Source: Candidatus Woesearchaeota archaeon
Lineage (GTDB): Archaea; Nanobdellota; Nanobdellia; Woesearchaeales; GW2011-AR9
DNA length: 64,000 nt
Direction: 5' to 3'
NCBI GenBank assembly: GCA_016188115.1
Contig: JACPIK010000002.1
Span: forward strand, 1,064,077-1,128,076
Every line of letters begins with the position of its first letter. Position 1 is the stretch's first letter. A program made the position numbers and the translations under genes. A model generated the notes under the pieces. That model saw only the letters and a list, made by a program, of their open reading frames with translations, made no database searches and was not told the origin of the DNA. Positions 1 to 64,000 of the stretch are shown in pieces.

Positions 1-657
1 CTACGTCGAGTTTTTGGTCTAACTTCTTACTCCCTTGCTCTACGTGTTGAAAAAAATATGGATGCTATTCTCGCTGCAGCTGTTGAAATTGCCCAAAAAC
101 AAAATTACCTTTCTCTTATTGCTGCACATCGCTCAGATAAAAACTTCCCTCTCACTTCACCCGAGATTACCAAAGCAGTTTCCCAACACTTGCATTCTAC
201 ATTCCCAAATTACGACTTCAAAGAAGATGAAACACTCACCATTGAAATACAAGCCTCGGGTGCTTATCTTTGCAGTGAAAAAGTCATTTGTTTTGGCGGA
301 TTACCCACTGGATGTGATGGTCGAGTTCTCGTTCTTGTTGATGGAAATGAAGGTATGCTCGCAGGACTCCTCACGATGAAAAGAGGAATAAACATCTTTC
401 CTATCTCCTTCCACGATATTGACATTTCCCTCTTAGAGAAATACAGTGCTAGTCATCTACAAATTAATAAATTCACCAATTGGCAGGAAGTTGAAGAGTT
501 TGCCCAGAGGAATAGAATTAACGTGCTGATGTGTGGTGAAACATTTGAAACATTTTCTCCAACTACAACAAACTTAGTCTGTCTACGTCCATTAATCGCG
601 TATTCTGTTAAACAAGCAAGAGAAGATTACACAAAATATCAGCAAGCCGCGATCTGA
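1..657 (+). CDS. ThiI-like protein fragment (THUMP C-terminal part plus degenerate PP-loop domain); N-terminus lies outside the window
   Basis: Frame is open from nt 1 with no upstream stop. 'RSDKNFPLTSPEI...ICFGGLPTGCDGRVLVLVDGNEGMLAGLLTMKRGINIFPISFH' aligns to the ThiI THUMP/PP-loop junction, but SGGxDS is replaced by DGNEG. Sits next to the E1/TtuA/SAMP genes. Confidence 0.45.
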   Translation, partial: LRRVFGLTSYSLALRVEKNMDAILAAAVEIAQKQNYLSLIAAHRSDKNFPLTSPEITKAVSQHLHSTFPNYDFKEDETLTIEIQASGAYLCSEKVICFGGLPTGCDGRVLVLVDGNEGMLAGLLTMKRGINIFPISFHDIDISLLEKYSASHLQINKFTNWQEVEEFAQRNRINVLMCGETFETFSPTTTNLVCLRPLIAYSVKQAREDYTKYQQAAI

Positions 658-680
658 TTCCAAATCAAATTTTATAACTT

Positions 681-1664
681 TCACAATCCCACATACTTTG
701 TATAGATTTTAAGTGCTTCTTGTTTTGACTCTGCTCGAATTAAAGCCCTACCATCAGCAAAAAGTGTAATATTGTTCAAATGAAGAGAAAGAGAATCGTT
801 AACAGGATTCCCAATTTTTCTCCAGCGTTGCTCAATAGTTTTGAGGTTAACAGGTTTGCCTTGCACCTGAAATTGACCAGTAGAACAGAAGCGAATTGGT
901 CTGATGTCTGGTACTTTAGTAAGATACTCGTACTTCTTGTTGCAAGTGGGGCAGTCTTTGCGTTGATTGATCACGAGTGATTGGAGAGTAGTATCCCAGA
1001 CATTAATATAGGACAGTTTTCCAATTTCTTCTTTCTTGATGCTTTGTGTGATTACTCTCAACGTATGCGTTACCTGCAGTGAAGCGATTGCACTTGTTGC
1101 TGTATTAAGAACGCCTGCGCTCTCACACGTCTCTAAATTCACATCCGAGAGGAAACAACGTAGACATGGTCCAGTAGGCAACACACTCATAACGTATCCG
1201 CTTGTCTGAATTGCTGAACCATAGATCAATGGGATTTTATTCTTACGACAATAATCATTAAGAACAAAGCGGGTATACATATTATCGGTACAATCAACAA
1301 TAACTTTTACATTCTTCAACAAGGAGATATTTCTTGCATCAAGAGAAATAGCGTAAGGGATGATTTTAATTTCACCGTTGACAGATTGTAACCGCACCTG
1401 TCCCGCCGCAACTTTACTTTTCCCAATATCAGACTCAGCGTAAAGAACCTGACGTTGTAAGTTAGATCTCTCAACAACATCGCGATCAATTAACAGGATA
1501 GTCCCAACACCTGCCCGTGCTAAAAGTTCAGCAGTAACACTACCTAACGCGCCCAGACCAACGATAGCAACAATAGCGTCGCTAATTTTTTTTTGTCCGG
1601 TCAGTCCGATTTGTGGAAGTATTTCTTGTCGTGCGTAACGACTTGGTTTTTTTGATTGATTCAT
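681..1664 (-). CDS. E1-like ubiquitin/SAMP-activating enzyme (MoeB/ThiF/UbaA family)
   Basis: 'RYARQEILPQIG', Rossmann 'IVGLGALGSVTAELLARAGVGTILLIDRDVVERSNLQRQ', CxxC pairs ('CLRC', 'CPTC'). Annotated start overlaps the upstream ORF by 83 nt, so the start is uncertain. Confidence 0.85.
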   Translation of the reverse strand: MNQSKKPSRYARQEILPQIGLTGQKKISDAIVAIVGLGALGSVTAELLARAGVGTILLIDRDVVERSNLQRQVLYAESDIGKSKVAAGQVRLQSVNGEIKIIPYAISLDARNISLLKNVKVIVDCTDNMYTRFVLNDYCRKNKIPLIYGSAIQTSGYVMSVLPTGPCLRCFLSDVNLETCESAGVLNTATSAIASLQVTHTLRVITQSIKKEEIGKLSYINVWDTTLQSLVINQRKDCPTCNKKYEYLTKVPDIRPIRFCSTGQFQVQGKPVNLKTIEQRWRKIGNPVNDSLSLHLNNITLFADGRALIRAESKQEALKIYTKYVGL

Positions 1665-2679
1665 TTTTGATTTTGCTCTTGGTTTTTGTTGAATTAGATC
1701 TTTTTTTGAGCTCTATTGGTTTTTGTTTTGTATTATCTTTTTTCATTGCTAATTGTACAATTGCTTTCATCTTACACGCATTACATACCTCAGCATTCGC
1801 CGGTTCGCCACACTCTTTACATTCTCTGATCTGCACGCTCTCTTTTTGTCCAGTCTGTTTGAGCAACGGTAAAATATCCAAATAGGAATTAATTACACCT
1901 TGCTTTGTACCTCGATATTTCTCTTCAAATTGATTTAGCATTGTTTGAATATCATGGCGATATCCTTCCTTGCTATAAGGACACTCGATAAAATGAACTG
2001 GAAACGCTTTAAGGTATGCATAAAGCCGCACTTCTTTCTCAGGACAAAGATATAATGGCTTTACTCGTTGCACCAGTCCTTCTTGTTCTTCAACACCAGA
2101 AATTGGACCAAGGCGTCCTGCAAGAGTTGTATTTGCCTTAAACAGATTCATGATAATCGCCTGAGCTTCATCATCAAGATTGTGACCAGTCACAACTTTC
2201 GTTGCTCCCTGCTGGCGAGCATATTTATTAAGAAGATAACGTCGCCACACTCCACAAACATTACATGGTTTTTTCTTATCACTCTTATTGATAATGGGAT
2301 ATGCTTGGTCAAGTGTTGCGCCAAATTCATCTTTTGCAGTGGTTTTAATGAGTTTAATTTTATGTTGTTTACAAAACACTTCAAGATCTTTAAGAGTAGT
2401 AGAACGATAACCCTTGATACCTTCATCAACGACTAAGGCGAAAAGATTTTCAGTAGGAATCTGATGTTTTTGACAATATTTCTTGACCAGATAAAGTACA
2501 CTTAGGGAATCTTTCCCTCCTGAAGCCGCGACACACAGTTTGTCATCTCGGTTGATGAGATGAAAACGATTGATCGTCTTAAAAACTCGTTCTTCAAAGT
2601 AATCAATAAAATGGATCTTACAGATTGGTCCATGCTGCAGTTCAATAACTGCTTTCTGGGTGCATTGAGAACACTGCAT
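1582..2679 (-). CDS. tRNA 2-thiolation protein, TtuA/Ncs6/Ctu1 family (PP-loop ATPase with zinc fingers)
   Basis: N-terminal 'CSQC...C', PP-loop 'ASGGKDSLSVL', 'CNVCGVWRR', C-terminal 'CKECG...CNAC'. Long basic Lys/Thr/Arg-rich C-terminal tail. Confidence 0.85.
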   Translation of the reverse strand: MQCSQCTQKAVIELQHGPICKIHFIDYFEERVFKTINRFHLINRDDKLCVAASGGKDSLSVLYLVKKYCQKHQIPTENLFALVVDEGIKGYRSTTLKDLEVFCKQHKIKLIKTTAKDEFGATLDQAYPIINKSDKKKPCNVCGVWRRYLLNKYARQQGATKVVTGHNLDDEAQAIIMNLFKANTTLAGRLGPISGVEEQEGLVQRVKPLYLCPEKEVRLYAYLKAFPVHFIECPYSKEGYRHDIQTMLNQFEEKYRGTKQGVINSYLDILPLLKQTGQKESVQIRECKECGEPANAEVCNACKMKAIVQLAMKKDNTKQKPIELKKRSNSTKTKSKIKNESIKKTKSLRTTRNTSTNRTDRTKKN

Positions 2680-2681
2680 TG

Positions 2682-2885
2682 TTAGCCACCTGAAATAACA
2701 CTGAGAATCTCAATACTATCATTAGCACTAACCTTTTCATCTTTTGTAAGAATCTCCCCCTTCCTCGCAACGAGAATTGTTTCGAAATTAAGTTTAAGAT
2801 GGTCACATAAATCAGCAATGGTTTTGCCTGAGAAATTTAATTTGAGAGTTTTATTATCTCGTTCGAGGTGGACAGTAATTTTCAT
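2682..2885 (-). CDS. Small ubiquitin-like SAMP/TtuB (ThiS/MoaD fold) ending in Gly-Gly
   Basis: 67 aa, C-terminus '...LSVISGG', directly downstream of TtuA with a 2-nt gap. Confidence 0.7.
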   Translation of the reverse strand: MKITVHLERDNKTLKLNFSGKTIADLCDHLKLNFETILVARKGEILTKDEKVSANDSIEILSVISGG

Positions 2886-3031
2886 TGGTGTTGCCTTCTT
2901 CTCCTAATGAGCTGAAAGTAGTAGTGTTTTTCATTTGGTTTTTTATAAAAGCTTCGTCAATAATTTATCACTCTTTAGTGTTTACTCTTTTTTTTTTAAC
3001 TTAAGTTGGCTTTTTCCACAAAAAGAGGTGT

Positions 3032-3562
3032 TTGATTATGTCAGATAAAGAATCGAGAAATCATGTTATTACAATTATTGCGATTGTGGCATTAGTTGCT
3101 ATTGTTGCAGTTGTCATGTTTGGATTTAACAAGACTGAATTTAGTTCTGCTCCTGCAGAAGAAGAAAGTGCTATTGCGGGAGAAGCGATCAATTTTAAAC
3201 AGCTACAACAATTAGGAGCAAATCAAAAACAACAGAGGTTTGATTTTCTCGCAGGTGAGACTCTGACCAATCATTATGGCAACACTGCCTATCAACAAAC
3301 GAAATCCGGCAATCAGATTTGTCAGGATATGGGATATAGTGGTTGTTTTGCAGTGCAATTGATATCAGATCAAATTTATTATGAAAGCTCTGATTTATCT
3401 TGTAGTGGTAATCAGTTTCATACCATGCACAAGTCACTCGATCATTGTAATATCGTTGGCAATTCTAATCCTTCAGCATGCGAGTCTAACACTAACCCTC
3501 AATTCTCTCGAACTGATTATAAAAGCCAACTTCGCGTTGCTAATGTTATTTGTAGAAATTAG
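3032..3562 (+). CDS. Membrane-anchored, Cys-rich extracellular hypothetical protein
   Basis: N-terminal TM 'ITIIAIVALVAIVAVVMFGF', then a Gln/Asn/Cys-rich domain (8 Cys). Confidence 0.4.
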   Translation: MIMSDKESRNHVITIIAIVALVAIVAVVMFGFNKTEFSSAPAEEESAIAGEAINFKQLQQLGANQKQQRFDFLAGETLTNHYGNTAYQQTKSGNQICQDMGYSGCFAVQLISDQIYYESSDLSCSGNQFHTMHKSLDHCNIVGNSNPSACESNTNPQFSRTDYKSQLRVANVICRN

Positions 3563-3629
3563 GCATTTTCCTTTTTTTTCTTTTCTTTTTTCCATAAACT
3601 ATATACATACCATTCATTCCTAATTCTCC

Positions 3630-4310
3630 ATGAATCTTATCGAAGAATCCTATCATCGTTTGTTTCCAGATAAAGAATTCAGCTACAAAACAGAATTTGA
3701 ATACAACCGTCGCCTTAGTTCGTTTAATTCTAATATCAAACTCTATAACAACACTTTAAGTGTAGCCATGAATTTGCAGTGGAAGGATATTGATGATGAA
3801 ATCAAAATAGGGTTAATTCAACATTTATTACTCAAAGTGCTCAAGCAAAAAGCCACTACGTCAAATATTCATCTTTACCACCATTTCACTAAAAACATTC
3901 CTTCATTTACACCCAAAGAAGAAAGTCATCCAGTTCTTGCAGCATCTTTTGCACGGATGAATCAACAATTTTTTTCTGGAGCTATGGAACAACCCAATTT
4001 ACGCTGGGGCAGTGCGTCACGCCATCGCTTGGCGTATTATAACTTACACGATGACTCCATCACCGTCTCCACTCTCTTCCAAACTGCGCCACAACAGATT
4101 CTTGATTACTTGCTATATCACGAAATGTTGCACAAACACTTTCAATTTGAACATAAAAACGGACGTTCACATGCCCACACACCGGCGTTTCGTGCTGCGG
4201 AGGCCCAATACCCGAATCAAAAACAAGTTGACGTAGAACTCAATAACTTTGTTCGTCAAGCCTCTCGTCAAACCAAAAAAAGCTCATTTTGGTCTTTTTT
4301 GCAACAATAA
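3630..4310 (+). CDS. Metal-dependent hydrolase, YgjP/DUF45-like (SprT-like zincin)
   Basis: 'LLYHEMLHKHFQFEHKNGRSHAHTPAFRAAEAQYP' matches the DUF45 HExxH...H zinc motif region. Confidence 0.5.
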   Translation: MNLIEESYHRLFPDKEFSYKTEFEYNRRLSSFNSNIKLYNNTLSVAMNLQWKDIDDEIKIGLIQHLLLKVLKQKATTSNIHLYHHFTKNIPSFTPKEESHPVLAASFARMNQQFFSGAMEQPNLRWGSASRHRLAYYNLHDDSITVSTLFQTAPQQILDYLLYHEMLHKHFQFEHKNGRSHAHTPAFRAAEAQYPNQKQVDVELNNFVRQASRQTKKSSFWSFLQQ

Positions 4311-4376
4311 CCGTCAATTTAAATTCAATTGTAAGATCACTTTGAAGAAACATTTAAAAATAAACAGCAGTTTTTT

Positions 4377-4592
4377 ATGAATATGTCAACAAAGAGATTT
4401 CTCTCTCTCAACGCCATGGATAAAATCATGCGTGATGCGGGTGCTCCTCGAGTCAGCGATGACGCAAAAGAAGCATTGGCGCAAATTCTTGAAGAGAGAG
4501 GTCAACAAATCTCTGCTGAGGCAAAACGTCTTGCCGAACACGCTGGACGCAAAACTGTAACGGATAAAGATATACGCCTTGCAGTGAAATAG
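4377..4592 (+). CDS. Archaeal histone (HMf-like histone fold)
   Basis: 'IMRDAGAPRVSDDAKEALAQILEERGQQISAEAKRLAEHAGRKTVTDKDIRLAV' aligns with HMfB 'IKDAGAERVSDDARITLAKILEE...HAGRKTIKAEDIELAV'. Confidence 0.85.
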   Translation: MNMSTKRFLSLNAMDKIMRDAGAPRVSDDAKEALAQILEERGQQISAEAKRLAEHAGRKTVTDKDIRLAVK

Positions 4593-5003
4593 GTGGTCAC
4601 AATGGCTGAAGATTATGAAAAAAAACTGGTAAGCGTTGGAACGCTTAAAAAAGGAGACACCCTCATTATTGATAATGCTCCTTGTAAAATTACTGATACT
4701 GCAACGTCTCGTCCTGGAAAACACGGACACGCTAAAGTTAACTTAATGGCAGTAGGTCTGCTTGATGGCAAAAAACGTAACGCAGTTATGCCTGGTCACG
4801 ATAAAGTTGAAGTTCCTATCGTTGAGAAAAAAACTGCTCAAATCCTTTCCGTAGCTGGTAAAATTGCCAATGTTATGGATATGGAAACATACGAAACATT
4901 CGAGATGGAAATTCCTGAAGAATTAGACGGCCAAGTCAAAGAAGGCGTAGAAGTCCTTTACTGGTTGCTCATGGGAATGAAAATCATGAAACAAATTAAA
5001 TGA
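4593..5003 (+). CDS. Translation initiation factor aIF-5A (hypusine protein)
   Basis: 'TSRPGKHGHAKVNLMAVGL' hypusination loop; size and architecture typical. Confidence 0.9.
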   Translation: MVTMAEDYEKKLVSVGTLKKGDTLIIDNAPCKITDTATSRPGKHGHAKVNLMAVGLLDGKKRNAVMPGHDKVEVPIVEKKTAQILSVAGKIANVMDMETYETFEMEIPEELDGQVKEGVEVLYWLLMGMKIMKQIK

Positions 5004-5014
5004 GGTCCTAAACA

Positions 5015-5179
5015 ATGGTTAAATTTCCTGAAGCAGAAGCACGCTTATTCAAAAACGTCTTTGTTGATCGTCGAACTAAACGTAAAATTCGCGCTAATCC
5101 CTTGAAAGTGCAATCAGGTAAGATTAGTGGACGTGGCGATGGCGCAACCAAGAATCTTCGACCAAAGCGGAAGAAATAG
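5015..5179 (+). CDS. Ribosomal protein L40e-like, unusual Cys-less variant
   Basis: 54 aa, below the ORF-track cutoff. 'KFPEAEARLFKNVFV...NLRPKRKK' matches the L40e N-terminus and C-terminal 'NLRPK', but all four zinc-ribbon Cys positions are replaced (D/R...S/S). Confidence 0.5.
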   Translation: MVKFPEAEARLFKNVFVDRRTKRKIRANPLKVQSGKISGRGDGATKNLRPKRKK

Positions 5180-5291
5180 ACTTTAATCTTGTTATTCTTT
5201 TATCTTCTTTCATTTTTTATTAAATCTTAATAGTTCTCTGACATTGTCTAAAAAAGCAACATATAAAAAGCCCAAAAATGTTCTAGTCTGA

Positions 5292-6467
5292 ATGGTAGAT
5301 GTACTTGGCTTTCTCATTCAATACAAAGCTATTATCTTATTCTACTTAGCAGTTATCATTTTTCTTATCGTAAAACGTAAACAAATTGAAACACAACTCA
5401 AATTTATTTTCCTGTACCGTACCAAATTTGGTTTACGCTGGATGGATCATTATTCCAAAAAACACCGAGAGTGGGTAATCCTTTTAGGGTATATTGGAAC
5501 AGGAATTGGTTTTGTGGGTATGGGTTTTATCATTGTTGCATTGATCAAAAATCTTTATGACCTTCTTACTAACCCTGCAGCCGTTGGTGGTGCTTCGCTA
5601 GCATTGCCTGGCGTGAATATCCCTGGTTTTGGTGTCTTGCCATTCTGGCATTGGCTTGTGGCAATTTTCTTGATTGCTGTTATTCATGAATTCTCTCATG
5701 GCATTGTCGCACGAGCCTACAACATTCCCGTCAAAAATACTGGTCTGGCTTTCTTTGGTCCTGTGCTTGGCGCATTCGTTGAGCCTGATGAACAAAAGAT
5801 GGCTAAAGAGAAGGACATTGTGCAGTACAGTGTTCTTGCAGCAGGTGCGTTTTCTAACATTCTGATGGCAGTTATCGCGTTTTTCTTGGTTACTGCAGTA
5901 ACACAACCATTACTTAATTCTATGACTGAACCTTCCGGGTTTACCTTTGATATGTATGTAAATGAATCTCTTCCATTTGCTCAAGCAGGCATTCTCCCAG
6001 GTACCATTATCACTTCCGCAAATGGCAAGCCGGTGACACGTTTCGAAGATCTTGGGTCACAACTTCAATGTATGCAGCCAGGTCAAGTACTATCTATTGG
6101 CACAACTCAGAAAAATTATAACCTTACTTTAGCTCAAAACCCCAGCGATGCAACTAAACCTTATCTGGGAATCATGCAGATTCATAACGATGCAACATTA
6201 AAACCTGAGTTTACAACTCCTCTCTGGAAGTTCACACACTCTATACTTGATGTCATCACTGACTTTTTACGTTGGCTATTTTTATTAAGCTCAGGTATTG
6301 GCTTGTTTAATCTCTTGCCTCTCCCTATTGTCGATGGTGGAAGAATGTTGCAAATCTTCTTACGCAAACGCTATGGTGATGAGATTGGTGAAAGAAGGTA
6401 TCGACGCATCAGCACCTTCTTGCTATTACTCTTAATTGCAATCATGGTCTTGCCATTTGTGCTCTAG
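5292..6467 (+). CDS. Site-2 protease (M50 family intramembrane metalloprotease) with PDZ domain
   Basis: Multi-TM, 'HEFSHGIVA' HExxH, 'NLLPLPIVDGGRML' LDG motif, PDZ-like middle segment. Confidence 0.8.
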   Translation: MVDVLGFLIQYKAIILFYLAVIIFLIVKRKQIETQLKFIFLYRTKFGLRWMDHYSKKHREWVILLGYIGTGIGFVGMGFIIVALIKNLYDLLTNPAAVGGASLALPGVNIPGFGVLPFWHWLVAIFLIAVIHEFSHGIVARAYNIPVKNTGLAFFGPVLGAFVEPDEQKMAKEKDIVQYSVLAAGAFSNILMAVIAFFLVTAVTQPLLNSMTEPSGFTFDMYVNESLPFAQAGILPGTIITSANGKPVTRFEDLGSQLQCMQPGQVLSIGTTQKNYNLTLAQNPSDATKPYLGIMQIHNDATLKPEFTTPLWKFTHSILDVITDFLRWLFLLSSGIGLFNLLPLPIVDGGRMLQIFLRKRYGDEIGERRYRRISTFLLLLLIAIMVLPFVL

Positions 6468-6495
6468 ATGTTACCAGAAAATCAGCGATTTATTC

Positions 6496-7812
6496 TTATT
6501 GTACTCTTTTTCTTAGCTCAACCATCGCTTCACCAATCATATACAACGACCCTGTCACAAGAACAAAGTCTCCTTGTTTAGCAAGAGCTTTCACAACAGC
6601 ATCCGTAACCACAGCAACTACTTCTACATCTTTACAATATTTCTGCACTAAAGGCAGGAGTTCTTGAGGATTGCGCGGCTTGTGATTTCCTTGTGTAAGA
6701 ATAACATGTTGAAAGTGAGGTATCAATAAAGGAATAATAGCTTCTTTTTCTGCATCATCACTCAACGCTAACAATAAAACACCATGTTGATATTTAATGG
6801 TCTTAAGGTACTGCAGTAGTACTTTGACACACGCTAAATTATGCGCTCCATCAATCAAAATGAACGGATTTTGTGAAATGACCTCAAGACGTCCTGGCCA
6901 ATAAGCCAGTTTCAAACCTTCTTCTATTGCTTTGGGAGTGATGTCCCATTCTTTTCGAGGTAACAACGATAACGCAGCCAGTGCAGTCGCAATATTGTCC
7001 AGTTGATGTGTTCCACGCATCTGTGTTAGAAATGTGCCATTAAACCCGCCACTCACTTTAAACATTTGTGAATCTAATGTTGAAGAGGCTGGATTGATAG
7101 TGACCCGCGATGATGTTTCATATAACACACTTCCTCGCTCCTTACAACGATCCGAGAAAACAGCAAGAACTGATTGATCTTTCTCAGCCGTCACAACAGG
7201 TACGCCTTCTTTGATAATGCCTGCTTTTTCGTGGGCAATTTTGACTTTAGAGTCGCCAAGAATTTTAGTATGCTCAAGATCAATATTAGTAATTACACTT
7301 ACTAATGGTCGGATCACATTTGTTGCATCAAGGCGACCCCCCATGCCGACTTCAATAATGGCAATGTCAACTTGCTCTCGTGCAAAATAAAGAAACGCTA
7401 ACGCAGTCGTAAATTCAAAATAAGTAATATCGATTTTTTCTTCTTCAACTTTTTGCCGTACTTCCCGAATGAGTAAAGCCAGATCCGAGTCAGAAATACG
7501 CACTCCATTAATTTGAATACGTTCATTGAATGTTACTAAATGAGGGCTGGTATTAAGACCGACCTTGTATCCTGCATGTTGGAGAATGGATGCAAGAAAT
7601 GCACAGGTACTACCTTTGCCATTCGTACCTGCGACATGAATAGAAGGAAAACGGCGGTAAGGATAGTTAAGTACCTCCATCAGCGCACGCATGCGTTCAA
7701 GACCAAATTTCATAGCTCCATGATCAAGGCTATAGAGATAGTCAAGTTCCGGACTGGACATGGGTAGTAGTGGGAGAAAGGTGTTTAAAAACGTATCTTT
7801 TAAAAGCTTCAA
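6496..7812 (-). CDS. folC: Folylpolyglutamate synthase/dihydrofolate synthase (FolC, Mur ligase family)
   Basis: 'IHVAGTNGKGSTCAFLASIL' P-loop, Mur-ligase middle and C domains, ~438 aa. Confidence 0.8.
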   Translation of the reverse strand: MKLLKDTFLNTFLPLLPMSSPELDYLYSLDHGAMKFGLERMRALMEVLNYPYRRFPSIHVAGTNGKGSTCAFLASILQHAGYKVGLNTSPHLVTFNERIQINGVRISDSDLALLIREVRQKVEEEKIDITYFEFTTALAFLYFAREQVDIAIIEVGMGGRLDATNVIRPLVSVITNIDLEHTKILGDSKVKIAHEKAGIIKEGVPVVTAEKDQSVLAVFSDRCKERGSVLYETSSRVTINPASSTLDSQMFKVSGGFNGTFLTQMRGTHQLDNIATALAALSLLPRKEWDITPKAIEEGLKLAYWPGRLEVISQNPFILIDGAHNLACVKVLLQYLKTIKYQHGVLLLALSDDAEKEAIIPLLIPHFQHVILTQGNHKPRNPQELLPLVQKYCKDVEVVAVVTDAVVKALAKQGDFVLVTGSLYMIGEAMVELRKRVQ

Positions 7813-7829
7813 ACATTCTAAATTATGGA

Positions 7830-8483
7830 ATGAAAAAAGTAGGGAAATCTATTGGCGAGGAGAAAAACTTAGATGAACAAGGATATGCGCTTGTTTGGAT
7901 GAGTGCGGGAAATAGTTATTTCAAAGAAGAGATCATTCAAAAAATTCTCAAATTTACTGCTGAGCATTTCCTCAAAACTATTGTAATAGCTCCTGATGAA
8001 CCAGCGCAACATACATTCAAAGCTTTGGGTTACGAGGGGAATGAGGTTTCGAAAAAAGCGAGATTGAATGCTAATCTACTCCAAAACAGGGCTAAACGCG
8101 TCATCACTTCAATGAAAGATAAATCAAAATTCCAAGTAATAGAATGGATTGAAGAAATAGCGCCTAATCTCTATTACCAAGAGAAATTGAAACAGATCAC
8201 ACTTCTTTATTCAAAAAATAGTCAATTTAGAAGTGATGCGAATGAAGTTACAAGAGAGGTATTAATGAGTAAATCAAATGAAGAGTTTACTGCGGATGCT
8301 GTTAATGAAGGTGTTTATTATCTTCTCAAAGAGCTCGCTTTTGTAATGGCAAGTCCTACAATCTTTAATACACAAAAAGTGACATACGTGTATCATAAAG
8401 AGTGGCCAATCTTTCAGAAATTGATAACAGGTGTTTATGATGGAAAGGTGAGGGGAAATCTAAGGTTTCTTTTGCATAGTTAG
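7830..8483 (+). CDS. Probable tRNA-dependent cyclodipeptide synthase (CDPS) homolog
   Basis: 'YALVWMSAGNSYF' matches the CDPS catalytic-Ser motif (AlbC 'ALIGISAGNSYF'). 'YYLLKELAF' gives Y-x3-E; 'YVYHKEWPI' matches the Tyr-His-...-P-I motif. Length ~218-237 aa. An alternative upstream start at 7770 overlaps the divergent folC start. Confidence 0.55.
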   Translation: MKKVGKSIGEEKNLDEQGYALVWMSAGNSYFKEEIIQKILKFTAEHFLKTIVIAPDEPAQHTFKALGYEGNEVSKKARLNANLLQNRAKRVITSMKDKSKFQVIEWIEEIAPNLYYQEKLKQITLLYSKNSQFRSDANEVTREVLMSKSNEEFTADAVNEGVYYLLKELAFVMASPTIFNTQKVTYVYHKEWPIFQKLITGVYDGKVRGNLRFLLHS

Positions 8484-8588
8484 AGAAATCAACTTGGATT
8501 CAATCGTTCTGATGAGAATATCCCTTCCAAACCCCAAATCTTAAAAAAGGGCAGACCACTCAATATAACAAAAAGAACAGCATAAAAG

Positions 8589-9527
8589 GTGAGTTTGATG
8601 CAGCAATATTGTGATCTTCTACGGTATGTACTCAAAAATGGTGTGGAAAAGAAGGACCGTACTGGCATTGGCACGAAAAGCATCTTTGGCTATCAAATGC
8701 GCTTTAATCTTGCTGAGGGTTTTCCTTTAGTCACTACCAAAAAAGTCTATATGAAAGGCATTATTCACGAACTCCTCTGGTTTCTCAAAGGTGAAACAAA
8801 CATACAATATTTGGTACAGAATGATGTCAAAATTTGGAATGAATGGGCATTTCAAATATATCTTGAAGAAAACAAATTAGAGCATCAGCATCCTCGCTAT
8901 TCTGAAGAATGGAAACAGATGCTTGAAAAGTTTGTCGAGAGAATTAAAACAGATGACGCATTTGCTAAACGCTGGGGAGAATTAGGACCAATCTACGGCA
9001 AGCAATGGACTCGCTGGGAAGGCCGTAATGGTGTGGAAATCAACCAAATCCAAAATGTCATAGATTTAATTAAAAAAGACCCAACGTCACGTCGCATTAT
9101 TGTCAGCGGTTGGAATGTCGGCGAAATTCAGGAGTTAATTCATCATCATCATCATGCTCCACCATCATGTCATACTATTTTTCAATTCATTGTTGTTGAT
9201 GGAAAATTATCCTGTCAATTATATCAACGCAGTGCGGATATTTTCTTAGGCGTTCCATTTAATATTGCCTCCTACGCCATGTTAACGATGATGATTGCGC
9301 AAGTCTGTGGACTAGAACCAGGAGAATTTATTCACACGTTTGGTGATGCACATATTTATTTGAATCACATGGAACAAGTCAGCGAGCAACTCTCCAGAGA
9401 ACCAAGATCACTACCTACACTAAAAATAAATCCCACAGTTAAAGATATTTTTTCGTTCCAATATAGTGATTTTGAGGTCATCAATTACAACCCTCATCCA
9501 CCAATTAAAGCAACGATTGCAGTCTAA
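8589..9527 (+). CDS. thyA: Thymidylate synthase ThyA
   Basis: '[19 protein letters not shown]', '[12 protein letters not shown]' catalytic Cys, '[26 protein letters not shown]'. Contains an internal penta-His run. Confidence 0.95.
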
Positions 9528-9547
9528 GCATCTCCGAATAATAAGGT

Positions 9548-10018
9548 TTGAAAATGGTTTCCATTATTGCCGCAATGACTAAAAATCAAGTTATTGGTCG
9601 TGCGAATCAGTTGCCTTGGTCGCTCCCTGAAGATTTACGTAATTTCAAACGCCTAACCACTGGTAACGTGGTAATTATGGGTCGTAAAACCTATGATTCT
9701 ATCGGTCGATCATTACCAAACCGACATAACATCGTGGTCAGTCGCAACACCGATCAGATACCAGGAGTTATAGTCTCTAAAAGCATCGAAGAGGCAATAG
9801 CAACAGCAAAAGAGTTTGGCAGAGAAATATTTGTGATTGGTGGTGCGCAGATTTACCAGCAAGCATTGCCGTATGCAACTAAACTCTATTTATCTTTAGT
9901 TAAACATGATCACGAAGGGGATACTTATTTTCCTCCATTCGACCTTAAAGAATGGCAAGAGGAAGAACGCCAAGATTATAGCGATTTCACTTTTGTGGTA
10001 TATATTCGCAATAGTTAG
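9548..10018 (+). CDS. folA: Dihydrofolate reductase
   Basis: 'VSIIAAMTKNQVIGRANQLPWSLPEDLRNFKRLTTGNVVIMGRKTYDSIG'. Confidence 0.9.
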   Translation: MKMVSIIAAMTKNQVIGRANQLPWSLPEDLRNFKRLTTGNVVIMGRKTYDSIGRSLPNRHNIVVSRNTDQIPGVIVSKSIEEAIATAKEFGREIFVIGGAQIYQQALPYATKLYLSLVKHDHEGDTYFPPFDLKEWQEEERQDYSDFTFVVYIRNS

Positions 10019-10142
10019 TTGCGATGCTTAGGGGTAGGATATATAGTCGCCAGAACTGAAAAGTATAAAAGCGCAAGAGATGAATAAAAAGTAATTAATG
10101 AGTTAACAAAACTCCATAAAAAAGGGAAAAAGAGGGATAAAA

Positions 10143-11495
10143 GTGTCAGACGATTTATCGAAAACAGATCCGCATGTAGCGCATATCATTGCACTTGAAG
10201 AACAGCGTCAGCAAGATAAACTTTCGATGATCCCGTCTGAAAATTTCTTTTCTAAAGCGGTACGGCAAGCAATCGGTTCCGTATTAATGCACAAGTATGC
10301 TGAAGGTAACGTAAAAAAAAGGTACTATGAAGGCAACCAATACATCGATGAACTCGAATCACTTACCATTGAACGCGCCAAAAAATTGTTTCGTTGTCCT
10401 CCTGATTGGAGTGCAAATGTCCAAGCTTTAGCTGGGAGTAACGCTAATCTTGCAGTGTATCTTGCTCTTCTCGAAGTTGGTGACACGATGATGGGGATGT
10501 ATTTACCTGATGGTGGACATCTTTCTCATGGATGGAGTCACGAGCCAAAAGGTGCCCCTGATGCATCAATTTTAGTCTATGAAGGTGGCAGTGCAAAAGT
10601 TAACATTTCTTCTAAAATTTTTAAAACAGTCCAATACAAAACATCACCAGCAACACAACAATTTGATTACGAAGAAGTTGAAAGAATTGCGTTGCAGTAC
10701 AAACCAAAACTTCTCATTACAGGCGGAACCGCGTATCCTCGCGAAATCGATTATCGTCGCATGAAAGCCATCGCCAATAAAGTTGGTGCATATTACATGG
10801 CAGATATTGCGCATGAGGCTGGTCTTATTGCCGCAGGCGTAAATTCCTCTCCTGTTGGTATAGCCGATGTTGTTACTATGACTACACACAAGACATTGCG
10901 TGCAGGACGTGGAGCAATCATTCTTGGTCATGAAGATATTATCAAAAAAATTAATCGTGCTGTTCTTCCTGGTCTTCAAGGCGGACCATTCAATAATAAT
11001 ATTGCAGGCATCTGCGTCGGCTTAGGTGAAGCATTGGAATATTCTTTCACTATCTATGCTTGGCAAGTTGTACGTAATGCGCAATTTTTATGCAAAGAGT
11101 TAGAAAAATATGGATTTAAAATCGTAAGTGGCGGAACCGATAAACATCTCGTACTCATTGATTTAACTAACAAACCTGTGCTGGGAAAGAAATTTGCCCG
11201 AGCTTTGGATTATGCCGGCATCGTCGCTAATTATAACACCATGCCGCAAGAAACGCGTCCTCCTGCCGATCCTTCTGCATTACGGATGGGAACTCCTTGG
11301 ATTACCACGCGGGGCATGAAAGAACCGGAAATGGCGCACATTGCTGCGTGGATAAATCGTGTTATGGAAATCTGCGCTCCTTGGGCAGAGTTAGACTTCA
11401 AAGAATTTGAACAAAATGTCGCATCATCATTCGAGATCATGCAAATAGCAGCAGAAATCAAAGAATTATGCGGAAAATTTCCACTGGATTTTTAG
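10143..11495 (+). CDS. glyA: Serine hydroxymethyltransferase
   Basis: 'MIPSENFFS', PLP-lysine region 'VVTMTTHKTLRAGRGAIIL'. GTG start at 10143. Confidence 0.95.
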   Translation: MSDDLSKTDPHVAHIIALEEQRQQDKLSMIPSENFFSKAVRQAIGSVLMHKYAEGNVKKRYYEGNQYIDELESLTIERAKKLFRCPPDWSANVQALAGSNANLAVYLALLEVGDTMMGMYLPDGGHLSHGWSHEPKGAPDASILVYEGGSAKVNISSKIFKTVQYKTSPATQQFDYEEVERIALQYKPKLLITGGTAYPREIDYRRMKAIANKVGAYYMADIAHEAGLIAAGVNSSPVGIADVVTMTTHKTLRAGRGAIILGHEDIIKKINRAVLPGLQGGPFNNNIAGICVGLGEALEYSFTIYAWQVVRNAQFLCKELEKYGFKIVSGGTDKHLVLIDLTNKPVLGKKFARALDYAGIVANYNTMPQETRPPADPSALRMGTPWITTRGMKEPEMAHIAAWINRVMEICAPWAELDFKEFEQNVASSFEIMQIAAEIKELCGKFPLDF

Positions 11496-11524
11496 AATTG
11501 TATCAATGTAGAGATGGTGTATAA

Positions 11525-12403
11525 ATGGGATTAGTTGCAATTATTGGTGGTTCTGGTGTTGAAGATAGCCCCTCGCTTGAAGGCGCAGTATGGAATAAAT
11601 TTGATACTGGCTATGCTAGTGGTCTTGATCATCATACTGGTGTAGTATGGTATAAGAAAAAAGATGAAGTTATTTTTATTCCCCGACACGGAGGGCACCC
11701 TCAAGAAAATCCACGTTTTGGTCCTGCAAAAACCCAATACGCAGCAAATCTCATTGCCGCACATGCTCTCGGTGCGCGTGTCGTTGTTGCGACCAGTGCC
11801 GTAGGCAGTTTGCATGGCGAGAGAATAGGTGTTGGTAGTCTCGTCATTCCTGATGATTATATCGATCAATCAGGACGCAGTGATAATCTCTTTGGTGAGG
11901 GAATTGTAGTTCATAATAATCCTATTCCTGCATTTTCTGTGCAACTCCGTAGTATTCTTATTCATCATGCGCAAGAAAAAGAAGAGAAATTTAATGGGAT
12001 TCACACAGCAGGAACATATCTTGTTATCCCTGGCGATCGTTTTGGTACAAAAGCAGAAGGATTACGCCGTGCTCAGTATGCAGATATTGTAGGGATGACA
12101 ATCTGTCCAGAAGCATCCTTCGCTCAACAACTAGGTTTACATTATGCTGTAGTGGCGTTTCCCGTTGATGTAAATCTTGATGCAAATCACGAAGGTGGGA
12201 CAATAGAAGTTATGAAAAGAATGTCTGTTGCTGATAAGGTTCCTGATTATGTTTCACGCGTCGTAAACGAAGCTTGCAACACTCAATTTGGTCTTGTGGA
12301 TGGGCTCAAGGGAAATATTATCCCTGGAAATACAGCTCGAATCTCAAATAGGTATCTTCGTGCTGCAGCGGATGAGTTGGTACAAATATATTGTAGAAAG
12401 TAG
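11525..12403 (+). CDS. 5'-methylthioadenosine/purine nucleoside phosphorylase (PNP/MTAP family)
   Basis: 'VAIIGGSGVEDSP', 'IPRHGGHPQ', 'VVATSAVGSL', 'VGMTICPEASFAQQLGLHYAVVAFPVD'. Confidence 0.8.
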   Translation: MGLVAIIGGSGVEDSPSLEGAVWNKFDTGYASGLDHHTGVVWYKKKDEVIFIPRHGGHPQENPRFGPAKTQYAANLIAAHALGARVVVATSAVGSLHGERIGVGSLVIPDDYIDQSGRSDNLFGEGIVVHNNPIPAFSVQLRSILIHHAQEKEEKFNGIHTAGTYLVIPGDRFGTKAEGLRRAQYADIVGMTICPEASFAQQLGLHYAVVAFPVDVNLDANHEGGTIEVMKRMSVADKVPDYVSRVVNEACNTQFGLVDGLKGNIIPGNTARISNRYLRAAADELVQIYCRK

Positions 12404-12454
12404 AAAAACCAGAAAATAATTGAGAAAAAGAATTTAATTTTTTTTAAAAATAAT

Positions 12455-13420
12455 TTATTCAATTCCTTTATTTGCTAAATATTTCTCTGCTTCCATCGCC
12501 GCCATACACCCAGATCCAGCAGCAGTGATCGCTTGACGAAAACGCACATCCTGCACATCACCAGCTGCAAAAATTCCCGCAATATTGGTATGCATATCTT
12601 TGGTTGCTTTAAGATACCCTTTCTCATCAACTTCAAGTAATCCTTGCAAGAAGGAAGTATTAGGAACGTGACCAATAGCAACGAAAACACCGTCACATTT
12701 GAATTCAGAAGTTTTTCCGGAAACAGTATCTTTTAGCATAACTGCTCGAACAACTTTCCCATCGCCTAACACTTCTGCAACCTCTGCGTTCCATTGAAAT
12801 GAAACCTTCTCGTTATGAGCGCAACGATCTTGCATGATTTTTGATGCGCGTAATGAATCTCGTCGATGCACAATCGTAACTTTAGTGCAAAATTTAGTTA
12901 AGAATAGTGCTTCTTCCATAGCGCTATCGCCGCCGCCAACAACAATTACTTCTTTGCCTTTAAAGAACGCGCCATCGCACGTTGCGCATGTTGTGACACC
13001 GCGACCTTTGTATTTTTTCTCTGAAGCAATACCTAACCAGCGAGCAGATGCACCTGTTGCCACAATAACTGTGTGAGTATGGACCTTCTCACCACTCAAA
13101 AATTCCACAATAAATGTTCCATCAGTTTGTTTTTGAACAGAGCTAGCAATATCCATCATAAAACGAGCACCAAAGCGTTCTGCTTGCTTGCGAGAATTTT
13201 CTACCAATGTTGGACCCATAATCCCATGTTCAAAACCAGGGAAATTCTCAACTTCACTTGTCATCGTTAACTGTCCGCCTTCTTGTTCACCAGAATAAAC
13301 GAGTGGTGCGAGATTAGCACGAGCAGCATAAATCGCTGCAGTACAGCCAGCAATACCTGAACCAAGAATAATCATATTTTCAATAGTTGTTTTCATGATC
13401 TCTACCCTCCTTGTTTGCAA
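12455..13420 (-). CDS. trxB: Thioredoxin reductase
   Basis: FAD 'IILGSGIAGCTAAIYAAR', redox-active 'CATCDG', NADPH 'VVGGGDSAME'. Confidence 0.9.
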   Translation of the reverse strand: MQTRRVEIMKTTIENMIILGSGIAGCTAAIYAARANLAPLVYSGEQEGGQLTMTSEVENFPGFEHGIMGPTLVENSRKQAERFGARFMMDIASSVQKQTDGTFIVEFLSGEKVHTHTVIVATGASARWLGIASEKKYKGRGVTTCATCDGAFFKGKEVIVVGGGDSAMEEALFLTKFCTKVTIVHRRDSLRASKIMQDRCAHNEKVSFQWNAEVAEVLGDGKVVRAVMLKDTVSGKTSEFKCDGVFVAIGHVPNTSFLQGLLEVDEKGYLKATKDMHTNIAGIFAAGDVQDVRFRQAITAAGSGCMAAMEAEKYLANKGIE

Positions 13421-14996
13421 GTTGATTAAGCAGATAATAAACTAATATCCTTACACCAGACCCAGTGGGTCCTCTACTTAAATAATCTCCTTCTATAGCC
13501 CAGTTTGCAGAACCTGCAATATCTAAATGCGCCCAGCGTGTTTTTCCTACAAAATTTTTAAGAAACACAGCACCCATGATTGATCCAGCTTCACCGCCTT
13601 TACCTTTAGGTGAAATATTATTTAGATCAGAAATAGACCCCTCCATCCAATCTTGATATTCGTCGAAAAATGGCATTGCCCAAGTACGATCACCACTTTG
13701 TTCTCCTGCATGAACAAGCCGGGCGATCAATTCTTGATGAGCGCTAAATAGTCCTGATGCATAATATCCTAGCGCTACAACACAAGCGCCCGTAAGCGTA
13801 GCTACATCAATCATAACTGAAGGCTTATACTTCTCCGCAGTATACGCCATTGCATCCGCTAGCACTAAACGACCTTCCGCGTCAGTATTACCAATTTCAA
13901 TAGTCTTCCCATTATATGCACGCACAATATCTCCTGGATGTTGTGCCGTTCCCCCAATCATATTTTCACATGCTGGTATGACTGCTACAAGATTAAGAGG
14001 AAGATTAAGTTGGGCTGCTGCCCACACGGTTCCTAACACTGCCGCTGCCCCTGCCATATCTGTTTTCATTTCTTCAATAGATTTTGTTGGTTTGAGATTA
14101 TATCCACCACTATCAAACGTAATTCCTTTTCCAACTAACGCAATGCGAGATTTATTTTTTGCAGCAGTACCGTTATATTCTAAGAAAATCATTTTTGGCG
14201 GTTGAGGACTTCCTGCGCTAACACCTAACAATGCCCCCATTTTAAGACGCTGCATATCAGTTTTATTAAGAACTGTAATGTTAAATTTTGGACTTTTCGT
14301 TGCAATCGTACGAGCAACTTTTTCTAAATGTTGAGGTGTAATCACGCCAGCATGATCAAACACTAATTCCCGAGTCATGTTTGTTGCTTGACCAATAACT
14401 TCTCCTCTTCTAAGACCTTGTTGAACTTCCTTATTCCTCACTGAAACGAAGAATGAAACACTCCTAAGAAATGTTTGTTTTGAGCGTCTCTCTTCTGCAA
14501 TATATTTCAAAAACCCGTAATTTGCGAAGTAGACTGCTTCAACTGCAGCTTGAACAAAAGTATCTAAAGTGGGAAAAGATTGAGCAGACTTGAGTAGACG
14601 AATTTGTTCTAAAATATTGGTAGTGAAAGATTCTTGCTTCAAAGATCGTGTTGCCCTTGTCGCCTTTCCGATTACTCGTCGGCACTTTTCTAATGTAAAT
14701 TCGCCTCGTTCTCCCATTCCGATCATAATGATACGATAATAAGGAAGAGATGTTATCTGCGTCACATACAGCTCTCCAAAACCTGCAGAAAAGATTCTCT
14801 TCTCTTTTGCGACCATAACATCAGCAGCAAGATCTTGGTTATATCTCTCCAGTTCAGCAAATGCATCATTAAAAAGAGCATACACTAATACCTGCGCATT
14901 AGGATCAAGATGAAGATTAAGTGAAACATTTACCATGGTGTATATTGATCTTAAATCGTGGGAGAATGGATGCTTAATAATGGTTTCGTCACTCAA
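13380..14996 (-). CDS. pepA: Leucyl aminopeptidase (M17)
   Basis: 'VGKGITFDSGGYNLKP', 'NTDAEGRLVLADA' signature. Confidence 0.9.
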   Translation of the reverse strand: MSDETIIKHPFSHDLRSIYTMVNVSLNLHLDPNAQVLVYALFNDAFAELERYNQDLAADVMVAKEKRIFSAGFGELYVTQITSLPYYRIIMIGMGERGEFTLEKCRRVIGKATRATRSLKQESFTTNILEQIRLLKSAQSFPTLDTFVQAAVEAVYFANYGFLKYIAEERRSKQTFLRSVSFFVSVRNKEVQQGLRRGEVIGQATNMTRELVFDHAGVITPQHLEKVARTIATKSPKFNITVLNKTDMQRLKMGALLGVSAGSPQPPKMIFLEYNGTAAKNKSRIALVGKGITFDSGGYNLKPTKSIEEMKTDMAGAAAVLGTVWAAAQLNLPLNLVAVIPACENMIGGTAQHPGDIVRAYNGKTIEIGNTDAEGRLVLADAMAYTAEKYKPSVMIDVATLTGACVVALGYYASGLFSAHQELIARLVHAGEQSGDRTWAMPFFDEYQDWMEGSISDLNNISPKGKGGEAGSIMGAVFLKNFVGKTRWAHLDIAGSANWAIEGDYLSRGPTGSGVRILVYYLLNQLANKEGRDHENNY

Positions 14997-15692
14997 CTAG
15001 TTATATCTCTCAAAGTGGATTGCTTCCACACTAGCACCACGTTCAATAAGCAGTTGCTTTGTTTCTGATACAAGGTCCTTAAGACCGCAGATATAGAAGA
15101 CTTTGTCAGAAGCATCTTTTGGTAGATGTTGTTGAACCCGTCCAGTTTTTCCAGACCATTGTTCACGAGTTAAAGTAGGAGTATACACAAAATGAGGATA
15201 TTTTTTTGCAAGAGTAAGAAATTCATTGTGAAATAACAATTCTTGTTGATTCTTTGCGCTAAAAATAAGATAAAATTTTGTTGTAGGCATTTTCGGCAGA
15301 TGCTCAAAAAGCATGCTATAAAATGGTGCAATCCCTGTCCCTGCGCCGATAAAGACGTGTTCTCTATCAGCAAGTGCACTATCAAGAACAAAATGCCCTA
15401 ATGGTCCACGCATGGTAAACACATCACCTGTCTTAACCGTACGAAATATCTCAGATGCAAAACCATCATCAACGAGTTTGATTGCAAAACGAAGGGCATC
15501 TTTTTGAGAGGGGGGGTTAAGAATAGAATAAGAACGCGGCTTTCGTTCTTCACCACGTTCCATGAGCAAAGAAATAAATTGACCAGCCTGAAACATAAAA
15601 CCAGTTGGGCATGTAAAATCAAGAAGAATCAAATCTGGCGTGACAAATTCTTTCTTGATAATCTCTACTTGGTAGGGTGCTATAGGTGGCAT
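14997..15692 (-). CDS. FNR-like FAD/NAD(P)-binding oxidoreductase
   Basis: 'RSYSI' (RxYS FAD motif), 'GDVFTMRGPLG', 'FIGAGTGIAPFYSML' NAD-binding glycine motif; no Fe-S tail. Confidence 0.6.
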   Translation of the reverse strand: MPPIAPYQVEIIKKEFVTPDLILLDFTCPTGFMFQAGQFISLLMERGEERKPRSYSILNPPSQKDALRFAIKLVDDGFASEIFRTVKTGDVFTMRGPLGHFVLDSALADREHVFIGAGTGIAPFYSMLFEHLPKMPTTKFYLIFSAKNQQELLFHNEFLTLAKKYPHFVYTPTLTREQWSGKTGRVQQHLPKDASDKVFYICGLKDLVSETKQLLIERGASVEAIHFERYN

Positions 15693-15737
15693 TAGATAGC
15701 TTTTCTAAGATGACTTTTTATAAGTTGTGCAAGAAAT

Positions 15738-16100
15738 TTATGTGGTATTAATACCTGTAGAAAATGTGTGCAAATATCTCTTTAAATTGACATTGTTTGC
15801 GTCTACAATCACTCCCTCTTTTCTTAAGAGAGTTTGTTTCTCTGTTATACATTTTCCTTTTGTTTCTCCTTTAAATCCACCTAACGAACCATCACTCGCA
15901 ACCACGCGATGACAGGGCACCATTGGTGCATAAGGATTACAACGTAGCGCTTGACCTATTGCTTGTGCCGACTTGCAATCAAGAGCCCGAGCTAGTTCTT
16001 TATAGGTACTTACTTTGCCTTGCGGAATTTGTCGGCAAAGCGCGTAAACACGCTGCGCGAACGGGGTTGGAGTTCTCCTTCTTTCGATTCTTTTTTCCAT
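15738..16100 (-). CDS. ogt: Methylated-DNA-protein-cysteine methyltransferase (MGMT/Ogt, C-domain only)
   Basis: 'TPFAQRVYALCRQIPQGKVSTYKELA', active-site 'PCHRVV'. Confidence 0.8.
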   Translation of the reverse strand: MEKRIERRRTPTPFAQRVYALCRQIPQGKVSTYKELARALDCKSAQAIGQALRCNPYAPMVPCHRVVASDGSLGGFKGETKGKCITEKQTLLRKEGVIVDANNVNLKRYLHTFSTGINTT

Positions 16101-16405
16101 TGTTTAAGTAACGCCTCAACTTTCTTATCTTCTTTTGGGTTCATTCCCGCAGCCAGAGAGTAATAGGTTTTCTCCACCGTAGATCCCCACGAATAATCAC
16201 CCTTCTCTTCTTTAATATCATCAACTACAAATTCACTTGTCTGCGTCCCTTTCCAAAGGTGGTAATAAATCAAACGCTGCGTCACTTGGGGATAAATTTC
16301 ATTATAAATTCGCGCTACCTGATAACCATATGCAGTATCAAGATAAAACAAAATCGTAGCAATACGATCACGCACTTCACTTTTACAGGGTCGTCCGCTG
16401 GGCAT
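16010..16405 (-). CDS. Putative winged-helix (PadR-like) regulator; 3' end overlaps ogt by ~90 nt
   Basis: 'ILFYLDTAYGYQVARIYNEI...RLIYYHLWKGTQ...KTYYSL' resembles a PadR wHTH. The long overlap makes the exact boundaries uncertain. Confidence 0.35.
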   Translation of the reverse strand: MPSGRPCKSEVRDRIATILFYLDTAYGYQVARIYNEIYPQVTQRLIYYHLWKGTQTSEFVVDDIKEEKGDYSWGSTVEKTYYSLAAGMNPKEDKKVEALLKQWKKESKEGELQPRSRSVFTRFADKFRKAK

Positions 16406-16480
16406 AGTGATATTAGTCTTTCTTAGCTATATAACCTTTCTGGAGGAAATCTTTTTGAATGGTACTCACTTCATTCTCCT

Positions 16481-16828
16481 ATGCCTAAATTTGATCCACG
16501 CGCCAAAGACAAAGTCAAAGAGATAGCGCGCGAACGCATCAAAATCTTGTTCTCCCAAGCTGACGAAATATTTTTGTCAGATCGAACTTTAGCGAATCGG
16601 TATGTTCATCTTGCGCGCGCCATTGCCATGAAAGCAAAGATTCGCATACCCTTAGAATTAAAACGGCGTTATTGCAAATTCTGCTATCATTATTTACGTG
16701 CTGGTGTTAACTCTCGAATCAGAACTCGAGAAGGAAAAGTAGTTATTTTATGTATGGATTGCAAGAAGATGACAAGGATACCAACAGGGAAGAAAGATAC
16801 AGCAAAGAAAAAAGCAAAAACTAACTAA
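16481..16828 (+). CDS. rnp4: RNase P protein subunit Rpp21 (Rnp4)
   Basis: 'RIKILFSQADEIF...LANRYVHLARAIAMKAKIRIP', zinc ribbon 'CKFC...CMDC'. Confidence 0.8.
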   Translation: MPKFDPRAKDKVKEIARERIKILFSQADEIFLSDRTLANRYVHLARAIAMKAKIRIPLELKRRYCKFCYHYLRAGVNSRIRTREGKVVILCMDCKKMTRIPTGKKDTAKKKAKTN

Positions 16829-17750
16829 TTTTCTCGAGAAGTTCTTTGTAGCCAAGCAACCCTTCCTTAGGTCCATGTGCGCTTACCACTGCCGTTGAGT
16901 TGAGTACTGCTGCATGTAATGCTTCCCCAAACGCGTGACCCCGTACAACCATTCCTACTACCGTTGCAGCAAAGGCATCACCAGCTCCTGTTGTATTCAC
17001 AACTTTCACTTTTGGCGGCATAATCTTAAGAAATGCTCCTTCACAATACGCTGCCACTTCCCGAGCGCCATCCGTAATAATAATTGACTTTGGTCCATAT
17101 TTGTGAAGATGCGTTAGCAACGTGTACGCATCGTTGGATTTAGTTTTAAGCAATAACTTTGCTTCCTCTTTGTTAAGTATTAATAGATTCGTTACATTCA
17201 AAATATCTCGAGAATATGAAATTCCTTTTTGCGCAAGATAGGTACTAGGATTATAAAGCAGTTTAATTTTATTTTTATGTGCATATCGAGCAATTACTTT
17301 TGCCGTCACAAATGACTTCTCCATCAAAGTGCCTAAATAAAACCATTTTGGATTTAATGTTGTTAACGCAAAGTCTTTTACCTGTAAATCATTGGATGCA
17401 CCTTTGTAGGTATAAATTACGCGGTCATGGTCAGCATCACTTACCACAATATAACTCGATGAAGTTGCGTGTAAACTTTTATTTTTAGTAAGAAAAGCAA
17501 TTTTATGTGCTGTCAATTCTTGTAGTACAAACTCCCCATCATGATCGTTGCCAACCTTACTTACCACCCCTACATTGAGTCCTAACTTTACCAATGCCAT
17601 CGCACTATTCGTTGCCGCACCACCAGTATAAAGAGATTTGTTAGAAAGAAGAACTTTATCCCCTTCCTTAGTTTGAGAAAATTTCTGACTTGTAGTGAGA
17701 ACGTGATCTAGAGTAACTGACCCCACGCAGATAACATCGAAAATTTTCAT
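16821..17750 (-). CDS. PfkB-family carbohydrate/ribokinase-like kinase
   Basis: N-terminal 'ICVGSVTLDHV', C-terminal 'NTTGAGDAFAATVV' (DTxGAGD). Confidence 0.8.
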   Translation of the reverse strand: MKIFDVICVGSVTLDHVLTTSQKFSQTKEGDKVLLSNKSLYTGGAATNSAMALVKLGLNVGVVSKVGNDHDGEFVLQELTAHKIAFLTKNKSLHATSSSYIVVSDADHDRVIYTYKGASNDLQVKDFALTTLNPKWFYLGTLMEKSFVTAKVIARYAHKNKIKLLYNPSTYLAQKGISYSRDILNVTNLLILNKEEAKLLLKTKSNDAYTLLTHLHKYGPKSIIITDGAREVAAYCEGAFLKIMPPKVKVVNTTGAGDAFAATVVGMVVRGHAFGEALHAAVLNSTAVVSAHGPKEGLLGYKELLEKIS

Positions 17751-18484
17751 TTGAGTTGTTTATTTTTGTTGAGTAGTTTTGTTATATTTTTCTCGTTTCC
17801 CAGAAAATAATGTCGTGTTGGTTTCATCTTTTTGTTTAGCTCATAGACCAGAGGCACCGCTGTAGGAATCTCCACATTCACAATGTCTTTTTCTGTAACA
17901 TTATCTAGATGCTTCACCAGTGCTCGAATACTATTTCCGTGCGCAACAATTAAAACTCGTTTTCCTGCTTTAATTTGTGGTTCAATCACTTTTTTCCAAT
18001 AAGGGAGAACTCGCGCAACGCAGTCTTTGAGACTTTCTGTTTCAGGAAGCTCTTTTCCTGTTAGATGGACATACTTAGGGTCAAATCGAGGGTGCCTTTC
18101 ATCATCTTGACGTAGCTTTGGTGGTTGGAGCGCATAGCTGCGTCGCCAGTATTGAATTTGTTCTTTACCTAATTGTTTTGCCAATTCTTCCTTCTTTATA
18201 CCTTGTAATGCACCATAATGCCGTTCGTTGAGTTTCCAGGAATGTTCCAGTGGGATCCAGGAGAGATCTAATTCGTCGAGAACGACCCACGCAGTATGAA
18301 TGGCGCGTTTAAGAACAGAAGTATACGTTTGGTCAAAAATAAAACCATATGCTTTGAGTAAGTGAGCTGCTTGCATTGCGTTCTTTCTTCCTTTTGCAGT
18401 CAGATCAATATCGGTCCAACCAGTGAACTCATGTTTCTGATTATATTCACTCTCACCGTGACGTAGAAAAACAACTTTGTACAT
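17747..18484 (-). CDS. gpmA: 2,3-bisphosphoglycerate-dependent phosphoglycerate mutase
   Basis: 'VVFLRHGESEYNQKHEFTGWTDIDLTAKG', 'LIVAHGNSIRALV'. Confidence 0.9.
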   Translation of the reverse strand: MYKVVFLRHGESEYNQKHEFTGWTDIDLTAKGRKNAMQAAHLLKAYGFIFDQTYTSVLKRAIHTAWVVLDELDLSWIPLEHSWKLNERHYGALQGIKKEELAKQLGKEQIQYWRRSYALQPPKLRQDDERHPRFDPKYVHLTGKELPETESLKDCVARVLPYWKKVIEPQIKAGKRVLIVAHGNSIRALVKHLDNVTEKDIVNVEIPTAVPLVYELNKKMKPTRHYFLGNEKNITKLLNKNKQLK

Positions 18485-18547
18485 GGGGGACCTCTTTTTA
18501 TCTAGGGAGGTAAAGAAGGGATTTAAATGTATTGGTGGTGCTTATTT

Positions 18548-19168
18548 TTACTCTATAATCATTACTTCCCCATCCCTTAGTACTTTAAACAAAATTCCAT
18601 TTTCAATACAATACTGCAATTCCTTATCAATATCTTTTGATTCAGGATGATCAGACTGGTAATGAGGCAAAATCAAATAATCTAAAATCCCTAATCCTTC
18701 CCAAATTACTTTGGTCTTGTAGGGATTTTGTTTTGGATCATCAACAATATCTAAACCGCGTAGAGATGGGGCGAGCACACATATCCCTGCGCTGTAACCA
18801 GCGTAGACTAAGTCCGTCTTCATTAATTTCTTAAGAATAACATCAAAACCACTCAGTTTCATAGCTTGTCGTAAAACAAAGGTATTGCCCCCACTCACCC
18901 AGATGAGCCCGACTGTTTTGAGTTTTGCTTCCAGTTGTTTTGGTTTGTTAAAGTAGTCTCGTAGATCGAGAAGTTCGATGTTGAAACCTAACGCGCGGAT
19001 ATCTTGCATATCACGTTCTTCATGCTTTTTACGACGTTCAAGGTCATCTGTAAATTTTCTCCAATCTAGAGCATTGGAAATGTAAACAGCAGTCTTGTTC
19101 TTGGTTACTAACCGCTTAAGCTTCTTGCTTTGGTTTCCGAGACGATAGGAGGAGAGATAAAACTTCAT
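18548..19168 (-). CDS. Peptidase S51 (dipeptidase E-like)
   Basis: 'IWVSGGNTFVL', 'YAGYSAGICVL', 'ILPHY' match the PepE catalytic region. Confidence 0.7.
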   Translation of the reverse strand: MKFYLSSYRLGNQSKKLKRLVTKNKTAVYISNALDWRKFTDDLERRKKHEERDMQDIRALGFNIELLDLRDYFNKPKQLEAKLKTVGLIWVSGGNTFVLRQAMKLSGFDVILKKLMKTDLVYAGYSAGICVLAPSLRGLDIVDDPKQNPYKTKVIWEGLGILDYLILPHYQSDHPESKDIDKELQYCIENGILFKVLRDGEVMIIE

Positions 19169-21447
19169 TTCTTCCCAACCTTCTTCTCTGCCTCAGCCAC
19201 AACATTGCGAATCAATCCCACGGCATCAGCGTTGGCACTAATCGACGTAATACCATTGCGTACCAAGAACTCTGCCATCACTGGTTTGGATCCTGCTTGT
19301 CCACAAATTGATGTTTCTACTTTATATCTCTTACAAGTTTCCAAAACTTTGCCGATTTCGCCAACCACTGCAGGATGCATTTCATCAAACAATTTAGCAA
19401 TTCTCTCATTGTTACGATCAATTCCCAGAGTCAACTGGGTCAAATCATTTGTCCCAAAGGAAACGAAACTAATTCCCTCTTTACAAATGTCCTCAATGAC
19501 CCAACAAGCAGCAGGAGTTTCAACCATGATGCCAAAAGGAATTTGTTTACACGGTTCAAGACCAACTTTACGTAATAATGCTTTGGCTTGTGCGACTTCA
19601 TTCGCGCGAATCACAAAAGGAATCATGATACCAACATTACGCACACCTTTGTCATAGAGATCTTTGAATGCTTGTAATTCTGCTTGTAAGATGGCTGGCT
19701 CATCGAGTTGTCGACGCACACCATGCCAACCAATCATCGGATCAGTCTCTTTTGGTTCTTTATCTCCCCCTTTAAGATTACGATACTCATCAGAACGCAT
19801 ATCAGACGTTCGCACCCAAATGGGTCGTGGAGCAAATGCAGCAGCAATTTTTCCAATCCCCGTCACCAATAATTTGGTATAATCCTTGGCTTTCCCAGTA
19901 CGAATATACTCTGCAGGATGAATCCCTCCTTGGGCGATCATAATTTCCGAACGAACTAATCCTACACCATCAGCGCCGGTAGCAGCTGCTTTAACAGCAA
20001 AGCTGGGCAAATCAACGATCACTTTAACTTTTGTTTTAGTCTTAAGATTTGACGTAGCAAATACTCCTGCTGAACCTTCAACTGTAACATTCCCCTTGTA
20101 AATAAATCCATTAAATGCATCTACTGTAATCAGTTGACCATCTTTAATTACTTTAGTTGCTTTTTCTGTTCCGACTAAACAGGGTGTTCCCATTTCACGA
20201 GAAACAATTGCAGCATGGCAGGTCATACCGCCTTCATCGGTAACGATGGCGCCAGCACGTTCCATTGCCGGAACCATGTCAGGAGTAGTCATGGTGGTGA
20301 CGAGAATATCTCCCTTGAGAACTTTGTTAAGTTCTTTAGGTGAGAAAATGACGCGTGCCGTACCACTGTATGTTCCTTTCGAAGCAATTTCCCCATTGAG
20401 TAAAGCAGGTGCTTGTGCTTTACCACTTTTAGTAGTTCCTTCGTCTTTCTTGAAGGTGGTTACTGCGCGAGCTTGAACGATATAGACTTTACCATTCTCA
20501 ACTGCCCATTCAATATCTTGAGGATGCTTGTAATGATTTTCAATACGTTGGCCAAGACGAGCTAATTCGGCAATATTGGCGTCAGAAATTTTTTGCAGAC
20601 CTTGTAGATTTATCTCGATCTTTCGTCTTATATTTCCTCCTTTAGCAGTACGAAACATGCCGATTTCTTGTTTTCGAACTTCTTTCTGAATGCATTTTCC
20701 TGTTTTCTTATCAGTGATATACATATCTGGTGTAACTTCACCCCCGACAATCATTTCTCCTAAGCCATAGATTGCTTCAATAACAATTTTGGTATCATCG
20801 TTGGTTGATGGGTTAACAGTAAACATAATACCTGCCTGATCAGAATTAACCATCTTTTGTATGATCGCGGAAATCAGAACACTACTGTGATCAAAATGGT
20901 TTCGAGTACGATAATAAATAGCTCTGGCAGTGAACAAAGACGCCCAACAATCCAATACTGCTTTGACTACCTGTTCTTTTCCTCGAACATTAAGAAATGT
21001 TGCTTGCTGTCCGGCGAATGATGCTGAAGGAAGATCTTCAGCAGTAGCAGAACTTCTCACCGCAACAAAAACACCGTCTTTACTCTTCTCTTGCTTGTTA
21101 AGAAGTTCATAATTATTCATGATCTCTTGTGCCATATCTTTGGGCATCGGCGTTGAAGAAATGAGGTCCTGAATTTGCTGAGCGCGTTTTTGAAGTTCTT
21201 TAGTATCATCTACGTTAAGATTTTTGAGAAGTGTTGTGATTTTTTTGTCAAGTCCTGTCTTTTTAATAAAGAGTTCATAGGTTTGTGCAGTAACCGCAAA
21301 TCCACCAGGAACAGGCAGGCCAATATTATACATAATTCCTAAATTAAGACCTTTGCCACCAGTAGAACCTAAATCATTAGGAGTAATATCTTTAAACCAC
21401 TTCACGTACGACATAAACAACACCTCTTTTGATTGATTTACGCCCAT
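19165..21447 (-). CDS. ppsA: Phosphoenolpyruvate synthase (pyruvate, water dikinase)
   Basis: 760 aa; 'GGMTCHAAIVSREMGTPCLVG' phospho-His domain; PEP-utilising TIM-barrel C-terminus. Confidence 0.95.
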   Translation of the reverse strand: MGVNQSKEVLFMSYVKWFKDITPNDLGSTGGKGLNLGIMYNIGLPVPGGFAVTAQTYELFIKKTGLDKKITTLLKNLNVDDTKELQKRAQQIQDLISSTPMPKDMAQEIMNNYELLNKQEKSKDGVFVAVRSSATAEDLPSASFAGQQATFLNVRGKEQVVKAVLDCWASLFTARAIYYRTRNHFDHSSVLISAIIQKMVNSDQAGIMFTVNPSTNDDTKIVIEAIYGLGEMIVGGEVTPDMYITDKKTGKCIQKEVRKQEIGMFRTAKGGNIRRKIEINLQGLQKISDANIAELARLGQRIENHYKHPQDIEWAVENGKVYIVQARAVTTFKKDEGTTKSGKAQAPALLNGEIASKGTYSGTARVIFSPKELNKVLKGDILVTTMTTPDMVPAMERAGAIVTDEGGMTCHAAIVSREMGTPCLVGTEKATKVIKDGQLITVDAFNGFIYKGNVTVEGSAGVFATSNLKTKTKVKVIVDLPSFAVKAAATGADGVGLVRSEIMIAQGGIHPAEYIRTGKAKDYTKLLVTGIGKIAAAFAPRPIWVRTSDMRSDEYRNLKGGDKEPKETDPMIGWHGVRRQLDEPAILQAELQAFKDLYDKGVRNVGIMIPFVIRANEVAQAKALLRKVGLEPCKQIPFGIMVETPAACWVIEDICKEGISFVSFGTNDLTQLTLGIDRNNERIAKLFDEMHPAVVGEIGKVLETCKRYKVETSICGQAGSKPVMAEFLVRNGITSISANADAVGLIRNVVAEAEKKVGKK

Positions 21448-21489
21448 AAAGTTTATTAAGATTGCTAAAGATTAAAGGACTACTTCTAA

Positions 21490-22191
21490 GTGAGAATGAA
21501 TATGTTTGATCAGATTGTACATTTACCTGAATTTAGAAACCGTTGGAATGTTTATAACACGGCAGTACCCTGGAGACGTGAGAAAAAGGTTCATGGTGAG
21601 TTTATTGGCACGAAATGCACCTATCATGCTGCTGATAATTCTTATTTTAAAGCTGCGATTTCTGTCTGTTTGGAGCAGATTGGTTCTTCTGGCTCTTTTC
21701 TTGATTTAGGTTCGGGCGATGCGTCGTTTAATATTGAAGTTGGGGCTTTAGGATGGCAGTCATACGGTATTGAGATTTGCGATGCAGCATATGAAGTAGG
21801 ATGTCGAAATCTTACAATTGCTGAGAAGAGAGGAGATGTTAAGGTCGGGCTAGTTCATCTTGCGCGTGGCAATTTCTTTCCCAAGGATTTTCCGGTGACC
21901 AGAGCCGAAGGAGAGGAGGATCGTTTTCGTCAACCGATAGAAGAACATTTGTGTCGATCTTACGAAAGCGACCCATATCACAATTTAGGTTTAGATTTGG
22001 GCGATGTTGATGTTTTTCATCATTATCAAGTTGAGCGAAATCAAAATATGTTGGATTTTTTCTCTCGATATGCACACCGAGGCGCGTATTTTTTTCTTAC
22101 ACAATCGGCTGGTGATAGTTATGTGGTTCCTGCTGATGTTAAAGAGTTATCTCGTTTAGCAGAAACGCTGTTTTTGTATCAGAAAACTTGA
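21490..22191 (+). CDS. Class I SAM-dependent methyltransferase
   Basis: Motif I 'FLDLGSGDASFNIEVGALGW'. Confidence 0.6.
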   Translation: MRMNMFDQIVHLPEFRNRWNVYNTAVPWRREKKVHGEFIGTKCTYHAADNSYFKAAISVCLEQIGSSGSFLDLGSGDASFNIEVGALGWQSYGIEICDAAYEVGCRNLTIAEKRGDVKVGLVHLARGNFFPKDFPVTRAEGEEDRFRQPIEEHLCRSYESDPYHNLGLDLGDVDVFHHYQVERNQNMLDFFSRYAHRGAYFFLTQSAGDSYVVPADVKELSRLAETLFLYQKT

Positions 22192-22192
22192 A

Positions 22193-22615
22193 CTAGAGCT
22201 TTTCTACAAGCTCTCTCATTCGCTTATTGAATCTTTCTGCTATTTTTAAATTGTGTTCTGCAATCTCTTTGGAATATGTGTATTGATAATCAGCACTCTC
22301 TCGACTATCAATGGCAGCATGAAACGAGGTAGTAAACTCTCTTTCTAATTTTCCTTGCTTATTTAGATCTTGAAGAAGAATAAGTAAAGCAATATGTTTC
22401 TTTTCTCTGTATCCACAGGCAAAACAGACTGCTTTTGCAGCGTGGAACACGGAGTAATAACAAGTCACTATCGTCCATTTGTAATCTTTGTCTTGAAATA
22501 ATTTTTGTGCTCTGGTAAAATCATGTTCACTTTCTTGGAATTCTTTTTGGATCAGAGCATTATCTCTAGATTCTAGAACAAGATATCCATTGTCAATACA
22601 CTCTTTGAGGTTCAT
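22193..22615 (-). CDS. HEPN domain protein (toxin-like)
   Basis: All-alpha 140 aa, 'IDSRESADYQYTY' R-x3-DY HEPN-type motif, paired with the MNT gene. Confidence 0.65.
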   Translation of the reverse strand: MNLKECIDNGYLVLESRDNALIQKEFQESEHDFTRAQKLFQDKDYKWTIVTCYYSVFHAAKAVCFACGYREKKHIALLILLQDLNKQGKLEREFTTSFHAAIDSRESADYQYTYSKEIAEHNLKIAERFNKRMRELVEKL

Positions 22616-23163
22616 TGTAACGCGATTTTGTCTTTCTCTACACGTTCATAGAATGGTTTGTCTTTAGTGGCAAGGGTTGACCATTCTAATGGGGTAAAGA
22701 TTTGGAGCTGGATTTTTTTCATATTTTTGGGTTTACGTTTTTCAATTTCTGTAAGTAATTCTTCCTTTTTTATTTTACCGATAATAAGAATGTCTAGGTC
22801 GCTGTTTTCATGGTCTTCCCCACGCGCAGCACTGCCAAAAAGATATGATTCTACATTGTGTTTTTGAGAGATAGTTGCGAAGAAGTTTAAGGAGGAGAGG
22901 GTGTTGAGAATTTTGAACTGTTTTAAGAAAATACTCTCTTTGTTCGCTTTGTAGAGCTTGGTGGTGCCTATTTTTTTGACGTTAATGAGTTTCTCTTTCT
23001 CTAACACTGCCAGCCATTTTGTCAACGTTGCTTTTGCTAAACTTATTTCATTTTTGAGTTGAGTATAGGATAACTCCGTATTGGGATATTGTGCGAAGAA
23101 TAGAAGAAGATTTAGGGCAGGCTTATTCCCCAGCAGGCTACTTAATGTGTTGTTTTGTTTCAA
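22612..23163 (-). CDS. Minimal nucleotidyltransferase (MNT) with N-terminal wHTH; antitoxin-like partner of HEPN
   Basis: 'SYLFGSAARGEDHENSDLDILIIG' (GSx9-13SDxD), 4-nt overlap with the downstream HEPN gene. Confidence 0.75.
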   Translation of the reverse strand: MKQNNTLSSLLGNKPALNLLLFFAQYPNTELSYTQLKNEISLAKATLTKWLAVLEKEKLINVKKIGTTKLYKANKESIFLKQFKILNTLSSLNFFATISQKHNVESYLFGSAARGEDHENSDLDILIIGKIKKEELLTEIEKRKPKNMKKIQLQIFTPLEWSTLATKDKPFYERVEKDKIALQ

Positions 23164-23206
23164 TGAAATAGGACAATTAGTTCAATTATTTAAACCTTTC
23201 TTTGGT

Positions 23207-23773
23207 TTATTTTAGCAAGAACGTCTTTAGTGGTTTGTAGATCGGGCCTTTGGGTGTTAACGTGCTTTCAATAAGATGTATCTCTTTAATTTCCATTGTG
23301 CCAAAGTCGGCGTTCCTATGTTGAAGAATAAATTGGATTAGTTCCGGTGTTGTTTTTTTGATACGAGCAATCGTACAATGAGGAGTTGCGTCTGCATGTT
23401 CCGAGGGTCGGATGTTACTAAGGGCACTGAGTGTATCTTTCATGAGTGTTCTGAGCTGTTCTGCTTTACTACCAATCCAGACTATTTTGGGATCATTTGC
23501 TGTGGGAAAAGCGTTTACTTCTTGTACAGAACAGGAAAATGAATAATATTTCTGGGCAATATTATTAAGAGTATTTTCTATCTCTCCTATTTTAGATTCT
23601 TCCACTTCACCTAAGAAAATAAGAGTGAAATGAAGATTTCTTTCATCCACTAAAGAAAAAGAAGCAGCAGTTTGCACAAGTGAAGGATAAAGAGACAGAA
23701 TCTGTGTCTTGACCTCTTGTGCAACTGGAATGCCCACAAAAAGACGTTTCATTGTTGAAATAGATCTTCTCAA
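23207..23773 (-). CDS. 2'-5' RNA ligase / 2H phosphoesterase (LigT/ThpR)
   Basis: Two H-x-T/S-x motifs: 'LHFTLIFLGEV' and 'PHCTIARIK'. Confidence 0.75.
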   Translation of the reverse strand: MRRSISTMKRLFVGIPVAQEVKTQILSLYPSLVQTAASFSLVDERNLHFTLIFLGEVEESKIGEIENTLNNIAQKYYSFSCSVQEVNAFPTANDPKIVWIGSKAEQLRTLMKDTLSALSNIRPSEHADATPHCTIARIKKTTPELIQFILQHRNADFGTMEIKEIHLIESTLTPKGPIYKPLKTFLLK

Positions 23774-24090
23774 AAATCTTCCGTATCTTCGTAATGAGTT
23801 TCTTCTTCCTGACTTTTCATGTCACGCAATTCACGCTCGGTAACATTGGCATACTTTGAACTGCGAGGTTGAAAGTTTGCTGGTTTTTCAAGTTTCTCAA
23901 CAACTTCTGCAAAACCTACTTTAGGCAAAACTTTAGTAATTCGAATTTTAACGTAATCTCCTTTGGCTACACCAGGAACGAATAAAACAAATCCTCGCAC
24001 GCGAGCAATTCCGTCTCCTTTTTCTCCAACGGCGTTGATTAATACTTCATGTTGTTCTCCCACTTTCACGGGAGCACTCTGATCTTCCAT
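23770..24090 (-). CDS. TRAM-domain protein
   Basis: 'EVLINAVGEKGDGIARVRGFVLFVPGVAKGDYVKIRITKVLPKVGFAEVV' TRAM beta-barrel; acidic tail. Confidence 0.7.
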   Translation of the reverse strand: MEDQSAPVKVGEQHEVLINAVGEKGDGIARVRGFVLFVPGVAKGDYVKIRITKVLPKVGFAEVVEKLEKPANFQPRSSKYANVTERELRDMKSQEEETHYEDTEDF

Positions 24091-24171
24091 AGATAATTAC
24101 CTCCAAGTAATTCTAGATCCTAAAAGTGGGGTTGGTATAAAAAGATATGGAAAAATAAACGAAAAATGCAT

Positions 24172-24783
24172 TTAGAAGTCTTTTCTAAGAACTACAAGTG
24201 GTGTATACTCGTTAGGTCCTTTCATCGGTTCGGCGAGATCTAATCCTGCACCTACAGTATAGGTTCCATCAAAGCGTGGTCCAAGACGCAGACGCTGGAT
24301 ACTGCCTAAATGTCCTTCCTCGCCGATGTTAGTGATATTTTCTACACTAAGAAAAGTAGGAATACCTGCAATGGTCGGAGTATAGGTTGCCACAGCTTGA
24401 AAGAATCCATGGGGCTGTTCCCAGTGAGAGGTTTCATTTGCTTCAGCAAGGAAGAGAAGTTTTAGATCATCGACTTTTAACACACACTTTAATCCTACTC
24501 CATAACGCACTTCTTTGTTGAGTTGTGCATCGATTTGGATGTCAAGACAGCCAGCAACATTATAGAAAAGACGTGGCACAACAACAACTGCTGCTTTCTC
24601 ATCTTCAATGGTGGCACGAGTGCGAACTGAATAAGCAGTGAATGGTGCTGGTCCTGCGACGAGCACATCAACAGTTTGAAGTTGATCGTTACCTGTTAAT
24701 TCAATTGTTCCTTGTTCTGCTGCGGCAAGTGCAGGTAGTGCTGTTAGTGCGATCGCACATAATGTTTGTCGGGTGTGGTCCAT
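24172..24783 (-). CDS. Secreted beta-rich hypothetical protein (Ala-rich signal peptide, C-terminal Phe)
   Basis: 'MDHTRQTLCAIALTALPALAAAEQG' signal, alternating hydrophobic beta pattern, ends '...LRKDF'. Locally higher GC than neighbours. Confidence 0.4.
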   Translation of the reverse strand: MDHTRQTLCAIALTALPALAAAEQGTIELTGNDQLQTVDVLVAGPAPFTAYSVRTRATIEDEKAAVVVVPRLFYNVAGCLDIQIDAQLNKEVRYGVGLKCVLKVDDLKLLFLAEANETSHWEQPHGFFQAVATYTPTIAGIPTFLSVENITNIGEEGHLGSIQRLRLGPRFDGTYTVGAGLDLAEPMKGPNEYTPLVVLRKDF

Positions 24784-24871
24784 AGTATTTCCTCAAATAG
24801 TATTAACTTAATAGTACTCAATTTTTCACATAACTCTTATAAAGAATGCCTACCCCAAAGGGGGGAGTAGA

Positions 24872-26452
24872 ATGGTTAATCTGGCGTTACTAGAAGAAAT
24901 TGGACTCACAAAAGCGGAAGCAAAAGTATATCTAGCTCTCTTAGAGTTAGGTTCTTGTTCAACAGGAAAGATTGTGGAGAAGTCAAAAGCATCATCGTCT
25001 AAGATTTACGAAATTCTGGAGAAATTGATGCAGAAAGGATTAGTGAGTTTTGTCGTCAAATCGGGAGTAAAATATTTTGAAGCTGCACCACCACGACGTA
25101 TTTTGGATTATATGGGGGAGAAAAAGAAAGAACTTGAAGAGAAGACAAGGGATGTTCAAAAGATGCTTCCAGAGCTTGAACTGGCTCAAAAACTGTCTAA
25201 ACATAAATCCGAAGCCACTATCTTTAAAGGTCTCAAAGGTGTTCAGACTGCCTATGAAGATATTCTTAAAACGCTTAAAGCAGGAGATGAATATTATGTT
25301 GTGGGTGGGATGAATCCCCATAAAGCCTATTTTTCATTTGTTGAGCAGTTTCAACGACGCCGTGCCGCGAGAGGTATCAAAGTTAAATTATTGTATTCAG
25401 AGCCGGCGAAGAGTTTGGCCCAAGCAATTGAGAAACTTCCTAAGACAGAGATTAAATTTACTCCAAATCAGTTTTTGTTTTCTTGTTTTGTGTTGATGTA
25501 TAAAACTAAAACATTGATCGTTGTTGCTGCCAAAGAAGACTTGACTCTATTTCAAATCGATAACAAAGATGTAACTGATTCGTTTATTGCGCAGTTTGAG
25601 TTGTTGTGGAATCAAGATGCCCAATCATACAAAGGATTTGATGCTACCGTTGCCCAGTTTGAGAATATGATCTCTGAACTTCGAGCTGGTGAGGAATACT
25701 GCGTCTTGGGCGCATCACTTCATTTAGGCGGCGAGAGATTAAAAAAATGGTTAGTCGATTTTCATCAAAGACGAATTGAGAAAGGGGTGAAAGCGAAATT
25801 ATTATCTACCGTGGAGTCACGCGATGGGATTATCCAGAATGTTCGTAACGCTGGCGATCCAAATTTTCATCTTTCTCAAGTCCGTACACTTGCTCCGGGC
25901 ATGAATGCGCCGTTTCAGGTTAATCTCTTTCGCAATAAAGTGGTGATTACTCTTTGGGATGAGATGCGCTGTTTTGTCATAGAATCACAAAAGCTTAAAG
26001 ATAATTTTCAAAACTATTTCGAGACCCTATGGAATCAAAAAATTCGTACGTTCGAAGGCATTGAACAAACCACATCGTTCTTCACAAACATTCTCAACGA
26101 CCTCCAAGCTGGAGAAGAATATTTTGTTCTTAACGGAAACTATGGAAAAAATAAGAAACTAGGTGAATTTTTCAAATCATACCACCAGCAGCGTCATAAG
26201 AAAGGCATCAAAGCAAATCTTTTGTTTAATCAGAATGTTAAATCAATTGCAAAGGATCTTGCTCTATCTCCTTGTGAAGTCAAGTTTCTTCCTCCAGAAT
26301 TTCAATCACCATTGCAAGTTACATTCTACAAAAATAAACTCTATATCTCTATCTGGTCAGAGAATCCTATTGGTTTTCTTATTGAACAGAAAGGTATGGT
26401 CGAAGCGTTTAAAGCCTATTTTGATTTACTTTGGAATCAAAAAGGAAAATAA
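24872..26452 (+). CDS. TrmB-family transcriptional regulator with triplicated C-terminal domain
   Basis: N-terminal wHTH 'KAEAKVYLALLELGSCSTGKIVEKSKASSSKIYEILEKL', then three ~130-aa repeats each with 'L(K/R/Q)AGxEY' and ending 'LWNQ'. Confidence 0.65.
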   Translation: MVNLALLEEIGLTKAEAKVYLALLELGSCSTGKIVEKSKASSSKIYEILEKLMQKGLVSFVVKSGVKYFEAAPPRRILDYMGEKKKELEEKTRDVQKMLPELELAQKLSKHKSEATIFKGLKGVQTAYEDILKTLKAGDEYYVVGGMNPHKAYFSFVEQFQRRRAARGIKVKLLYSEPAKSLAQAIEKLPKTEIKFTPNQFLFSCFVLMYKTKTLIVVAAKEDLTLFQIDNKDVTDSFIAQFELLWNQDAQSYKGFDATVAQFENMISELRAGEEYCVLGASLHLGGERLKKWLVDFHQRRIEKGVKAKLLSTVESRDGIIQNVRNAGDPNFHLSQVRTLAPGMNAPFQVNLFRNKVVITLWDEMRCFVIESQKLKDNFQNYFETLWNQKIRTFEGIEQTTSFFTNILNDLQAGEEYFVLNGNYGKNKKLGEFFKSYHQQRHKKGIKANLLFNQNVKSIAKDLALSPCEVKFLPPEFQSPLQVTFYKNKLYISIWSENPIGFLIEQKGMVEAFKAYFDLLWNQKGK

Positions 26453-26476
26453 AGAAATAAAGTAAGAAAAAAGATT

Positions 26477-27490
26477 CTAAACCGTATCTTTTAATCCGCC
26501 TTCAGTTACTTCGAAGCCGCATTCTCCATCAGCAAGGTTGGGTGCGTCAATGAGTTTTGCAACGCGTGTTCCTTTCTTGCCTTTTCTCAAATATACCCGA
26601 AACGTACTGGCATGTCCCACGATGTGTCCGCCAATGGAAGTCGTAGGGTCACCAAAGAATTGATCTGGTTTCGCCATGACTTGGTTGGTAACGTAGACAC
26701 AGATGTTGTAGCTTGAGGCAACTTTGGCAAGTTGATGCATGTGGCGGTTGAGCTTTTGCTGACGTTCAGCAAGAGTTCCACGTCCAATAAATTCAGCTCG
26801 GAAGTGCGCAGTAAGAGAATCAACAACCACAAGCTTCACTTTCTTCTTCTGCTCGTTTATCAAACTCTCAATTTTTTCTGCCAAGAGCATTTGATGATCA
26901 GAGTTGTAAGCTCGAGCTACCATAATCCGATTAAGTGCATCTTCAGGACTAATACCTGCTCCAAGCGCAAACTGTTTGATACGTTCAGGACGAAAGGTGT
27001 TTTCAGTATCAAGATAGACTACATACGCATCAGGATCTTCTTTAAGGGTGTTAACACTTAAAACGTGCCCAACTTGCGTTTTCCCGCTGCCAAACTCACC
27101 AAAACATTCCGTGATAGCACCGGTTTCAAATCCGCCACCCATGAGTTCATCAAATGCACGCACACCAGTTGAAATTTTGTTGATGAGTCCACGTTTTTTG
27201 AGTACTTCAGTTCCTGTCTCAAAACCCATTTTCATGCTGTCACGTGCAGCATTGATCATTTTTCTCGCAACTGCTTCTGAGACGCCTGCTGCTTCACTTA
27301 ATTCACCAAGTGTGGCAACAGCAATTGACATCATGTCACGATATCCTGCGGATTCGAGTTTTTCAGCGGTGGCTGCTCCTACTCCGGGCAGATCATATAA
27401 AGTTAGTTTTTCCATTTTCATCTCTTTTGGTTGTTGAACTGCGGTCTCAAATTCCATCTCTTCTGGTTGGATTAATTTTGCTTTTGCCAT
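26477..27490 (-). CDS. radA: DNA repair and recombination protein RadA
   Basis: HhH N-domain, Walker A 'GEFGSGKTQ', Walker B 'LVVVDSL'. Confidence 0.95.
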   Translation of the reverse strand: MAKAKLIQPEEMEFETAVQQPKEMKMEKLTLYDLPGVGAATAEKLESAGYRDMMSIAVATLGELSEAAGVSEAVARKMINAARDSMKMGFETGTEVLKKRGLINKISTGVRAFDELMGGGFETGAITECFGEFGSGKTQVGHVLSVNTLKEDPDAYVVYLDTENTFRPERIKQFALGAGISPEDALNRIMVARAYNSDHQMLLAEKIESLINEQKKKVKLVVVDSLTAHFRAEFIGRGTLAERQQKLNRHMHQLAKVASSYNICVYVTNQVMAKPDQFFGDPTTSIGGHIVGHASTFRVYLRKGKKGTRVAKLIDAPNLADGECGFEVTEGGLKDTV

Positions 27491-27533
27491 TTTAATACCT
27501 CTTTTTTGATAAACATTTAGTTTGTTAATTTTC

Positions 27534-27938
27534 TTATTGTTCTTGGAGTACGCTATACTCGTAGGCTTTTTGGAGTACGATTAATGCACGTGGTAAGTCA
27601 TTGACACGCATAGAGTTGGTGCTATGCCATTTTCCATCTTTATCAGTGTAATTACGTTCTAAAGAAATGGTATGGTACTCTCCTTCTTCACCGGTCTTGT
27701 TTTGGATTTTATTTGCCCACACCGTTGCGGTAATGGCTCCTGCACGAAACTTCTTTTCAGGAGTGTTGCTTGCGTGCGGTGTCTCTACCATGTTGTTTAC
27801 TGGTAGACCCGTGTTGCTCAATCCTTTTATATCTCGTAATCCCGTTACGGCACTGTTGGTTTTTATTTGTGTGTTCATTTTTTGTTTCCTCTTGCTTTCG
27901 CGTTTTATTTCAACCATCCACTGGATGGCGAGGGTCAA
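27534..27938 (-). CDS. PC4/YdbC-like ssDNA-binding domain protein
   Basis: 'FRAGAITATVWANK...YHTISLERNYTDKDGKWHSTNSMRVNDLPRALIVLQKAYEY' resembles PC4 'DIREYY.DKDGEMKPGKKGISL...W..L'. Confidence 0.45.
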   Translation of the reverse strand: MTLAIQWMVEIKRESKRKQKMNTQIKTNSAVTGLRDIKGLSNTGLPVNNMVETPHASNTPEKKFRAGAITATVWANKIQNKTGEEGEYHTISLERNYTDKDGKWHSTNSMRVNDLPRALIVLQKAYEYSVLQEQ

Positions 27939-28086
27939 GATGAAGTCAATTTTGACCCCATTTTGGCAAACTGGTTCTTGTTTGCAATGTACTATGTAGA
28001 AGAAGGGGTTTATAAACGAATTCCGGACTTGACCAGTGTGTCCAGTGACATTAAATTAAGCTTATTTTAACTAGAATCTATCTCTA

Positions 28087-29166
28087 TTAAGTACGATCTT
28101 TCATAAAGAAAAAACCCGCAACTGTAACCAAAACAATTAGGATCATTGCATAATCTGAAAACTCTGGTGTAATCGGCGGACCGTTCATAGAAGTTACATT
28201 GATAGTAAAGTTGCTGCTGCAGACTGTTGTTCCATCAAATGTATTGTTGCTCGGTGTTGCGCAAAAAGACCACGTATCACCAATGTTGGTTTGTTCTGCA
28301 GTTATTTGGTTGCTGTTGTTGTAGAGGGCATAAATCTGATTTGAGGAGAGGGATTTTTTGAAAAAATAAAATTCATCAAGAACCCCATCAAAAGTATTAG
28401 CACTGCCATGGTATCCACCAATGGTGAGGTTAACATTGTTATTTATTGCTCCAGTTGTTGTCGTTGTTGCTGAAGAATTAAATCGTCCGTTCACCCATAA
28501 AGTAAGGTTAGATCTAGCCCGTTCCCAATTAACAACTACGTGATACCATATCCCTGTGCCAAATGAACTTGTAAGACTATAACTTCCTCCTGACGCATCG
28601 TCTCCCGAAATCCAGACTTGTACGTTTCCTGAGTTTGGTCGCACGAAATAGTCTCCCCCTACTCCAAATTTTCCTATGGCATAACCGTTGCTAAAACTTT
28701 CTGGTTTCATCCAGAAGGCAACGACGATATCTTCGTTTGCTTGGATGTCATAAAGTGAGCTATGATTTATGAGGATTTTATCTGTTTCACTAAATTCAAA
28801 ATCAAATGCGCCACGACTATCATTACCACCTGTAGGAAGATAATCTGGTGATCCAAGTCCTGAGAAATTGTATGATCCATTATGCCCATAAGCATAATCT
28901 CGAATTTTATTTTCTATTCCTGTGGTATTACCATCAAACGGCATGTAGAGAACAGGAAATGATGTGCCATTAAGCAACCAATTAAAAATAACTTTACCGT
29001 TACCAATATTCTGCGCATTTACTGTATTTGTAGTTAAGTTTTCATCTCCCACGTTATTTCCATTTGTAGTATTCACATATACAGAATCAATGGATGGGTC
29101 AGCTATCACTGTGATAGAAAGAAAAGCTAAGGCTAATAGAATTAGTATAACATCTCTTGTCCTCAT
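28087..29166 (-). CDS. Secreted N-glycosylation-sequon-rich LamG/ConA-like surface protein with PEF-CTERM-type anchor
   Basis: Signal 'ILILLALAFLSITVIA'; 'FDGNTTG...WMKPES...WYHVVVNWERARSNLTLWVNG...DGVLDEFYFFKKSLSSNQIYALY' jelly-roll motifs; C-terminus 'TPEFSDYAMILIVLVTVAGFFFMKDRT'. Confidence 0.7.
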   Translation of the reverse strand: MRTRDVILILLALAFLSITVIADPSIDSVYVNTTNGNNVGDENLTTNTVNAQNIGNGKVIFNWLLNGTSFPVLYMPFDGNTTGIENKIRDYAYGHNGSYNFSGLGSPDYLPTGGNDSRGAFDFEFSETDKILINHSSLYDIQANEDIVVAFWMKPESFSNGYAIGKFGVGGDYFVRPNSGNVQVWISGDDASGGSYSLTSSFGTGIWYHVVVNWERARSNLTLWVNGRFNSSATTTTTGAINNNVNLTIGGYHGSANTFDGVLDEFYFFKKSLSSNQIYALYNNSNQITAEQTNIGDTWSFCATPSNNTFDGTTVCSSNFTINVTSMNGPPITPEFSDYAMILIVLVTVAGFFFMKDRT

Positions 29167-29208
29167 GAGATAGAAAGAGGAATAGATGGTTTATATAGGT
29201 TTTTGGGA

Positions 29209-30228
29209 TTAAGTTATGAACGCACTGCGTACAAATTCAGCAGGGTTTCGTCTAAGATAAGATGTAGTGTACGCACAGGCTGAAAGACACCGATCATTAC
29301 ACCTTGCTAAGAGAGCTCTACTTCCATGTCCATCATTTCGAAAATAGTTTCTATCAATATCTCTAAATTGTGTTCCGGTAGTGAGCTTCATGTATTTAGA
29401 ACAGTGAAAGACTTCGCCGTTGGTTGCGACTTGAATCATGTACGTTCCAACATCGCATGACCAGCGTAGTGGTTCATCAAGGAAACGTAGGGCGTCTTCA
29501 AAATATCTCGTTGGGTTAAGAATGAGCACTCCCTGTTCTTTTTGTTCCATGAGATACTGCAAAGTCTCTCGAGTCTTTTCTCTTATTGCAGGTTCTTCAT
29601 AAACAGTTCTTCTTCCATCCTGAAATGCGCTAAATTCTGTGACCAATCCGAAAGTGATAGGAAGTCTGCGACGCCGTGAAAGTTCTACGAGTTTTGGCGT
29701 CTCATCTAAATTAGTTGGTGCAAGAACTTGATGTGCTTTGTAGCGTGTTCCATATTGTTTACGCATCTGTTCTAATCTGTCAATAAGACTTTCATCACCG
29801 TGAAGGGTTTTATCTGAACCTCGTACTGCATCGTACCCATCTAAAGAAATTTCAATTACATCTAAACCTGCTTCTCCTAGTTTGGCTAATTTTTCTGTTG
29901 TCAATGCTTTCTTCTTTCCATGTGATGTTACATAAGTGGAGAGGTTCAAACTCGTTGCAAAACGTACTAAGTCAGGTAGATCTGCACGTAATGTTGGCTC
30001 ACCCCCCATGAATGCAATAACAGCTGTTCCTAAATCTGCCGCATGTTGCATGCGTTCTTCGAGATCCTCTTGAGAGGGGTTACGCTTTGTGTTTTCTACA
30101 ACTTCACAATAGTCGCAGGCAAGATCACATTTGTCAGTGACCCACAGATGTACCCAGAGGGGAAGAGGTTCTTGCGTAGATTGGGCGAAAGAAGACGCGA
30201 GACGCAGGGATTTGGAAATAGAAGGCAT
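29209..30228 (-). CDS. Radical SAM enzyme with C-terminal SPASM/twitch-like Cys cluster
   Basis: 'CDLACDYC' CxxxCxxC; C-terminal 'C...NGEVFHC...CNDRCLSAC' (G-x4-C, Cx3Cx3C). Confidence 0.75.
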   Translation of the reverse strand: MPSISKSLRLASSFAQSTQEPLPLWVHLWVTDKCDLACDYCEVVENTKRNPSQEDLEERMQHAADLGTAVIAFMGGEPTLRADLPDLVRFATSLNLSTYVTSHGKKKALTTEKLAKLGEAGLDVIEISLDGYDAVRGSDKTLHGDESLIDRLEQMRKQYGTRYKAHQVLAPTNLDETPKLVELSRRRRLPITFGLVTEFSAFQDGRRTVYEEPAIREKTRETLQYLMEQKEQGVLILNPTRYFEDALRFLDEPLRWSCDVGTYMIQVATNGEVFHCSKYMKLTTGTQFRDIDRNYFRNDGHGSRALLARCNDRCLSACAYTTSYLRRNPAEFVRSAFIT

Positions 30229-30261
30229 GGGGAAGTTAGTGGAGAAAGAAGGATTTAAGGG

Positions 30262-31008
30262 TTGTGGGGACAGAAAACCAAAAAACTTATCAACATTGTT
30301 ATTCTAAAATTTATAATGTCTGTTTCAGAAAGAAAAGAAGTAACTTCTGTGGATATCATAAATCCCATAAAGATCGATGAAAAGAAATGGTACTTAGATC
30401 TTCGCATTGTAATTCCTTCAATCCTCTCACTTTTCGCATTAAGTGTTTCTTTAATATCTCTTGGTGTCTTCTCATCATTCGATTTAGATTTTTATTCTTC
30501 AGGGGCTTATGTTATCCATACAAATGTCTCTGATAATTTTGTTCAAGGAATGGCTTTTATTTTGCCTATAGAATTTCTTAATATTAACAGAGAGCAAGGG
30601 ATTGTGACAAGCATGTCTTTAGAGATTAGTGATGGTTTAGAAAAAGTGGAATATGTTCCTTTGTATGAAGTTAATGTAGGAAAGTTAGATACTAAGACTG
30701 ATAGTAGGGGTGAGAGTTATTGGCGTAAGTCAATTATTGGGCCATTTCAGAATTTTGGACTAAGTGAGAAAGAGAGGGTATCAAAATCTATAATGTTCGG
30801 TCCGATTTTGCCAGGACGTGTTGTAGTATTAGCTGAGGGGGAATACTCAATGAAACTGCTAGTTAATGCTTCTAACGGCAAAACCTATTACAAAGAAATT
30901 TTTCCAACATTCATTTTGGATAATAAAACTATAGAAAAAATAAATGATAATTATCTTGTGTTCATAAGATCAGACAACATGTATGCTTATTTTAAAGAAT
31001 ACAATTAA
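30262..31008 (+). CDS. Membrane-anchored hypothetical protein
   Basis: TM 'LRIVIPSILSLFALSVSLISLGVF', then an extracytoplasmic domain with no recognised motif. Likely start at internal 'MSVSERK'. Confidence 0.35.
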   Translation: MWGQKTKKLINIVILKFIMSVSERKEVTSVDIINPIKIDEKKWYLDLRIVIPSILSLFALSVSLISLGVFSSFDLDFYSSGAYVIHTNVSDNFVQGMAFILPIEFLNINREQGIVTSMSLEISDGLEKVEYVPLYEVNVGKLDTKTDSRGESYWRKSIIGPFQNFGLSEKERVSKSIMFGPILPGRVVVLAEGEYSMKLLVNASNGKTYYKEIFPTFILDNKTIEKINDNYLVFIRSDNMYAYFKEYN

Positions 31009-31032
31009 TTGGTTCACCAAAACTTAACTCAT

Positions 31033-32328
31033 TTAAGTTTTAACTTTCCTTCTAAATCCTTCCACCAACTTGACAAACAATTCCGGCACTAGCTTCATTT
31101 CACCAGCAGGAACAACGAATGCAATTCGTAGCTGAGTCTTGCCAGGATTCTTGGTATACACGTCAGTATAAAATCCTTCCATCGGAGCAGTAAGTAATGT
31201 TACGTTCTCTTTCCCAACAACAACAGATCCTTCACGCGCGCAATACAATACAAACTGCGTGGAGTCAAAGTTAGCATCGACGTTACGCATGTCAACAACC
31301 ATATACAAAGCAGACTGAGGTTGACTTACAATTAACTTCGGCATGCGTTTCAAAAACTCTGTTCGTAGAAAATGCATCTGTTCACTATAATATGCTCGCT
31401 GTTGAGCATACCATTTCTCTAAATCTTGTTTATTCTCATTAAGAATTCCAGCAAAGATGTATTGCCCAATACTATTTGATCCTAATGTTGCTGTACATTC
31501 AGCCACAGCTTTTTCATGAAATTCTTTATTATCAGTAATAATAGCGCCGATGCGCAGACCACACGCATTCCACACTTTTGAAGTGCTCTCGATACTAATG
31601 CGACAGCCAGAAATACCTAGTACCTCTTTTTCGGTGATCGCCCACACACTCGATACTTTTTGTTTGGTATACACTAACCCTCGATACGCTTCATCACTAA
31701 TAATCCACATCCCATATTTCACACATAAACGCGCTAATTCATTCAATTCTTCTTGTGGATAAAATTGACCTGTGGGATTGTCATAGGGGATGACAACCAA
31801 TGCTGCAGGTTTTTCTTTCTTGATCGTTGCTTCAATTTGTTTGAAATCAGGTAAACTAAAAACGCCATCTTCATTCATCGTGCGGCAAACCGACACCACT
31901 CGTCGGCACGTTCGCTTCGCTAAGAGTTTGTAATTAGGATAAGCAGGGTCAAGCAATAATACTGGACGTTCTGGGTCAGTAGTACCAAGTAAAGTGATTT
32001 CCATGGCAGCAGAGCCCCCTTCCGTGATATTGCAATAAAGATTATTAGTATTAAAACCAAAACTATTGATTACATGTAAAAATGCATTGCGTGTTTCTGG
32101 CACACCAACAGTTGGGGCATAGCCGTCAACGCCTTTAGCAAAAGGACTTTTTGTTCCTAACTCTTTGAGACGCTTTTGCATGGCTGGATGCATGGGTAAG
32201 GTGACGTCACCGATTGCTGCGTTAATAGGACGTACGCCATCGGTGCGTTTAGCACATTCGATTTGAGCTAAGCGTACAGGAGAAGGACCACGTTGAGCAA
32301 AATAAGTTGAGAGGGAAGGTTTGGGCAT
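31033..32328 (-). CDS. PLP-dependent aminotransferase class I/II
   Basis: 'YDNPTGQF', 'ISDEAYRGLVY', PLP-Lys region 'SKVWNACGLRIG'. Confidence 0.8.
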   Translation of the reverse strand: MPKPSLSTYFAQRGPSPVRLAQIECAKRTDGVRPINAAIGDVTLPMHPAMQKRLKELGTKSPFAKGVDGYAPTVGVPETRNAFLHVINSFGFNTNNLYCNITEGGSAAMEITLLGTTDPERPVLLLDPAYPNYKLLAKRTCRRVVSVCRTMNEDGVFSLPDFKQIEATIKKEKPAALVVIPYDNPTGQFYPQEELNELARLCVKYGMWIISDEAYRGLVYTKQKVSSVWAITEKEVLGISGCRISIESTSKVWNACGLRIGAIITDNKEFHEKAVAECTATLGSNSIGQYIFAGILNENKQDLEKWYAQQRAYYSEQMHFLRTEFLKRMPKLIVSQPQSALYMVVDMRNVDANFDSTQFVLYCAREGSVVVGKENVTLLTAPMEGFYTDVYTKNPGKTQLRIAFVVPAGEMKLVPELFVKLVEGFRRKVKT

Positions 32329-32399
32329 ATAGGCAGGTAGAGAAGAGGTGTTAATATAGTTTTGGGAGAAATTTATAAAATTGGTTCTGTTTTAAGATT

Positions 32400-32831
32400 A
32401 TGATGAATAAATCTCTCAAAATCTACTTTGCCGCATCGATTCGTGGCGGACGAGAATTGCAACCCGTATATGAAGAAATTGTGACATTCTTAGAAACCAA
32501 AGGGAAAGTATTGACCGAACATCTGCGAGAGAAAACATTGACAAATCAAGGTGAACAAGGTATTACTACGCAGCAAATTTTTGAACGGGATATGAAATTT
32601 TTGCAAGAAGCAAATGTCATGATTGCAGAAGTGACGGTGCCGTCATTAGGTGTGGGATATGAACTTGCGGTGGCTGAGCAGTTAAGAATACCCATATTAT
32701 GCTTATATTATCCAATAGGGGGTAAGAGTTTATCTGCGATGATACAGGGGAACACAAAGTTAGTTGTGAAAGAGTATCGGACATTGGACGAAGCCAAGAA
32801 AGAAATTGAGGAGTTTTTGGAGGGGTTGTAG
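32400..32831 (+). CDS. 2'-deoxynucleoside 5'-phosphate N-hydrolase-like (DNPH1/Rcl, nucleoside deoxyribosyltransferase fold)
   Basis: 'IYFAASIRGGRE', 'VMIAEVTVPSLGVGYELAVAEQLRIPILCLY' match the Rcl signature. Confidence 0.65.
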   Translation: MMNKSLKIYFAASIRGGRELQPVYEEIVTFLETKGKVLTEHLREKTLTNQGEQGITTQQIFERDMKFLQEANVMIAEVTVPSLGVGYELAVAEQLRIPILCLYYPIGGKSLSAMIQGNTKLVVKEYRTLDEAKKEIEEFLEGL

Positions 32832-32884
32832 CTGGTTGCTTATTTGCACGAAAGCTTATATATTCTTTAGGATATAATTAGATT

Positions 32885-33481
32885 ATGCTTTCAAAGTTAC
32901 AAAGAGTGTTAATTGCGTTGGTCATTGTCTTACTATATCCTTTTTTGAAAATACTTATAGGGGACTTTTCAACGACATCTTTGATTAGAGACTTTTTTCT
33001 TTCGTTAGTTGGCTTTGTACTCTTTTATAATTTGTTGGGTAATGGTTACAATCAGAATGTTAATCAGAAAAAAGTAAAATATCCTATTTGGTTCTTACGT
33101 TCAATTCCTACTCTATCATATTTATATGTAATTACTTTGATAGTAGGTATTATTTTGGCTTATGCTTTAGGTACTAAAACCTTATTTTGGGTTGCACTTT
33201 CTCTTTTTTTCAGTCAAAATTTCTTAGTAACGCTGGTTCATTTATCCCATGTTAAGAAAATCTCAAAAAGTATTTTGACACTATTTACTGCTATATTCAT
33301 TCCATTATCCCTCGTCGCGTTGATATTGCCTTTTGGTAAGATTAAAATTGTTCTTTTTGGTCTACTTAGCACTCCTGTTTTGATTATTACTCTGTATGGT
33401 TTCTATGTAAAGATGAAATTTGTTGATCCAGAAGAGCTCAATTACCTTCTTCAAAAGAGATTAAAGCAGAAAAAAAAGTAG
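32885..33481 (+). CDS. Polytopic membrane hypothetical protein (no Cys)
   Basis: About 6 predicted TM helices; basic C-terminus 'QKRLKQKKK'. Confidence 0.4.
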   Translation: MLSKLQRVLIALVIVLLYPFLKILIGDFSTTSLIRDFFLSLVGFVLFYNLLGNGYNQNVNQKKVKYPIWFLRSIPTLSYLYVITLIVGIILAYALGTKTLFWVALSLFFSQNFLVTLVHLSHVKKISKSILTLFTAIFIPLSLVALILPFGKIKIVLFGLLSTPVLIITLYGFYVKMKFVDPEELNYLLQKRLKQKKK

Positions 33482-33485
33482 TTTC

Positions 33486-33728
33486 TTATCTTTCACAATC
33501 ATCCACTGTCACTGCCGCATCCCTAAAGTATTCTTCACACTGTGTACTCATTGAATATCCACTCATAAAATGTCCGCAGGCGGCAGCAGATGGTCCTACC
33601 GCAACAGGACTTTGCGAAAATGCATTCACACATTCTATACAACAATCAGGATTTAAAGAAGGCTGAGTAGTACAAGATAGTGTTAATGAAGTAAGAAATA
33701 GAATAAAGAGTAATTTGTAATTCATCAT
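33486..33728 (-). CDS. Small secreted Cys-rich protein with lipobox-like signal
   Basis: 'LLFILFLTSLTLSC' then 7 more Cys in ~55 aa. Confidence 0.4.
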   Translation of the reverse strand: MMNYKLLFILFLTSLTLSCTTQPSLNPDCCIECVNAFSQSPVAVGPSAAACGHFMSGYSMSTQCEEYFRDAAVTVDDCER

Positions 33729-33814
33729 GTATTATCATATAACTTGCAATAAAAACCTTCCTACATATCCTGCTGTAGAGAAAGATTTAAAACCGGCTCC
33801 AAAACCTCAAACCC

Positions 33815-34825
33815 ATGGTGTATAGCTGGTTATCTCCCAAAGCCCAAACAAAAAAATCAAGTATTGAAGGAACTGGAACATTCTGTAAAACTAAAATCCA
33901 CAAAGATGAACTTATCTGTGTTTTTGGTGGTCATATCTTTGATACAAAAACGTGGAAAACACTTGATGAAAGTGTTGGTTCATTAGCACTTCCTCTCAAC
34001 GAAGAATTTGTTATTGCGCTTCATCATCTCTCTGAAGCCGGCGATGGTGATTTTGTCAATCATTCTTGCAATCCCAACGCTGGAATTCATGGGCAAATCT
34101 TTCTCGTCGCCATGCGCGAAATCGAAGCCGGCGAAGAAATTACCTTTGACTATGCAGTTGTTCTTGCTGACATTGCTCCACAAGATTGCGAGTTTGACTG
34201 TCATTGTGGTGCAATTAGTTGTCGTGGAAAAATCACAGCTCATGATTGGAAACGCGACGATTTACAACACAAATATGCCGGTTATTTCTCACATTATATT
34301 CAACAAAAGATCAATTACATTGAAGAAATGAAAAAGCGGGGAACTTCACCTCTTGTCGTTATCAAAGAATCAGCAATTCATAATAAAGGCGGCTACGCTG
34401 CCTGTGATATCGCCAAAGGCACAAAGATTATCCAATACGTTGGTGAGAAACTCACTAAAGAAGTCTCGAATCGACGTTGTGAAGAGCAAGTTGAATTAGC
34501 CAAGACCGACCCTTCCTGCGGCGAAGTTTACATCTTTGAACTTGATGACCAATATGACATTGACGGAAATGTTCCCTATAATACAGCCCGATTTCTCAAC
34601 CATTCCTGTGAACCAAACTGTCGCGATGTAAATGACAATGGGGAAATTTGGATCGTCGCCATTCGCGATATCAAAAAAGGAGAAGAATTACTGTATAATT
34701 ATCGCTTTGGACTTGATGACTTTCAAGATTTTCCTTGCCGCTGCGGTTCTCCACGCTGCTTTGGGTATATCTTAGACGAAGAAGATTGGGCAGATGGTCG
34801 CGATATCCTTTCTCAGAAAAAATGA
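33815..34825 (+). CDS. Tandem SET-domain protein (two SET plus post-SET Cys clusters)
   Basis: Domain 1 'NHSCNPNA...EEITFDY...CHCGAISC'; domain 2 'NHSCEPNC...GEELLYNY...CRCGSPRC'. Confidence 0.75.
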   Translation: MVYSWLSPKAQTKKSSIEGTGTFCKTKIHKDELICVFGGHIFDTKTWKTLDESVGSLALPLNEEFVIALHHLSEAGDGDFVNHSCNPNAGIHGQIFLVAMREIEAGEEITFDYAVVLADIAPQDCEFDCHCGAISCRGKITAHDWKRDDLQHKYAGYFSHYIQQKINYIEEMKKRGTSPLVVIKESAIHNKGGYAACDIAKGTKIIQYVGEKLTKEVSNRRCEEQVELAKTDPSCGEVYIFELDDQYDIDGNVPYNTARFLNHSCEPNCRDVNDNGEIWIVAIRDIKKGEELLYNYRFGLDDFQDFPCRCGSPRCFGYILDEEDWADGRDILSQKK

Positions 34826-35310
34826 ACCATCCACACGATCTCATTGAAATAAAAACATCCTCCATTCATCATTTTGGTATCTTTGCCAAAAAAGATATTG
34901 CTAAAGGCACGAAAATAATCGAATATATTGGCGAGAAAATTTCTAAGAAACAAAGTGCTCGACGATCTCAAAAAACCCTCAAAACATCGCAAAAAGATCC
35001 ATCGGCTGGTGCCGTGTATATGTTTGAATTAGACGATGAATGGGATATTGATGGCAATGTCGAAAACAATCCTGCACGTTTCTTAAACCACTCCTGTGAC
35101 CCCAATTGTGAGGTAGAAATTGAAGATGGGCATATCTGGATCTACGCCAAACGCGACATCAAAAAAGGTGAAGAGCTATTATATAATTATGGGTACGATC
35201 TAGAATTTTATCAAGATCACCCTTGCAAATGCAATTCTAAACGGTGTGTAGGCTATATCGTGCATGAGGACCACTGGGAAAAATTAAAAGAGTTATTACA
35301 GAAAAACTAG
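34822..35310 (+). CDS. SET-domain protein (paralog of the C-terminal half of the upstream gene)
   Basis: ATGA overlap with the upstream stop; 'FLNHSCDPNC...GEELLYNY...CKCNSKRC'; long near-identical stretches to SET domain 2 of 33815..34825. Confidence 0.75.
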   Translation: MNHPHDLIEIKTSSIHHFGIFAKKDIAKGTKIIEYIGEKISKKQSARRSQKTLKTSQKDPSAGAVYMFELDDEWDIDGNVENNPARFLNHSCDPNCEVEIEDGHIWIYAKRDIKKGEELLYNYGYDLEFYQDHPCKCNSKRCVGYIVHEDHWEKLKELLQKN

Positions 35311-35311
35311 T

Positions 35312-35776
35312 TCAAACCAATTCTCGTCGTATCAATTCTGGCAATATCTTATTTTTAATAATGGGTGAAAGAATCGTCACATTATCGTCTCTTCCAAACC
35401 ATCGTTGATCTTGAATCTCGCAAGATGGTTTTGGTTCACCTACAATCTCTCCAATATACACTTCAATCGCCACAATAGTATTTGCTTCATTCGCAGCAGC
35501 ATCCTCTACATGACACAAAAAAGACAAAGAAGACGTAACAACATCGCAATCATGTTCCTCTTTAATCTCGCGTACTAAACATTCTTCTGGGGTTTCATGA
35601 GGTGTTGGCTTGCCGCCAGGAAGAAGAAAAAGAGACGTATTTTTCTTCCTATTTACTAAGAATCTTTTATCACGAAGAATAATCAGACCATATTTGTGGA
35701 TCGTGTTCATTGTTTTTTTAGAAGGAAGATTTTTTATAAAGATATATGGTTGTTTTTTCCATGCACAACGCAGCAA
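35312..35776 (-). CDS. Nudix hydrolase
   Basis: Nudix box 'GGKPTPHETPEECLVREIKEEHD'. Confidence 0.8.
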   Translation of the reverse strand: MLRCAWKKQPYIFIKNLPSKKTMNTIHKYGLIILRDKRFLVNRKKNTSLFLLPGGKPTPHETPEECLVREIKEEHDCDVVTSSLSFLCHVEDAAANEANTIVAIEVYIGEIVGEPKPSCEIQDQRWFGRDDNVTILSPIIKNKILPELIRRELV

Positions 35777-36195
35777 TTCTCGATTTTAGTCGGACATTAT
35801 ACGATCCTGACAATGGATGTCTCATTGAGGGAGCAAAAGAGCTTCTTAACGCGTTACAACATAAAAAATATCAAATGATCCTAGTAAGCCGCACCAAAGA
35901 CTTGCAGCATAAACATCTTGAACACCTAGGAATTCGCCATTTCTTTTCCGAAATTATCATCACCACGACAAAAGATGAAAGCATGTTTAGTGCGATTGCC
36001 AACGATGCCAACATTAATCCTGCACAGGTTCTTGTGATCGGAGATAAAGCGCAAAGTGAAATTATCGCGGGTAAGAAAGCAGGCATGAAAACAATTTGGT
36101 TTCGATCCGGAAAGTATGCTCACGAGATACCTTTAGAAGGTATGGGACCTGATGTAATGGTCGATAAATTAATTGACATAATAAAGTATATTTAA
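35746..36195 (+). CDS. HAD-superfamily hydrolase (small, with variant motif I)
   Basis: 'AILDFSRTL' (DxSxT variant), 'VLVIGDKAQSEIIAGKKAGMKTIWF' motif IV. Confidence 0.6.
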   Translation: MVVFSMHNAAILDFSRTLYDPDNGCLIEGAKELLNALQHKKYQMILVSRTKDLQHKHLEHLGIRHFFSEIIITTTKDESMFSAIANDANINPAQVLVIGDKAQSEIIAGKKAGMKTIWFRSGKYAHEIPLEGMGPDVMVDKLIDIIKYI

Positions 36196-36656
36196 AATAA
36201 AAGTATCACAATTCCCACAAACAACCCTACTTGAACAAACTTCTCTATCACTCCACCGGTCTTGATAAACCCACGAATACGTGGTCGTTCTAATGGATAG
36301 AAAAGAGGAATACCCTGAGGAGTAAGAAAGTCACCCACAATGTGTGCTACATAGCCAAGCAGCAAACCAAATGCCCATAATTTTCCTACAAACAACCCCA
36401 ACAGGATTGCTAGTGCCATAAAGAAAATCAGCGAATGAAAAAATCCTCGATGTCGTGAAAGAAACGCAATAATTTTTCCAAAAAATCCTGTAAAACGATT
36501 AATTGTGCTATGCGCCTCATCAATATCGGGCAACGCTGCCCCCAAAAGCACAATTCCTAACAGCCCTACTGCTTCAAAAGATGAAATACCTGTCCACCAC
36601 GATTCCGTCAAAAGAAAAAAGAGAATCGCGAATAAAGCATGCGAGACAAAGAGCAT
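36192..36656 (-). CDS. Membrane-bound metal-dependent hydrolase (DUF457/YdjM-like)
   Basis: 'LGAALPDIDEAHS', 'HRGFFHSLIF', 'GYVAHIVGDFLT' His-rich motifs in a TM context. Confidence 0.5.
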   Translation of the reverse strand: MLFVSHALFAILFFLLTESWWTGISSFEAVGLLGIVLLGAALPDIDEAHSTINRFTGFFGKIIAFLSRHRGFFHSLIFFMALAILLGLFVGKLWAFGLLLGYVAHIVGDFLTPQGIPLFYPLERPRIRGFIKTGGVIEKFVQVGLFVGIVILLF

Positions 36657-36688
36657 AAGATAACAATGTTGTAGAAGTATTTAAGATT

Positions 36689-37282
36689 TTAGAGATCGAT
36701 GCGAAGATGGTCTTCAAGATAACGTATACCCATATCAGACTCAAAGTGAGAAGTAGGATCAATAAAACGTCTTCTTCGCTTTCCATCTGGGTAAATCACT
36801 TGGGCGACTTCTACATCGGGCTCTTCCTGAAGAATATTTCGTTTTCCGTTCGATAGATCTTCCATGAGGATACCTACTGCGTGGTATTCCATCCCCTGCC
36901 AACGTACAGAGGTTGTAACTGGAACAATAAAAGAAGAAGGATCATCTCCATACTCAAATGCTTTATGATACGCATCGAGTTGTTGCGCGAATAGATTTCT
37001 CCCGATTCGAGTCGTAAGGTGGTATGGTTGTTTCAATCCAAGGCGGAGTGCTACTGGGATCGGTTCTTCTTTTTCTGGTCTTAATGCAATAACGATATGG
37101 TCTTTTCCAGATCCTAATTCTAGAAGTGGAGGTGGAACGATAATGGGAGAATATGATGAGAGTTCTGCTCGAGCATTATAGACCGCTTGGAAACACATTC
37201 GAGCTCTATCCAGAAGTTGAGCATCCTGCCGTAGTATATGTGCCATTCTTGCACTGCGGTCAAAATAATCCATAAATGCCAT
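36689..37282 (-). CDS. Hypothetical protein
   Basis: Long ORF with good coding signal; Arg-rich, with locally higher GC; no motif recognised. Confidence 0.3.
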   Translation of the reverse strand: MAFMDYFDRSARMAHILRQDAQLLDRARMCFQAVYNARAELSSYSPIIVPPPLLELGSGKDHIVIALRPEKEEPIPVALRLGLKQPYHLTTRIGRNLFAQQLDAYHKAFEYGDDPSSFIVPVTTSVRWQGMEYHAVGILMEDLSNGKRNILQEEPDVEVAQVIYPDGKRRRRFIDPTSHFESDMGIRYLEDHLRIDL

Positions 37283-37322
37283 GATGATTAGAATAAAAAG
37301 TTATTTTAATTTTTTTTAGATT

Positions 37323-38312
37323 CTACTTCACTGCTTCCAACTTCTTCAATTCTTCCTGCGGGTCAGCTTTCTCAACTAACTGCACATTAAACTCTAAGCG
37401 GTCAAACATGTCATTCTTTGTGACACGACCAATAAACTTATACTGCTCACCGAGTAAATCAGTCTTCGATTCTTCAAACAAACTAAGATTGGTCTTGACA
37501 GCATTAAAATCAAGATCAGGCTTATTCAATAAGCGATCCGTTTGATTTTTCCACAGAACGGTACGAATGTTACCACTGCCATCATCAAGAATCAAATTTA
37601 GCACATATGATAATGTAGGTTCAACTTTCCCATGCTCAGCGCACGTCATCGCGCCTTCTTGCTCCGTTACTTTCTTATTGCAACTTCCACACACAGAAAA
37701 AAAGCGAGGATCAAAGATTTGCACAATGGTTCCCATAATCTCTACATTACTCTCTCCTGCAGAAAGATTTGAAATAGGTTTACGTGCGACTTCTGTCGTT
37801 TTGCGAACACTCTCTATCTGCACGCCTTCTGGGTTAATATTGATTGTTCCTTTATCACCAAGATGTAATTCTCGTCCGCCTTGGTTTTCACGCACATAAC
37901 AATTTTTGACTTCAAGAATATCGTCTTCTTTGAGTTCAGCGATTTTATCTACTTGATCGTTCCAAAACACCGTACGAATTGTACCCGTTTCATCACCTAA
38001 TAATATAGAACAAACTTTTCCTTTACTTTCACCCTTAACAAACTCGCGAATTTCAAACTTACGCACAACTTTGCCTACTGCACCAACATTGCGCATGCCT
38101 GCATAAATCTCTTTGATTTTGAGTTTGGCTTTTTCAGCAGGAGTAGTCTCTAGACCAAGCTCATTTGCCAGAATATGCGCCGCACCTTCTTCACTAATCA
38201 ATCCAGAAAGTTCATTGATCTTTTGTTTGATACGCGTATCAAAATCACGTGGAGTGATCTGACCACTTTTAAGTATTCGTTCTTTGAGTTCTTCAAACGG
38301 GATCTTATACAT
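37323..38312 (-). CDS. Replication protein A / ssDNA-binding protein (OB folds plus C4 zinc ribbon)
   Basis: Two OB-like segments; 'CGSCNKKV...MTCAEHG' zinc ribbon; N-terminal RPA-like helix. Confidence 0.7.
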   Translation of the reverse strand: MYKIPFEELKERILKSGQITPRDFDTRIKQKINELSGLISEEGAAHILANELGLETTPAEKAKLKIKEIYAGMRNVGAVGKVVRKFEIREFVKGESKGKVCSILLGDETGTIRTVFWNDQVDKIAELKEDDILEVKNCYVRENQGGRELHLGDKGTININPEGVQIESVRKTTEVARKPISNLSAGESNVEIMGTIVQIFDPRFFSVCGSCNKKVTEQEGAMTCAEHGKVEPTLSYVLNLILDDGSGNIRTVLWKNQTDRLLNKPDLDFNAVKTNLSLFEESKTDLLGEQYKFIGRVTKNDMFDRLEFNVQLVEKADPQEELKKLEAVK

Positions 38313-38367
38313 GATTTTTGGGGGTATAAAGAGGTTTATAAGGTTTTAGCTATTAGAAGAGTACAAA

Positions 38368-39585
38368 TTATTCTGTAATCCCCACAAACCCATTAATCAA
38401 TGATTCATCTTTTTCTTTGGTTCGAGTTGCTGCAAAGTAATAGGTATCTGGTTGAACAGGTGCAATCAAATACCGTAATTCATTGTTACAAATATGGGGT
38501 TCATGAAGTTGTGGCGCGTCACAACTCTCGATAAAAGGACCATTCACAAATTCTTCCTTGCCCAAAATTTGTCCAGTCTGCTCCAAAACAATAATTTGCG
38601 AAGCACTACCACTATATCCAACTAAACTATCCACATTAGTGTAATAAATGGTAAATGATAGCGCATCCTGATCGTAAGGAAAATGCACTGTATATCCTTG
38701 AGCAGTTTGCACTACTTTAGAAAGTGTAACTGGCAGTGCGTTTGTTGGTGTGAAATCTAACACAAAGGGATATCCTTGATCACTATTAAAGAAAACATAA
38801 CAAAATAAAACATCGCGACCCTGTGAAGTAAATTCAGGCACGTTACAATTCCCATACTGCCATCGTTGGGCACGGTTGGCATCAAGACACTTTTTAAGAT
38901 CTTCTTGGTTACGACAAGCAGAAAGTAACTGTGCTGTCTGTGCAAAAACAGCGTCGAGTTCTGCAAGTTGAGTAGGAAGAGTCACTCTTGAAACTAATTG
39001 AGTGGTATACTCCTTACGTGCAGCAGTTGTATCAAAAGCAGCCTTGGGTGTAATTGTATCCCAAAATGGAGCAGAACGAGGATCAATCTTCGTTGCGGAA
39101 GGTCGAGATTGAATTCGCGCAGGCGCAAGATATTCTACACGAGGTGCAGTGAGATAATGTTCCATGCTCGCAACCATAACGCCATTTTTCTGTTCTAACG
39201 TGATCTCGCGATCTACTTGTTGCGCAAGTTGTTGTTGCATCGCTTCTACAAACTCATCATATATTCTAGGAAAGCACATTTTCTCTTTCATATTCCAACG
39301 AGCAAAAGAGGCATACGTTCCACACCCGGTGTCATGAGAGGGCAAAGTAGAATATATTTTTTCCTGAGTAAGAAGACTATTTTCCAACACTTTTTTTTCA
39401 AACACATATTGGTCTTTCGCAGCTCGATACGCATATTCTTCAAGATACTTATACTGCCATTCACCTTTCACATGGGGTATCTCATCCATTCCTTTGTAAT
39501 TAAGAACGACAAATAGACCTATCGATGCAAAAATAACAAATACGATCAAAAACGCGACAGTTCCCTTCTTATGCAGTGAGTTCAT
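38368..39585 (-). CDS. Pilin-like (class III signal/anchor) surface protein, large
   Basis: 'HKKG|TVAFLIVFVIFASIGLFVVL' N-terminus, then a 370-aa extracytoplasmic domain with 8 Cys; last gene of the minus-strand cluster. Confidence 0.55.
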   Translation of the reverse strand: MNSLHKKGTVAFLIVFVIFASIGLFVVLNYKGMDEIPHVKGEWQYKYLEEYAYRAAKDQYVFEKKVLENSLLTQEKIYSTLPSHDTGCGTYASFARWNMKEKMCFPRIYDEFVEAMQQQLAQQVDREITLEQKNGVMVASMEHYLTAPRVEYLAPARIQSRPSATKIDPRSAPFWDTITPKAAFDTTAARKEYTTQLVSRVTLPTQLAELDAVFAQTAQLLSACRNQEDLKKCLDANRAQRWQYGNCNVPEFTSQGRDVLFCYVFFNSDQGYPFVLDFTPTNALPVTLSKVVQTAQGYTVHFPYDQDALSFTIYYTNVDSLVGYSGSASQIIVLEQTGQILGKEEFVNGPFIESCDAPQLHEPHICNNELRYLIAPVQPDTYYFAATRTKEKDESLINGFVGITE

Positions 39586-39893
39586 GATACTCCTCGTTCC
39601 TGATTTTGCTTTGGTAACTCGTCTTCTGCTTCAGCACCAGTTACTGTAGTCAGAACTTCTTTTTGTATTTCGAGTTTCTCTTGATTTCGCACTAATTCAT
39701 TATGATATACTTCAAAATCTGTTGTATGTGATATCGCTACATAATCCGCATTCTTTGTAGATCCTGCCAGTGACGAATAGAGGAAAAAATACGCTAAGAG
39801 TGAAACTGTAATAATAAACAGGAAATCGAACAGATCATCGACAATTCCCTTCTTACTTCTCGAATTTTTAGGTCTTGAATGAAGGTTTTGCAT
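39582..39893 (-). CDS. Pilin-like small protein
   Basis: 'RSKKG|IVDDLFDFLFIITVSLLAYFFL'; 4-nt overlap with the downstream gene. Confidence 0.5.
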   Translation of the reverse strand: MQNLHSRPKNSRSKKGIVDDLFDFLFIITVSLLAYFFLYSSLAGSTKNADYVAISHTTDFEVYHNELVRNQEKLEIQKEVLTTVTGAEAEDELPKQNQERGVS

Positions 39894-40443
39894 TCGGTGT
39901 ACCTCGTTCTATATCTTTTGGACTCTGCCTGCTCTGTACGCGTGCAGTATCTACCGCTTCCCATGCTCGCGCTGTCTTTCGCGGCAGTGTTTCTTGCACA
40001 TATATCATCAACTCATCTTTACTAAATTTGGATCCATCCCAGACTAACACATCTTTGCGCAAACTAAAGTGATCAACATTATAATAGTTGTTTGTCGCAA
40101 TTTGCGCAGCTAATGTATTTTTAAGTTGAAGTCTAAAATTAATCTCTCGATGACCTAACTCTTCAGGAGTTTTATAACAATCATCAAGCCGTTCTTGAGT
40201 AAATTTTGCCAAATCAATGCTCCCTATGATTACGTTTCCAGTTAGTTCATCTTGAAATGCAAAACAATCTGGATTATTTGCGAAACGCAATGAAATAAAA
40301 TCGGAACGAACTTCTGCGGGAACATGTGTCAATTTATCTTTATAACCTGAAATAAGAAAAACAAATGAGATCAGCAGTAAACTAATCGTAAATCCCATCA
40401 CCAACCAATACATACTCTTGCTCGCAACATCAAATACACTCAT
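39868..40443 (-). CDS. N-terminally anchored pilin-like protein
   Basis: 'SKSMYWLVMGFTISLLLISFVFLISG' anchor; 4-nt overlap with the upstream gene. Confidence 0.45.
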   Translation of the reverse strand: MSVFDVASKSMYWLVMGFTISLLLISFVFLISGYKDKLTHVPAEVRSDFISLRFANNPDCFAFQDELTGNVIIGSIDLAKFTQERLDDCYKTPEELGHREINFRLQLKNTLAAQIATNNYYNVDHFSLRKDVLVWDGSKFSKDELMIYVQETLPRKTARAWEAVDTARVQSRQSPKDIERGTPNAKPSFKT

Positions 40444-40958
40444 GGTCTCGCCTCAGTTGAGGGTGGTAACGGTGACGTTGGCAAGGATGATGCAGGGCAC
40501 TCTTGCAATGTGATTACTCTCTCTTTTTTATGGATACACACATGCTGTTTTGCTTCAATGAGTCCTTGGTTGGTCTGTCCCACATATCCCACAGGAAGAT
40601 AAAAATGCGCAGTTGTTTGGTCGTATACTCCATCTGTAGTTTGACGCAGCATAATCGTATCGGATGTTAAAATGAGAGTGTATTGGGTTAAATTTGCCGG
40701 ATATTCTACTAACACCTCTCCGGGTGTTGCGACAGCTGCATTTACCAGCATTGCTATATCCTGTGTGATACGTGTTTGCGTAACTGTTTGCGACTCTGCG
40801 AGTTGTGTTGCTATAGCAATGGTAATACCTGCCACAGCAATCACAAAAAGAACTTCAAATATCATTAATGCCGGTTTCACGCTGGCGCGTTTTGATCTTG
40901 GTAAAACAGTGAAGAATGGAATTTGTAATATCCTCAAAATCATGTTTTTAGAGATCAT
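40440..40958 (-). CDS. Pilin-like protein with Glu+5 type-IV-pilin-style N-terminus
   Basis: 'SKRASVKPA|LMIFEVLFVIAVAGITIAIA': Glu at +5 after the putative cleavage site, as in type IV pilins/pseudopilins. Confidence 0.5.
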   Translation of the reverse strand: MISKNMILRILQIPFFTVLPRSKRASVKPALMIFEVLFVIAVAGITIAIATQLAESQTVTQTRITQDIAMLVNAAVATPGEVLVEYPANLTQYTLILTSDTIMLRQTTDGVYDQTTAHFYLPVGYVGQTNQGLIEAKQHVCIHKKERVITLQECPASSLPTSPLPPSTEARP

Positions 40959-40962
40959 CTTC

Positions 40963-41574
40963 CTATTTTACCTGCAAATGAATTTTATGCGAATCTTTTA
41001 CAATTTCAAGAAGCAGACGTCGTTGGTCATGTTCTTCTCGATAATAATGAAATGGCACGATATCTATACCCTCCATAAATTCACAAGACAGTTTAGCACA
41101 ACTATACGTTTGTTGCGTTTTTACTATTCCATTTTCCTGTTCTTGATGTGAAATTTCAAATTTTCGTTCTTGACATAAACAGATACAATCCTTCTCGTTG
41201 CATTGGGAGGGATACTCGTATGCTTCTACAAAATCATAGGGTTCGCTTATTTCCACTCGAGAGGTTCCCCCTGGTCCTTCAACAATCTCGTTATCTCTTT
41301 TTTGTTCTGAATTAATCACCGTTAGTTGGTTTGCTTTAAATGTCACAATCGATGTCTCTTGATCCATAATCAAAATGATCGTTTTAACATCATCTCGCAT
41401 GTTAGGTTGCGCGAGTTGACGAATCGTATTTACCACTTCCCCGAAATTATGTTCTGCTTGATCACTAAGACGAAATACTTTAGAAACACCATAAATTGCT
41501 GTTCCAAAAATAAGTATTGCAAGCACTATAGTTAATAAAAAGTCCATTACAAATGCGTTTTTATGTAATCTCAT
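40963..41574 (-). CDS. Pilin-like protein
   Basis: 'RLHKNA|FVMDFLLTIVLAILIFGTAIYG' N-terminus; Cys-containing C-domain. Confidence 0.45.
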   Translation of the reverse strand: MRLHKNAFVMDFLLTIVLAILIFGTAIYGVSKVFRLSDQAEHNFGEVVNTIRQLAQPNMRDDVKTIILIMDQETSIVTFKANQLTVINSEQKRDNEIVEGPGGTSRVEISEPYDFVEAYEYPSQCNEKDCICLCQERKFEISHQEQENGIVKTQQTYSCAKLSCEFMEGIDIVPFHYYREEHDQRRLLLEIVKDSHKIHLQVK

Positions 41575-41620
41575 CTTTTTTCCTACTCAACAATTTTCCA
41601 TTTATTCTATCACTACTCAT

Positions 41621-41974
41621 TTATTCCACACAGCATTCTGGCTTTGCAGTTTTTCCATCTGGAGCAAACTTTGTTGCAGCAGTTTCTTCTGGACAGCCTT
41701 CAACTTTACCGTTTTCATCACCCGCAATACATACACATCGATCAAAAAGATCCACGACTCTATCTTTATCACAATCGTTACTACCCTCAATGTTTTCATT
41801 AATAACGCCAAACCCTTTATCGCCGCCGCTTTTAAACCAGATAATCAACAACACAAGCACAACCATTGCAATAGTAGCACCAATAATAATCCACCACATT
41901 TCTGATGAACCATTGCGCGTCTTTTTACATTTCTCTTGCTTAAAATAGTTTGAAATAGTTCGCATCAGTATCAC
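41621..41974 (-). CDS. Small membrane-anchored Cys-rich protein ('MWWIIIGA' family, paralog of 44194..44568)
   Basis: 'KKTRNGSSEMWWIIIGATIAMVVLVLLIIWF', then ~70 aa with 7 Cys including 'PECC'. Confidence 0.5.
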   Translation of the reverse strand: MILMRTISNYFKQEKCKKTRNGSSEMWWIIIGATIAMVVLVLLIIWFKSGGDKGFGVINENIEGSNDCDKDRVVDLFDRCVCIAGDENGKVEGCPEETAATKFAPDGKTAKPECCVE

Positions 41975-41993
41975 TCCTTGTGTTTATTCTTTT

Positions 41994-42881
41994 TTATTTT
42001 CCTTCATAATCGGATATCTCTTCACAATTATTTTTCAAAAACGGACCAATTGTTTTTGTTTCTAAATCAACTAGTATAATTGTATCTAGTTCAGTTTCTC
42101 TAAATGCCTTCTCGATAAGGTTCGATCCTCCCTCTAGAGCAACGATTGCCCCTCCAACAACCAAACCTACTCCGCCTGTCGCAAGACCATACACCAAGAA
42201 AGTTGTCCCTCCTACGGCTGCGGCGCCAGAAAGAAAGTTTCCATCTTCTTTCTTTGATTTAAACATAACTGCATACGCATGATCTTCAAGAATTCCTGCA
42301 GGAGTATTTGTTCCTGCTGCAACATTTGTTTCTTCACCAAAAAATCCCATCACCCGACCATTTCCGCCTCCTCGTTGGAAATAATCTAAATATGTCATTT
42401 CTTTATTTTTAGAATAAGGAGTTTCACGTAAGAATTGTTCAAATTCAGAAGGTGAAATTGCGTTTCCTTCTTCCAGATCTTTAATATCATCAATAATCAG
42501 GGAATAACACGTAAAACATCCATTCTCTGACCCAAAGAGAGGAAAATTAGCAAAAACATCATTGTTATATCTTCCTTCACCCATCATATCCCAACAACGA
42601 GCCATATTTTGAGCAATCTGGAGTTGCACATCATGTTTATCTCCTTTTATTTTCTTATCAATGGTTTTACATAAAATGGGTGCGCCTTTAACATCCGAAC
42701 CACCCACTTCTAAAGCCGCAGACATACGCAGAGCAATACTGCTTTTACATAACGTCTCCGCTTGAAGATCATCATTTTTTGCCTGAGCTTTCATCCAGAC
42801 CGTGACAATGACTAAAAAAGCAGCGATGGCTATAATTACGTAAATTAGAAATTGAAATTCACCGCGTTTGCAACGTCCCAT
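41994..42881 (-). CDS. Pilin-like large extracytoplasmic protein
   Basis: 'CKRG|EFQFLIYVIIAIAAFLVIVTV' N-terminus; Gly-rich C-terminal beta segment 'GGTTFLVYGLATGGVGLVVGG'. Confidence 0.5.
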   Translation of the reverse strand: MGRCKRGEFQFLIYVIIAIAAFLVIVTVWMKAQAKNDDLQAETLCKSSIALRMSAALEVGGSDVKGAPILCKTIDKKIKGDKHDVQLQIAQNMARCWDMMGEGRYNNDVFANFPLFGSENGCFTCYSLIIDDIKDLEEGNAISPSEFEQFLRETPYSKNKEMTYLDYFQRGGGNGRVMGFFGEETNVAAGTNTPAGILEDHAYAVMFKSKKEDGNFLSGAAAVGGTTFLVYGLATGGVGLVVGGAIVALEGGSNLIEKAFRETELDTIILVDLETKTIGPFLKNNCEEISDYEGK

Positions 42882-42958
42882 TCTCTCCCTCTTTTTATAG
42901 GTAGAAAGAGAGTGGGCTTTTTGAATTATTCGTTTTTAATGTTCTTGTTTTTCTCAGA

Positions 42959-43888
42959 TTAAGATGAAGAACAGGTAAGAAGATATCCTGTATCCAATGG
43001 TCTCATTCCTTCTTGTGTGAATTGTCGAATTAAATTTCCCTCTTCTGCAAGATCAGCCCCTAGACAATCATCATCAAGACCATCCGGATCATCTCCTGAA
43101 CAAGTGACGTCTCCTACTGTCGTGGGAAAGAAACAAATATGTTTTTTATCTGGAGTATAAAGCAATCCGCCATCTAACAAATTATTTCCTTCATCGTTAA
43201 TCTCTACCAATCCTAATGCAGAGTTCACTGTTGCTCGTATGGCATTTCCGGTAGCATCAAGACCGGAAGAACGAGTGATCGTAAGTGTTTCAACTGGAAA
43301 ATAATGCATTGCGTAATCACGTAACATACTTTCTTTTTTAATAGCAAAGGGCACATCGGGAAATCGGACATATGCTTCATAAAAATTCCCTGCAACATTT
43401 ACCTCTCTTCCATAGGCATCGTTACGTGTTCCGGCAATCACACAAGGTTTTACTCCTTCAATAAACTCATAGGATACTTCTTGAATCCCCCCTACTCCCC
43501 CAAGGACTTTGATACTCATACCTTCTTTTCCTTCTTTATTTTTACCAGAAGCGAGTACTAGCGATGTCCCCTCTTCACCAAGGTCAGGAAATCCCGATTC
43601 ACCTATTCTTTCGTTATATCGAGCAAAACAATACGATTCTTTTGCATTATGCATCAAAGTTATAGTTTTTTTAAGTTGCATAATTACTTTCTCATGTGAA
43701 GAAGGAATGGCAGGTTTTGTTCCTGGAGTTTCACTAACACCAATATCCACAAAATTCTTTGCATTATGTGTGCTATCCTTTGCTTTTGTAAAGCTACCGT
43801 TAGGACCATACGCCCACAAAAGAAGTAAAACCATAATAATTATCAGAACGGCAACACCCACCACCTTTTCAAAAGAATAACTGCTCAT
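42959..43888 (-). CDS. N-terminally anchored extracytoplasmic protein
   Basis: Probable start 'MSSYSFEKVVGVAVLIIIMVLLLLWAYG'; the ORF-track start at 43912 is GTG. Confidence 0.45.
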   Translation of the reverse strand: MSSYSFEKVVGVAVLIIIMVLLLLWAYGPNGSFTKAKDSTHNAKNFVDIGVSETPGTKPAIPSSHEKVIMQLKKTITLMHNAKESYCFARYNERIGESGFPDLGEEGTSLVLASGKNKEGKEGMSIKVLGGVGGIQEVSYEFIEGVKPCVIAGTRNDAYGREVNVAGNFYEAYVRFPDVPFAIKKESMLRDYAMHYFPVETLTITRSSGLDATGNAIRATVNSALGLVEINDEGNNLLDGGLLYTPDKKHICFFPTTVGDVTCSGDDPDGLDDDCLGADLAEEGNLIRQFTQEGMRPLDTGYLLTCSSS

Positions 43889-43889
43889 T

Positions 43890-44042
43890 CTATAACAAAT
43901 CCCCCAGTCCACCCAATAAATCAGTTAAGTCGCCGCCTAACACTGCAAACCACACAATAACAAAGATAAGAAACGCTAAACCTAGAATCATGAGTATTAA
44001 ATGCCATGCTTCCATTCCTTTTTTGTTCACCTTACGATTCAT
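43890..44042 (-). CDS. Tiny pilin-like membrane protein (50 aa), not in the ORF track
   Basis: My translation: MNRKVNKKGMEAWHLILMILGLAFLIFVIVWFAVLGGDLTDLLGGLGDLL. Stop lies 1 nt before the next gene's ATG; ATGA overlap with the upstream small ORF. Confidence 0.4.
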   Translation of the reverse strand: MNRKVNKKGMEAWHLILMILGLAFLIFVIVWFAVLGGDLTDLLGGLGDLL

Positions 44043-44185
44043 GATAATAATTTCCCTCGCAATTTAAACGCATAAAATAGTAACGCCATCCCTAACAATA
44101 AGACCAAAATTATGATCATCAGAGTATTTGGTGTTAACCAATCGCTGCCTTTCTTGGAACGAATAAAAGAAGTGAGAATACCCAT
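44039..44185 (-). CDS. Tiny pilin-like membrane protein (48 aa), not in the ORF track
   Basis: My translation: MGILTSFIRSKKGSDWLTPNTLMIIILVLLLGMALLFYAFKLRGKLLS. 'SKKG' followed by a TM segment. Confidence 0.4.
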   Translation of the reverse strand: MGILTSFIRSKKGSDWLTPNTLMIIILVLLLGMALLFYAFKLRGKLLS

Positions 44186-44193
44186 GCTCTCAC

Positions 44194-44568
44194 CTAAGTA
44201 CAATACATTTTTTTTGCACTAAATTGCACACATTGGCTATCTGCGGATTTTTGCGTGCAAACAGGATCAGTTCCTACTGTTTTACATTCAACCGGCACGC
44301 CTAAACAACACACTTTTGCGTCTCCACCAGCAGCGTTCCCACAATCAAACGCGCCATTCTCTAAAGTACTTCGGGGGCATTCTCCACTCGCAGCGCAAAT
44401 TCCTCCTTTTCCTTCACAATCACTTAACCCTGCTTCTAAGAGATTGGTTTTTCCTGTAAAAAGAACAATAAGAATAACTAAAACAAGAAGAGCAATCACT
44501 GCGCCAATAATAATCCACCACATGGTGGCATCAGCGCGACGTGATTGTAAAATTGATGTCATGACCAA
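44194..44568 (-). CDS. Small membrane-anchored Cys-rich protein ('MWWIIIGA' family)
   Basis: 'RRADATMWWIIIGAVIALLVLVILIVLF', then ~85 aa with 11 Cys ('KVCCLG'). Confidence 0.5.
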   Translation of the reverse strand: MVMTSILQSRRADATMWWIIIGAVIALLVLVILIVLFTGKTNLLEAGLSDCEGKGGICAASGECPRSTLENGAFDCGNAAGGDAKVCCLGVPVECKTVGTDPVCTQKSADSQCVQFSAKKMYCT

Positions 44569-44571
44569 CTC

Positions 44572-44916
44572 CTAATAACGGCAACCGTTTGCTTCACAGT
44601 TTGTTTTGTCATCATTCCAGCTTTTACACCGGCTGATTTCATCACGGAAACGAGATTGGGCAACTTCTTTATCTTCAGGCGTTGCTGCTTGAGAATATTC
44701 AGTTGTATACGTTGATTCACGCGCAACAGTTGGTTTACAAGAACCATAGCTAATCTTCATTTCTGCAAGATCAACATTTCCCTGCGCGCCGACACCTTGG
44801 TTAAAAATTGCGATTCTTCCTGTAAAAATAGCACCTAAAATAACTAAAATGAGGAGTGCTAATACTGCAACAATAATTACATTAATGGACATACTTTGCC
44901 CTTTGTTTGAAAGCAT
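44572..44916 (-). CDS. Archaeal type IV pilin-like protein (class III signal peptide, KGQ site)
   Basis: Likely start at internal Met: 'MLSNKGQ|SMSINVIIVAVLALLILVILGAIF'. The ORF-track 5' extension to 45084 would overlap the divergent gene. Confidence 0.55.
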   Translation of the reverse strand: MLSNKGQSMSINVIIVAVLALLILVILGAIFTGRIAIFNQGVGAQGNVDLAEMKISYGSCKPTVARESTYTTEYSQAATPEDKEVAQSRFRDEISRCKSWNDDKTNCEANGCRY

Positions 44917-45046
44917 ACTCTTCCACCTCTTTTTTTCTACTAACCTGGTAAACGGAAAATATGTATATAAAACTTGCTGTATGTGCGAGTGCTCATTCCA
45001 TTGCTCTGTCCCGCAATAGTTAAATAGTAAAAAGTGTCCTCTCGTT
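44917..45046. promoter_or_regulatory. Divergent promoter region between the pilin-like operon (minus) and the PEF-CTERM array (plus)
   Basis: ~130-bp AT-rich spacer separating the first genes of two oppositely oriented surface-protein clusters. Confidence 0.4.
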
Positions 45047-46153
45047 GTGATGTTTACACAAAGAGGTCGATTTTGGTTACTCATAGTGCTCTTCCTATTT
45101 CTTCTTCCATCTCTTGTTTTGAGCGGTGTTCATTTCGTTGACCCTACTCTGGCAAATAACACCCTTACCTCAAATCAAACTGTGTACATCAATGTTTCTT
45201 TTACAGAACTAAACCTTCAAAGTATAATTTACAATTGGAATAGCACTAATTTCACACTTTTCAACAGCTCAACTGTCTTGTTGTTGAACTTCAACAACCT
45301 TTCAAATTTAGGCGAAAACGGCAGTATTGTCAAAGATGCGAGTCTTTCTGGAAATAATGGCACTACTATTAATGGAAGTACTATCATCACTAATGGAAAA
45401 TATGGTTCTGCGATTACCTTTGATGGTCTAAGCGGATACGCCCGCATTCCTCACAGCACTTCTCTTCAATTTGGAACGGGTGGGTTTTCTATAAATTTTT
45501 GGATGAAAGTCAGCTCAACACCTGTTGTAAGTCAGACCGGACAAATTTTTGGCAAAAGAGTAGCTGGCGGTGGCAACTACGAGCTCCAAATCTCCAATGA
45601 AGTTCTTGTGGCCTACCTTGAAACTCCTACAACTCAGATTACTTCTACTTATAACATTAGCCAACATCTCGGAGAATGGATTTTTGTGACACTCAATCGT
45701 AATAATACTGCAGCAGGAATCTACGTTAATGGTTTGTTAAATACATCGGCAACATCAACCCAAAATATCAACAGTGTCGCACCATTAGAACTAGGTCGTG
45801 ATGGGGATGGAAAAAACGAGTATTTCAACGGGTCAATCGATAATTTTATGATTTTCAATCGTGGTCTTACTCACGCTGAAATCTTGGAGTTATACTTCTC
45901 AAATTTAGAACGACATAGCAATGAAAGTTGGACTTTTTTCATTAACCAAAGCCAAAATACCACTGGCGTTCTTGCCAACGGAACATACACCTATCAATTT
46001 TTTGCAACAAATAGTTCTGGCACTACTTCAAATACAACACAATGGCAAGTACGTATTGGACAACTGCTCGATGTTCCTGAATGGAGTACTCTAGGTATGG
46101 TAGTAATACTCATTATCACTATCTCTAGCTTCTTTCTACGTAAAGAAACATAA
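45047..46153 (+). CDS. Secreted LamG/ConA-like surface protein with variant PEF-type C-terminal anchor (paralog 1 of 5)
   Basis: Signal peptide; conserved N-module 'FVDPTLANNTLTSN..YINVSFTE'; 'FDGLSGYARIP...WMKV'; 'NGSIDNFMIFNRGLTHAEILELY'; C-terminus 'VPEWSTLGMVVILIITISSFFLRKET'. Confidence 0.7.
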   Translation: MMFTQRGRFWLLIVLFLFLLPSLVLSGVHFVDPTLANNTLTSNQTVYINVSFTELNLQSIIYNWNSTNFTLFNSSTVLLLNFNNLSNLGENGSIVKDASLSGNNGTTINGSTIITNGKYGSAITFDGLSGYARIPHSTSLQFGTGGFSINFWMKVSSTPVVSQTGQIFGKRVAGGGNYELQISNEVLVAYLETPTTQITSTYNISQHLGEWIFVTLNRNNTAAGIYVNGLLNTSATSTQNINSVAPLELGRDGDGKNEYFNGSIDNFMIFNRGLTHAEILELYFSNLERHSNESWTFFINQSQNTTGVLANGTYTYQFFATNSSGTTSNTTQWQVRIGQLLDVPEWSTLGMVVILIITISSFFLRKET

Positions 46154-46240
46154 AACCAGTCCAAGAAAAATTGTTCGCATGCATTTTCTCACTCGGAGCT
46201 CTTCGCAACTATTAAATACCTCATTTTTCTTATCTATTGT

Positions 46241-47356
46241 ATGGTTGTAGTGAAGAGGTTTATTTCTAATACGTTGTGTTTTATTCTTCTATTTTGTTTT
46301 ACCTCATTAACCTCCGCAACAGTAACTCCTACATTCATTAATCCTACGCCAGCCAACAACACAGTAACATCAAACACTTCTATTCTCATCAACATTTCTT
46401 TTACAGAACCATATCTTACCAATGTGACTTATATTTGGAATGGAACCAATTATACTCTCTATGATAACTCTACTCTTCTTTTCTTAATGGGTTTCAACAA
46501 TTTCTCTGGTATTGGTGATAACACCACAACTGCTGTCGATGTTTCTGCTCGCGCCCGCAATGGCACAATTACGGGAGCAATCTTCAATACGACTGGTCGT
46601 TACGGTGGCGCGTATAGTTTTATGGCAGGAAATCAATATATCCAAACTCAACGTAATTTCATGAACAACCTCTCCACCTTTTCTATGGCTGGTTGGGTTT
46701 ATGCAGAAGCAACAGGGAACAGAATTGCTTTTTTTGGTCAAAATGATGCTATCGAGTTTGGTTTCATTGATGCTAACACCATCACGTTTTATACTAGTGA
46801 TGCCTCAAGTGCTTCTTGGACAATTAACAGTACTCTCTTTCCTCTTAATGCGTGGAATTTCGTCGCCGTTACTGCAAATAATAATACTAATCCCTCTCTT
46901 ACAATTTATATTAACGGGATTGCCCAAGCAACCGGAGGCACTGTTACAGATACATTCGGCAATTCTGTTTATAATTTTAGCATCGGTGGATGTGTTTGGG
47001 ATCCAACAGGCAATAATTTCACTGGAATGATTGATGAAGTGATGGTTTTTAACCGCACACTCACTCCTGCAGAAGTGTATCTCACATATAGTTCTAATCT
47101 TTACAAATATGCTAATGATCAATGGTATCTCTCTATTAATCAAAGTCTTAATGCAACGCAAACTCTTGTCAATGGCACTTATACCTACCAAGTTTTTACG
47201 CAAAATATCTCCGGAACTTCATTAAACACAGAACAACGTACAGTTATCATCGGACAGCTTCCAGGTGTACCTGAATTCGGCGAGTGGGCAATACTACTTA
47301 TTTTAATCTCTACTGTTCTGGGGTACTTTCAAATGAAAAAAGCTAATTTGTCTTAG
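46241..47356 (+). CDS. Secreted LamG/ConA-like surface protein, PEF-CTERM (paralog 2)
   Basis: 'FINPTPANNTVTSNTSILINISFTE'; 'DEVMVFNRTLTPAEVYLTY'; C-terminus 'VPEFGEWAILLILISTVLGYFQMKKANLS'. Confidence 0.75.
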   Translation: MVVVKRFISNTLCFILLFCFTSLTSATVTPTFINPTPANNTVTSNTSILINISFTEPYLTNVTYIWNGTNYTLYDNSTLLFLMGFNNFSGIGDNTTTAVDVSARARNGTITGAIFNTTGRYGGAYSFMAGNQYIQTQRNFMNNLSTFSMAGWVYAEATGNRIAFFGQNDAIEFGFIDANTITFYTSDASSASWTINSTLFPLNAWNFVAVTANNNTNPSLTIYINGIAQATGGTVTDTFGNSVYNFSIGGCVWDPTGNNFTGMIDEVMVFNRTLTPAEVYLTYSSNLYKYANDQWYLSINQSLNATQTLVNGTYTYQVFTQNISGTSLNTEQRTVIIGQLPGVPEFGEWAILLILISTVLGYFQMKKANLS

Positions 47357-47413
47357 GCACTTAAGACCACTCTTCCCGTAAAGGTTAAATATCCTACGAA
47401 CAGCGTTTTATTC

Positions 47414-48577
47414 ATGAATGGACAAAAGAGGAGTAGATTGTATACGTTAAGTAGTATCATCCTTTTTTGTCTCGCGTTCTCATTTACTGTTTATGCTGAC
47501 CAAAGTCCTACCTTTATTGATCCTACTTTTGCTAACAACACGCTAACCTCCAACACATCAATTGTAGTTAATGTTTCCATCACAGAGCCTCTTTTAGGCA
47601 ACATAACCTATAATTGGAACGGCAGTAATTACACATTGTACAGCGAAGAACTCGTAGTTATGTTTAATTTTGATAACCTTTCAGGTGTGGGAGAGAATTA
47701 CAGTGGAAACCGCAGTAACATTTTCGATGCATCACGCAATCGCAACAATGGAACTTGGATCACTAATCTCACCAATGAGACTATCAGAAGTAATTGGACT
47801 GCGCAGGGCAGGCATGGTGGTGCCATTGGTTTTGATGGTATTGATGATGTTGTGTACATCTCTAGTATTCCTGGCTTAAGCAATGCTACTAGCATAACAT
47901 TTTCCTACTGGGTAAAATTCCCTGACAATGCGACAAGTTATGACTTGAGTGGTTTTGTCAAAAGTGGCAGTGGTCCTGCAATCCGTTTAGGTCGAAGTAG
48001 TACCGGTGGTATTTTCATCAACCCTGGAACCCATACCGATATTTCTATTTCTCATTCCATCAACAACAAAAACCAATGGTATTTCCTTGCGTTAACTTCA
48101 GCTGTTGGAAAAAACTGGACCGTCTACGTTGATGGTAAAAATATTTCCAGCGGAACCAATGGTCTTCCTAGTGTTGGATTTGCGGGCGATACCCCATTTG
48201 GCATCGGTGCAACACTTGAACCAATTTCAACGGTATGGGAAACCAGGGGGTTCATCGATGAGCCTCGTATTTACAACCGCAGTTTCACACCAGAGGAGAT
48301 CTACACCCTTTACATCTCAAATTTCCAGAAAGTAACAGAGTCGCAATGGTACTTTTCCGCTAACCAAAGCCTCAATGCAACGGATGTTCTTGTGAACGGA
48401 ACGTATACCTATCAATTTTTTACTAAAAATACGACCGGCACGCAAAGCAGTACCGAGCAACGAACCATTCACATTGGCCAACTACCAGCAGTTCCAGAAT
48501 TTGGTGAGTGGGCAGTTTTACTGATTCTAATCTCAACTGTTGTAGGATATTTTCGGATGAAGCAAAGGACAGAATAA
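47414..48577 (+). CDS. Secreted LamG/ConA-like surface protein, PEF-CTERM (paralog 3)
   Basis: 'FIDPTFANNTLTSNTSIVVNVSITE'; 'FDGIDDVVYIS...WVKFP'; C-terminus 'VPEFGEWAVLLILISTVVGYFRMKQRTE'. Confidence 0.75.
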   Translation: MNGQKRSRLYTLSSIILFCLAFSFTVYADQSPTFIDPTFANNTLTSNTSIVVNVSITEPLLGNITYNWNGSNYTLYSEELVVMFNFDNLSGVGENYSGNRSNIFDASRNRNNGTWITNLTNETIRSNWTAQGRHGGAIGFDGIDDVVYISSIPGLSNATSITFSYWVKFPDNATSYDLSGFVKSGSGPAIRLGRSSTGGIFINPGTHTDISISHSINNKNQWYFLALTSAVGKNWTVYVDGKNISSGTNGLPSVGFAGDTPFGIGATLEPISTVWETRGFIDEPRIYNRSFTPEEIYTLYISNFQKVTESQWYFSANQSLNATDVLVNGTYTYQFFTKNTTGTQSSTEQRTIHIGQLPAVPEFGEWAVLLILISTVVGYFRMKQRTE

Positions 48578-48578
48578 G

Positions 48579-49661
48579 ATGGTATTGGCTTCTCAACAAT
48601 CATTAAATCGGTTCTTACTTTTTTCATTATTTGTAATTTTATTATCAAGTCCAAGCATCGCATCAGTCTCTTTTGTCGATCCAACTATGTCAGACAATAC
48701 TCTTAGTTCAAATACAAGCATCATCATTAATGCAACTATTACAGATGCAGCATTGCGTGAAGTGATGTATGTTTGGAACGGTTCCAACTTCACGTTCTAC
48801 AATAATAGTATCTCATTGATGTTTAATTTTGATACTTACACTCAACTCAACGACACCAGTAAATTTCATAGAAATGCTTCCTATATGGGTGATGCTGCCT
48901 ACACAGCTTCAGGAAAATATAATGGAGCCGTTGCATTTGATGGAAATGGAGATTATATCCAACTCAACACAACAACGGGGATTCCTGTAGGTAACGACCT
49001 GTATACAATTTCAGCTTGGATTAATCCCACCATCTGTAATGGTGGGTATGGTATTGTGGGATGGGGAAGTTATGGGTCCTCAAACCAAGCGAACGCATTT
49101 CGTCTTGCAACAGGTTGTTTTATCCTCAACTACTGGTGGGCTAATGACATCACTTCTACCGGCACAGTTGCAATCAATCAATGGAATCATGTCGTAGCGA
49201 CATTTAATGGTTCAACTCGTTCGCTTTATATTAATGGGCGCTTAGACAAATCCGACACCCCCAGCGGCCACAACGTAGTTGTTGTAGATCCCGTTACAAT
49301 TGGAAAGACTTACTCCAATGAATATTTTAATGGAACCATTGATGAAGTTCGCATCTGGAACTGCTCCTTCAATTCTACAGAGATCTATGAACAATATGTT
49401 TCTAATTTGCGCCAGTATGATACGGACAAATGGGAACTGCTTGTTAACCAAAGTAAAAACGCTACTGCCGTTTTAGACAACGCAACCTACACCTATCAAA
49501 TCTTCACATACAACACGACCGGCAGCCAAAGTAGTACAGAACAACGTAGTTACACCTTAGGACAAATTCCCATCACCCCAGAGTTTGGTGAATGGGCAAT
49601 GTTACTCATCCTCATTACGGTCATCAGCGGTTTTTATGGTCTTAAACGGCATTCAGAGTAA
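48579..49661 (+). CDS. Secreted LamG/ConA-like surface protein, PEF-CTERM (paralog 4)
   Basis: 'FVDPTMSDNTLSSNTSIIINATITD'; 'FDGNGDYIQL...WINP'; 'DEVRIWNCSFNSTEIYEQY'; C-terminus 'TPEFGEWAMLLILITVISGFYGLKRHSE'. Confidence 0.75.
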   Translation: MVLASQQSLNRFLLFSLFVILLSSPSIASVSFVDPTMSDNTLSSNTSIIINATITDAALREVMYVWNGSNFTFYNNSISLMFNFDTYTQLNDTSKFHRNASYMGDAAYTASGKYNGAVAFDGNGDYIQLNTTTGIPVGNDLYTISAWINPTICNGGYGIVGWGSYGSSNQANAFRLATGCFILNYWWANDITSTGTVAINQWNHVVATFNGSTRSLYINGRLDKSDTPSGHNVVVVDPVTIGKTYSNEYFNGTIDEVRIWNCSFNSTEIYEQYVSNLRQYDTDKWELLVNQSKNATAVLDNATYTYQIFTYNTTGSQSSTEQRSYTLGQIPITPEFGEWAMLLILITVISGFYGLKRHSE

Positions 49662-49692
49662 GGATTAAATACTCTCATCTGCTCTTCTCATC

Positions 49693-50799
49693 ATGGACCA
49701 AAAGAGGATAATGTTCACTATTTTAGTCTTTGCGCTGTATTCTTATTCTGGTCTTGCTACTGTTACTTTTATTGACCCAACACCTTCCGATGCAACCCTC
49801 TCTTCCAACACCAGCGTGATCATTAATGTATCCATCACAGAATCAAATCTAAGTTCCATTACTCATGTGTGGAATGGTACTAATTTCACTTTTTATAACA
49901 GCTCATTGGTTCTCCTTCTTAATTTTGAACCGTATAGGGGAATGAATGACTCTTCCTCATCAGCTCTGAGCCCGAGCATTTTTGGCGATTCATCCATCAA
50001 TTCCAGCGGGGGCAAGTATGGTGCATCGCTTACTCTTGATGGAACAGGCGACTATCTAACTATCCCTCGAGTAATCACAGACGATTTCACACTTGCAGCT
50101 TGGATAAATAAAAGAACATCATTAACCAATAATGGTGCTTGCAGTAATGATCAATGGTATTGTGGGTTTGGCATTCTTGACGCAGAAGTAGCGGGTGTAA
50201 GCAATGATTTTGGATTAGGAGTGAAAGATAACAAAATTATTTTTGGAATCGGAAATGCGGATACCAGTATCCTCTCCACGACAACACTCAATTCAGATCA
50301 GTGGTATTTTGTCGCCGCAACTCGTGAAAAATCTACTGGTGCTATGCGAATTTATGTGAATGGTATTAATGAGACTCAAGCAACAGGAAATACTAATTCT
50401 TTAACTTCAAACGCCAACATCTATATCGGTGAAGATGGTAGTGGAAACCGAGGGTTCTTTAATGGTCAATTTGATGATGTCCAAATTTACAATCGTACTC
50501 TCTCTAATGCCGAAATCGCCGAGCTCTACCTGCAAAACATCTGGCGACATAATGCGACACAGTGGTATTTCTATGTTAATCAAAGTCAGAATGCCACCAC
50601 AGTATTATCAAATGGTACGTATACTTACCAAATTTTTACTACAAACACGACAGGAAGTGGGAGCAATACAGAACAACGCACCTATACTTTAGGTCAACTC
50701 CCAACTGCTCCTGAATTTGGTGAGTGGGCGATACTGCTTATTTTAATCTCAACAGTTGCAGGCTATTTTCACATGCGCACCAAACAACAAAACGACTAA
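49693..50799 (+). CDS. Secreted LamG/ConA-like surface protein, PEF-CTERM (paralog 5)
   Basis: 'FIDPTPSDATLSSNTSVIINVSITE'; 'LDGTGDYLTIP...WINK'; 'DDVQIYNRTLSNAEIAELY'; C-terminus 'APEFGEWAILLILISTVAGYFHMRTKQQND'. Confidence 0.75.
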   Translation: MDQKRIMFTILVFALYSYSGLATVTFIDPTPSDATLSSNTSVIINVSITESNLSSITHVWNGTNFTFYNSSLVLLLNFEPYRGMNDSSSSALSPSIFGDSSINSSGGKYGASLTLDGTGDYLTIPRVITDDFTLAAWINKRTSLTNNGACSNDQWYCGFGILDAEVAGVSNDFGLGVKDNKIIFGIGNADTSILSTTTLNSDQWYFVAATREKSTGAMRIYVNGINETQATGNTNSLTSNANIYIGEDGSGNRGFFNGQFDDVQIYNRTLSNAEIAELYLQNIWRHNATQWYFYVNQSQNATTVLSNGTYTYQIFTTNTTGSGSNTEQRTYTLGQLPTAPEFGEWAILLILISTVAGYFHMRTKQQND

Positions 50800-50852
50800 C
50801 CCAAAGAACACTCATCACCAAGTTTTTTAAACTTCACAACTCTTCTTCTCCT

Positions 50853-51269
50853 ATGAAAACCGTCATGTGTTTTGGCACATTCGACTTACTGCACTTAGGT
50901 CATCTTTCCTACTTTACTCAAGCTAAGAAATACGGTGATCATCTCATCGTTGTCATTTCTCGTGATTATACCAGAAATAAAGAAAAAAGAAAAACGATCT
51001 TTAATGAGAAAGAACGTGTAAAATTAATTCAATCGCTTAAAATCGTTGATGAAGCCGTCCTTGGCTATCCACAAGATCATCTACGTATCATTGAAGAACA
51101 GAAGCCAGATATCATTGTATTAGGCTACGATCATCCGATAGCGGAAAAGGAATTGCAACAACGACTTGCACAACGAAATTTGCATCCCGCAATAAAACGA
51201 GCAAAAGCCTACAAAACCCATTCTCAAAAAACTGGTACGATCAAACAGAAAATTCTCAAACTAAAATAA
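50853..51269 (+). CDS. Cytidylyltransferase-like nucleotidyltransferase (HxGH), RibL/FAD-synthetase-like
   Basis: 'MKTVMCFGTFDLLHLGHLSYF...HLIVVISRD'; ~138 aa. The ORF-track start at 50724 overlaps the preceding gene, so the internal ATG is preferred. Confidence 0.65.
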   Translation: MKTVMCFGTFDLLHLGHLSYFTQAKKYGDHLIVVISRDYTRNKEKRKTIFNEKERVKLIQSLKIVDEAVLGYPQDHLRIIEEQKPDIIVLGYDHPIAEKELQQRLAQRNLHPAIKRAKAYKTHSQKTGTIKQKILKLK

Positions 51270-51311
51270 AGATTAAGAATATTTATAAAAAAGATTTCTA
51301 AAAATAATACT

Positions 51312-51911
51312 ATGACAACTTTAACTATTGATGATGCCATATTACTTGACTTAATTGCAGGAAAATTCTTGAAAGAGCTATCGCCAGAACAAAGAGCACG
51401 GGTTACTGAGGCTCTCGAAGCACGAGCTATGTGGGGCGATGGACCACGAACTGTACAAAAGATTCAAATTACTAACCCAGAACACTCTAGCTTATTTTCT
51501 ACAGGTGAATCATGGCATGCGTATGCTCAATTATTACATCATGGTCGAGACGGTGTCCATCAAGTTGTTGAAGATCCCCAAAGAGCCCGATACAGTGCAA
51601 AATTAAATCTCTCTTTCGTGAATCCTGTGAATCCAACAGAGTTACGAGCAAACTTAGCTCTATATCGTGCTGATCAACCCCAAGCATGGCAAGTTTCTAT
51701 TCAAGATAGAATCGGTGTTCTCACAATTGACGGAACCAGTTTCTATTGCGGCGATCACAAGGGTAGTAATCTCACTACTCTTACAAATTTTATTAAAGGG
51801 CCTGAAATTGCTGATAAAGGGAACCGACCGTATATTCGTGGTGAATACTTAAATCGACCAATAGGAACTCTAAATGATCCCATCTTTCTACCACCTCGAC
51901 CGGTGAAATAA
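51312..51911 (+). CDS. Hypothetical protein
   Basis: 199-aa ORF with higher local GC; no motif recognised. Confidence 0.3.
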   Translation: MTTLTIDDAILLDLIAGKFLKELSPEQRARVTEALEARAMWGDGPRTVQKIQITNPEHSSLFSTGESWHAYAQLLHHGRDGVHQVVEDPQRARYSAKLNLSFVNPVNPTELRANLALYRADQPQAWQVSIQDRIGVLTIDGTSFYCGDHKGSNLTTLTNFIKGPEIADKGNRPYIRGEYLNRPIGTLNDPIFLPPRPVK

Positions 51912-51950
51912 TCAAGATACATTTTTAACTTCATTCTTTTTTATTATTCT

Positions 51951-52829
51951 GTGGTTTCCAAAACACCTTTAATCCTTCTCGCCGGCTATCTTGGCAGCGG
52001 TAAAACAACTCTTTTACTTCATCTCCTTTCACAATCAAAACAGAAAATCGCCGTTCTCATGAATGAATTTGGTGATGTAGGAATTGATACAGACACCATC
52101 AAAGGAGAAAACATCCAGATCAAAGAATTACTTGAAGGCTGTGTGTGTTGTTCGTTAGTAGGTGAGTTTGAAGCCGCAGTCAAAGAAATTATCACAAAAT
52201 ATCATCCTGAATTAATCATCGTTGAAACAACAGGCATTGCCGAAGCGGACAATCTCGTCCTTTCTGTTCGTGACTCTCTCTCACAAGTTGATCTCAAATC
52301 TGTTGTCACGGTTGTCGATGCTGATCTCATGATCCGGTTTCCATCATTAGGACACAACATTGAACTACAAGTCCAAGCAGCCGATGTATTGATCTTGAAT
52401 AAAATCGATTTGGTTTCAAAAGTACAAGTAAAGACCTGCGAAGAACGATTACACAAACTGAACTCACATGCCAGGATTATTACTACAAAACATGGCAAAA
52501 TTGATTTTGCTTCTCTTCTCAGTGCAAAATTAGCCTCTTCTAAAGTAATTAAACCAGTTAATCATAAAACTACTATGCAAACATTCTCACTTTCGACTAC
52601 AAAGATTACCAAAAAGAACCTAGAAGAATTCCTCCAAAAATTACCCAAAAGCGTTATGCGTTGCAAGGGGTATGTTACCATTGGGTCAACTCAATACCTT
52701 GTGAATTATGTACGTGGTCGCTGGACCATAGAAAAAGGCAACGGAACACAGAAACTGGTGTTTATTGGAGAAAATGTCACAAAAGACAAAATCAAGATCG
52801 TAACATTACTCAAAAAGCACTTAACTTAA
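51951..52829 (+). CDS. CobW/G3E-family GTPase (COG0523 metallochaperone-like)
   Basis: Walker A 'LLAGYLGSGKTTLL', 'CVCCS' metal-binding motif, 'ETTGIAEA', 'NKIDL'. Confidence 0.8.
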   Translation: MVSKTPLILLAGYLGSGKTTLLLHLLSQSKQKIAVLMNEFGDVGIDTDTIKGENIQIKELLEGCVCCSLVGEFEAAVKEIITKYHPELIIVETTGIAEADNLVLSVRDSLSQVDLKSVVTVVDADLMIRFPSLGHNIELQVQAADVLILNKIDLVSKVQVKTCEERLHKLNSHARIITTKHGKIDFASLLSAKLASSKVIKPVNHKTTMQTFSLSTTKITKKNLEEFLQKLPKSVMRCKGYVTIGSTQYLVNYVRGRWTIEKGNGTQKLVFIGENVTKDKIKIVTLLKKHLT

Positions 52830-52909
52830 ACTTTCTACAGCATCAATTTTTTCGCAACCTTTTTAACCCGTCAAAACTCCTTCATCCTACACTTAGGAGG
52901 TGTTTAACA

Positions 52910-53299
52910 ATGTGTATCGGAAAATATACAAGTAAATATAGCGAACACTTTTACGTTGTGTTTCGTGTAGTTATTGGTCTCATGTTCTTCATGCATGGAT
53001 TCTTAAAGTTCAGCGCAATGAATGTACCTGTTGCAAGCTTATTTGGCGTCGCAGGCATTGTAGAAATTCTTGCAGGTCTTGGCATTTTAGTAGGTATGTT
53101 TAGCCGTCTTGCAGCTGTTGGTGGTCTTGTGACTATGGTTGTTGCATTGGCAACTCAACATTTCCCTAAAGGCATTAATCCTTTAGCAAATGGCGGAGAA
53201 CTTGCAGTACTCTATCTTATTGCATTCTTGATAATCTTGGGCAAAGGCAACGGCAAAGCAAGTCTTGAGAAAGCTTTACTTAAGAAAGAAATGTGTTAA
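52910..53299 (+). CDS. DoxX-family membrane protein
   Basis: 'FRVVIGLMFFMHGFLKF', 4 TM helices; AGGAGG 8-10 nt upstream of this ATG. The longer ORF-track version from 52661 overlaps the CobW gene. Confidence 0.7.
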   Translation: MCIGKYTSKYSEHFYVVFRVVIGLMFFMHGFLKFSAMNVPVASLFGVAGIVEILAGLGILVGMFSRLAAVGGLVTMVVALATQHFPKGINPLANGGELAVLYLIAFLIILGKGNGKASLEKALLKKEMC

Positions 53300-53406
53300 G
53301 TCCTTTCTTTATTTTTTTCTTTTAGTTTCTTTTTTTCCACAATCTATCCACCCAATAGTTATGCAACTTAATAAGATTTAAATAGCCTTTCTGCTCATAA
53401 CTCAGT

Positions 53407-53850
53407 ATGAAAACAACTCAGATCATTATTGGAATTATTGCTGTTCTCTCATTATTTCTCGTAAGCTGTAACAGTACCAAATACGATGAATTTGCACAAT
53501 GTCTTACTGATAATAAAGTAGTCATGTATGGTGCGTATTGGTGCGGTCATTGCGCAGAACAAAAACGCATGTTTTCTGACAGTTTTGAAAAAGTAACCTA
53601 TGTTGAATGTTCTTTACCTGACAACGCTGGTCAAACCCAAGTGTGTCAAATGAAAAACATCACTGGCTATCCTACCTGGGAATTTGCTGACGGTTCAAGA
53701 GTAAGTGGGAAACAAGAATTTGAGACATTGAGTGCAAAAAGCGGCTGTCTTCTTCCGGATGGAACCTTAGGAACTGATCAACGACCCACAGTTTCCCAGC
53801 TACCTCAAGAACCGATCCCTATGCCAGATATTGCGGCTCAAACAGAATAG
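53407..53850 (+). CDS. Secreted thioredoxin-fold lipoprotein (WCGHC)
   Basis: Signal plus lipobox 'LFLVSC', 'YGAYWCGHCAEQK' CxxC thioredoxin motif. Confidence 0.65.
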   Translation: MKTTQIIIGIIAVLSLFLVSCNSTKYDEFAQCLTDNKVVMYGAYWCGHCAEQKRMFSDSFEKVTYVECSLPDNAGQTQVCQMKNITGYPTWEFADGSRVSGKQEFETLSAKSGCLLPDGTLGTDQRPTVSQLPQEPIPMPDIAAQTE

Positions 53851-53885
53851 ATTATTTTTTATATTGCTCTTCTTTTATTTTAATC

Positions 53886-54452
53886 ATGGGAATTGTTGAA
53901 GACGCACGGGTGTATGCTGTTTTAGAAATTGAAAAAACCGGCTTACCTAATATAACACATTTTGAAATTAGTGAGAAGAAAGCAATCCAACTCGCTAAAG
54001 TACTCAAAGCAGATGAAAAAATCGTACAAATCGGTGTCTACTTCATGGATTTAAAGTTAGGACAAGCAATGAAAGAAAATAGGCTCACAGATCACATTCC
54101 TATGGCAGTCACAGCGGCACAAGAATTTTTCAAAGTTCATAAGATTTCCAAACCTAATCAAGAAAAAATCATTAACTGTATTCAAGCCCATCACAAAGAA
54201 ATTCCATTCACTTGTATTGAAGCAGAAATTTGTGCTAATGCTGATTGTTATAGATTTATCCACCCAAAAGGATTTTTTGCCTATCTCACTATTCTTGGAA
54301 AAAGATACTCAAATCTCAATGAGTGTTTAGAACAAGCAGAAAGAAAAATGGATGAAAAATACAAAACCCTTTCCCTACCTCTATGCAAAAAAGAACTAGC
54401 TCCTTACTATAAAAATCTAAAACAATACCTCAAAGATGCACGCTATCTCTAA
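53886..54452 (+). CDS. Hypothetical protein, possible HD-domain phosphohydrolase
   Basis: Weak His/Asp pattern ('ITHFEI', 'QAHHKE', 'CANADCY'); low confidence. Confidence 0.3.
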   Translation: MGIVEDARVYAVLEIEKTGLPNITHFEISEKKAIQLAKVLKADEKIVQIGVYFMDLKLGQAMKENRLTDHIPMAVTAAQEFFKVHKISKPNQEKIINCIQAHHKEIPFTCIEAEICANADCYRFIHPKGFFAYLTILGKRYSNLNECLEQAERKMDEKYKTLSLPLCKKELAPYYKNLKQYLKDARYL

Positions 54453-54955
54453 TTCTTCTTTATTTCACACACTTTCGTCACAATCTTCTTCGATAAAACA
54501 TACCAAGAATAAATCAACAGCCCTAATCCTAATACGGCTAATTCTACTCCTTGAAATGGCAGCCATGCCAATAATCCCGTCAACCCCAACAAACTAAATA
54601 TTCCCAAAGCACAGGATGCGCACCCAGGTGCAACCACCCCTGCAATCACACCAACGACTCCCATCCCCATTTGTTCACGTACTTGACGACGCAATAAAAA
54701 AATCATGTACGTTACAACAATACCTGTCAGGATCGAAACTAAAGACAAAAACAAATACGAACTCAACGGCATCAAATCCACCGAACCCCAGACACTCCAA
54801 AAAGCAAACACAACATCACCCTCAAAAATCAAGCGGTAATTCTTTATCAAAACATTAAACCAATACGCAGCAATACTTATCGCTACCGTTAAAGCAATAT
54901 ACTTCCAAGAGCCATACACTTCACGCGCAGCAGTAAAAAATTTGTGAAAAATCAT
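54449..54955 (-). CDS. Polytopic membrane protein with 'PGCASC' motif
   Basis: 4-5 TM segments; 'VVAPGCASCALGIFSLLGL'. Confidence 0.35.
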   Translation of the reverse strand: MIFHKFFTAAREVYGSWKYIALTVAISIAAYWFNVLIKNYRLIFEGDVVFAFWSVWGSVDLMPLSSYLFLSLVSILTGIVVTYMIFLLRRQVREQMGMGVVGVIAGVVAPGCASCALGIFSLLGLTGLLAWLPFQGVELAVLGLGLLIYSWYVLSKKIVTKVCEIKKN

Positions 54956-54978
54956 AATAAAAAAAGAAAAACAAAAGC

Positions 54979-55719
54979 TTATTCAGCCAATGCTTGTTCA
55001 ATGACTTGTTGGAATGCAGCGAATGGTTGCGCTCCGCTAATCAAACGTCCATTCACAAAAAATGCAGGAGTTCCTTGTACGCCAGCAGCGCTTCCATCTT
55101 GCATATCTTTGGCAACTTCTTGTTTGATAGCAGGATCAGCACGGCATTTTTCCCATGTTGCGCTATTCAAACCAATCTCTTGTGCCCATTGTTTAAGAGT
55201 AGCTTCGCTAAGCAATTCTTGATTGGCAAAGATTTTGTCGTGAAGTGCGTAATATTTTCCTTGTTTTCCAGCACACTCAGCTGCAATTGCTGCAGGTTCA
55301 GCCATAGCATGGAAAGGTAGAGGATAATCTCGGAAGATTAATTTTACTTTTCCAGTATCAATGTATTGACTTTTAAGCTGTGGTAGAGTTTGTTGATAGA
55401 ATCGACCGCAGAATGGGCATTGGTAATCGCTAAATTCCACAATGGTAACTGGGGCATCTTCATCCCCAAGAACAGCATCAGTATCAACTAATTTTTCCAT
55501 ATTAACAACGGGAGCAGGTGCTTCTTCCCCAGGAGCTAAGGGTACATTTGGCACATTAGCAACACCAGCGCTTCCTATTGATCCTACCTTAAACGCGATA
55601 AAGAGCAACAGCACGATTTGAATCACTGCTGCGCCAATTAATAATTTATGCATCGTTGATGTTTTTTCACCATGAACATGTGTTTCTCTATGATGAGTTT
55701 CTTGTTTTATATCTTCCAT
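54979..55719 (-). CDS. DsbA-like thiol:disulfide oxidoreductase, membrane-anchored
   Basis: N-terminal TM 'LLIGAAVIQIVLLLFIAF', 'VEFSDYQCPFCGRFYQQ' CPxC active site, DsbA-fold C-terminus. Confidence 0.75.
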   Translation of the reverse strand: MEDIKQETHHRETHVHGEKTSTMHKLLIGAAVIQIVLLLFIAFKVGSIGSAGVANVPNVPLAPGEEAPAPVVNMEKLVDTDAVLGDEDAPVTIVEFSDYQCPFCGRFYQQTLPQLKSQYIDTGKVKLIFRDYPLPFHAMAEPAAIAAECAGKQGKYYALHDKIFANQELLSEATLKQWAQEIGLNSATWEKCRADPAIKQEVAKDMQDGSAAGVQGTPAFFVNGRLISGAQPFAAFQQVIEQALAE

Positions 55720-55838
55720 AATTAAACCTCCTATTTGGGCAAAGAGTGGAGCAATAGCTATATATATTTGTGGGTCTAAATAGAACCATCAAGAATGTCT
55801 AAAAATAAAAAATTTTCAAGAATTATCGTTTATCTTGG

Positions 55839-56342
55839 TTAAAACTCATCTCGTAAATATATTGCGAGAGTTTTTCCTTCTTCTGTACGCTTAACCAATT
55901 CTTTTTTCTCTAACTCTGTTAAAACTTGACTTAATTTTGCTTTGGACATATTCACCCGAAGAGCAAGAGTATTCTGCGTGATACCTGGCTGTTCTCTAAC
56001 CGCGCTAATAACTTCCTGTTCAAAGGGATTAAGTCCTTTAAGTAGAATTTTAAATTTATCTCCTGCCCTCTGTTTTGATTTTTCATGCTCAAGACGTTCT
56101 AAGACTGCTTCTTCCCCTTTCGAAAAAAAGAGCATATAAAATCCTAAACCAAACAAGAATCCAAAAATTCCAAACGCAAAATGAACAATGGTAAGAGATG
56201 TTTCAATACGCGCACAGCTTGGGTCTTGATAGCACCCTAATGCTTTAATATCTTGATTAAGCGAACGCATAAACAAAAGAAATATCACTAACAATGCAGC
56301 AGCAATCACCAACAGTACGATGCCGATTTTCTTTTGATTCAC
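55839..56342 (-). CDS. Membrane-anchored winged-helix transcription regulator
   Basis: Two N-terminal TM helices with 'CYQDPSC', C-terminal wHTH 'QEVISAVREQPGITQNTLALRVNMSKAKLSQVLTELEKKELVKR'. Confidence 0.5.
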   Translation of the reverse strand: MNQKKIGIVLLVIAAALLVIFLLFMRSLNQDIKALGCYQDPSCARIETSLTIVHFAFGIFGFLFGLGFYMLFFSKGEEAVLERLEHEKSKQRAGDKFKILLKGLNPFEQEVISAVREQPGITQNTLALRVNMSKAKLSQVLTELEKKELVKRTEEGKTLAIYLRDEF

Positions 56343-56399
56343 AGTAGGTAAGGCGAAGGCTGCTTCTTAAATCTTATGGAGGAAGAACTGGAAAAATTC

Positions 56400-56560
56400 T
56401 ACTTAAATCTGCTTATTCCACTCATGTGTTCATGAGTGATTTAGTAAGCTAATCCACATCGGCTGGAATAAGCAGGGTCTGAACGTAGGGACCGAGGCGA
56501 AGCCGAGCATGCCTCTGGTCTATTGACCAGAGGTGTCCTGGAGTGATTGACAAATGAAAC
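56400..56560. ncRNA. Candidate structured RNA / GC-rich hairpin-dense intergenic element
   Basis: GC-rich island in an AT-rich intergenic region; nested inverted repeats (CTGCTTATTCCA...TGGAATAAGCAG; CACTCATG tgtt CATGAGTG; CCTCTGGTC tattg ACCAGAGG). No tRNA cloverleaf could be fitted. Confidence 0.2.
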
Positions 56561-56576
56561 AAAAAAAGAAGAAAAT

Positions 56577-57032
56577 CTATTCTTCAACAGTAATGGTGCC
56601 CTTTTTACCATACGCTTCAGTCCAAAATTGATACTCGCCAGCCTGCGTAAAAGTATGCGTCCATTCTTCACCATATGCAAACAATTTACCTGCAATTAAT
56701 GCATCAACATTATCCATACTTTTAATGGTAATAACCATACGTTTCTCAGTAGGATCATTGTTAAACCATACAACAGCATCATCCTTGCGAATGGTCAGAT
56801 CAGTTACATCGTATCCTTCTTTTCCTAAAATTTCAACGCGATGATCTTGAGATTGTGGTTCAAAGATCCGTGGCTCTTCCTTAGGTTCGCTAGGAACAGG
56901 AAGATCTGCTACAACGCCACCAGTAGGACTTAGATCTCTACTTGGAGCAAAGAACCAGATAGCTAATCCGATAAGAACTAATAATGCGACAATTCCAATA
57001 ATCGCCAATGTTTTTTTATTCATGATACTCAA
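56577..57032 (-). CDS. Membrane-anchored beta-rich (cupredoxin-like?) hypothetical protein
   Basis: N-terminal TM 'LAIIGIVALLVLIGLAIWFF'; beta-strand-rich C-domain; no Cu-ligand Cys, so only the fold is suggested. Confidence 0.3.
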   Translation of the reverse strand: MSIMNKKTLAIIGIVALLVLIGLAIWFFAPSRDLSPTGGVVADLPVPSEPKEEPRIFEPQSQDHRVEILGKEGYDVTDLTIRKDDAVVWFNNDPTEKRMVITIKSMDNVDALIAGKLFAYGEEWTHTFTQAGEYQFWTEAYGKKGTITVEE

Positions 57033-57106
57033 ACCTCCAGTTTAATAAGCGTAAAAATGAGGGGTTCTTTTTATAGGTTATTGTGGTGGAATAGAATGAA
57101 GAAACT

Positions 57107-57547
57107 TCATTTAGGCAGCGATGCATAAAATTGCCGTAGCGTTGGTCGTACCATTTCAATCAAATTATCATATCCTTTTAGTGAGTATCCAACACAATTT
57201 GCTCTCCCTGCAATAATTTCTAACCTATCTCCTACCAGTTCTTTTGGTCCCCAATGGTCAAAATCGGGCACATACATCTTCGCGCCAGTTCCATTCTGAA
57301 ACGAAACACCAAGATAAGCTCTCCTTTCCGTATGAATCGTGCATCCTGCAAAAGGAGTGAAATGTAAAGATGGAATAGGTAATGACTCTCTCCGCGAGGT
57401 TCCTACTTCAAAACAATCTCTCTTAAAACGCAACGCTAAGAGTGCTAGATCTTTTGTTTTGAGTGTTAATGCCCGTTCGTTTACAATTAATATATCTGTA
57501 CCTTCATCAATACTCCTAAGACGAGCATACAGATCAGCTGGATTCAT
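57107..57547 (-). CDS. Hypothetical protein
   Basis: 146-aa ORF with higher GC; no motif recognised. Confidence 0.3.
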   Translation of the reverse strand: MNPADLYARLRSIDEGTDILIVNERALTLKTKDLALLALRFKRDCFEVGTSRRESLPIPSLHFTPFAGCTIHTERRAYLGVSFQNGTGAKMYVPDFDHWGPKELVGDRLEIIAGRANCVGYSLKGYDNLIEMVRPTLRQFYASLPK

Positions 57548-57751
57548 GAAAGTCCAAGAACCGCCAGAATTTATAAGAACTTATATCTTCTATTTCTTCT
57601 TTTGTAAGTTCTTAATGCCTTTCTCCGTAATCTTAACTACATGATACATCTTGTTGTTGGAAGGATGATCATTCTTTGTGTCAATATCAACTAAATCATA
57701 TTCTGCTAGTTCTTCACAATTATGTCGTCCCAGTTCAAAAACTATTTTTTA

Positions 57752-58309
57752 TCATTCAATTTCGCAACCGGAAAGTAGCTCAATTTCTCTAATAAATTTT
57801 TGGTTAAATTCTCTAATCTTAATTTCAGGAAAATCTTTCAAATTTTCTCTTCTATCGTTAACAAATTTAATAAATTTCTTATCACAAGTAACAAAAAAAT
57901 CTCTTTTTTCTAAAATATGTTGCAAAAGTATCCGTAGATCTACATGGTTGTTTAGAATTTTTTTCTTATTCTCTGTCTTTTTCCCCAGAATTTTTCTTAA
58001 TCTCAAAAAAGAGGTATCAAATTCATGCTTAGTATAACTCATTTGTTTCCACTTTTCCGATTCTTTCTCTTTGTCTGTAGAATTAAGTCTTACTGAGCAA
58101 TTATAATCGGTAGTCAATACGTTCTCTTCTATCCAATCTCTTATATCTTTCCCATTCTCATCTTTTAATCGGTCAGTTTCAATCTTAGAGAAAAAATCTC
58201 GATGCATTTTAATGATATTATTTTGCCTAAATTCTGCTAAGTCTAAAAAGACCCTCTGCTCTTTTTCGAAAACTTCCCGATCTATGTTATCCAAAGATAT
58301 GGTTATCAT
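57752..58309 (-). CDS. Hypothetical protein, putative partner of the HerA-like ATPase
   Basis: 185 aa, Lys/Glu-rich; immediately downstream of the HerA-like gene (31-nt gap), same strand. Confidence 0.35.
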   Translation of the reverse strand: MITISLDNIDREVFEKEQRVFLDLAEFRQNNIIKMHRDFFSKIETDRLKDENGKDIRDWIEENVLTTDYNCSVRLNSTDKEKESEKWKQMSYTKHEFDTSFLRLRKILGKKTENKKKILNNHVDLRILLQHILEKRDFFVTCDKKFIKFVNDRRENLKDFPEIKIREFNQKFIREIELLSGCEIE

Positions 58310-58340
58310 CTAAACTAAAGAAAAACCTGATTATAAAAAT

Positions 58341-60161
58341 CTACTTCCCATACTCCACGCTTCTATAAACAATAAAACACTCCCTCGAATCCTCGACCGT
58401 AACATACCGTCCTAACTGCCCTTTCAACACCTCAACAGAAATCTTCTCATCCAACTTAACATCATGATCAAGGGCAGTAAACTCCACCGCCCGTCCGAAA
58501 TGAGCATGAGGTCCCACGGACATCAATTCAATTTTTCGATCATTATCAGGATCCACAATCACTTTGCCTTTAATTCGATCCAAAAGAACAGAAAATTCCT
58601 GCCCATTCATACGACAAACAAACACAGCAGCTGGAATCAAATACGTCGTTACCTTCAAGATCGGCGCATTAGACATCAACTCAATATCGCGTAAAGACAA
58701 CTTCGGCATAATCAACGGCAACATCCCCTCATGAGATGCCACTTCTTCGATCACATCTTGATGGTATTCTTCCTCTTCATGCACTTGTGTAGTCTGTCCC
58801 AAAATATCCACAGCATGTCCACCATGCTTACTCTTACGCGGTCGAATTGTCACCACCAAAGGTCTATCAACTACACCACAAATCAGAGCCGTTCCTACAG
58901 GCAAATTTTGAATTTCATTCTCTGTCTCAGGTGTCACTCCCTCCAGCGAATTCACCACCGCGCGTAAATCATTAGGGTTGGTAATTTTCATAATAATCTG
59001 CGTTGAACACTGCGCTAAAATTGATTTTTGAACGAGAGACGGTCTCTGAGAAACAACACAAAGTCCCAGTCCAAACTTACGTCCTTCTGATGAAATTAAC
59101 CGAATCGTCTCCAAACTTTTCGCTTTCCCAAACCCTTTCTCAGGCGCAAAATTATGCGCTTCTTCAATCACACAAAAGAACGGTGGGATCTTTTCCTGCT
59201 TGCGTGCCAAAAATAAATCCTTCAACAATTTAGCTACAATCACATCTTGTACTTCAGGAGTAATTCCCTTCAAATTCAAAACAGAACATTTACCGGGACT
59301 AATCAACTCTGTCAGCGGCGTCGGTGCAGAAGAAAAAAGTCGCAAATCGCGTAAATACAACAACGTATCAATCAACGTCCACTTACTCGGGGAATTCAAC
59401 TGTTCTAAATGCAAGATAATGTTATCAAAATTAACCTCTTCTAAATCTTTAATAATCGAAAACAACATTGCTTCCTGCGTGTTAGACAGTTGCACGGGCA
59501 GCATCTTCATCAACTCATAACTACTCATCTTCTCACTTAACTTCAACGGCCGTACATCATTCTTTAACCGCGTATCTCCATATTCCTGAATATTCAAACT
59601 ATACCCCTTTGGTTCTACACCCCAACGTGCGAGTATTTCTCGGTTCTCATACGCCGGCTCTTTCATCGAACTATACTCACCATGGGGATCAATAACTAAT
59701 AATGGCACACGCTTATCCATAATCTCTTCCACTAAACACCCTACCGTGTAACTCTTTCCCGCACCAGATTTTGCTAATACTGCTAAATGCCGAGTCAACA
59801 CTTTCTGCAAATCCATATGGACCGCAATATCTTTCCCTTCAAGTTTCCCTACATATGCCCCATGACCGCCAATATCAATAATTTGCGTAATAAACTCATC
59901 ATCTGCCTCAAGAATTTCTGTACCTGGCACAAACGGTGTGCGAATCCCTTTCACTCGTCCATCCTCATCTTTATACCCAACAATTAAACAACTTGCCATC
60001 GTTTCATTCTCTGTTCTCTCCAGCTCACGAATCTGACCAAGAACAAACCCATATTCAACATGATGGATTTGAATAAATTGAAATTTGCGGGCAGCAGGAC
60101 TTGTTACTGTAAAACGAAAATCCGTCGTACTTACCTTACCCACAATACGTCCTAGAATCAT
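58341..60161 (-). CDS. HerA-like (FtsK/HerA superfamily, DUF87) hexameric ATPase/helicase
   Basis: HAS-barrel-like N-terminus; Walker A 'AVLAKSGAGKSYTVG'; 'LLVIDPHGEY'; 'SEGRKFGLGLCVVSQRPS' aligns with Sulfolobus HerA motifs. Confidence 0.8.
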   Translation of the reverse strand: MILGRIVGKVSTTDFRFTVTSPAARKFQFIQIHHVEYGFVLGQIRELERTENETMASCLIVGYKDEDGRVKGIRTPFVPGTEILEADDEFITQIIDIGGHGAYVGKLEGKDIAVHMDLQKVLTRHLAVLAKSGAGKSYTVGCLVEEIMDKRVPLLVIDPHGEYSSMKEPAYENREILARWGVEPKGYSLNIQEYGDTRLKNDVRPLKLSEKMSSYELMKMLPVQLSNTQEAMLFSIIKDLEEVNFDNIILHLEQLNSPSKWTLIDTLLYLRDLRLFSSAPTPLTELISPGKCSVLNLKGITPEVQDVIVAKLLKDLFLARKQEKIPPFFCVIEEAHNFAPEKGFGKAKSLETIRLISSEGRKFGLGLCVVSQRPSLVQKSILAQCSTQIIMKITNPNDLRAVVNSLEGVTPETENEIQNLPVGTALICGVVDRPLVVTIRPRKSKHGGHAVDILGQTTQVHEEEEYHQDVIEEVASHEGMLPLIMPKLSLRDIELMSNAPILKVTTYLIPAAVFVCRMNGQEFSVLLDRIKGKVIVDPDNDRKIELMSVGPHAHFGRAVEFTALDHDVKLDEKISVEVLKGQLGRYVTVEDSRECFIVYRSVEYGK

Positions 60162-60394
60162 AAGAATTTTACAGAGAAGGTGGTTTATTAAGATTTAGAT
60201 TGTAAACGAATATAGATATTCCCTGCAATCACTTATTCTCCAGAGTACGTAACATTATAACCTCTTTTTTCTTCTATCACGCAATGGTTAATCGCTTTGA
60301 GATCATGTCTAGAGTAGAAGACACTCGAGCCAGAGTCCGCAACCTCTTCATTGCAAGACTTTTCAGTTGTACAGTCTTTTCGGACAGCTCAGAT

Positions 60395-60579
60395 GGTTAC
60401 AAATTGTAACCAACTGGCCCAAAGCGTTTCATTCTGTAACGGTTTCTAGTGTACGATTTTAGCGTACAGTTATTTTTTTGAACTGGTTACAAATTGTAAC
60501 CAACGAGTTTTGTTCCAAAGCGTGACAATTCATCATAGGTTAATCTAATTCTCTTTTCAGTTGACTACAATTTGTAGTC
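60395..60579. promoter_or_regulatory. Three 8-1-8 palindromic operator-like sites in the divergent HerA-like/MutS2-like intergenic region
   Basis: GGTTACAA-A-TTGTAACC at 60395-60411 and 60485-60501 (identical 21-mer including the CAAC flank); GACTACAA-T-TTGTAGTC at 60563-60579. All lie upstream of the ATG at 60648. Confidence 0.5.
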
Positions 60580-60647
60580 ATCCCCCCACTGGTCACACTG
60601 GTCAACTCCGCAATTCCTTTAAATATCCCCCAAACAGAAACCAATCC

Positions 60648-62366
60648 ATGTTCGACGATCTCTACCTCTATATCAAAGAGCAAAAGCTCTCCCCATTTAC
60701 CCAAGAATCAACCACTAAATCATCCACAAACCCTATTTTCAAAACAAGGGAAGCCAAGAACATCCATCAACGTGTTCTCTCTCACCTTGCCCAAAAATTT
60801 CAATTCAACACCACCTCCCAACTACTTGATCTGTTCAACACCCTCCCCAACAACCTAGAACAACGACAAGCATTTTTCAAACAGCTTCAAGACCAACCAT
60901 TCCTCTCCCTCCCTCAACTTTCATTTTCTCCAACTACTTGGAAACCCTCTTATTCTCTTATTATTGCAACGGAAGATGAAAATCTCTACCTCTCCTATCT
61001 TAAACAAAAATTCCCCGTAACCCTCCTAAGAACCCCTCATGATCTCGCTGATATTAAAGAGTACGACTTAGTCTACGCCACCAACTGTGAACGCTACGAA
61101 TCCATGCTTGAAGAATGTCCCAACGTACTCTTTGTCGATGAAGAAGAAGTCTATCTCGAACGCTATCTTGTAATGCTTGCAAGTTATTCTACCATCATCA
61201 CCACACTCAAAAACTACAATTCTCCTACCCCTCTTGCGTTCATCACTCCTCTCTCTGAATTTTTAGATCTGCTCACATCTCCCTCTAAAAAGAAACTCAC
61301 CCGAGATGACATTCTTCAAAAATTGGAAGAAATTAACAGGGGGGTCTCGTCGTCTTTAGCGACCATGACCGTGCGGGGAGACGCACTCTACACCCTTTTT
61401 TCGACCGAAAAACTCCCTAAAGATATTCTGGAAATTGTTGCCAAGAACATCACTCAAAGTGGTCTCCCCGCCACCCTTTTTACCCAAACCATTCCCATCA
61501 AAGTTGATGATCAAGAACTTCAAACTTTTCTTACACACCAAACTACCTCCTCTACTATTCAATTTGCCAAAGCACTAAAGAAAAACGCTGCAACACTCAT
61601 GCAGATTCCTCATTATCTTACGCAACTTAATCAGTCTATTCTCATACTTGATTTTTGCGCAGGTATCTCTCACTATCTTCAACGTGAAAATCTTCGCTAT
61701 CCTCAACTCTCGCATTCATTAACTATCTCAGATGCACATAACCTCTTCTTAGAACAATCTCAACCAGTCACCTTCTACCTTAACCAACAAGAACGCTGCT
61801 CTATTCTCACCGGCGCAAACAGCGGAGGAAAAACAACTCTCTTAGAACTTGTCATCCAATCCATCACTCTAGCCTATCTTGGTCTCCCAGTTCAAGGCAA
61901 TATCACTACACCATTATTTCATAACATCTATTACTTCGCTAAGAACAAGGGCTCAACTAGCAAAGGCGCATTTGAAACCCTTCTCACAGACTTGGCAAAA
62001 ATCAAGTCCAACGAACCAACTCTGCTTTTAGCAGATGAAATGGAAGCCGTTACCGAACCAGGTGCTGCTGCCCAAATCATTCGCGCTACCTGTCAATTTT
62101 TCATCGACAGGAATTGCTTTATCATCATGGCTTCTCACTTAGGAAGAGACATCTCCACCAACCTTCCTACCCACACCAGGATTGATGGTATCGTTGCCAA
62201 AGGTTTAGATGAAAACATGAATCTCATCATTGACCATAACCCAGTGTTAGGCATTCTTGCTCACTCTACCCCAGAATTAATCGTAGAACGCCTTGCCACA
62301 ACAACCAAAACAGACTACTTCAAATATCTTAATCAACAATTCAAAACATCGTTTATCCATACATAA
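60648..62366 (+). CDS. MutS2-family ABC ATPase (MutS domain V), no Smr domain
   Basis: 'ILTGANSGGKTTLL' Walker A, 'TLLLADEMEAVTEPGAAAQII' Walker B/D-loop, 'IMASHLG'. The ORF-track TTG start at 60561 would include a palindrome, so ATG 60648 is preferred. Confidence 0.7.
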   Translation: MFDDLYLYIKEQKLSPFTQESTTKSSTNPIFKTREAKNIHQRVLSHLAQKFQFNTTSQLLDLFNTLPNNLEQRQAFFKQLQDQPFLSLPQLSFSPTTWKPSYSLIIATEDENLYLSYLKQKFPVTLLRTPHDLADIKEYDLVYATNCERYESMLEECPNVLFVDEEEVYLERYLVMLASYSTIITTLKNYNSPTPLAFITPLSEFLDLLTSPSKKKLTRDDILQKLEEINRGVSSSLATMTVRGDALYTLFSTEKLPKDILEIVAKNITQSGLPATLFTQTIPIKVDDQELQTFLTHQTTSSTIQFAKALKKNAATLMQIPHYLTQLNQSILILDFCAGISHYLQRENLRYPQLSHSLTISDAHNLFLEQSQPVTFYLNQQERCSILTGANSGGKTTLLELVIQSITLAYLGLPVQGNITTPLFHNIYYFAKNKGSTSKGAFETLLTDLAKIKSNEPTLLLADEMEAVTEPGAAAQIIRATCQFFIDRNCFIIMASHLGRDISTNLPTHTRIDGIVAKGLDENMNLIIDHNPVLGILAHSTPELIVERLATTTKTDYFKYLNQQFKTSFIHT

Positions 62367-62742
62367 ACGCGCCGATCGCTACCAATCCATTAGCCAAAAT
62401 CCAAAGCACGTTAGAAATAATAATTGGTCTTTCTTTGTGAGCAACCCCATACAGTAACCAAAAGAAAGACAGAAATGTATACGTCGTCCATGTTACTGCT
62501 GAAAGACCCTCTGCACTCTTCTCCCCAAACACAAGCAATATCTGCGGCACGGTCATTACTGGACCAATAACCCCAACCACATAAATCATTTTATCCAAAA
62601 ATCGTTTGAATGGATCTGGGTGTGGTGTCGCATCAATACACTTTCGTTTTACGAAATGATGTAATCCCTGTGAACCATGAACCATGTATCTAGGAAAGAA
62701 ATGGCGATATTTAACTCTTCCTTTTCTAATATCATCATCCAC
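62353..62742 (-). CDS. PQ-loop / SemiSWEET-like small membrane protein
   Basis: Three TM helices with 'TVPQILLVF' PQ motif. Likely start at internal 'MIYVVGVIG' (~89 aa). Confidence 0.5.
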   Translation of the reverse strand: MDDDIRKGRVKYRHFFPRYMVHGSQGLHHFVKRKCIDATPHPDPFKRFLDKMIYVVGVIGPVMTVPQILLVFGEKSAEGLSAVTWTTYTFLSFFWLLYGVAHKERPIIISNVLWILANGLVAIGAFMYG

Positions 62743-62813
62743 AAAGTTAAAAGACTTAGTTGGTTTACTATAAAAGTAAGCATCTTTAAGAAGATTCGGC
62801 TCTTTGTATCTTT

Positions 62814-63503
62814 ATGTCCCTTGAAATTCATAAAGCAAGTGATCGAGGATATACCAAAGAAGATTGGCTTACTTCATACCACAGCTTTAGCTTTAATGAA
62901 TATTACAACCCCCATAAAACAAGGTTTGGTAAACTTGTTGTTCTTAATGATGATACCATTGCTCCAAGCGAAGGCTTTCCTACTCATAGTCATCAAAATA
63001 TGGAAATTATCACCATAGTAACCAGAGGTGAACTCACACACCGAGATTCAACTGGGGGTAACGGAACAATAAATTCTGGAGAAGTGCAAGTTATGTCTGC
63101 AGGCAAAGGTGTAAAACACTCTGAATTTAACAACTCCTCAACCGACTTAGTCCATCTTTTTCAGATCTGGATCGAACCAAAAAATAACAATATCAAACCA
63201 CGTTACGATCAAACCACTTACTCTCTCCAACCAAATATACCTACATTACTTGCCTCGAATCATGGCGGGCTACATATAGAACAAGATGCAACCGTTTCAA
63301 TTCTTCATTTGGAACTTTCTAAGTCTTTAACATTTCATGTTCCTCAAGACCATGGTGCGTATGTTTTTCTCATCGAAGGCGAATTACAAATTTTAAATCA
63401 TCTTCTTCACAAGCGCGATGCCGCAGCTATAACTCATTTTCGTTCATATAGCATTAAATCAATTAAAGATAGCACTATTCTTATTTTTACAGTTCCCCTC
63501 TAA
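62814..63503 (+). CDS. Pirin-family cupin protein
   Basis: 'HSFSFNEYYNP', 'FPTHSHQNMEIITIV..GEL.H.DS.G' pirin metal-binding His/Glu pattern. Confidence 0.8.
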   Translation: MSLEIHKASDRGYTKEDWLTSYHSFSFNEYYNPHKTRFGKLVVLNDDTIAPSEGFPTHSHQNMEIITIVTRGELTHRDSTGGNGTINSGEVQVMSAGKGVKHSEFNNSSTDLVHLFQIWIEPKNNNIKPRYDQTTYSLQPNIPTLLASNHGGLHIEQDATVSILHLELSKSLTFHVPQDHGAYVFLIEGELQILNHLLHKRDAAAITHFRSYSIKSIKDSTILIFTVPL

Positions 63504-64000
63504 AATACAATCATAAACTCAATCGCCAACACCGACAGTGCAACGACCAACGAACCTGCAGTCACAAGAAAACCATATTTAACAAATTCTTTAAAAGAAA
63601 TAGTGCACCCATAATGTTTCAGTAGGGACATCCACATAATTCCTGCAAGTGCGCCAATCGGGGTCAAATTCGCGCCAAGATTTGAACCAATCACTGTAGC
63701 ATAACTTGCTGCAAGCAAATTAACATTCTGCAGCTGTCCTAACATAGGTACAAATGCAACCGTCATTGAGATATTATTAATCACATTTGCCACCAATGTT
63801 GATGCTACACCATACACAAAAATAACCAAAGACGGAATACCTAAACTAATCTTTGCTAACCATGTGCCAACTATGGCACTAATACCCTCTTTTTCCAACG
63901 CCTCAACTAAAATAAATAACGACAACAAAAAAGGAATGATAAGCCACGGAATTTTAACAATCAGAGCATGAAGAGACTGTATTTTTCCCCCACGCCAACG
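63500..64000 (-). CDS. ArsB/NhaD-superfamily permease, C-terminal part (N-terminus beyond window end)
   Basis: Frame is open to nt 64000 with no in-frame ATG/stop at the top (the ORF-track start is TTG). TM-rich 'SNLGANLTPIGALAGIMWMSLL'. Confidence 0.5.
   Translation of the reverse strand, partial: RWRGGKIQSLHALIVKIPWLIIPFLLSLFILVEALEKEGISAIVGTWLAKISLGIPSLVIFVYGVASTLVANVINNISMTVAFVPMLGQLQNVNLLAASYATVIGSNLGANLTPIGALAGIMWMSLLKHYGCTISFKEFVKYGFLVTAGSLVVALSVLAIEFMIVF

Follow-up and report, generated by a model that had tools for sequence, protein, structure and literature searches.

How are the products of a tandem array of LamG genes in a Woesearchaeota genome held at the cell surface, and why are there several of them side by side? 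The array lies in a 64-kb stretch of DNA that was analyzed as a whole (the window). A preliminary description had read its products as heavily glycosylated LamG proteins with a PEF-CTERM-type sorting signal and a diversifying, possibly antigenically variable, core.

Gene array and putative promoters

ORF reading places five paralogs of 360 to 387 amino acids (aa), all on the + strand, at positions 45047 to 50799, exactly where five co-directional genes had been reported. These are p1 (45047..46153, MBI2573386.1, with the annotated start at the ATG at 45050), p2 (46241..47356, MBI2573387.1), p3 (47414..48577, MBI2573388.1), p4 (48579..49661, MBI2573389.1), and p5 (49693..50799). Successive genes are separated by 87, 57, 1, and 31 nt, and the other array proteins are 34 to 39% identical to p1. 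The sixth protein to which the preliminary description alluded was found on the − strand at 28087..29166 (p6, MBI2573360.1, 359 aa) and is a distant paralog. A Sec-type leader is present on each array protein and on p6; in p1, it is followed by an Ig-like N-half, a LamG domain, an Ig-like C-half, and a C-terminal tail. The NCBI label of MBI2573386 to MBI2573389 and MBI2573360 is "LamG domain-containing protein," nothing more.

The sequence TTAAATA, which resembles an archaeal TATA box, occurs 14 times in the window on both strands. Four of these copies sit on the + strand 27 to 29 nt upstream of an array gene, namely, p1 (45020..45026, 27 nt), p2 (46212..46218, 29 nt), p3 (47385..47391, 29 nt), and p5 (49665..49671, 28 nt). 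Judged by their sequence, these elements are putative promoters. No promoter-like element of its own was found for p4, which starts 1 nt past the p3 stop codon and is therefore probably cotranscribed with p3. For p5, gene callers chose an alternative start at 49711 (P0001, 362 aa), but the start at 49693 is favored because the TATA-like element lies 28 nt upstream of it.

A LamG core probably nested in a split Ig-like domain

In line with the initial assignment as secreted LamG/ConA-like proteins, all six proteins match the Pfam model Laminin_G_3 above its cutoff of 27.6 bits, with 66 to 90 bits for the array proteins and 66.7 bits for p6. The LamG domain covers aa 127 to 279 of p1 (nt 45425 to 45883, 77.1 bits), aa 130 to 279 of p2 (nt 46628 to 47077, 82.6 bits), aa 142 to 296 of p3 (nt 47837 to 48301, 66.4 bits), aa 121 to 269 of p4 (nt 48939 to 49385, 89.6 bits), and aa 116 to 276 of p5 (nt 50038 to 50520, 87.2 bits), all on the + strand.

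The regions on either side of this core had been taken for separate N- and C-terminal modules, a division that does not seem to hold. Once LamG is taken out, the consensus of the joined N and C parts matches a single Ig-like domain, Big_13 (28.2 bits; cutoff, 27; profile positions 19 to 101 of 102), and in the permuted C+N order, the match is limited to the C-half. From this one match just above the threshold, with a consensus sequence as the query, the two modules appear to be halves of a single Ig-like domain with LamG nested inside. Both AlphaFold models are unconfident outside the LamG core. Complete cassettes of this type number 100 in 50 DPANN loci, with a maximum of 17 per protein. The same Ig-N/LamG/Ig-C arrangement is found in giant multi-LamG proteins of Woese-, Pace-, and Nanoarchaeota metagenome-assembled genomes (MAGs), where the cassette HMM is covered from about position 27 to 344 in up to 17 copies per protein. 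In contrast, the window genes encode proteins of ~370 aa with one cassette each; every one has a leader and a tail of its own and, apart from p4, also a promoter-like element. The PE tail is absent from most of the giant proteins, although it is present on a protein of 1,862 aa in L058.

Sequons for N-glycosylation are as dense as first reported: each array protein contains 15 to 22, compared to 7 to 9 expected from composition-preserving shuffles (2- to 3-fold enrichment; z, 3.2 to 6.5), and 11 sequon columns are common to at least four of the five copies. The array proteins are thus predicted to be glycosylated.

One possible role for such proteins is that of fimbrial or pilus tip adhesins, i.e., LamG subunits of a filament built from a divergently transcribed, pilin-like cluster upstream of the array. 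The model would be TafC (NF052521; PMC11821415), an archaeal surface protein and the tip adhesin of haloarchaeal Tat-fimbriae, with laminin-G as its presumed adhesive module. Weak matches to the NCBIfam TafC model are found in all six proteins across the LamG region, and the ~11 small genes that adjoin the array encode N termini with (K/R)G and a hydrophobic helix, resembling class III signal peptides. However, the TafC scores of 13 to 43 bits, against a cutoff of 410, come from the LamG part only. The leaders are of the Sec type, not Tat or class III, the donor-strand N-domain of TafC is absent, and the window proteins end in membrane tails of a kind not present on filament subunits. In addition, the region upstream of a related array in another genome (nzgw60) holds no detectable homolog of the window's pilin-like cluster. 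We consider a pilus function very unlikely.

Tripartite C-terminal tails

All five array proteins end in PE[F/W], a hydrophobic stretch of ~20 residues, and K/R residues. The tail of p1, DVPEWSTLGMVVILIITISSFFLRKET (46070..46150, + strand), was identified by direct sequence reading and alignment and consists of a PEW motif, a transmembrane (TM) helix, and a basic end; it scores 49.6 bits in a local tail HMM, p1 being among the sequences used to build that HMM. The same HMM and an exhaustive search delimit four PEFGEWA tails on the + strand that differ in the residues behind the TM helix: GVPEFGEWAILLILISTVLGYFQMKKANLS in p2 (47264..47353, MKK; matched at residues 343 to 369 of 371), AVPEFGEWAVLLILISTVVGYFRMKQRTE in p3 (48488..48574, RMKQR), ITPEFGEWAMLLILITVISGFYGLKRHSE in p4 (49572..49658, LKRH), and TAPEFGEWAILLILISTVAGYFHMRTKQQND in p5 (50704..50796, MRTK). 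The p6 tail, ITPEFSDYAMILIVLVTVAGFFFMKDRT (28090..28173, − strand), was found from the sequence and by the exhaustive search. It has PEFSDYA, a TM helix, and MKDR and is the nearest of the six to the canonical DPANN form, PEFSDYA, from which the array tails (PEFGEWA and PEWSTLG) depart. The Pro, acidic, and aromatic residues at the start of the helix could also be ordinary interfacial anchor residues.

The proposed PEF-CTERM assignment holds in part. The tripartite ending is real and is found on unrelated passenger proteins (see below), but the tails remain below the cutoff (23 bits) of the PEF-CTERM model TIGR03024, and the five array tails do not match it even at an E value of ≤10. p6 scores 12.5 bits as a whole protein and 18.8 bits as an isolated tail; related tails range from 12.5 to 22.9 bits, and no tail tested reached the cutoff. 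TIGR03024 is the top sorting-signal model for the canonical relatives, which align to it end to end (positions 1 to 25 of 25) with up to 22.9 bits. A PGF tail used as a positive control scored 51 bits against TIGR04126, so the search can detect such signals; the window tails have no TIGR04126 match.

The tail on unrelated proteins

A search of 1.84 billion proteins with a tail profile of 29 positions, which had been derived from window sequences, returned 60 matches at an E value of ≤1e-3, including five of the window's own proteins. Among the 55 others, 54 carry [VI]PE[FWL]xx[YWF]A at 24 to 31 residues from the C terminus, with two to five K/R in the last eight residues. Given this origin of the profile, the conservation of the motif among its matches is in part circular, a reservation that does not apply to the C-terminal position or the diversity of passengers. 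In 40 tail proteins scanned, the passengers include Laminin_G_3 (14), NosD (4), Glug (3), Beta_helix (3), FG-GAP (2), and SBBP (2). The same genome as the array encodes an SBBP propeller (P0078; MBI2573197.1, HYV86_05030) that ends in DIPEFSDYAILVILVSVVGGFFYMKRHEEKE. A conserved domain directly precedes the tail in 13 of 39 DPANN tail proteins (ANLTIxDSxEGS...WNVTC) and bears some resemblance to the PGF-pre-PGF domain.

The PEW motif of p1 had been suspected to mark a decaying tail. It is instead a normal variant: PEW occurs in 8 of the 54 other tails, and the p1 ortholog of nzgw60, 71 to 76% identical overall, has PEF in its place.

Archaeosortase-family genes near tail-bearing proteins

No exosortase or archaeosortase gene was found in the 64-kb window, as noted before, whether every multi-TM ORF was scanned against Pfam and NCBIfam or the six-frame translation was searched with a three-enzyme DPANN profile; nor is there one up to 10 kb from this genome's SBBP gene. 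Of 10 neighborhoods of tail-bearing proteins, 3, in related genomes, have a gene of the exosortase/archaeosortase family no more than 10 kb away; the other 7 have none. A PF09721 gene directly follows three tandem PEFSDYA SBBP genes in L187; in L197, a PF09721 gene is located 2 kb upstream of P0103, with a further PEFSDYA ORF immediately after it; and the third enzyme gene, in a Woesearchaeota MAG, lies 4.3 kb upstream of P0075. For three enzyme genes in 10 neighborhoods (197 kb), the Poisson probability of chance linkage is about 4e-4 to 1e-3. Around cassette loci, 817 kb contain none.

All three linked enzymes have the CSG, NxxR, and FHxxxGW motifs and seven to nine hydrophobic segments. The L187 enzyme passes the cutoff of TIGR04178 (52.5 bits; cutoff, 23). 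Of the subfamily models, ArtC fits it best, with 34.4 bits over positions 32 to 274 of 274, which is well short of the ArtC cutoff of 100 and almost level with its score of 33 bits against the XrtE/VPEID model. The pairing of PEF-CTERM (TIGR03024) with ArtC (TIGR03762) in methanogens and ANME, which the preliminary description had given correctly, goes back to Haft, Payne, and Selengut in 2012, as cited in PMC5244752 and PMC9723798. Like that system, the DPANN tails place Pro-Glu-Phe before a TM helix and a basic cluster at the very C terminus and are carried by several unrelated secreted proteins per genome; their best-matching sorting model is TIGR03024, and ArtC is the nearest subfamily model for the one linked enzyme that was classified. 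In contrast to the methanogen and ANME tails, the DPANN tails show an extended signature, [V/I]PE[F/W]SDYA, specific to Woesearchaeota and Nanoarchaeota sequences, and the window lineage belongs to the DPANN, not the Euryarchaeota. Because the tails score below the cutoff, 54 further tail proteins exist, and enzyme genes occur in 3 of the 10 neighborhoods, the tail and linked enzymes look like a divergent, DPANN-specific PEF-CTERM/ArtC-like system. The original view of the ending as an archaeosortase-type signal is upheld by its place at the extreme C terminus of those 54 proteins and by the enzyme genes beside such proteins in three related genomes, and the window tail looks like a previously uncatalogued DPANN version of such a signal.

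A simpler explanation would be a plain type I membrane anchor, in which the helix stays in place and PE[F/W] is a juxtamembrane or interfacial feature inherited in the lineage, with no sortase-like processing. The lack of a PEF-CTERM match for the array tails and of an enzyme gene in the window or near the SBBP gene would fit this explanation, as would the rapid change of the tail between orthologs (30 to 48% identity) and the many cassette proteins of other DPANN genomes with ordinary TM anchors (no PE motif) or long cytoplasmic tails. Nevertheless, a mere anchor is disfavored by a motif kept at a fixed C-terminal distance on unrelated passengers in many genomes and by exosortase-family genes that adjoin same-tail genes far above chance. 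The local tail HMM also gives generic TM anchors ≤7 bits, in contrast to 26 to 29 bits for independent PE tails, and when p6 is compared with the array, the tail is conserved better than any other segment (identity, 0.44, versus 0.23 to 0.25 for the C-module and LamG). Retention by an unprocessed helix is therefore rather unlikely in our judgment.

Old paralogs with constrained LamG cores

Pairwise identity within the array averages 0.55 in the N-module and 0.56 in the C-module; it is lower in the tail (0.48) and in LamG (0.30) and lowest in the signal peptide (0.21). The pattern of conserved ends and a strongly diverged core described earlier is thus real but only moderate. Together with the tandem arrangement and the variable gene content (in nzgw60, the three genes p2-p1-p3 in this order, with no p4 ortholog, versus five here), it could suggest a contingency or antigenic-variation array in which recombination or positive selection diversifies the central region and varies the exposed surface. 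The sequences argue otherwise. Synonymous sites among the paralogs are saturated throughout all segments, and no two copies share an identical DNA run of more than 17 nt, which leaves neither recent gene conversion nor a substrate for recombination; the spacers of the array showed no invertible or repeat elements. The paralogs are old; their pN is 0.30 for the halves of the Ig-like domain and 0.50 for LamG.

Between genomes, the LamG core of each paralog is 70 to 84% identical to that of its ortholog, with a pN of 0.11 to 0.18, equal to that of flanking housekeeping genes (0.09 to 0.18). The orthologs of p2 (P0006/L004_1_1026) and p3 (P0003) are 66% and 74% identical to their counterparts and end in PEWGTIG and PELGEYA tails, respectively. 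This conservation of the cores between genomes argues against antigenic variation, which we regard as extremely improbable.

A probable set of sorted surface adhesins

The reading that we favor, and hold to be probable, is that p1 to p5 and p6 are heavily N-glycosylated, lectin-like surface proteins, sorted by a divergent ArtC-like archaeosortase and acting as specialized adhesins. Each would consist of one cassette copy, a LamG jelly-roll inside a split Ig-like domain. Following export by Sec, the C-terminal helix would hold the protein in the membrane transiently, and [V/I]-P-E-[F/W/L] at the outer face of the helix would be recognized by the archaeosortase, which this genome presumably encodes.

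The mechanistic template, by analogy, is ArtA of Haloferax volcanii, the one archaeosortase that has been studied by experiment. In this system, a Sec or Tat substrate whose motif is followed by a TM helix and a basic tail is cleaved by a Cys/Arg-dependent membrane enzyme, and ArtA substrates undergo covalent lipid attachment and heavy glycosylation (PMC6098224). By the same route, the DPANN enzyme may cut away the C-terminal helix together with its basic end and attach the protein to a lipid or another envelope anchor, although the motif is PGF in ArtA substrates and PEF or PEW in the window tails.

The ancient paralogs, the purifying selection on their LamG cores, and the TATA-like elements of four of the five genes favor a set of specialized adhesins that bind glycans or other ligands, probably in contact with a host or a substrate, over a variation system. 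Among solved structures, those closest in sequence to the LamG core are PDB 4qvs_A, annotated as an "S-layer domain-containing protein" with a LamG module (E value, 1.7e-21; profile positions 97 to 288), and the jelly-rolls of clostridial neurotoxin Hc-N, arabinanase, and pentraxin. These relatives have neither the split Ig-like frame nor the C-terminal sorting tail; all of them are ligand- or carbohydrate-binding jelly-rolls.

Organization of the LamG gene array

Five genes encoding LamG proteins of 360 to 387 aa lie head to tail on the forward strand, namely, p1 (45047-46153; MBI2573386), p2 (46241-47356; MBI2573387), p3 (47414-48577; MBI2573388), p4 (48579-49661; MBI2573389), and p5 (49693-50799), the first four of which NCBI names "LamG domain-containing protein." The intergenic gaps measure 87, 57, 1, and 31 nt, confirming the preliminary description of five closely spaced, co-directional paralogs. 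The other array copies share 34 to 39% identity with p1, and the array locus was assembled identically from runs SRR12113419-21. A sixth, distant paralog, p6 (28087-29166, reverse strand; MBI2573360), goes under the same NCBI name and combines a LamG domain with the same kind of ending.

On direct reading, the leaders of p1 to p5 consist of a basic n-region followed by a hydrophobic stretch and small residues, and no twin arginine, lipobox cysteine, or class III motif was seen in these N-termini, which read as Sec-type leaders. The element TTAAATA, which occurs 14 times on both strands of the 64-kb window, is present 27 to 29 nt upstream of the start codons of p1, p2, p3, and p5, a position that fits an archaeal TATA box for leaderless mRNA. 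The start of p4 lies 1 nt past p3 and lacks this element, so that the array probably comprises four transcription units.

Sequons (N-x-S/T) are as dense as first described, with 15 to 22 per array protein versus 7 to 9 in composition-preserving shuffles (z, 3.2 to 6.5). Other ORFs of the window have about 0 to 2 sequons per 100 aa, and 11 sequon positions are common to at least four of the five copies. From this density, we infer that the array proteins may be N-glycosylated.

LamG core and flanking modules

All six paralogs match Laminin_G_3 (PF13385) above its gathering threshold of 27.6 bits, in line with their initial classification as LamG/ConA-like proteins. The scores are 66.4 to 89.6 bits for p1 to p5 (profile positions 1 to 151) and 66.7 bits for p6. 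Within the array, mean pairwise identity is 0.55 in the N-module and 0.56 in the C-module versus 0.30 in LamG, which bears out the observation that the termini are kept and the core has diverged.

When 185,579 species genomes were searched with a degenerate pattern, 62 related loci were recovered, nearly all from Woese-, Pace-, or Nanoarchaeota metagenome-assembled genomes (MAGs). In these loci, N-module, LamG, and C-module form a tandem cassette present in up to 17 copies per protein, and the multicassette proteins range from 2,000 to >6,800 aa. Twelve cassette contigs (L005, L006, L007, L010, L022, L023, L024, L027, L031, L040, L042, and L045) are labelled under other taxa, with labels that include "uncultured Methanosarcinales," "Paceibacterota," "Omnitrophota," and "Saccharibacteria"; mis-binning or mislabelling of DPANN contigs is the probable explanation.

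In an alignment of 100 complete cassettes from 50 loci, the consensus of which scores 149.7 bits with Laminin_G_3, the consensus C-module (...GTYTYQAFAKDTSGNLNSTEQRTITID) abuts the N-module of the next cassette (...INFTSPTPANNT...INVS...WNGTNYT). When LamG is deleted and the N-module is fused to the C-module, the consensus matches Big_13 (PF19077) at 28.2 bits over positions 19 to 101 of 102 (cutoff, 27), while the reversed C-then-N fusion matches the last third of that profile only. No individual window protein matched Big_13 in a Pfam scan. The most economical reading of this single near-threshold match of a consensus sequence would be that the N- and C-modules form one Ig-like sandwich, with LamG inserted in a loop. 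The two modules are as conserved as originally proposed, and it is their separateness that this match calls into question. Two AlphaFold models (mean pLDDT, 52.5 and 57.6) are confident in the LamG core only, and the parts corresponding to the N- and C-modules fall below 50. A profile search for homologs yielded generic LamG proteins for the most part and left the alignment of the Ig halves no deeper.

Among solved structures, 4qvs_A, an "S-layer domain-containing protein," is nearest to the LamG core in sequence, followed by the clostridial toxin Hc-N, arabinanase, and pentraxin jelly-rolls. Given the closest relatives, which comprise TafC (a LamG-bearing tip adhesin [PMC11821415]), toxin Hc-N, pentraxins, and sialidase CBMs, the most likely ligands of the LamG cores would be glycans or other molecules of a host or substrate. 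Membership in the TafC family itself (NF052521), for which a protein needs a Tat signal and an N-terminal donor-strand domain as well as a score of at least 410 bits, was rejected: the matches score 13 to 43 bits and cover the LamG region alone, and the leaders read as Sec-type with no twin arginine.

Evolution of the array

Synonymous differences among p1 to p5 are saturated in every segment (pS, 0.71 to 0.83), and exact DNA matches between copies reach 17 nt at most. The conserved ends (pN of 0.30, versus 0.50 in LamG) are therefore kept by purifying selection, and the array offers no substrate for cassette recombination. Gene conversion as the cause of the conserved ends is excluded by the same synonymous saturation.

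In the nearest relative genome (nzgw60), the array consists of three genes ordered p2-p1-p3, with identities of 66, 76, and 74%, respectively. In both genomes, RibL-like, CobW, DoxX, and thioredoxin genes follow downstream. Missing from the otherwise syntenic nzgw60 locus (L004) are p4, p5, and a 199-aa ORF without a family match (51312-51911, forward strand), located in the window between the RibL-like FAD synthase and CobW genes; this ORF is therefore taken as a lineage-specific insertion. LamG is the best-conserved part between orthologs (70 to 84% identity; pN, 0.11 to 0.18), equal to the flanking housekeeping genes (pN, 0.09 to 0.18). The ortholog tails, i.e., the C-terminal ends that carry the motif, helix, and basic residues, are 30 to 48% identical, and their pattern alone is kept. 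Such a profile is the signature of old, specialised paralogs with a pattern-constrained sorting signal. The preliminary description had favoured diversifying surfaces and antigenic variation, a reading that we reject on the basis of the housekeeping-like ortholog pN in LamG, which is not the signature of a diversifying surface, and of the synonymous saturation among paralogs. The array is instead recast as five old, individually conserved, putatively lectin-like adhesins.

The C-terminal tail and the curated PEF-CTERM model

By direct reading, all six window proteins end in a PE motif, a hydrophobic helix, and a basic cluster. The motif reads PEF in four array tails and in p6 and PEW in p1. 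This architecture agrees with the PEF-CTERM-type ending initially assigned to these proteins; membership in the curated family does not follow from it. Neither the whole proteins p1 to p5 nor their isolated tails matched any NCBIfam sorting model at an E value of ≤10, in a library that includes TIGR03024 (PEF-CTERM; curated cutoff, 23 bits) and many other C-terminal sorting models. A synthetic PGF tail, included as a positive control, scored 51 bits, so that short sorting signals are within reach of the method. The p6 tail, ITPEFSDYAMILIVLVTVAGFFFMKDRT, reaches 12.5 bits with TIGR03024 in context and 18.8 bits in isolation, both under the cutoff. By the curated criterion, the window proteins are not PEF-CTERM members. 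Canonical tails of relatives score 12.5 to 19.4 bits in whole proteins, and two of them reach 21.2 and 22.9 bits when isolated; TIGR03024 is consistently their top sorting model, with end-to-end alignment. Annotation is therefore silent on tails that fall just under the cutoff, in places by about one bit, and NCBI names such proteins only "LamG," "NosD," or "hypothetical."

The tail on unrelated proteins

The motif, helix, and basic end were built into a 29-position profile without the family-specific GQLP lead-in, and this profile was searched exhaustively against 1.84 billion representative proteins. Sixty proteins matched at an E value of ≤1e-3, including five from the window itself. The pattern [V/I]-P-E-[F/W/L]-x-x-[Y/W/F]-A occurs 24 to 31 residues from the C terminus in 54 of the 55 non-window matches; since the profile selects for the motif, its conservation is partly circular, while the extreme-end position and the diversity of passengers were not imposed by the search. 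At the third motif position, 45 of these 54 tails have F, 8 have W, and 1 has L, and the last eight residues contain two to five K/R. The canonical form reads AVPEFSDYAILLILITVVGGFFxMK(R/K)K, and the array tails PEFGEWA and PEWSTLG are variants of its PEFSDYA motif. Orthologs exchange the same residues: p1 has PEW where its ortholog has PEF, and the orthologs of p2 and p3 have PEW and PEL, respectively. This exchange, together with the PEW motifs among the other tails, led us to reject the suggestion that p1 is a decaying paralog.

The tail-bearing proteins span 50 to 2,487 aa. Among 40 scanned against Pfam, the passengers are Laminin_G_3 (14 proteins), NosD (4), Glug (3), Beta_helix (3), FG-GAP (2), and SBBP (2), with single matches that include Big_7 and CBM96, and several proteins are without any Pfam family. 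All named sources are Woesearchaeota or Nanoarchaeota MAGs, and the existing names ("NosD," "LamG," "beta-helix," and "hypothetical") never include PEF-CTERM. The window genome itself carries the tail on the six LamG proteins and on P0078 (MBI2573197.1, HYV86_05030; 1,471,151-bp contig), a 942-aa SBBP propeller that ends in DIPEFSDYAILVILVSVVGGFFYMKRHEEKE and whose nzgw60 counterpart has a DIPEWSDYA tail. Two further searches gave no additional tails: the tail-only profile returned nothing at an E value of ≤10 from a word-indexed database of 5.8 billion proteins, the query being too short for the tool, and a PEFGEWA DNA pattern gave no in-frame TM helix plus stop among the at least 120 metagenomic matches listed.

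Several features of the tail-bearing proteins were observed in addition. A 1,862-aa multicassette protein (L058:3-5591, forward strand) carries an IPEFSTIG...KKLRKKK tail that follows a Cys-rich, DxDxDG-type (thrombospondin type 3-like) linker and not a cassette directly, so that the tail here is a separate module. Two adjoining giant beta-helix proteins of at least 2,594 aa and 2,487 aa (L200:3-15314, forward strand) are both VPEFSDFA-tailed, and tandem tail-bearing genes recur in L187 (three SBBP genes) and L004 (three LamG genes). A conserved domain of ~100 aa (GNANLTINDSAEGS...F.A.Y.N...G...CNV.FDD...YNYTK..GF...G.H.WNVTC) is found in 13 of 39 longer tail-bearing DPANN proteins (P0076, P0079, P0089, P0091, P0094, P0095, P0108, P0112, P0114, P0117, P0119, P0123, and P0127). 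This domain starts 99 to 112 residues before the PEF motif, belongs to no Pfam family, and does not occur in the window proteins; its placement recalls that of the PGF-pre-PGF domain in ArtA substrates. On another DPANN contig, an IS605 OrfB/Cas12f-like TnpB gene (L199:12183-13475, forward strand) lies ~6.5 kb from a GLUG-repeat protein with a PEF tail.

Archaeosortase-like genes near tail-bearing proteins

No exosortase-family gene was found in the 64-kb window, as the preliminary description had stated, or within 10 kb of P0078 (23 kb read from the 1.47-Mb genome). Among the 25 of 31 families listed when 26 multi-TM ORFs flanking the 62 cassette loci were scanned against Pfam, Exosortase_EpsH (PF09721) was absent, and a more sensitive HMM built from the three enzymes described below detected no exosortase-family gene in these loci. 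The absences from the window and the surroundings of P0078 are compatible with plain transmembrane anchoring in the window organism, the chief rival explanation, which we nevertheless regard as unlikely. A local tail HMM gives generic TM anchors at most 7 bits and scores two independent PE tails outside the model set at 26.6 and 29.2 bits, and the retention of the PE motif on unrelated passengers in related genomes argues that it is not part of a generic anchor.

Two window ORFs were considered as hidden archaeosortases. The first (32885-33481, forward strand) encodes a 198-aa protein with six TM segments and no family match and was rejected for its lack of cysteine. The second (54449-54955) encodes a four-TM protein, also without a family match, and its CxxC motif and adjoining DsbA-like gene make it more likely part of a disulfide machinery.

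Ten neighbourhoods of tail-bearing proteins, 197 kb in total, were examined, and three contain an Exosortase_EpsH gene within 10 kb. In L187/L188, the gene for a 303-aa enzyme (L187:16473-17384) follows, by ~70 nt or less, three tandem SBBP genes, the products of which all end in ETVPEFSDYAMFAILV.... In L197/L198, a 308-aa enzyme (L197:7007-7933) is encoded 2 kb upstream of P0103 and is directly followed by a 100-aa ORF ending in GGGGAVPEFSDYAIILILVVTIGGFVVMKKKG, with giant NosD and FG-GAP proteins also next door. In L201, from an MAG labelled Woesearchaeota, the gene for a 305-aa enzyme (L201:4814-5731) is located 4.3 kb upstream of P0075, a NosD protein. Assuming one such gene per 1- to 1.5-Mb genome and random placement, the Poisson probability of at least three enzyme genes in 197 kb is about 4e-4 to 1e-3.

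The three enzymes share 25 to 49% mutual identity, have seven to nine hydrophobic segments, and all match PF09721; no matching solved structure was found. They have in common the motifs G-x-x-C-S-G-[VI]-[DE]-S, N-x-[LI]-R, and L-F-H-x-x-x-G-W, whose CSG, NxxR, and FHxxxGW elements we take to be the Cys, Arg, and His positions of exosortases and archaeosortases. Subfamily models were scanned with one of the three, the L187 enzyme, which passes TIGR04178 (52.5 bits; cutoff, 23). Among the subfamily models, ArtC (TIGR03762) comes first, at 34.4 bits over positions 32 to 274 of 274 and below the cutoff of 100, with the XrtE/VPEID model nearly level at 33.3 bits. The pairing of PEF-CTERM with ArtC given in the preliminary description is confirmed by PMC5244752 and PMC9723798, each of which cites Haft et al. 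2012. The few papers in the literature searched that combine archaeosortases or exosortases with DPANN, Woese-, Pace-, or Nanoarchaeota are general reviews or treat other topics, and among those examined, we saw no report of such an enzyme in these lineages.

A proposed DPANN variant of archaeosortase-dependent sorting

Taken together, we consider it likely that the array encodes lectin-like surface proteins sorted by a divergent DPANN PEF-CTERM/ArtC-like system. By analogy to ArtA and PGF-CTERM of Haloferax (PMC6098224), the C-terminal helix would hold each array protein in the membrane after Sec export, an archaeosortase would then cleave near the PEF motif, and the same enzyme would transfer the ectodomain to a lipid or envelope anchor. 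The tails and the L187 enzyme fall below the curated PEF-CTERM and ArtC cutoffs, respectively, and the proposed system is best labelled a new, DPANN-specific variant that works like PEF-CTERM/ArtC. On balance, the data also favour, somewhat more tentatively, the broader view that Woesearchaeota and Nanoarchaeota within DPANN have an archaeosortase subfamily of their own, ArtC-like and outside all curated subfamily models, which recognizes the signal [V/I]PE[F/W]SDYA-TM-K/R and sorts much of the host-contact surface proteome. That proteome may include giant beta-helix, FG-GAP, SBBP, and LamG proteins along with the five-gene array.

DPANN archaea are mostly uncultured, tiny, and probably host dependent, and surface display is a key question of their biology. 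A sorting tail with a paired enzyme would yield a sequence rule for listing their anchored surface proteins. If true, the finding would carry archaeosortase biology past the Euryarchaeota and Thaumarchaeota and would call for a new NCBIfam model of the signal and a new model of the enzyme.

Other features of the window

Diverging from the array, about 11 small genes (38368-44913, reverse strand) encode proteins of 49 to 405 aa without Pfam matches, each with a single N-terminal hydrophobic helix and several of them Cys-rich (6 to 10 Cys). In at least five, (K/R)G directly precedes the helix (for example, NKG/QSMSINVIIVAV, KRG/EFQFLIYVII, and KKG/TVAFLIVFVIF, with the slash marking the helix start), and these N-termini resemble the class III (type IV prepilin) signals of archaea. 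The cluster is not adjoined by a pilus ATPase or platform gene.

Just downstream of the array lies an extracytoplasmic disulfide machinery (53407-55719) comprising a secreted thioredoxin-like protein (53407-53850), the four-TM CxxC protein discussed above, and a DsbA/Thioredoxin_4 protein (54979-55719); the DoxX gene is located at about 52913-53299. The window further encodes two membrane proteins, an M50 site-2-protease homolog carrying a PDZ domain (5292-6467, forward strand) and a YdjM-family membrane hydrolase (36192-36656, reverse strand). Neither tRNAs nor Rfam RNAs were detected across the 64 kb. Genes on the reverse strand for PEP synthase (19165-21447), RadA/Rad51 recombinase (26477-27490), an RPA-like OB-fold protein (37323-38312), and a HerA-like helicase (58341-60161) are consistent with the housekeeping context of an archaeon.
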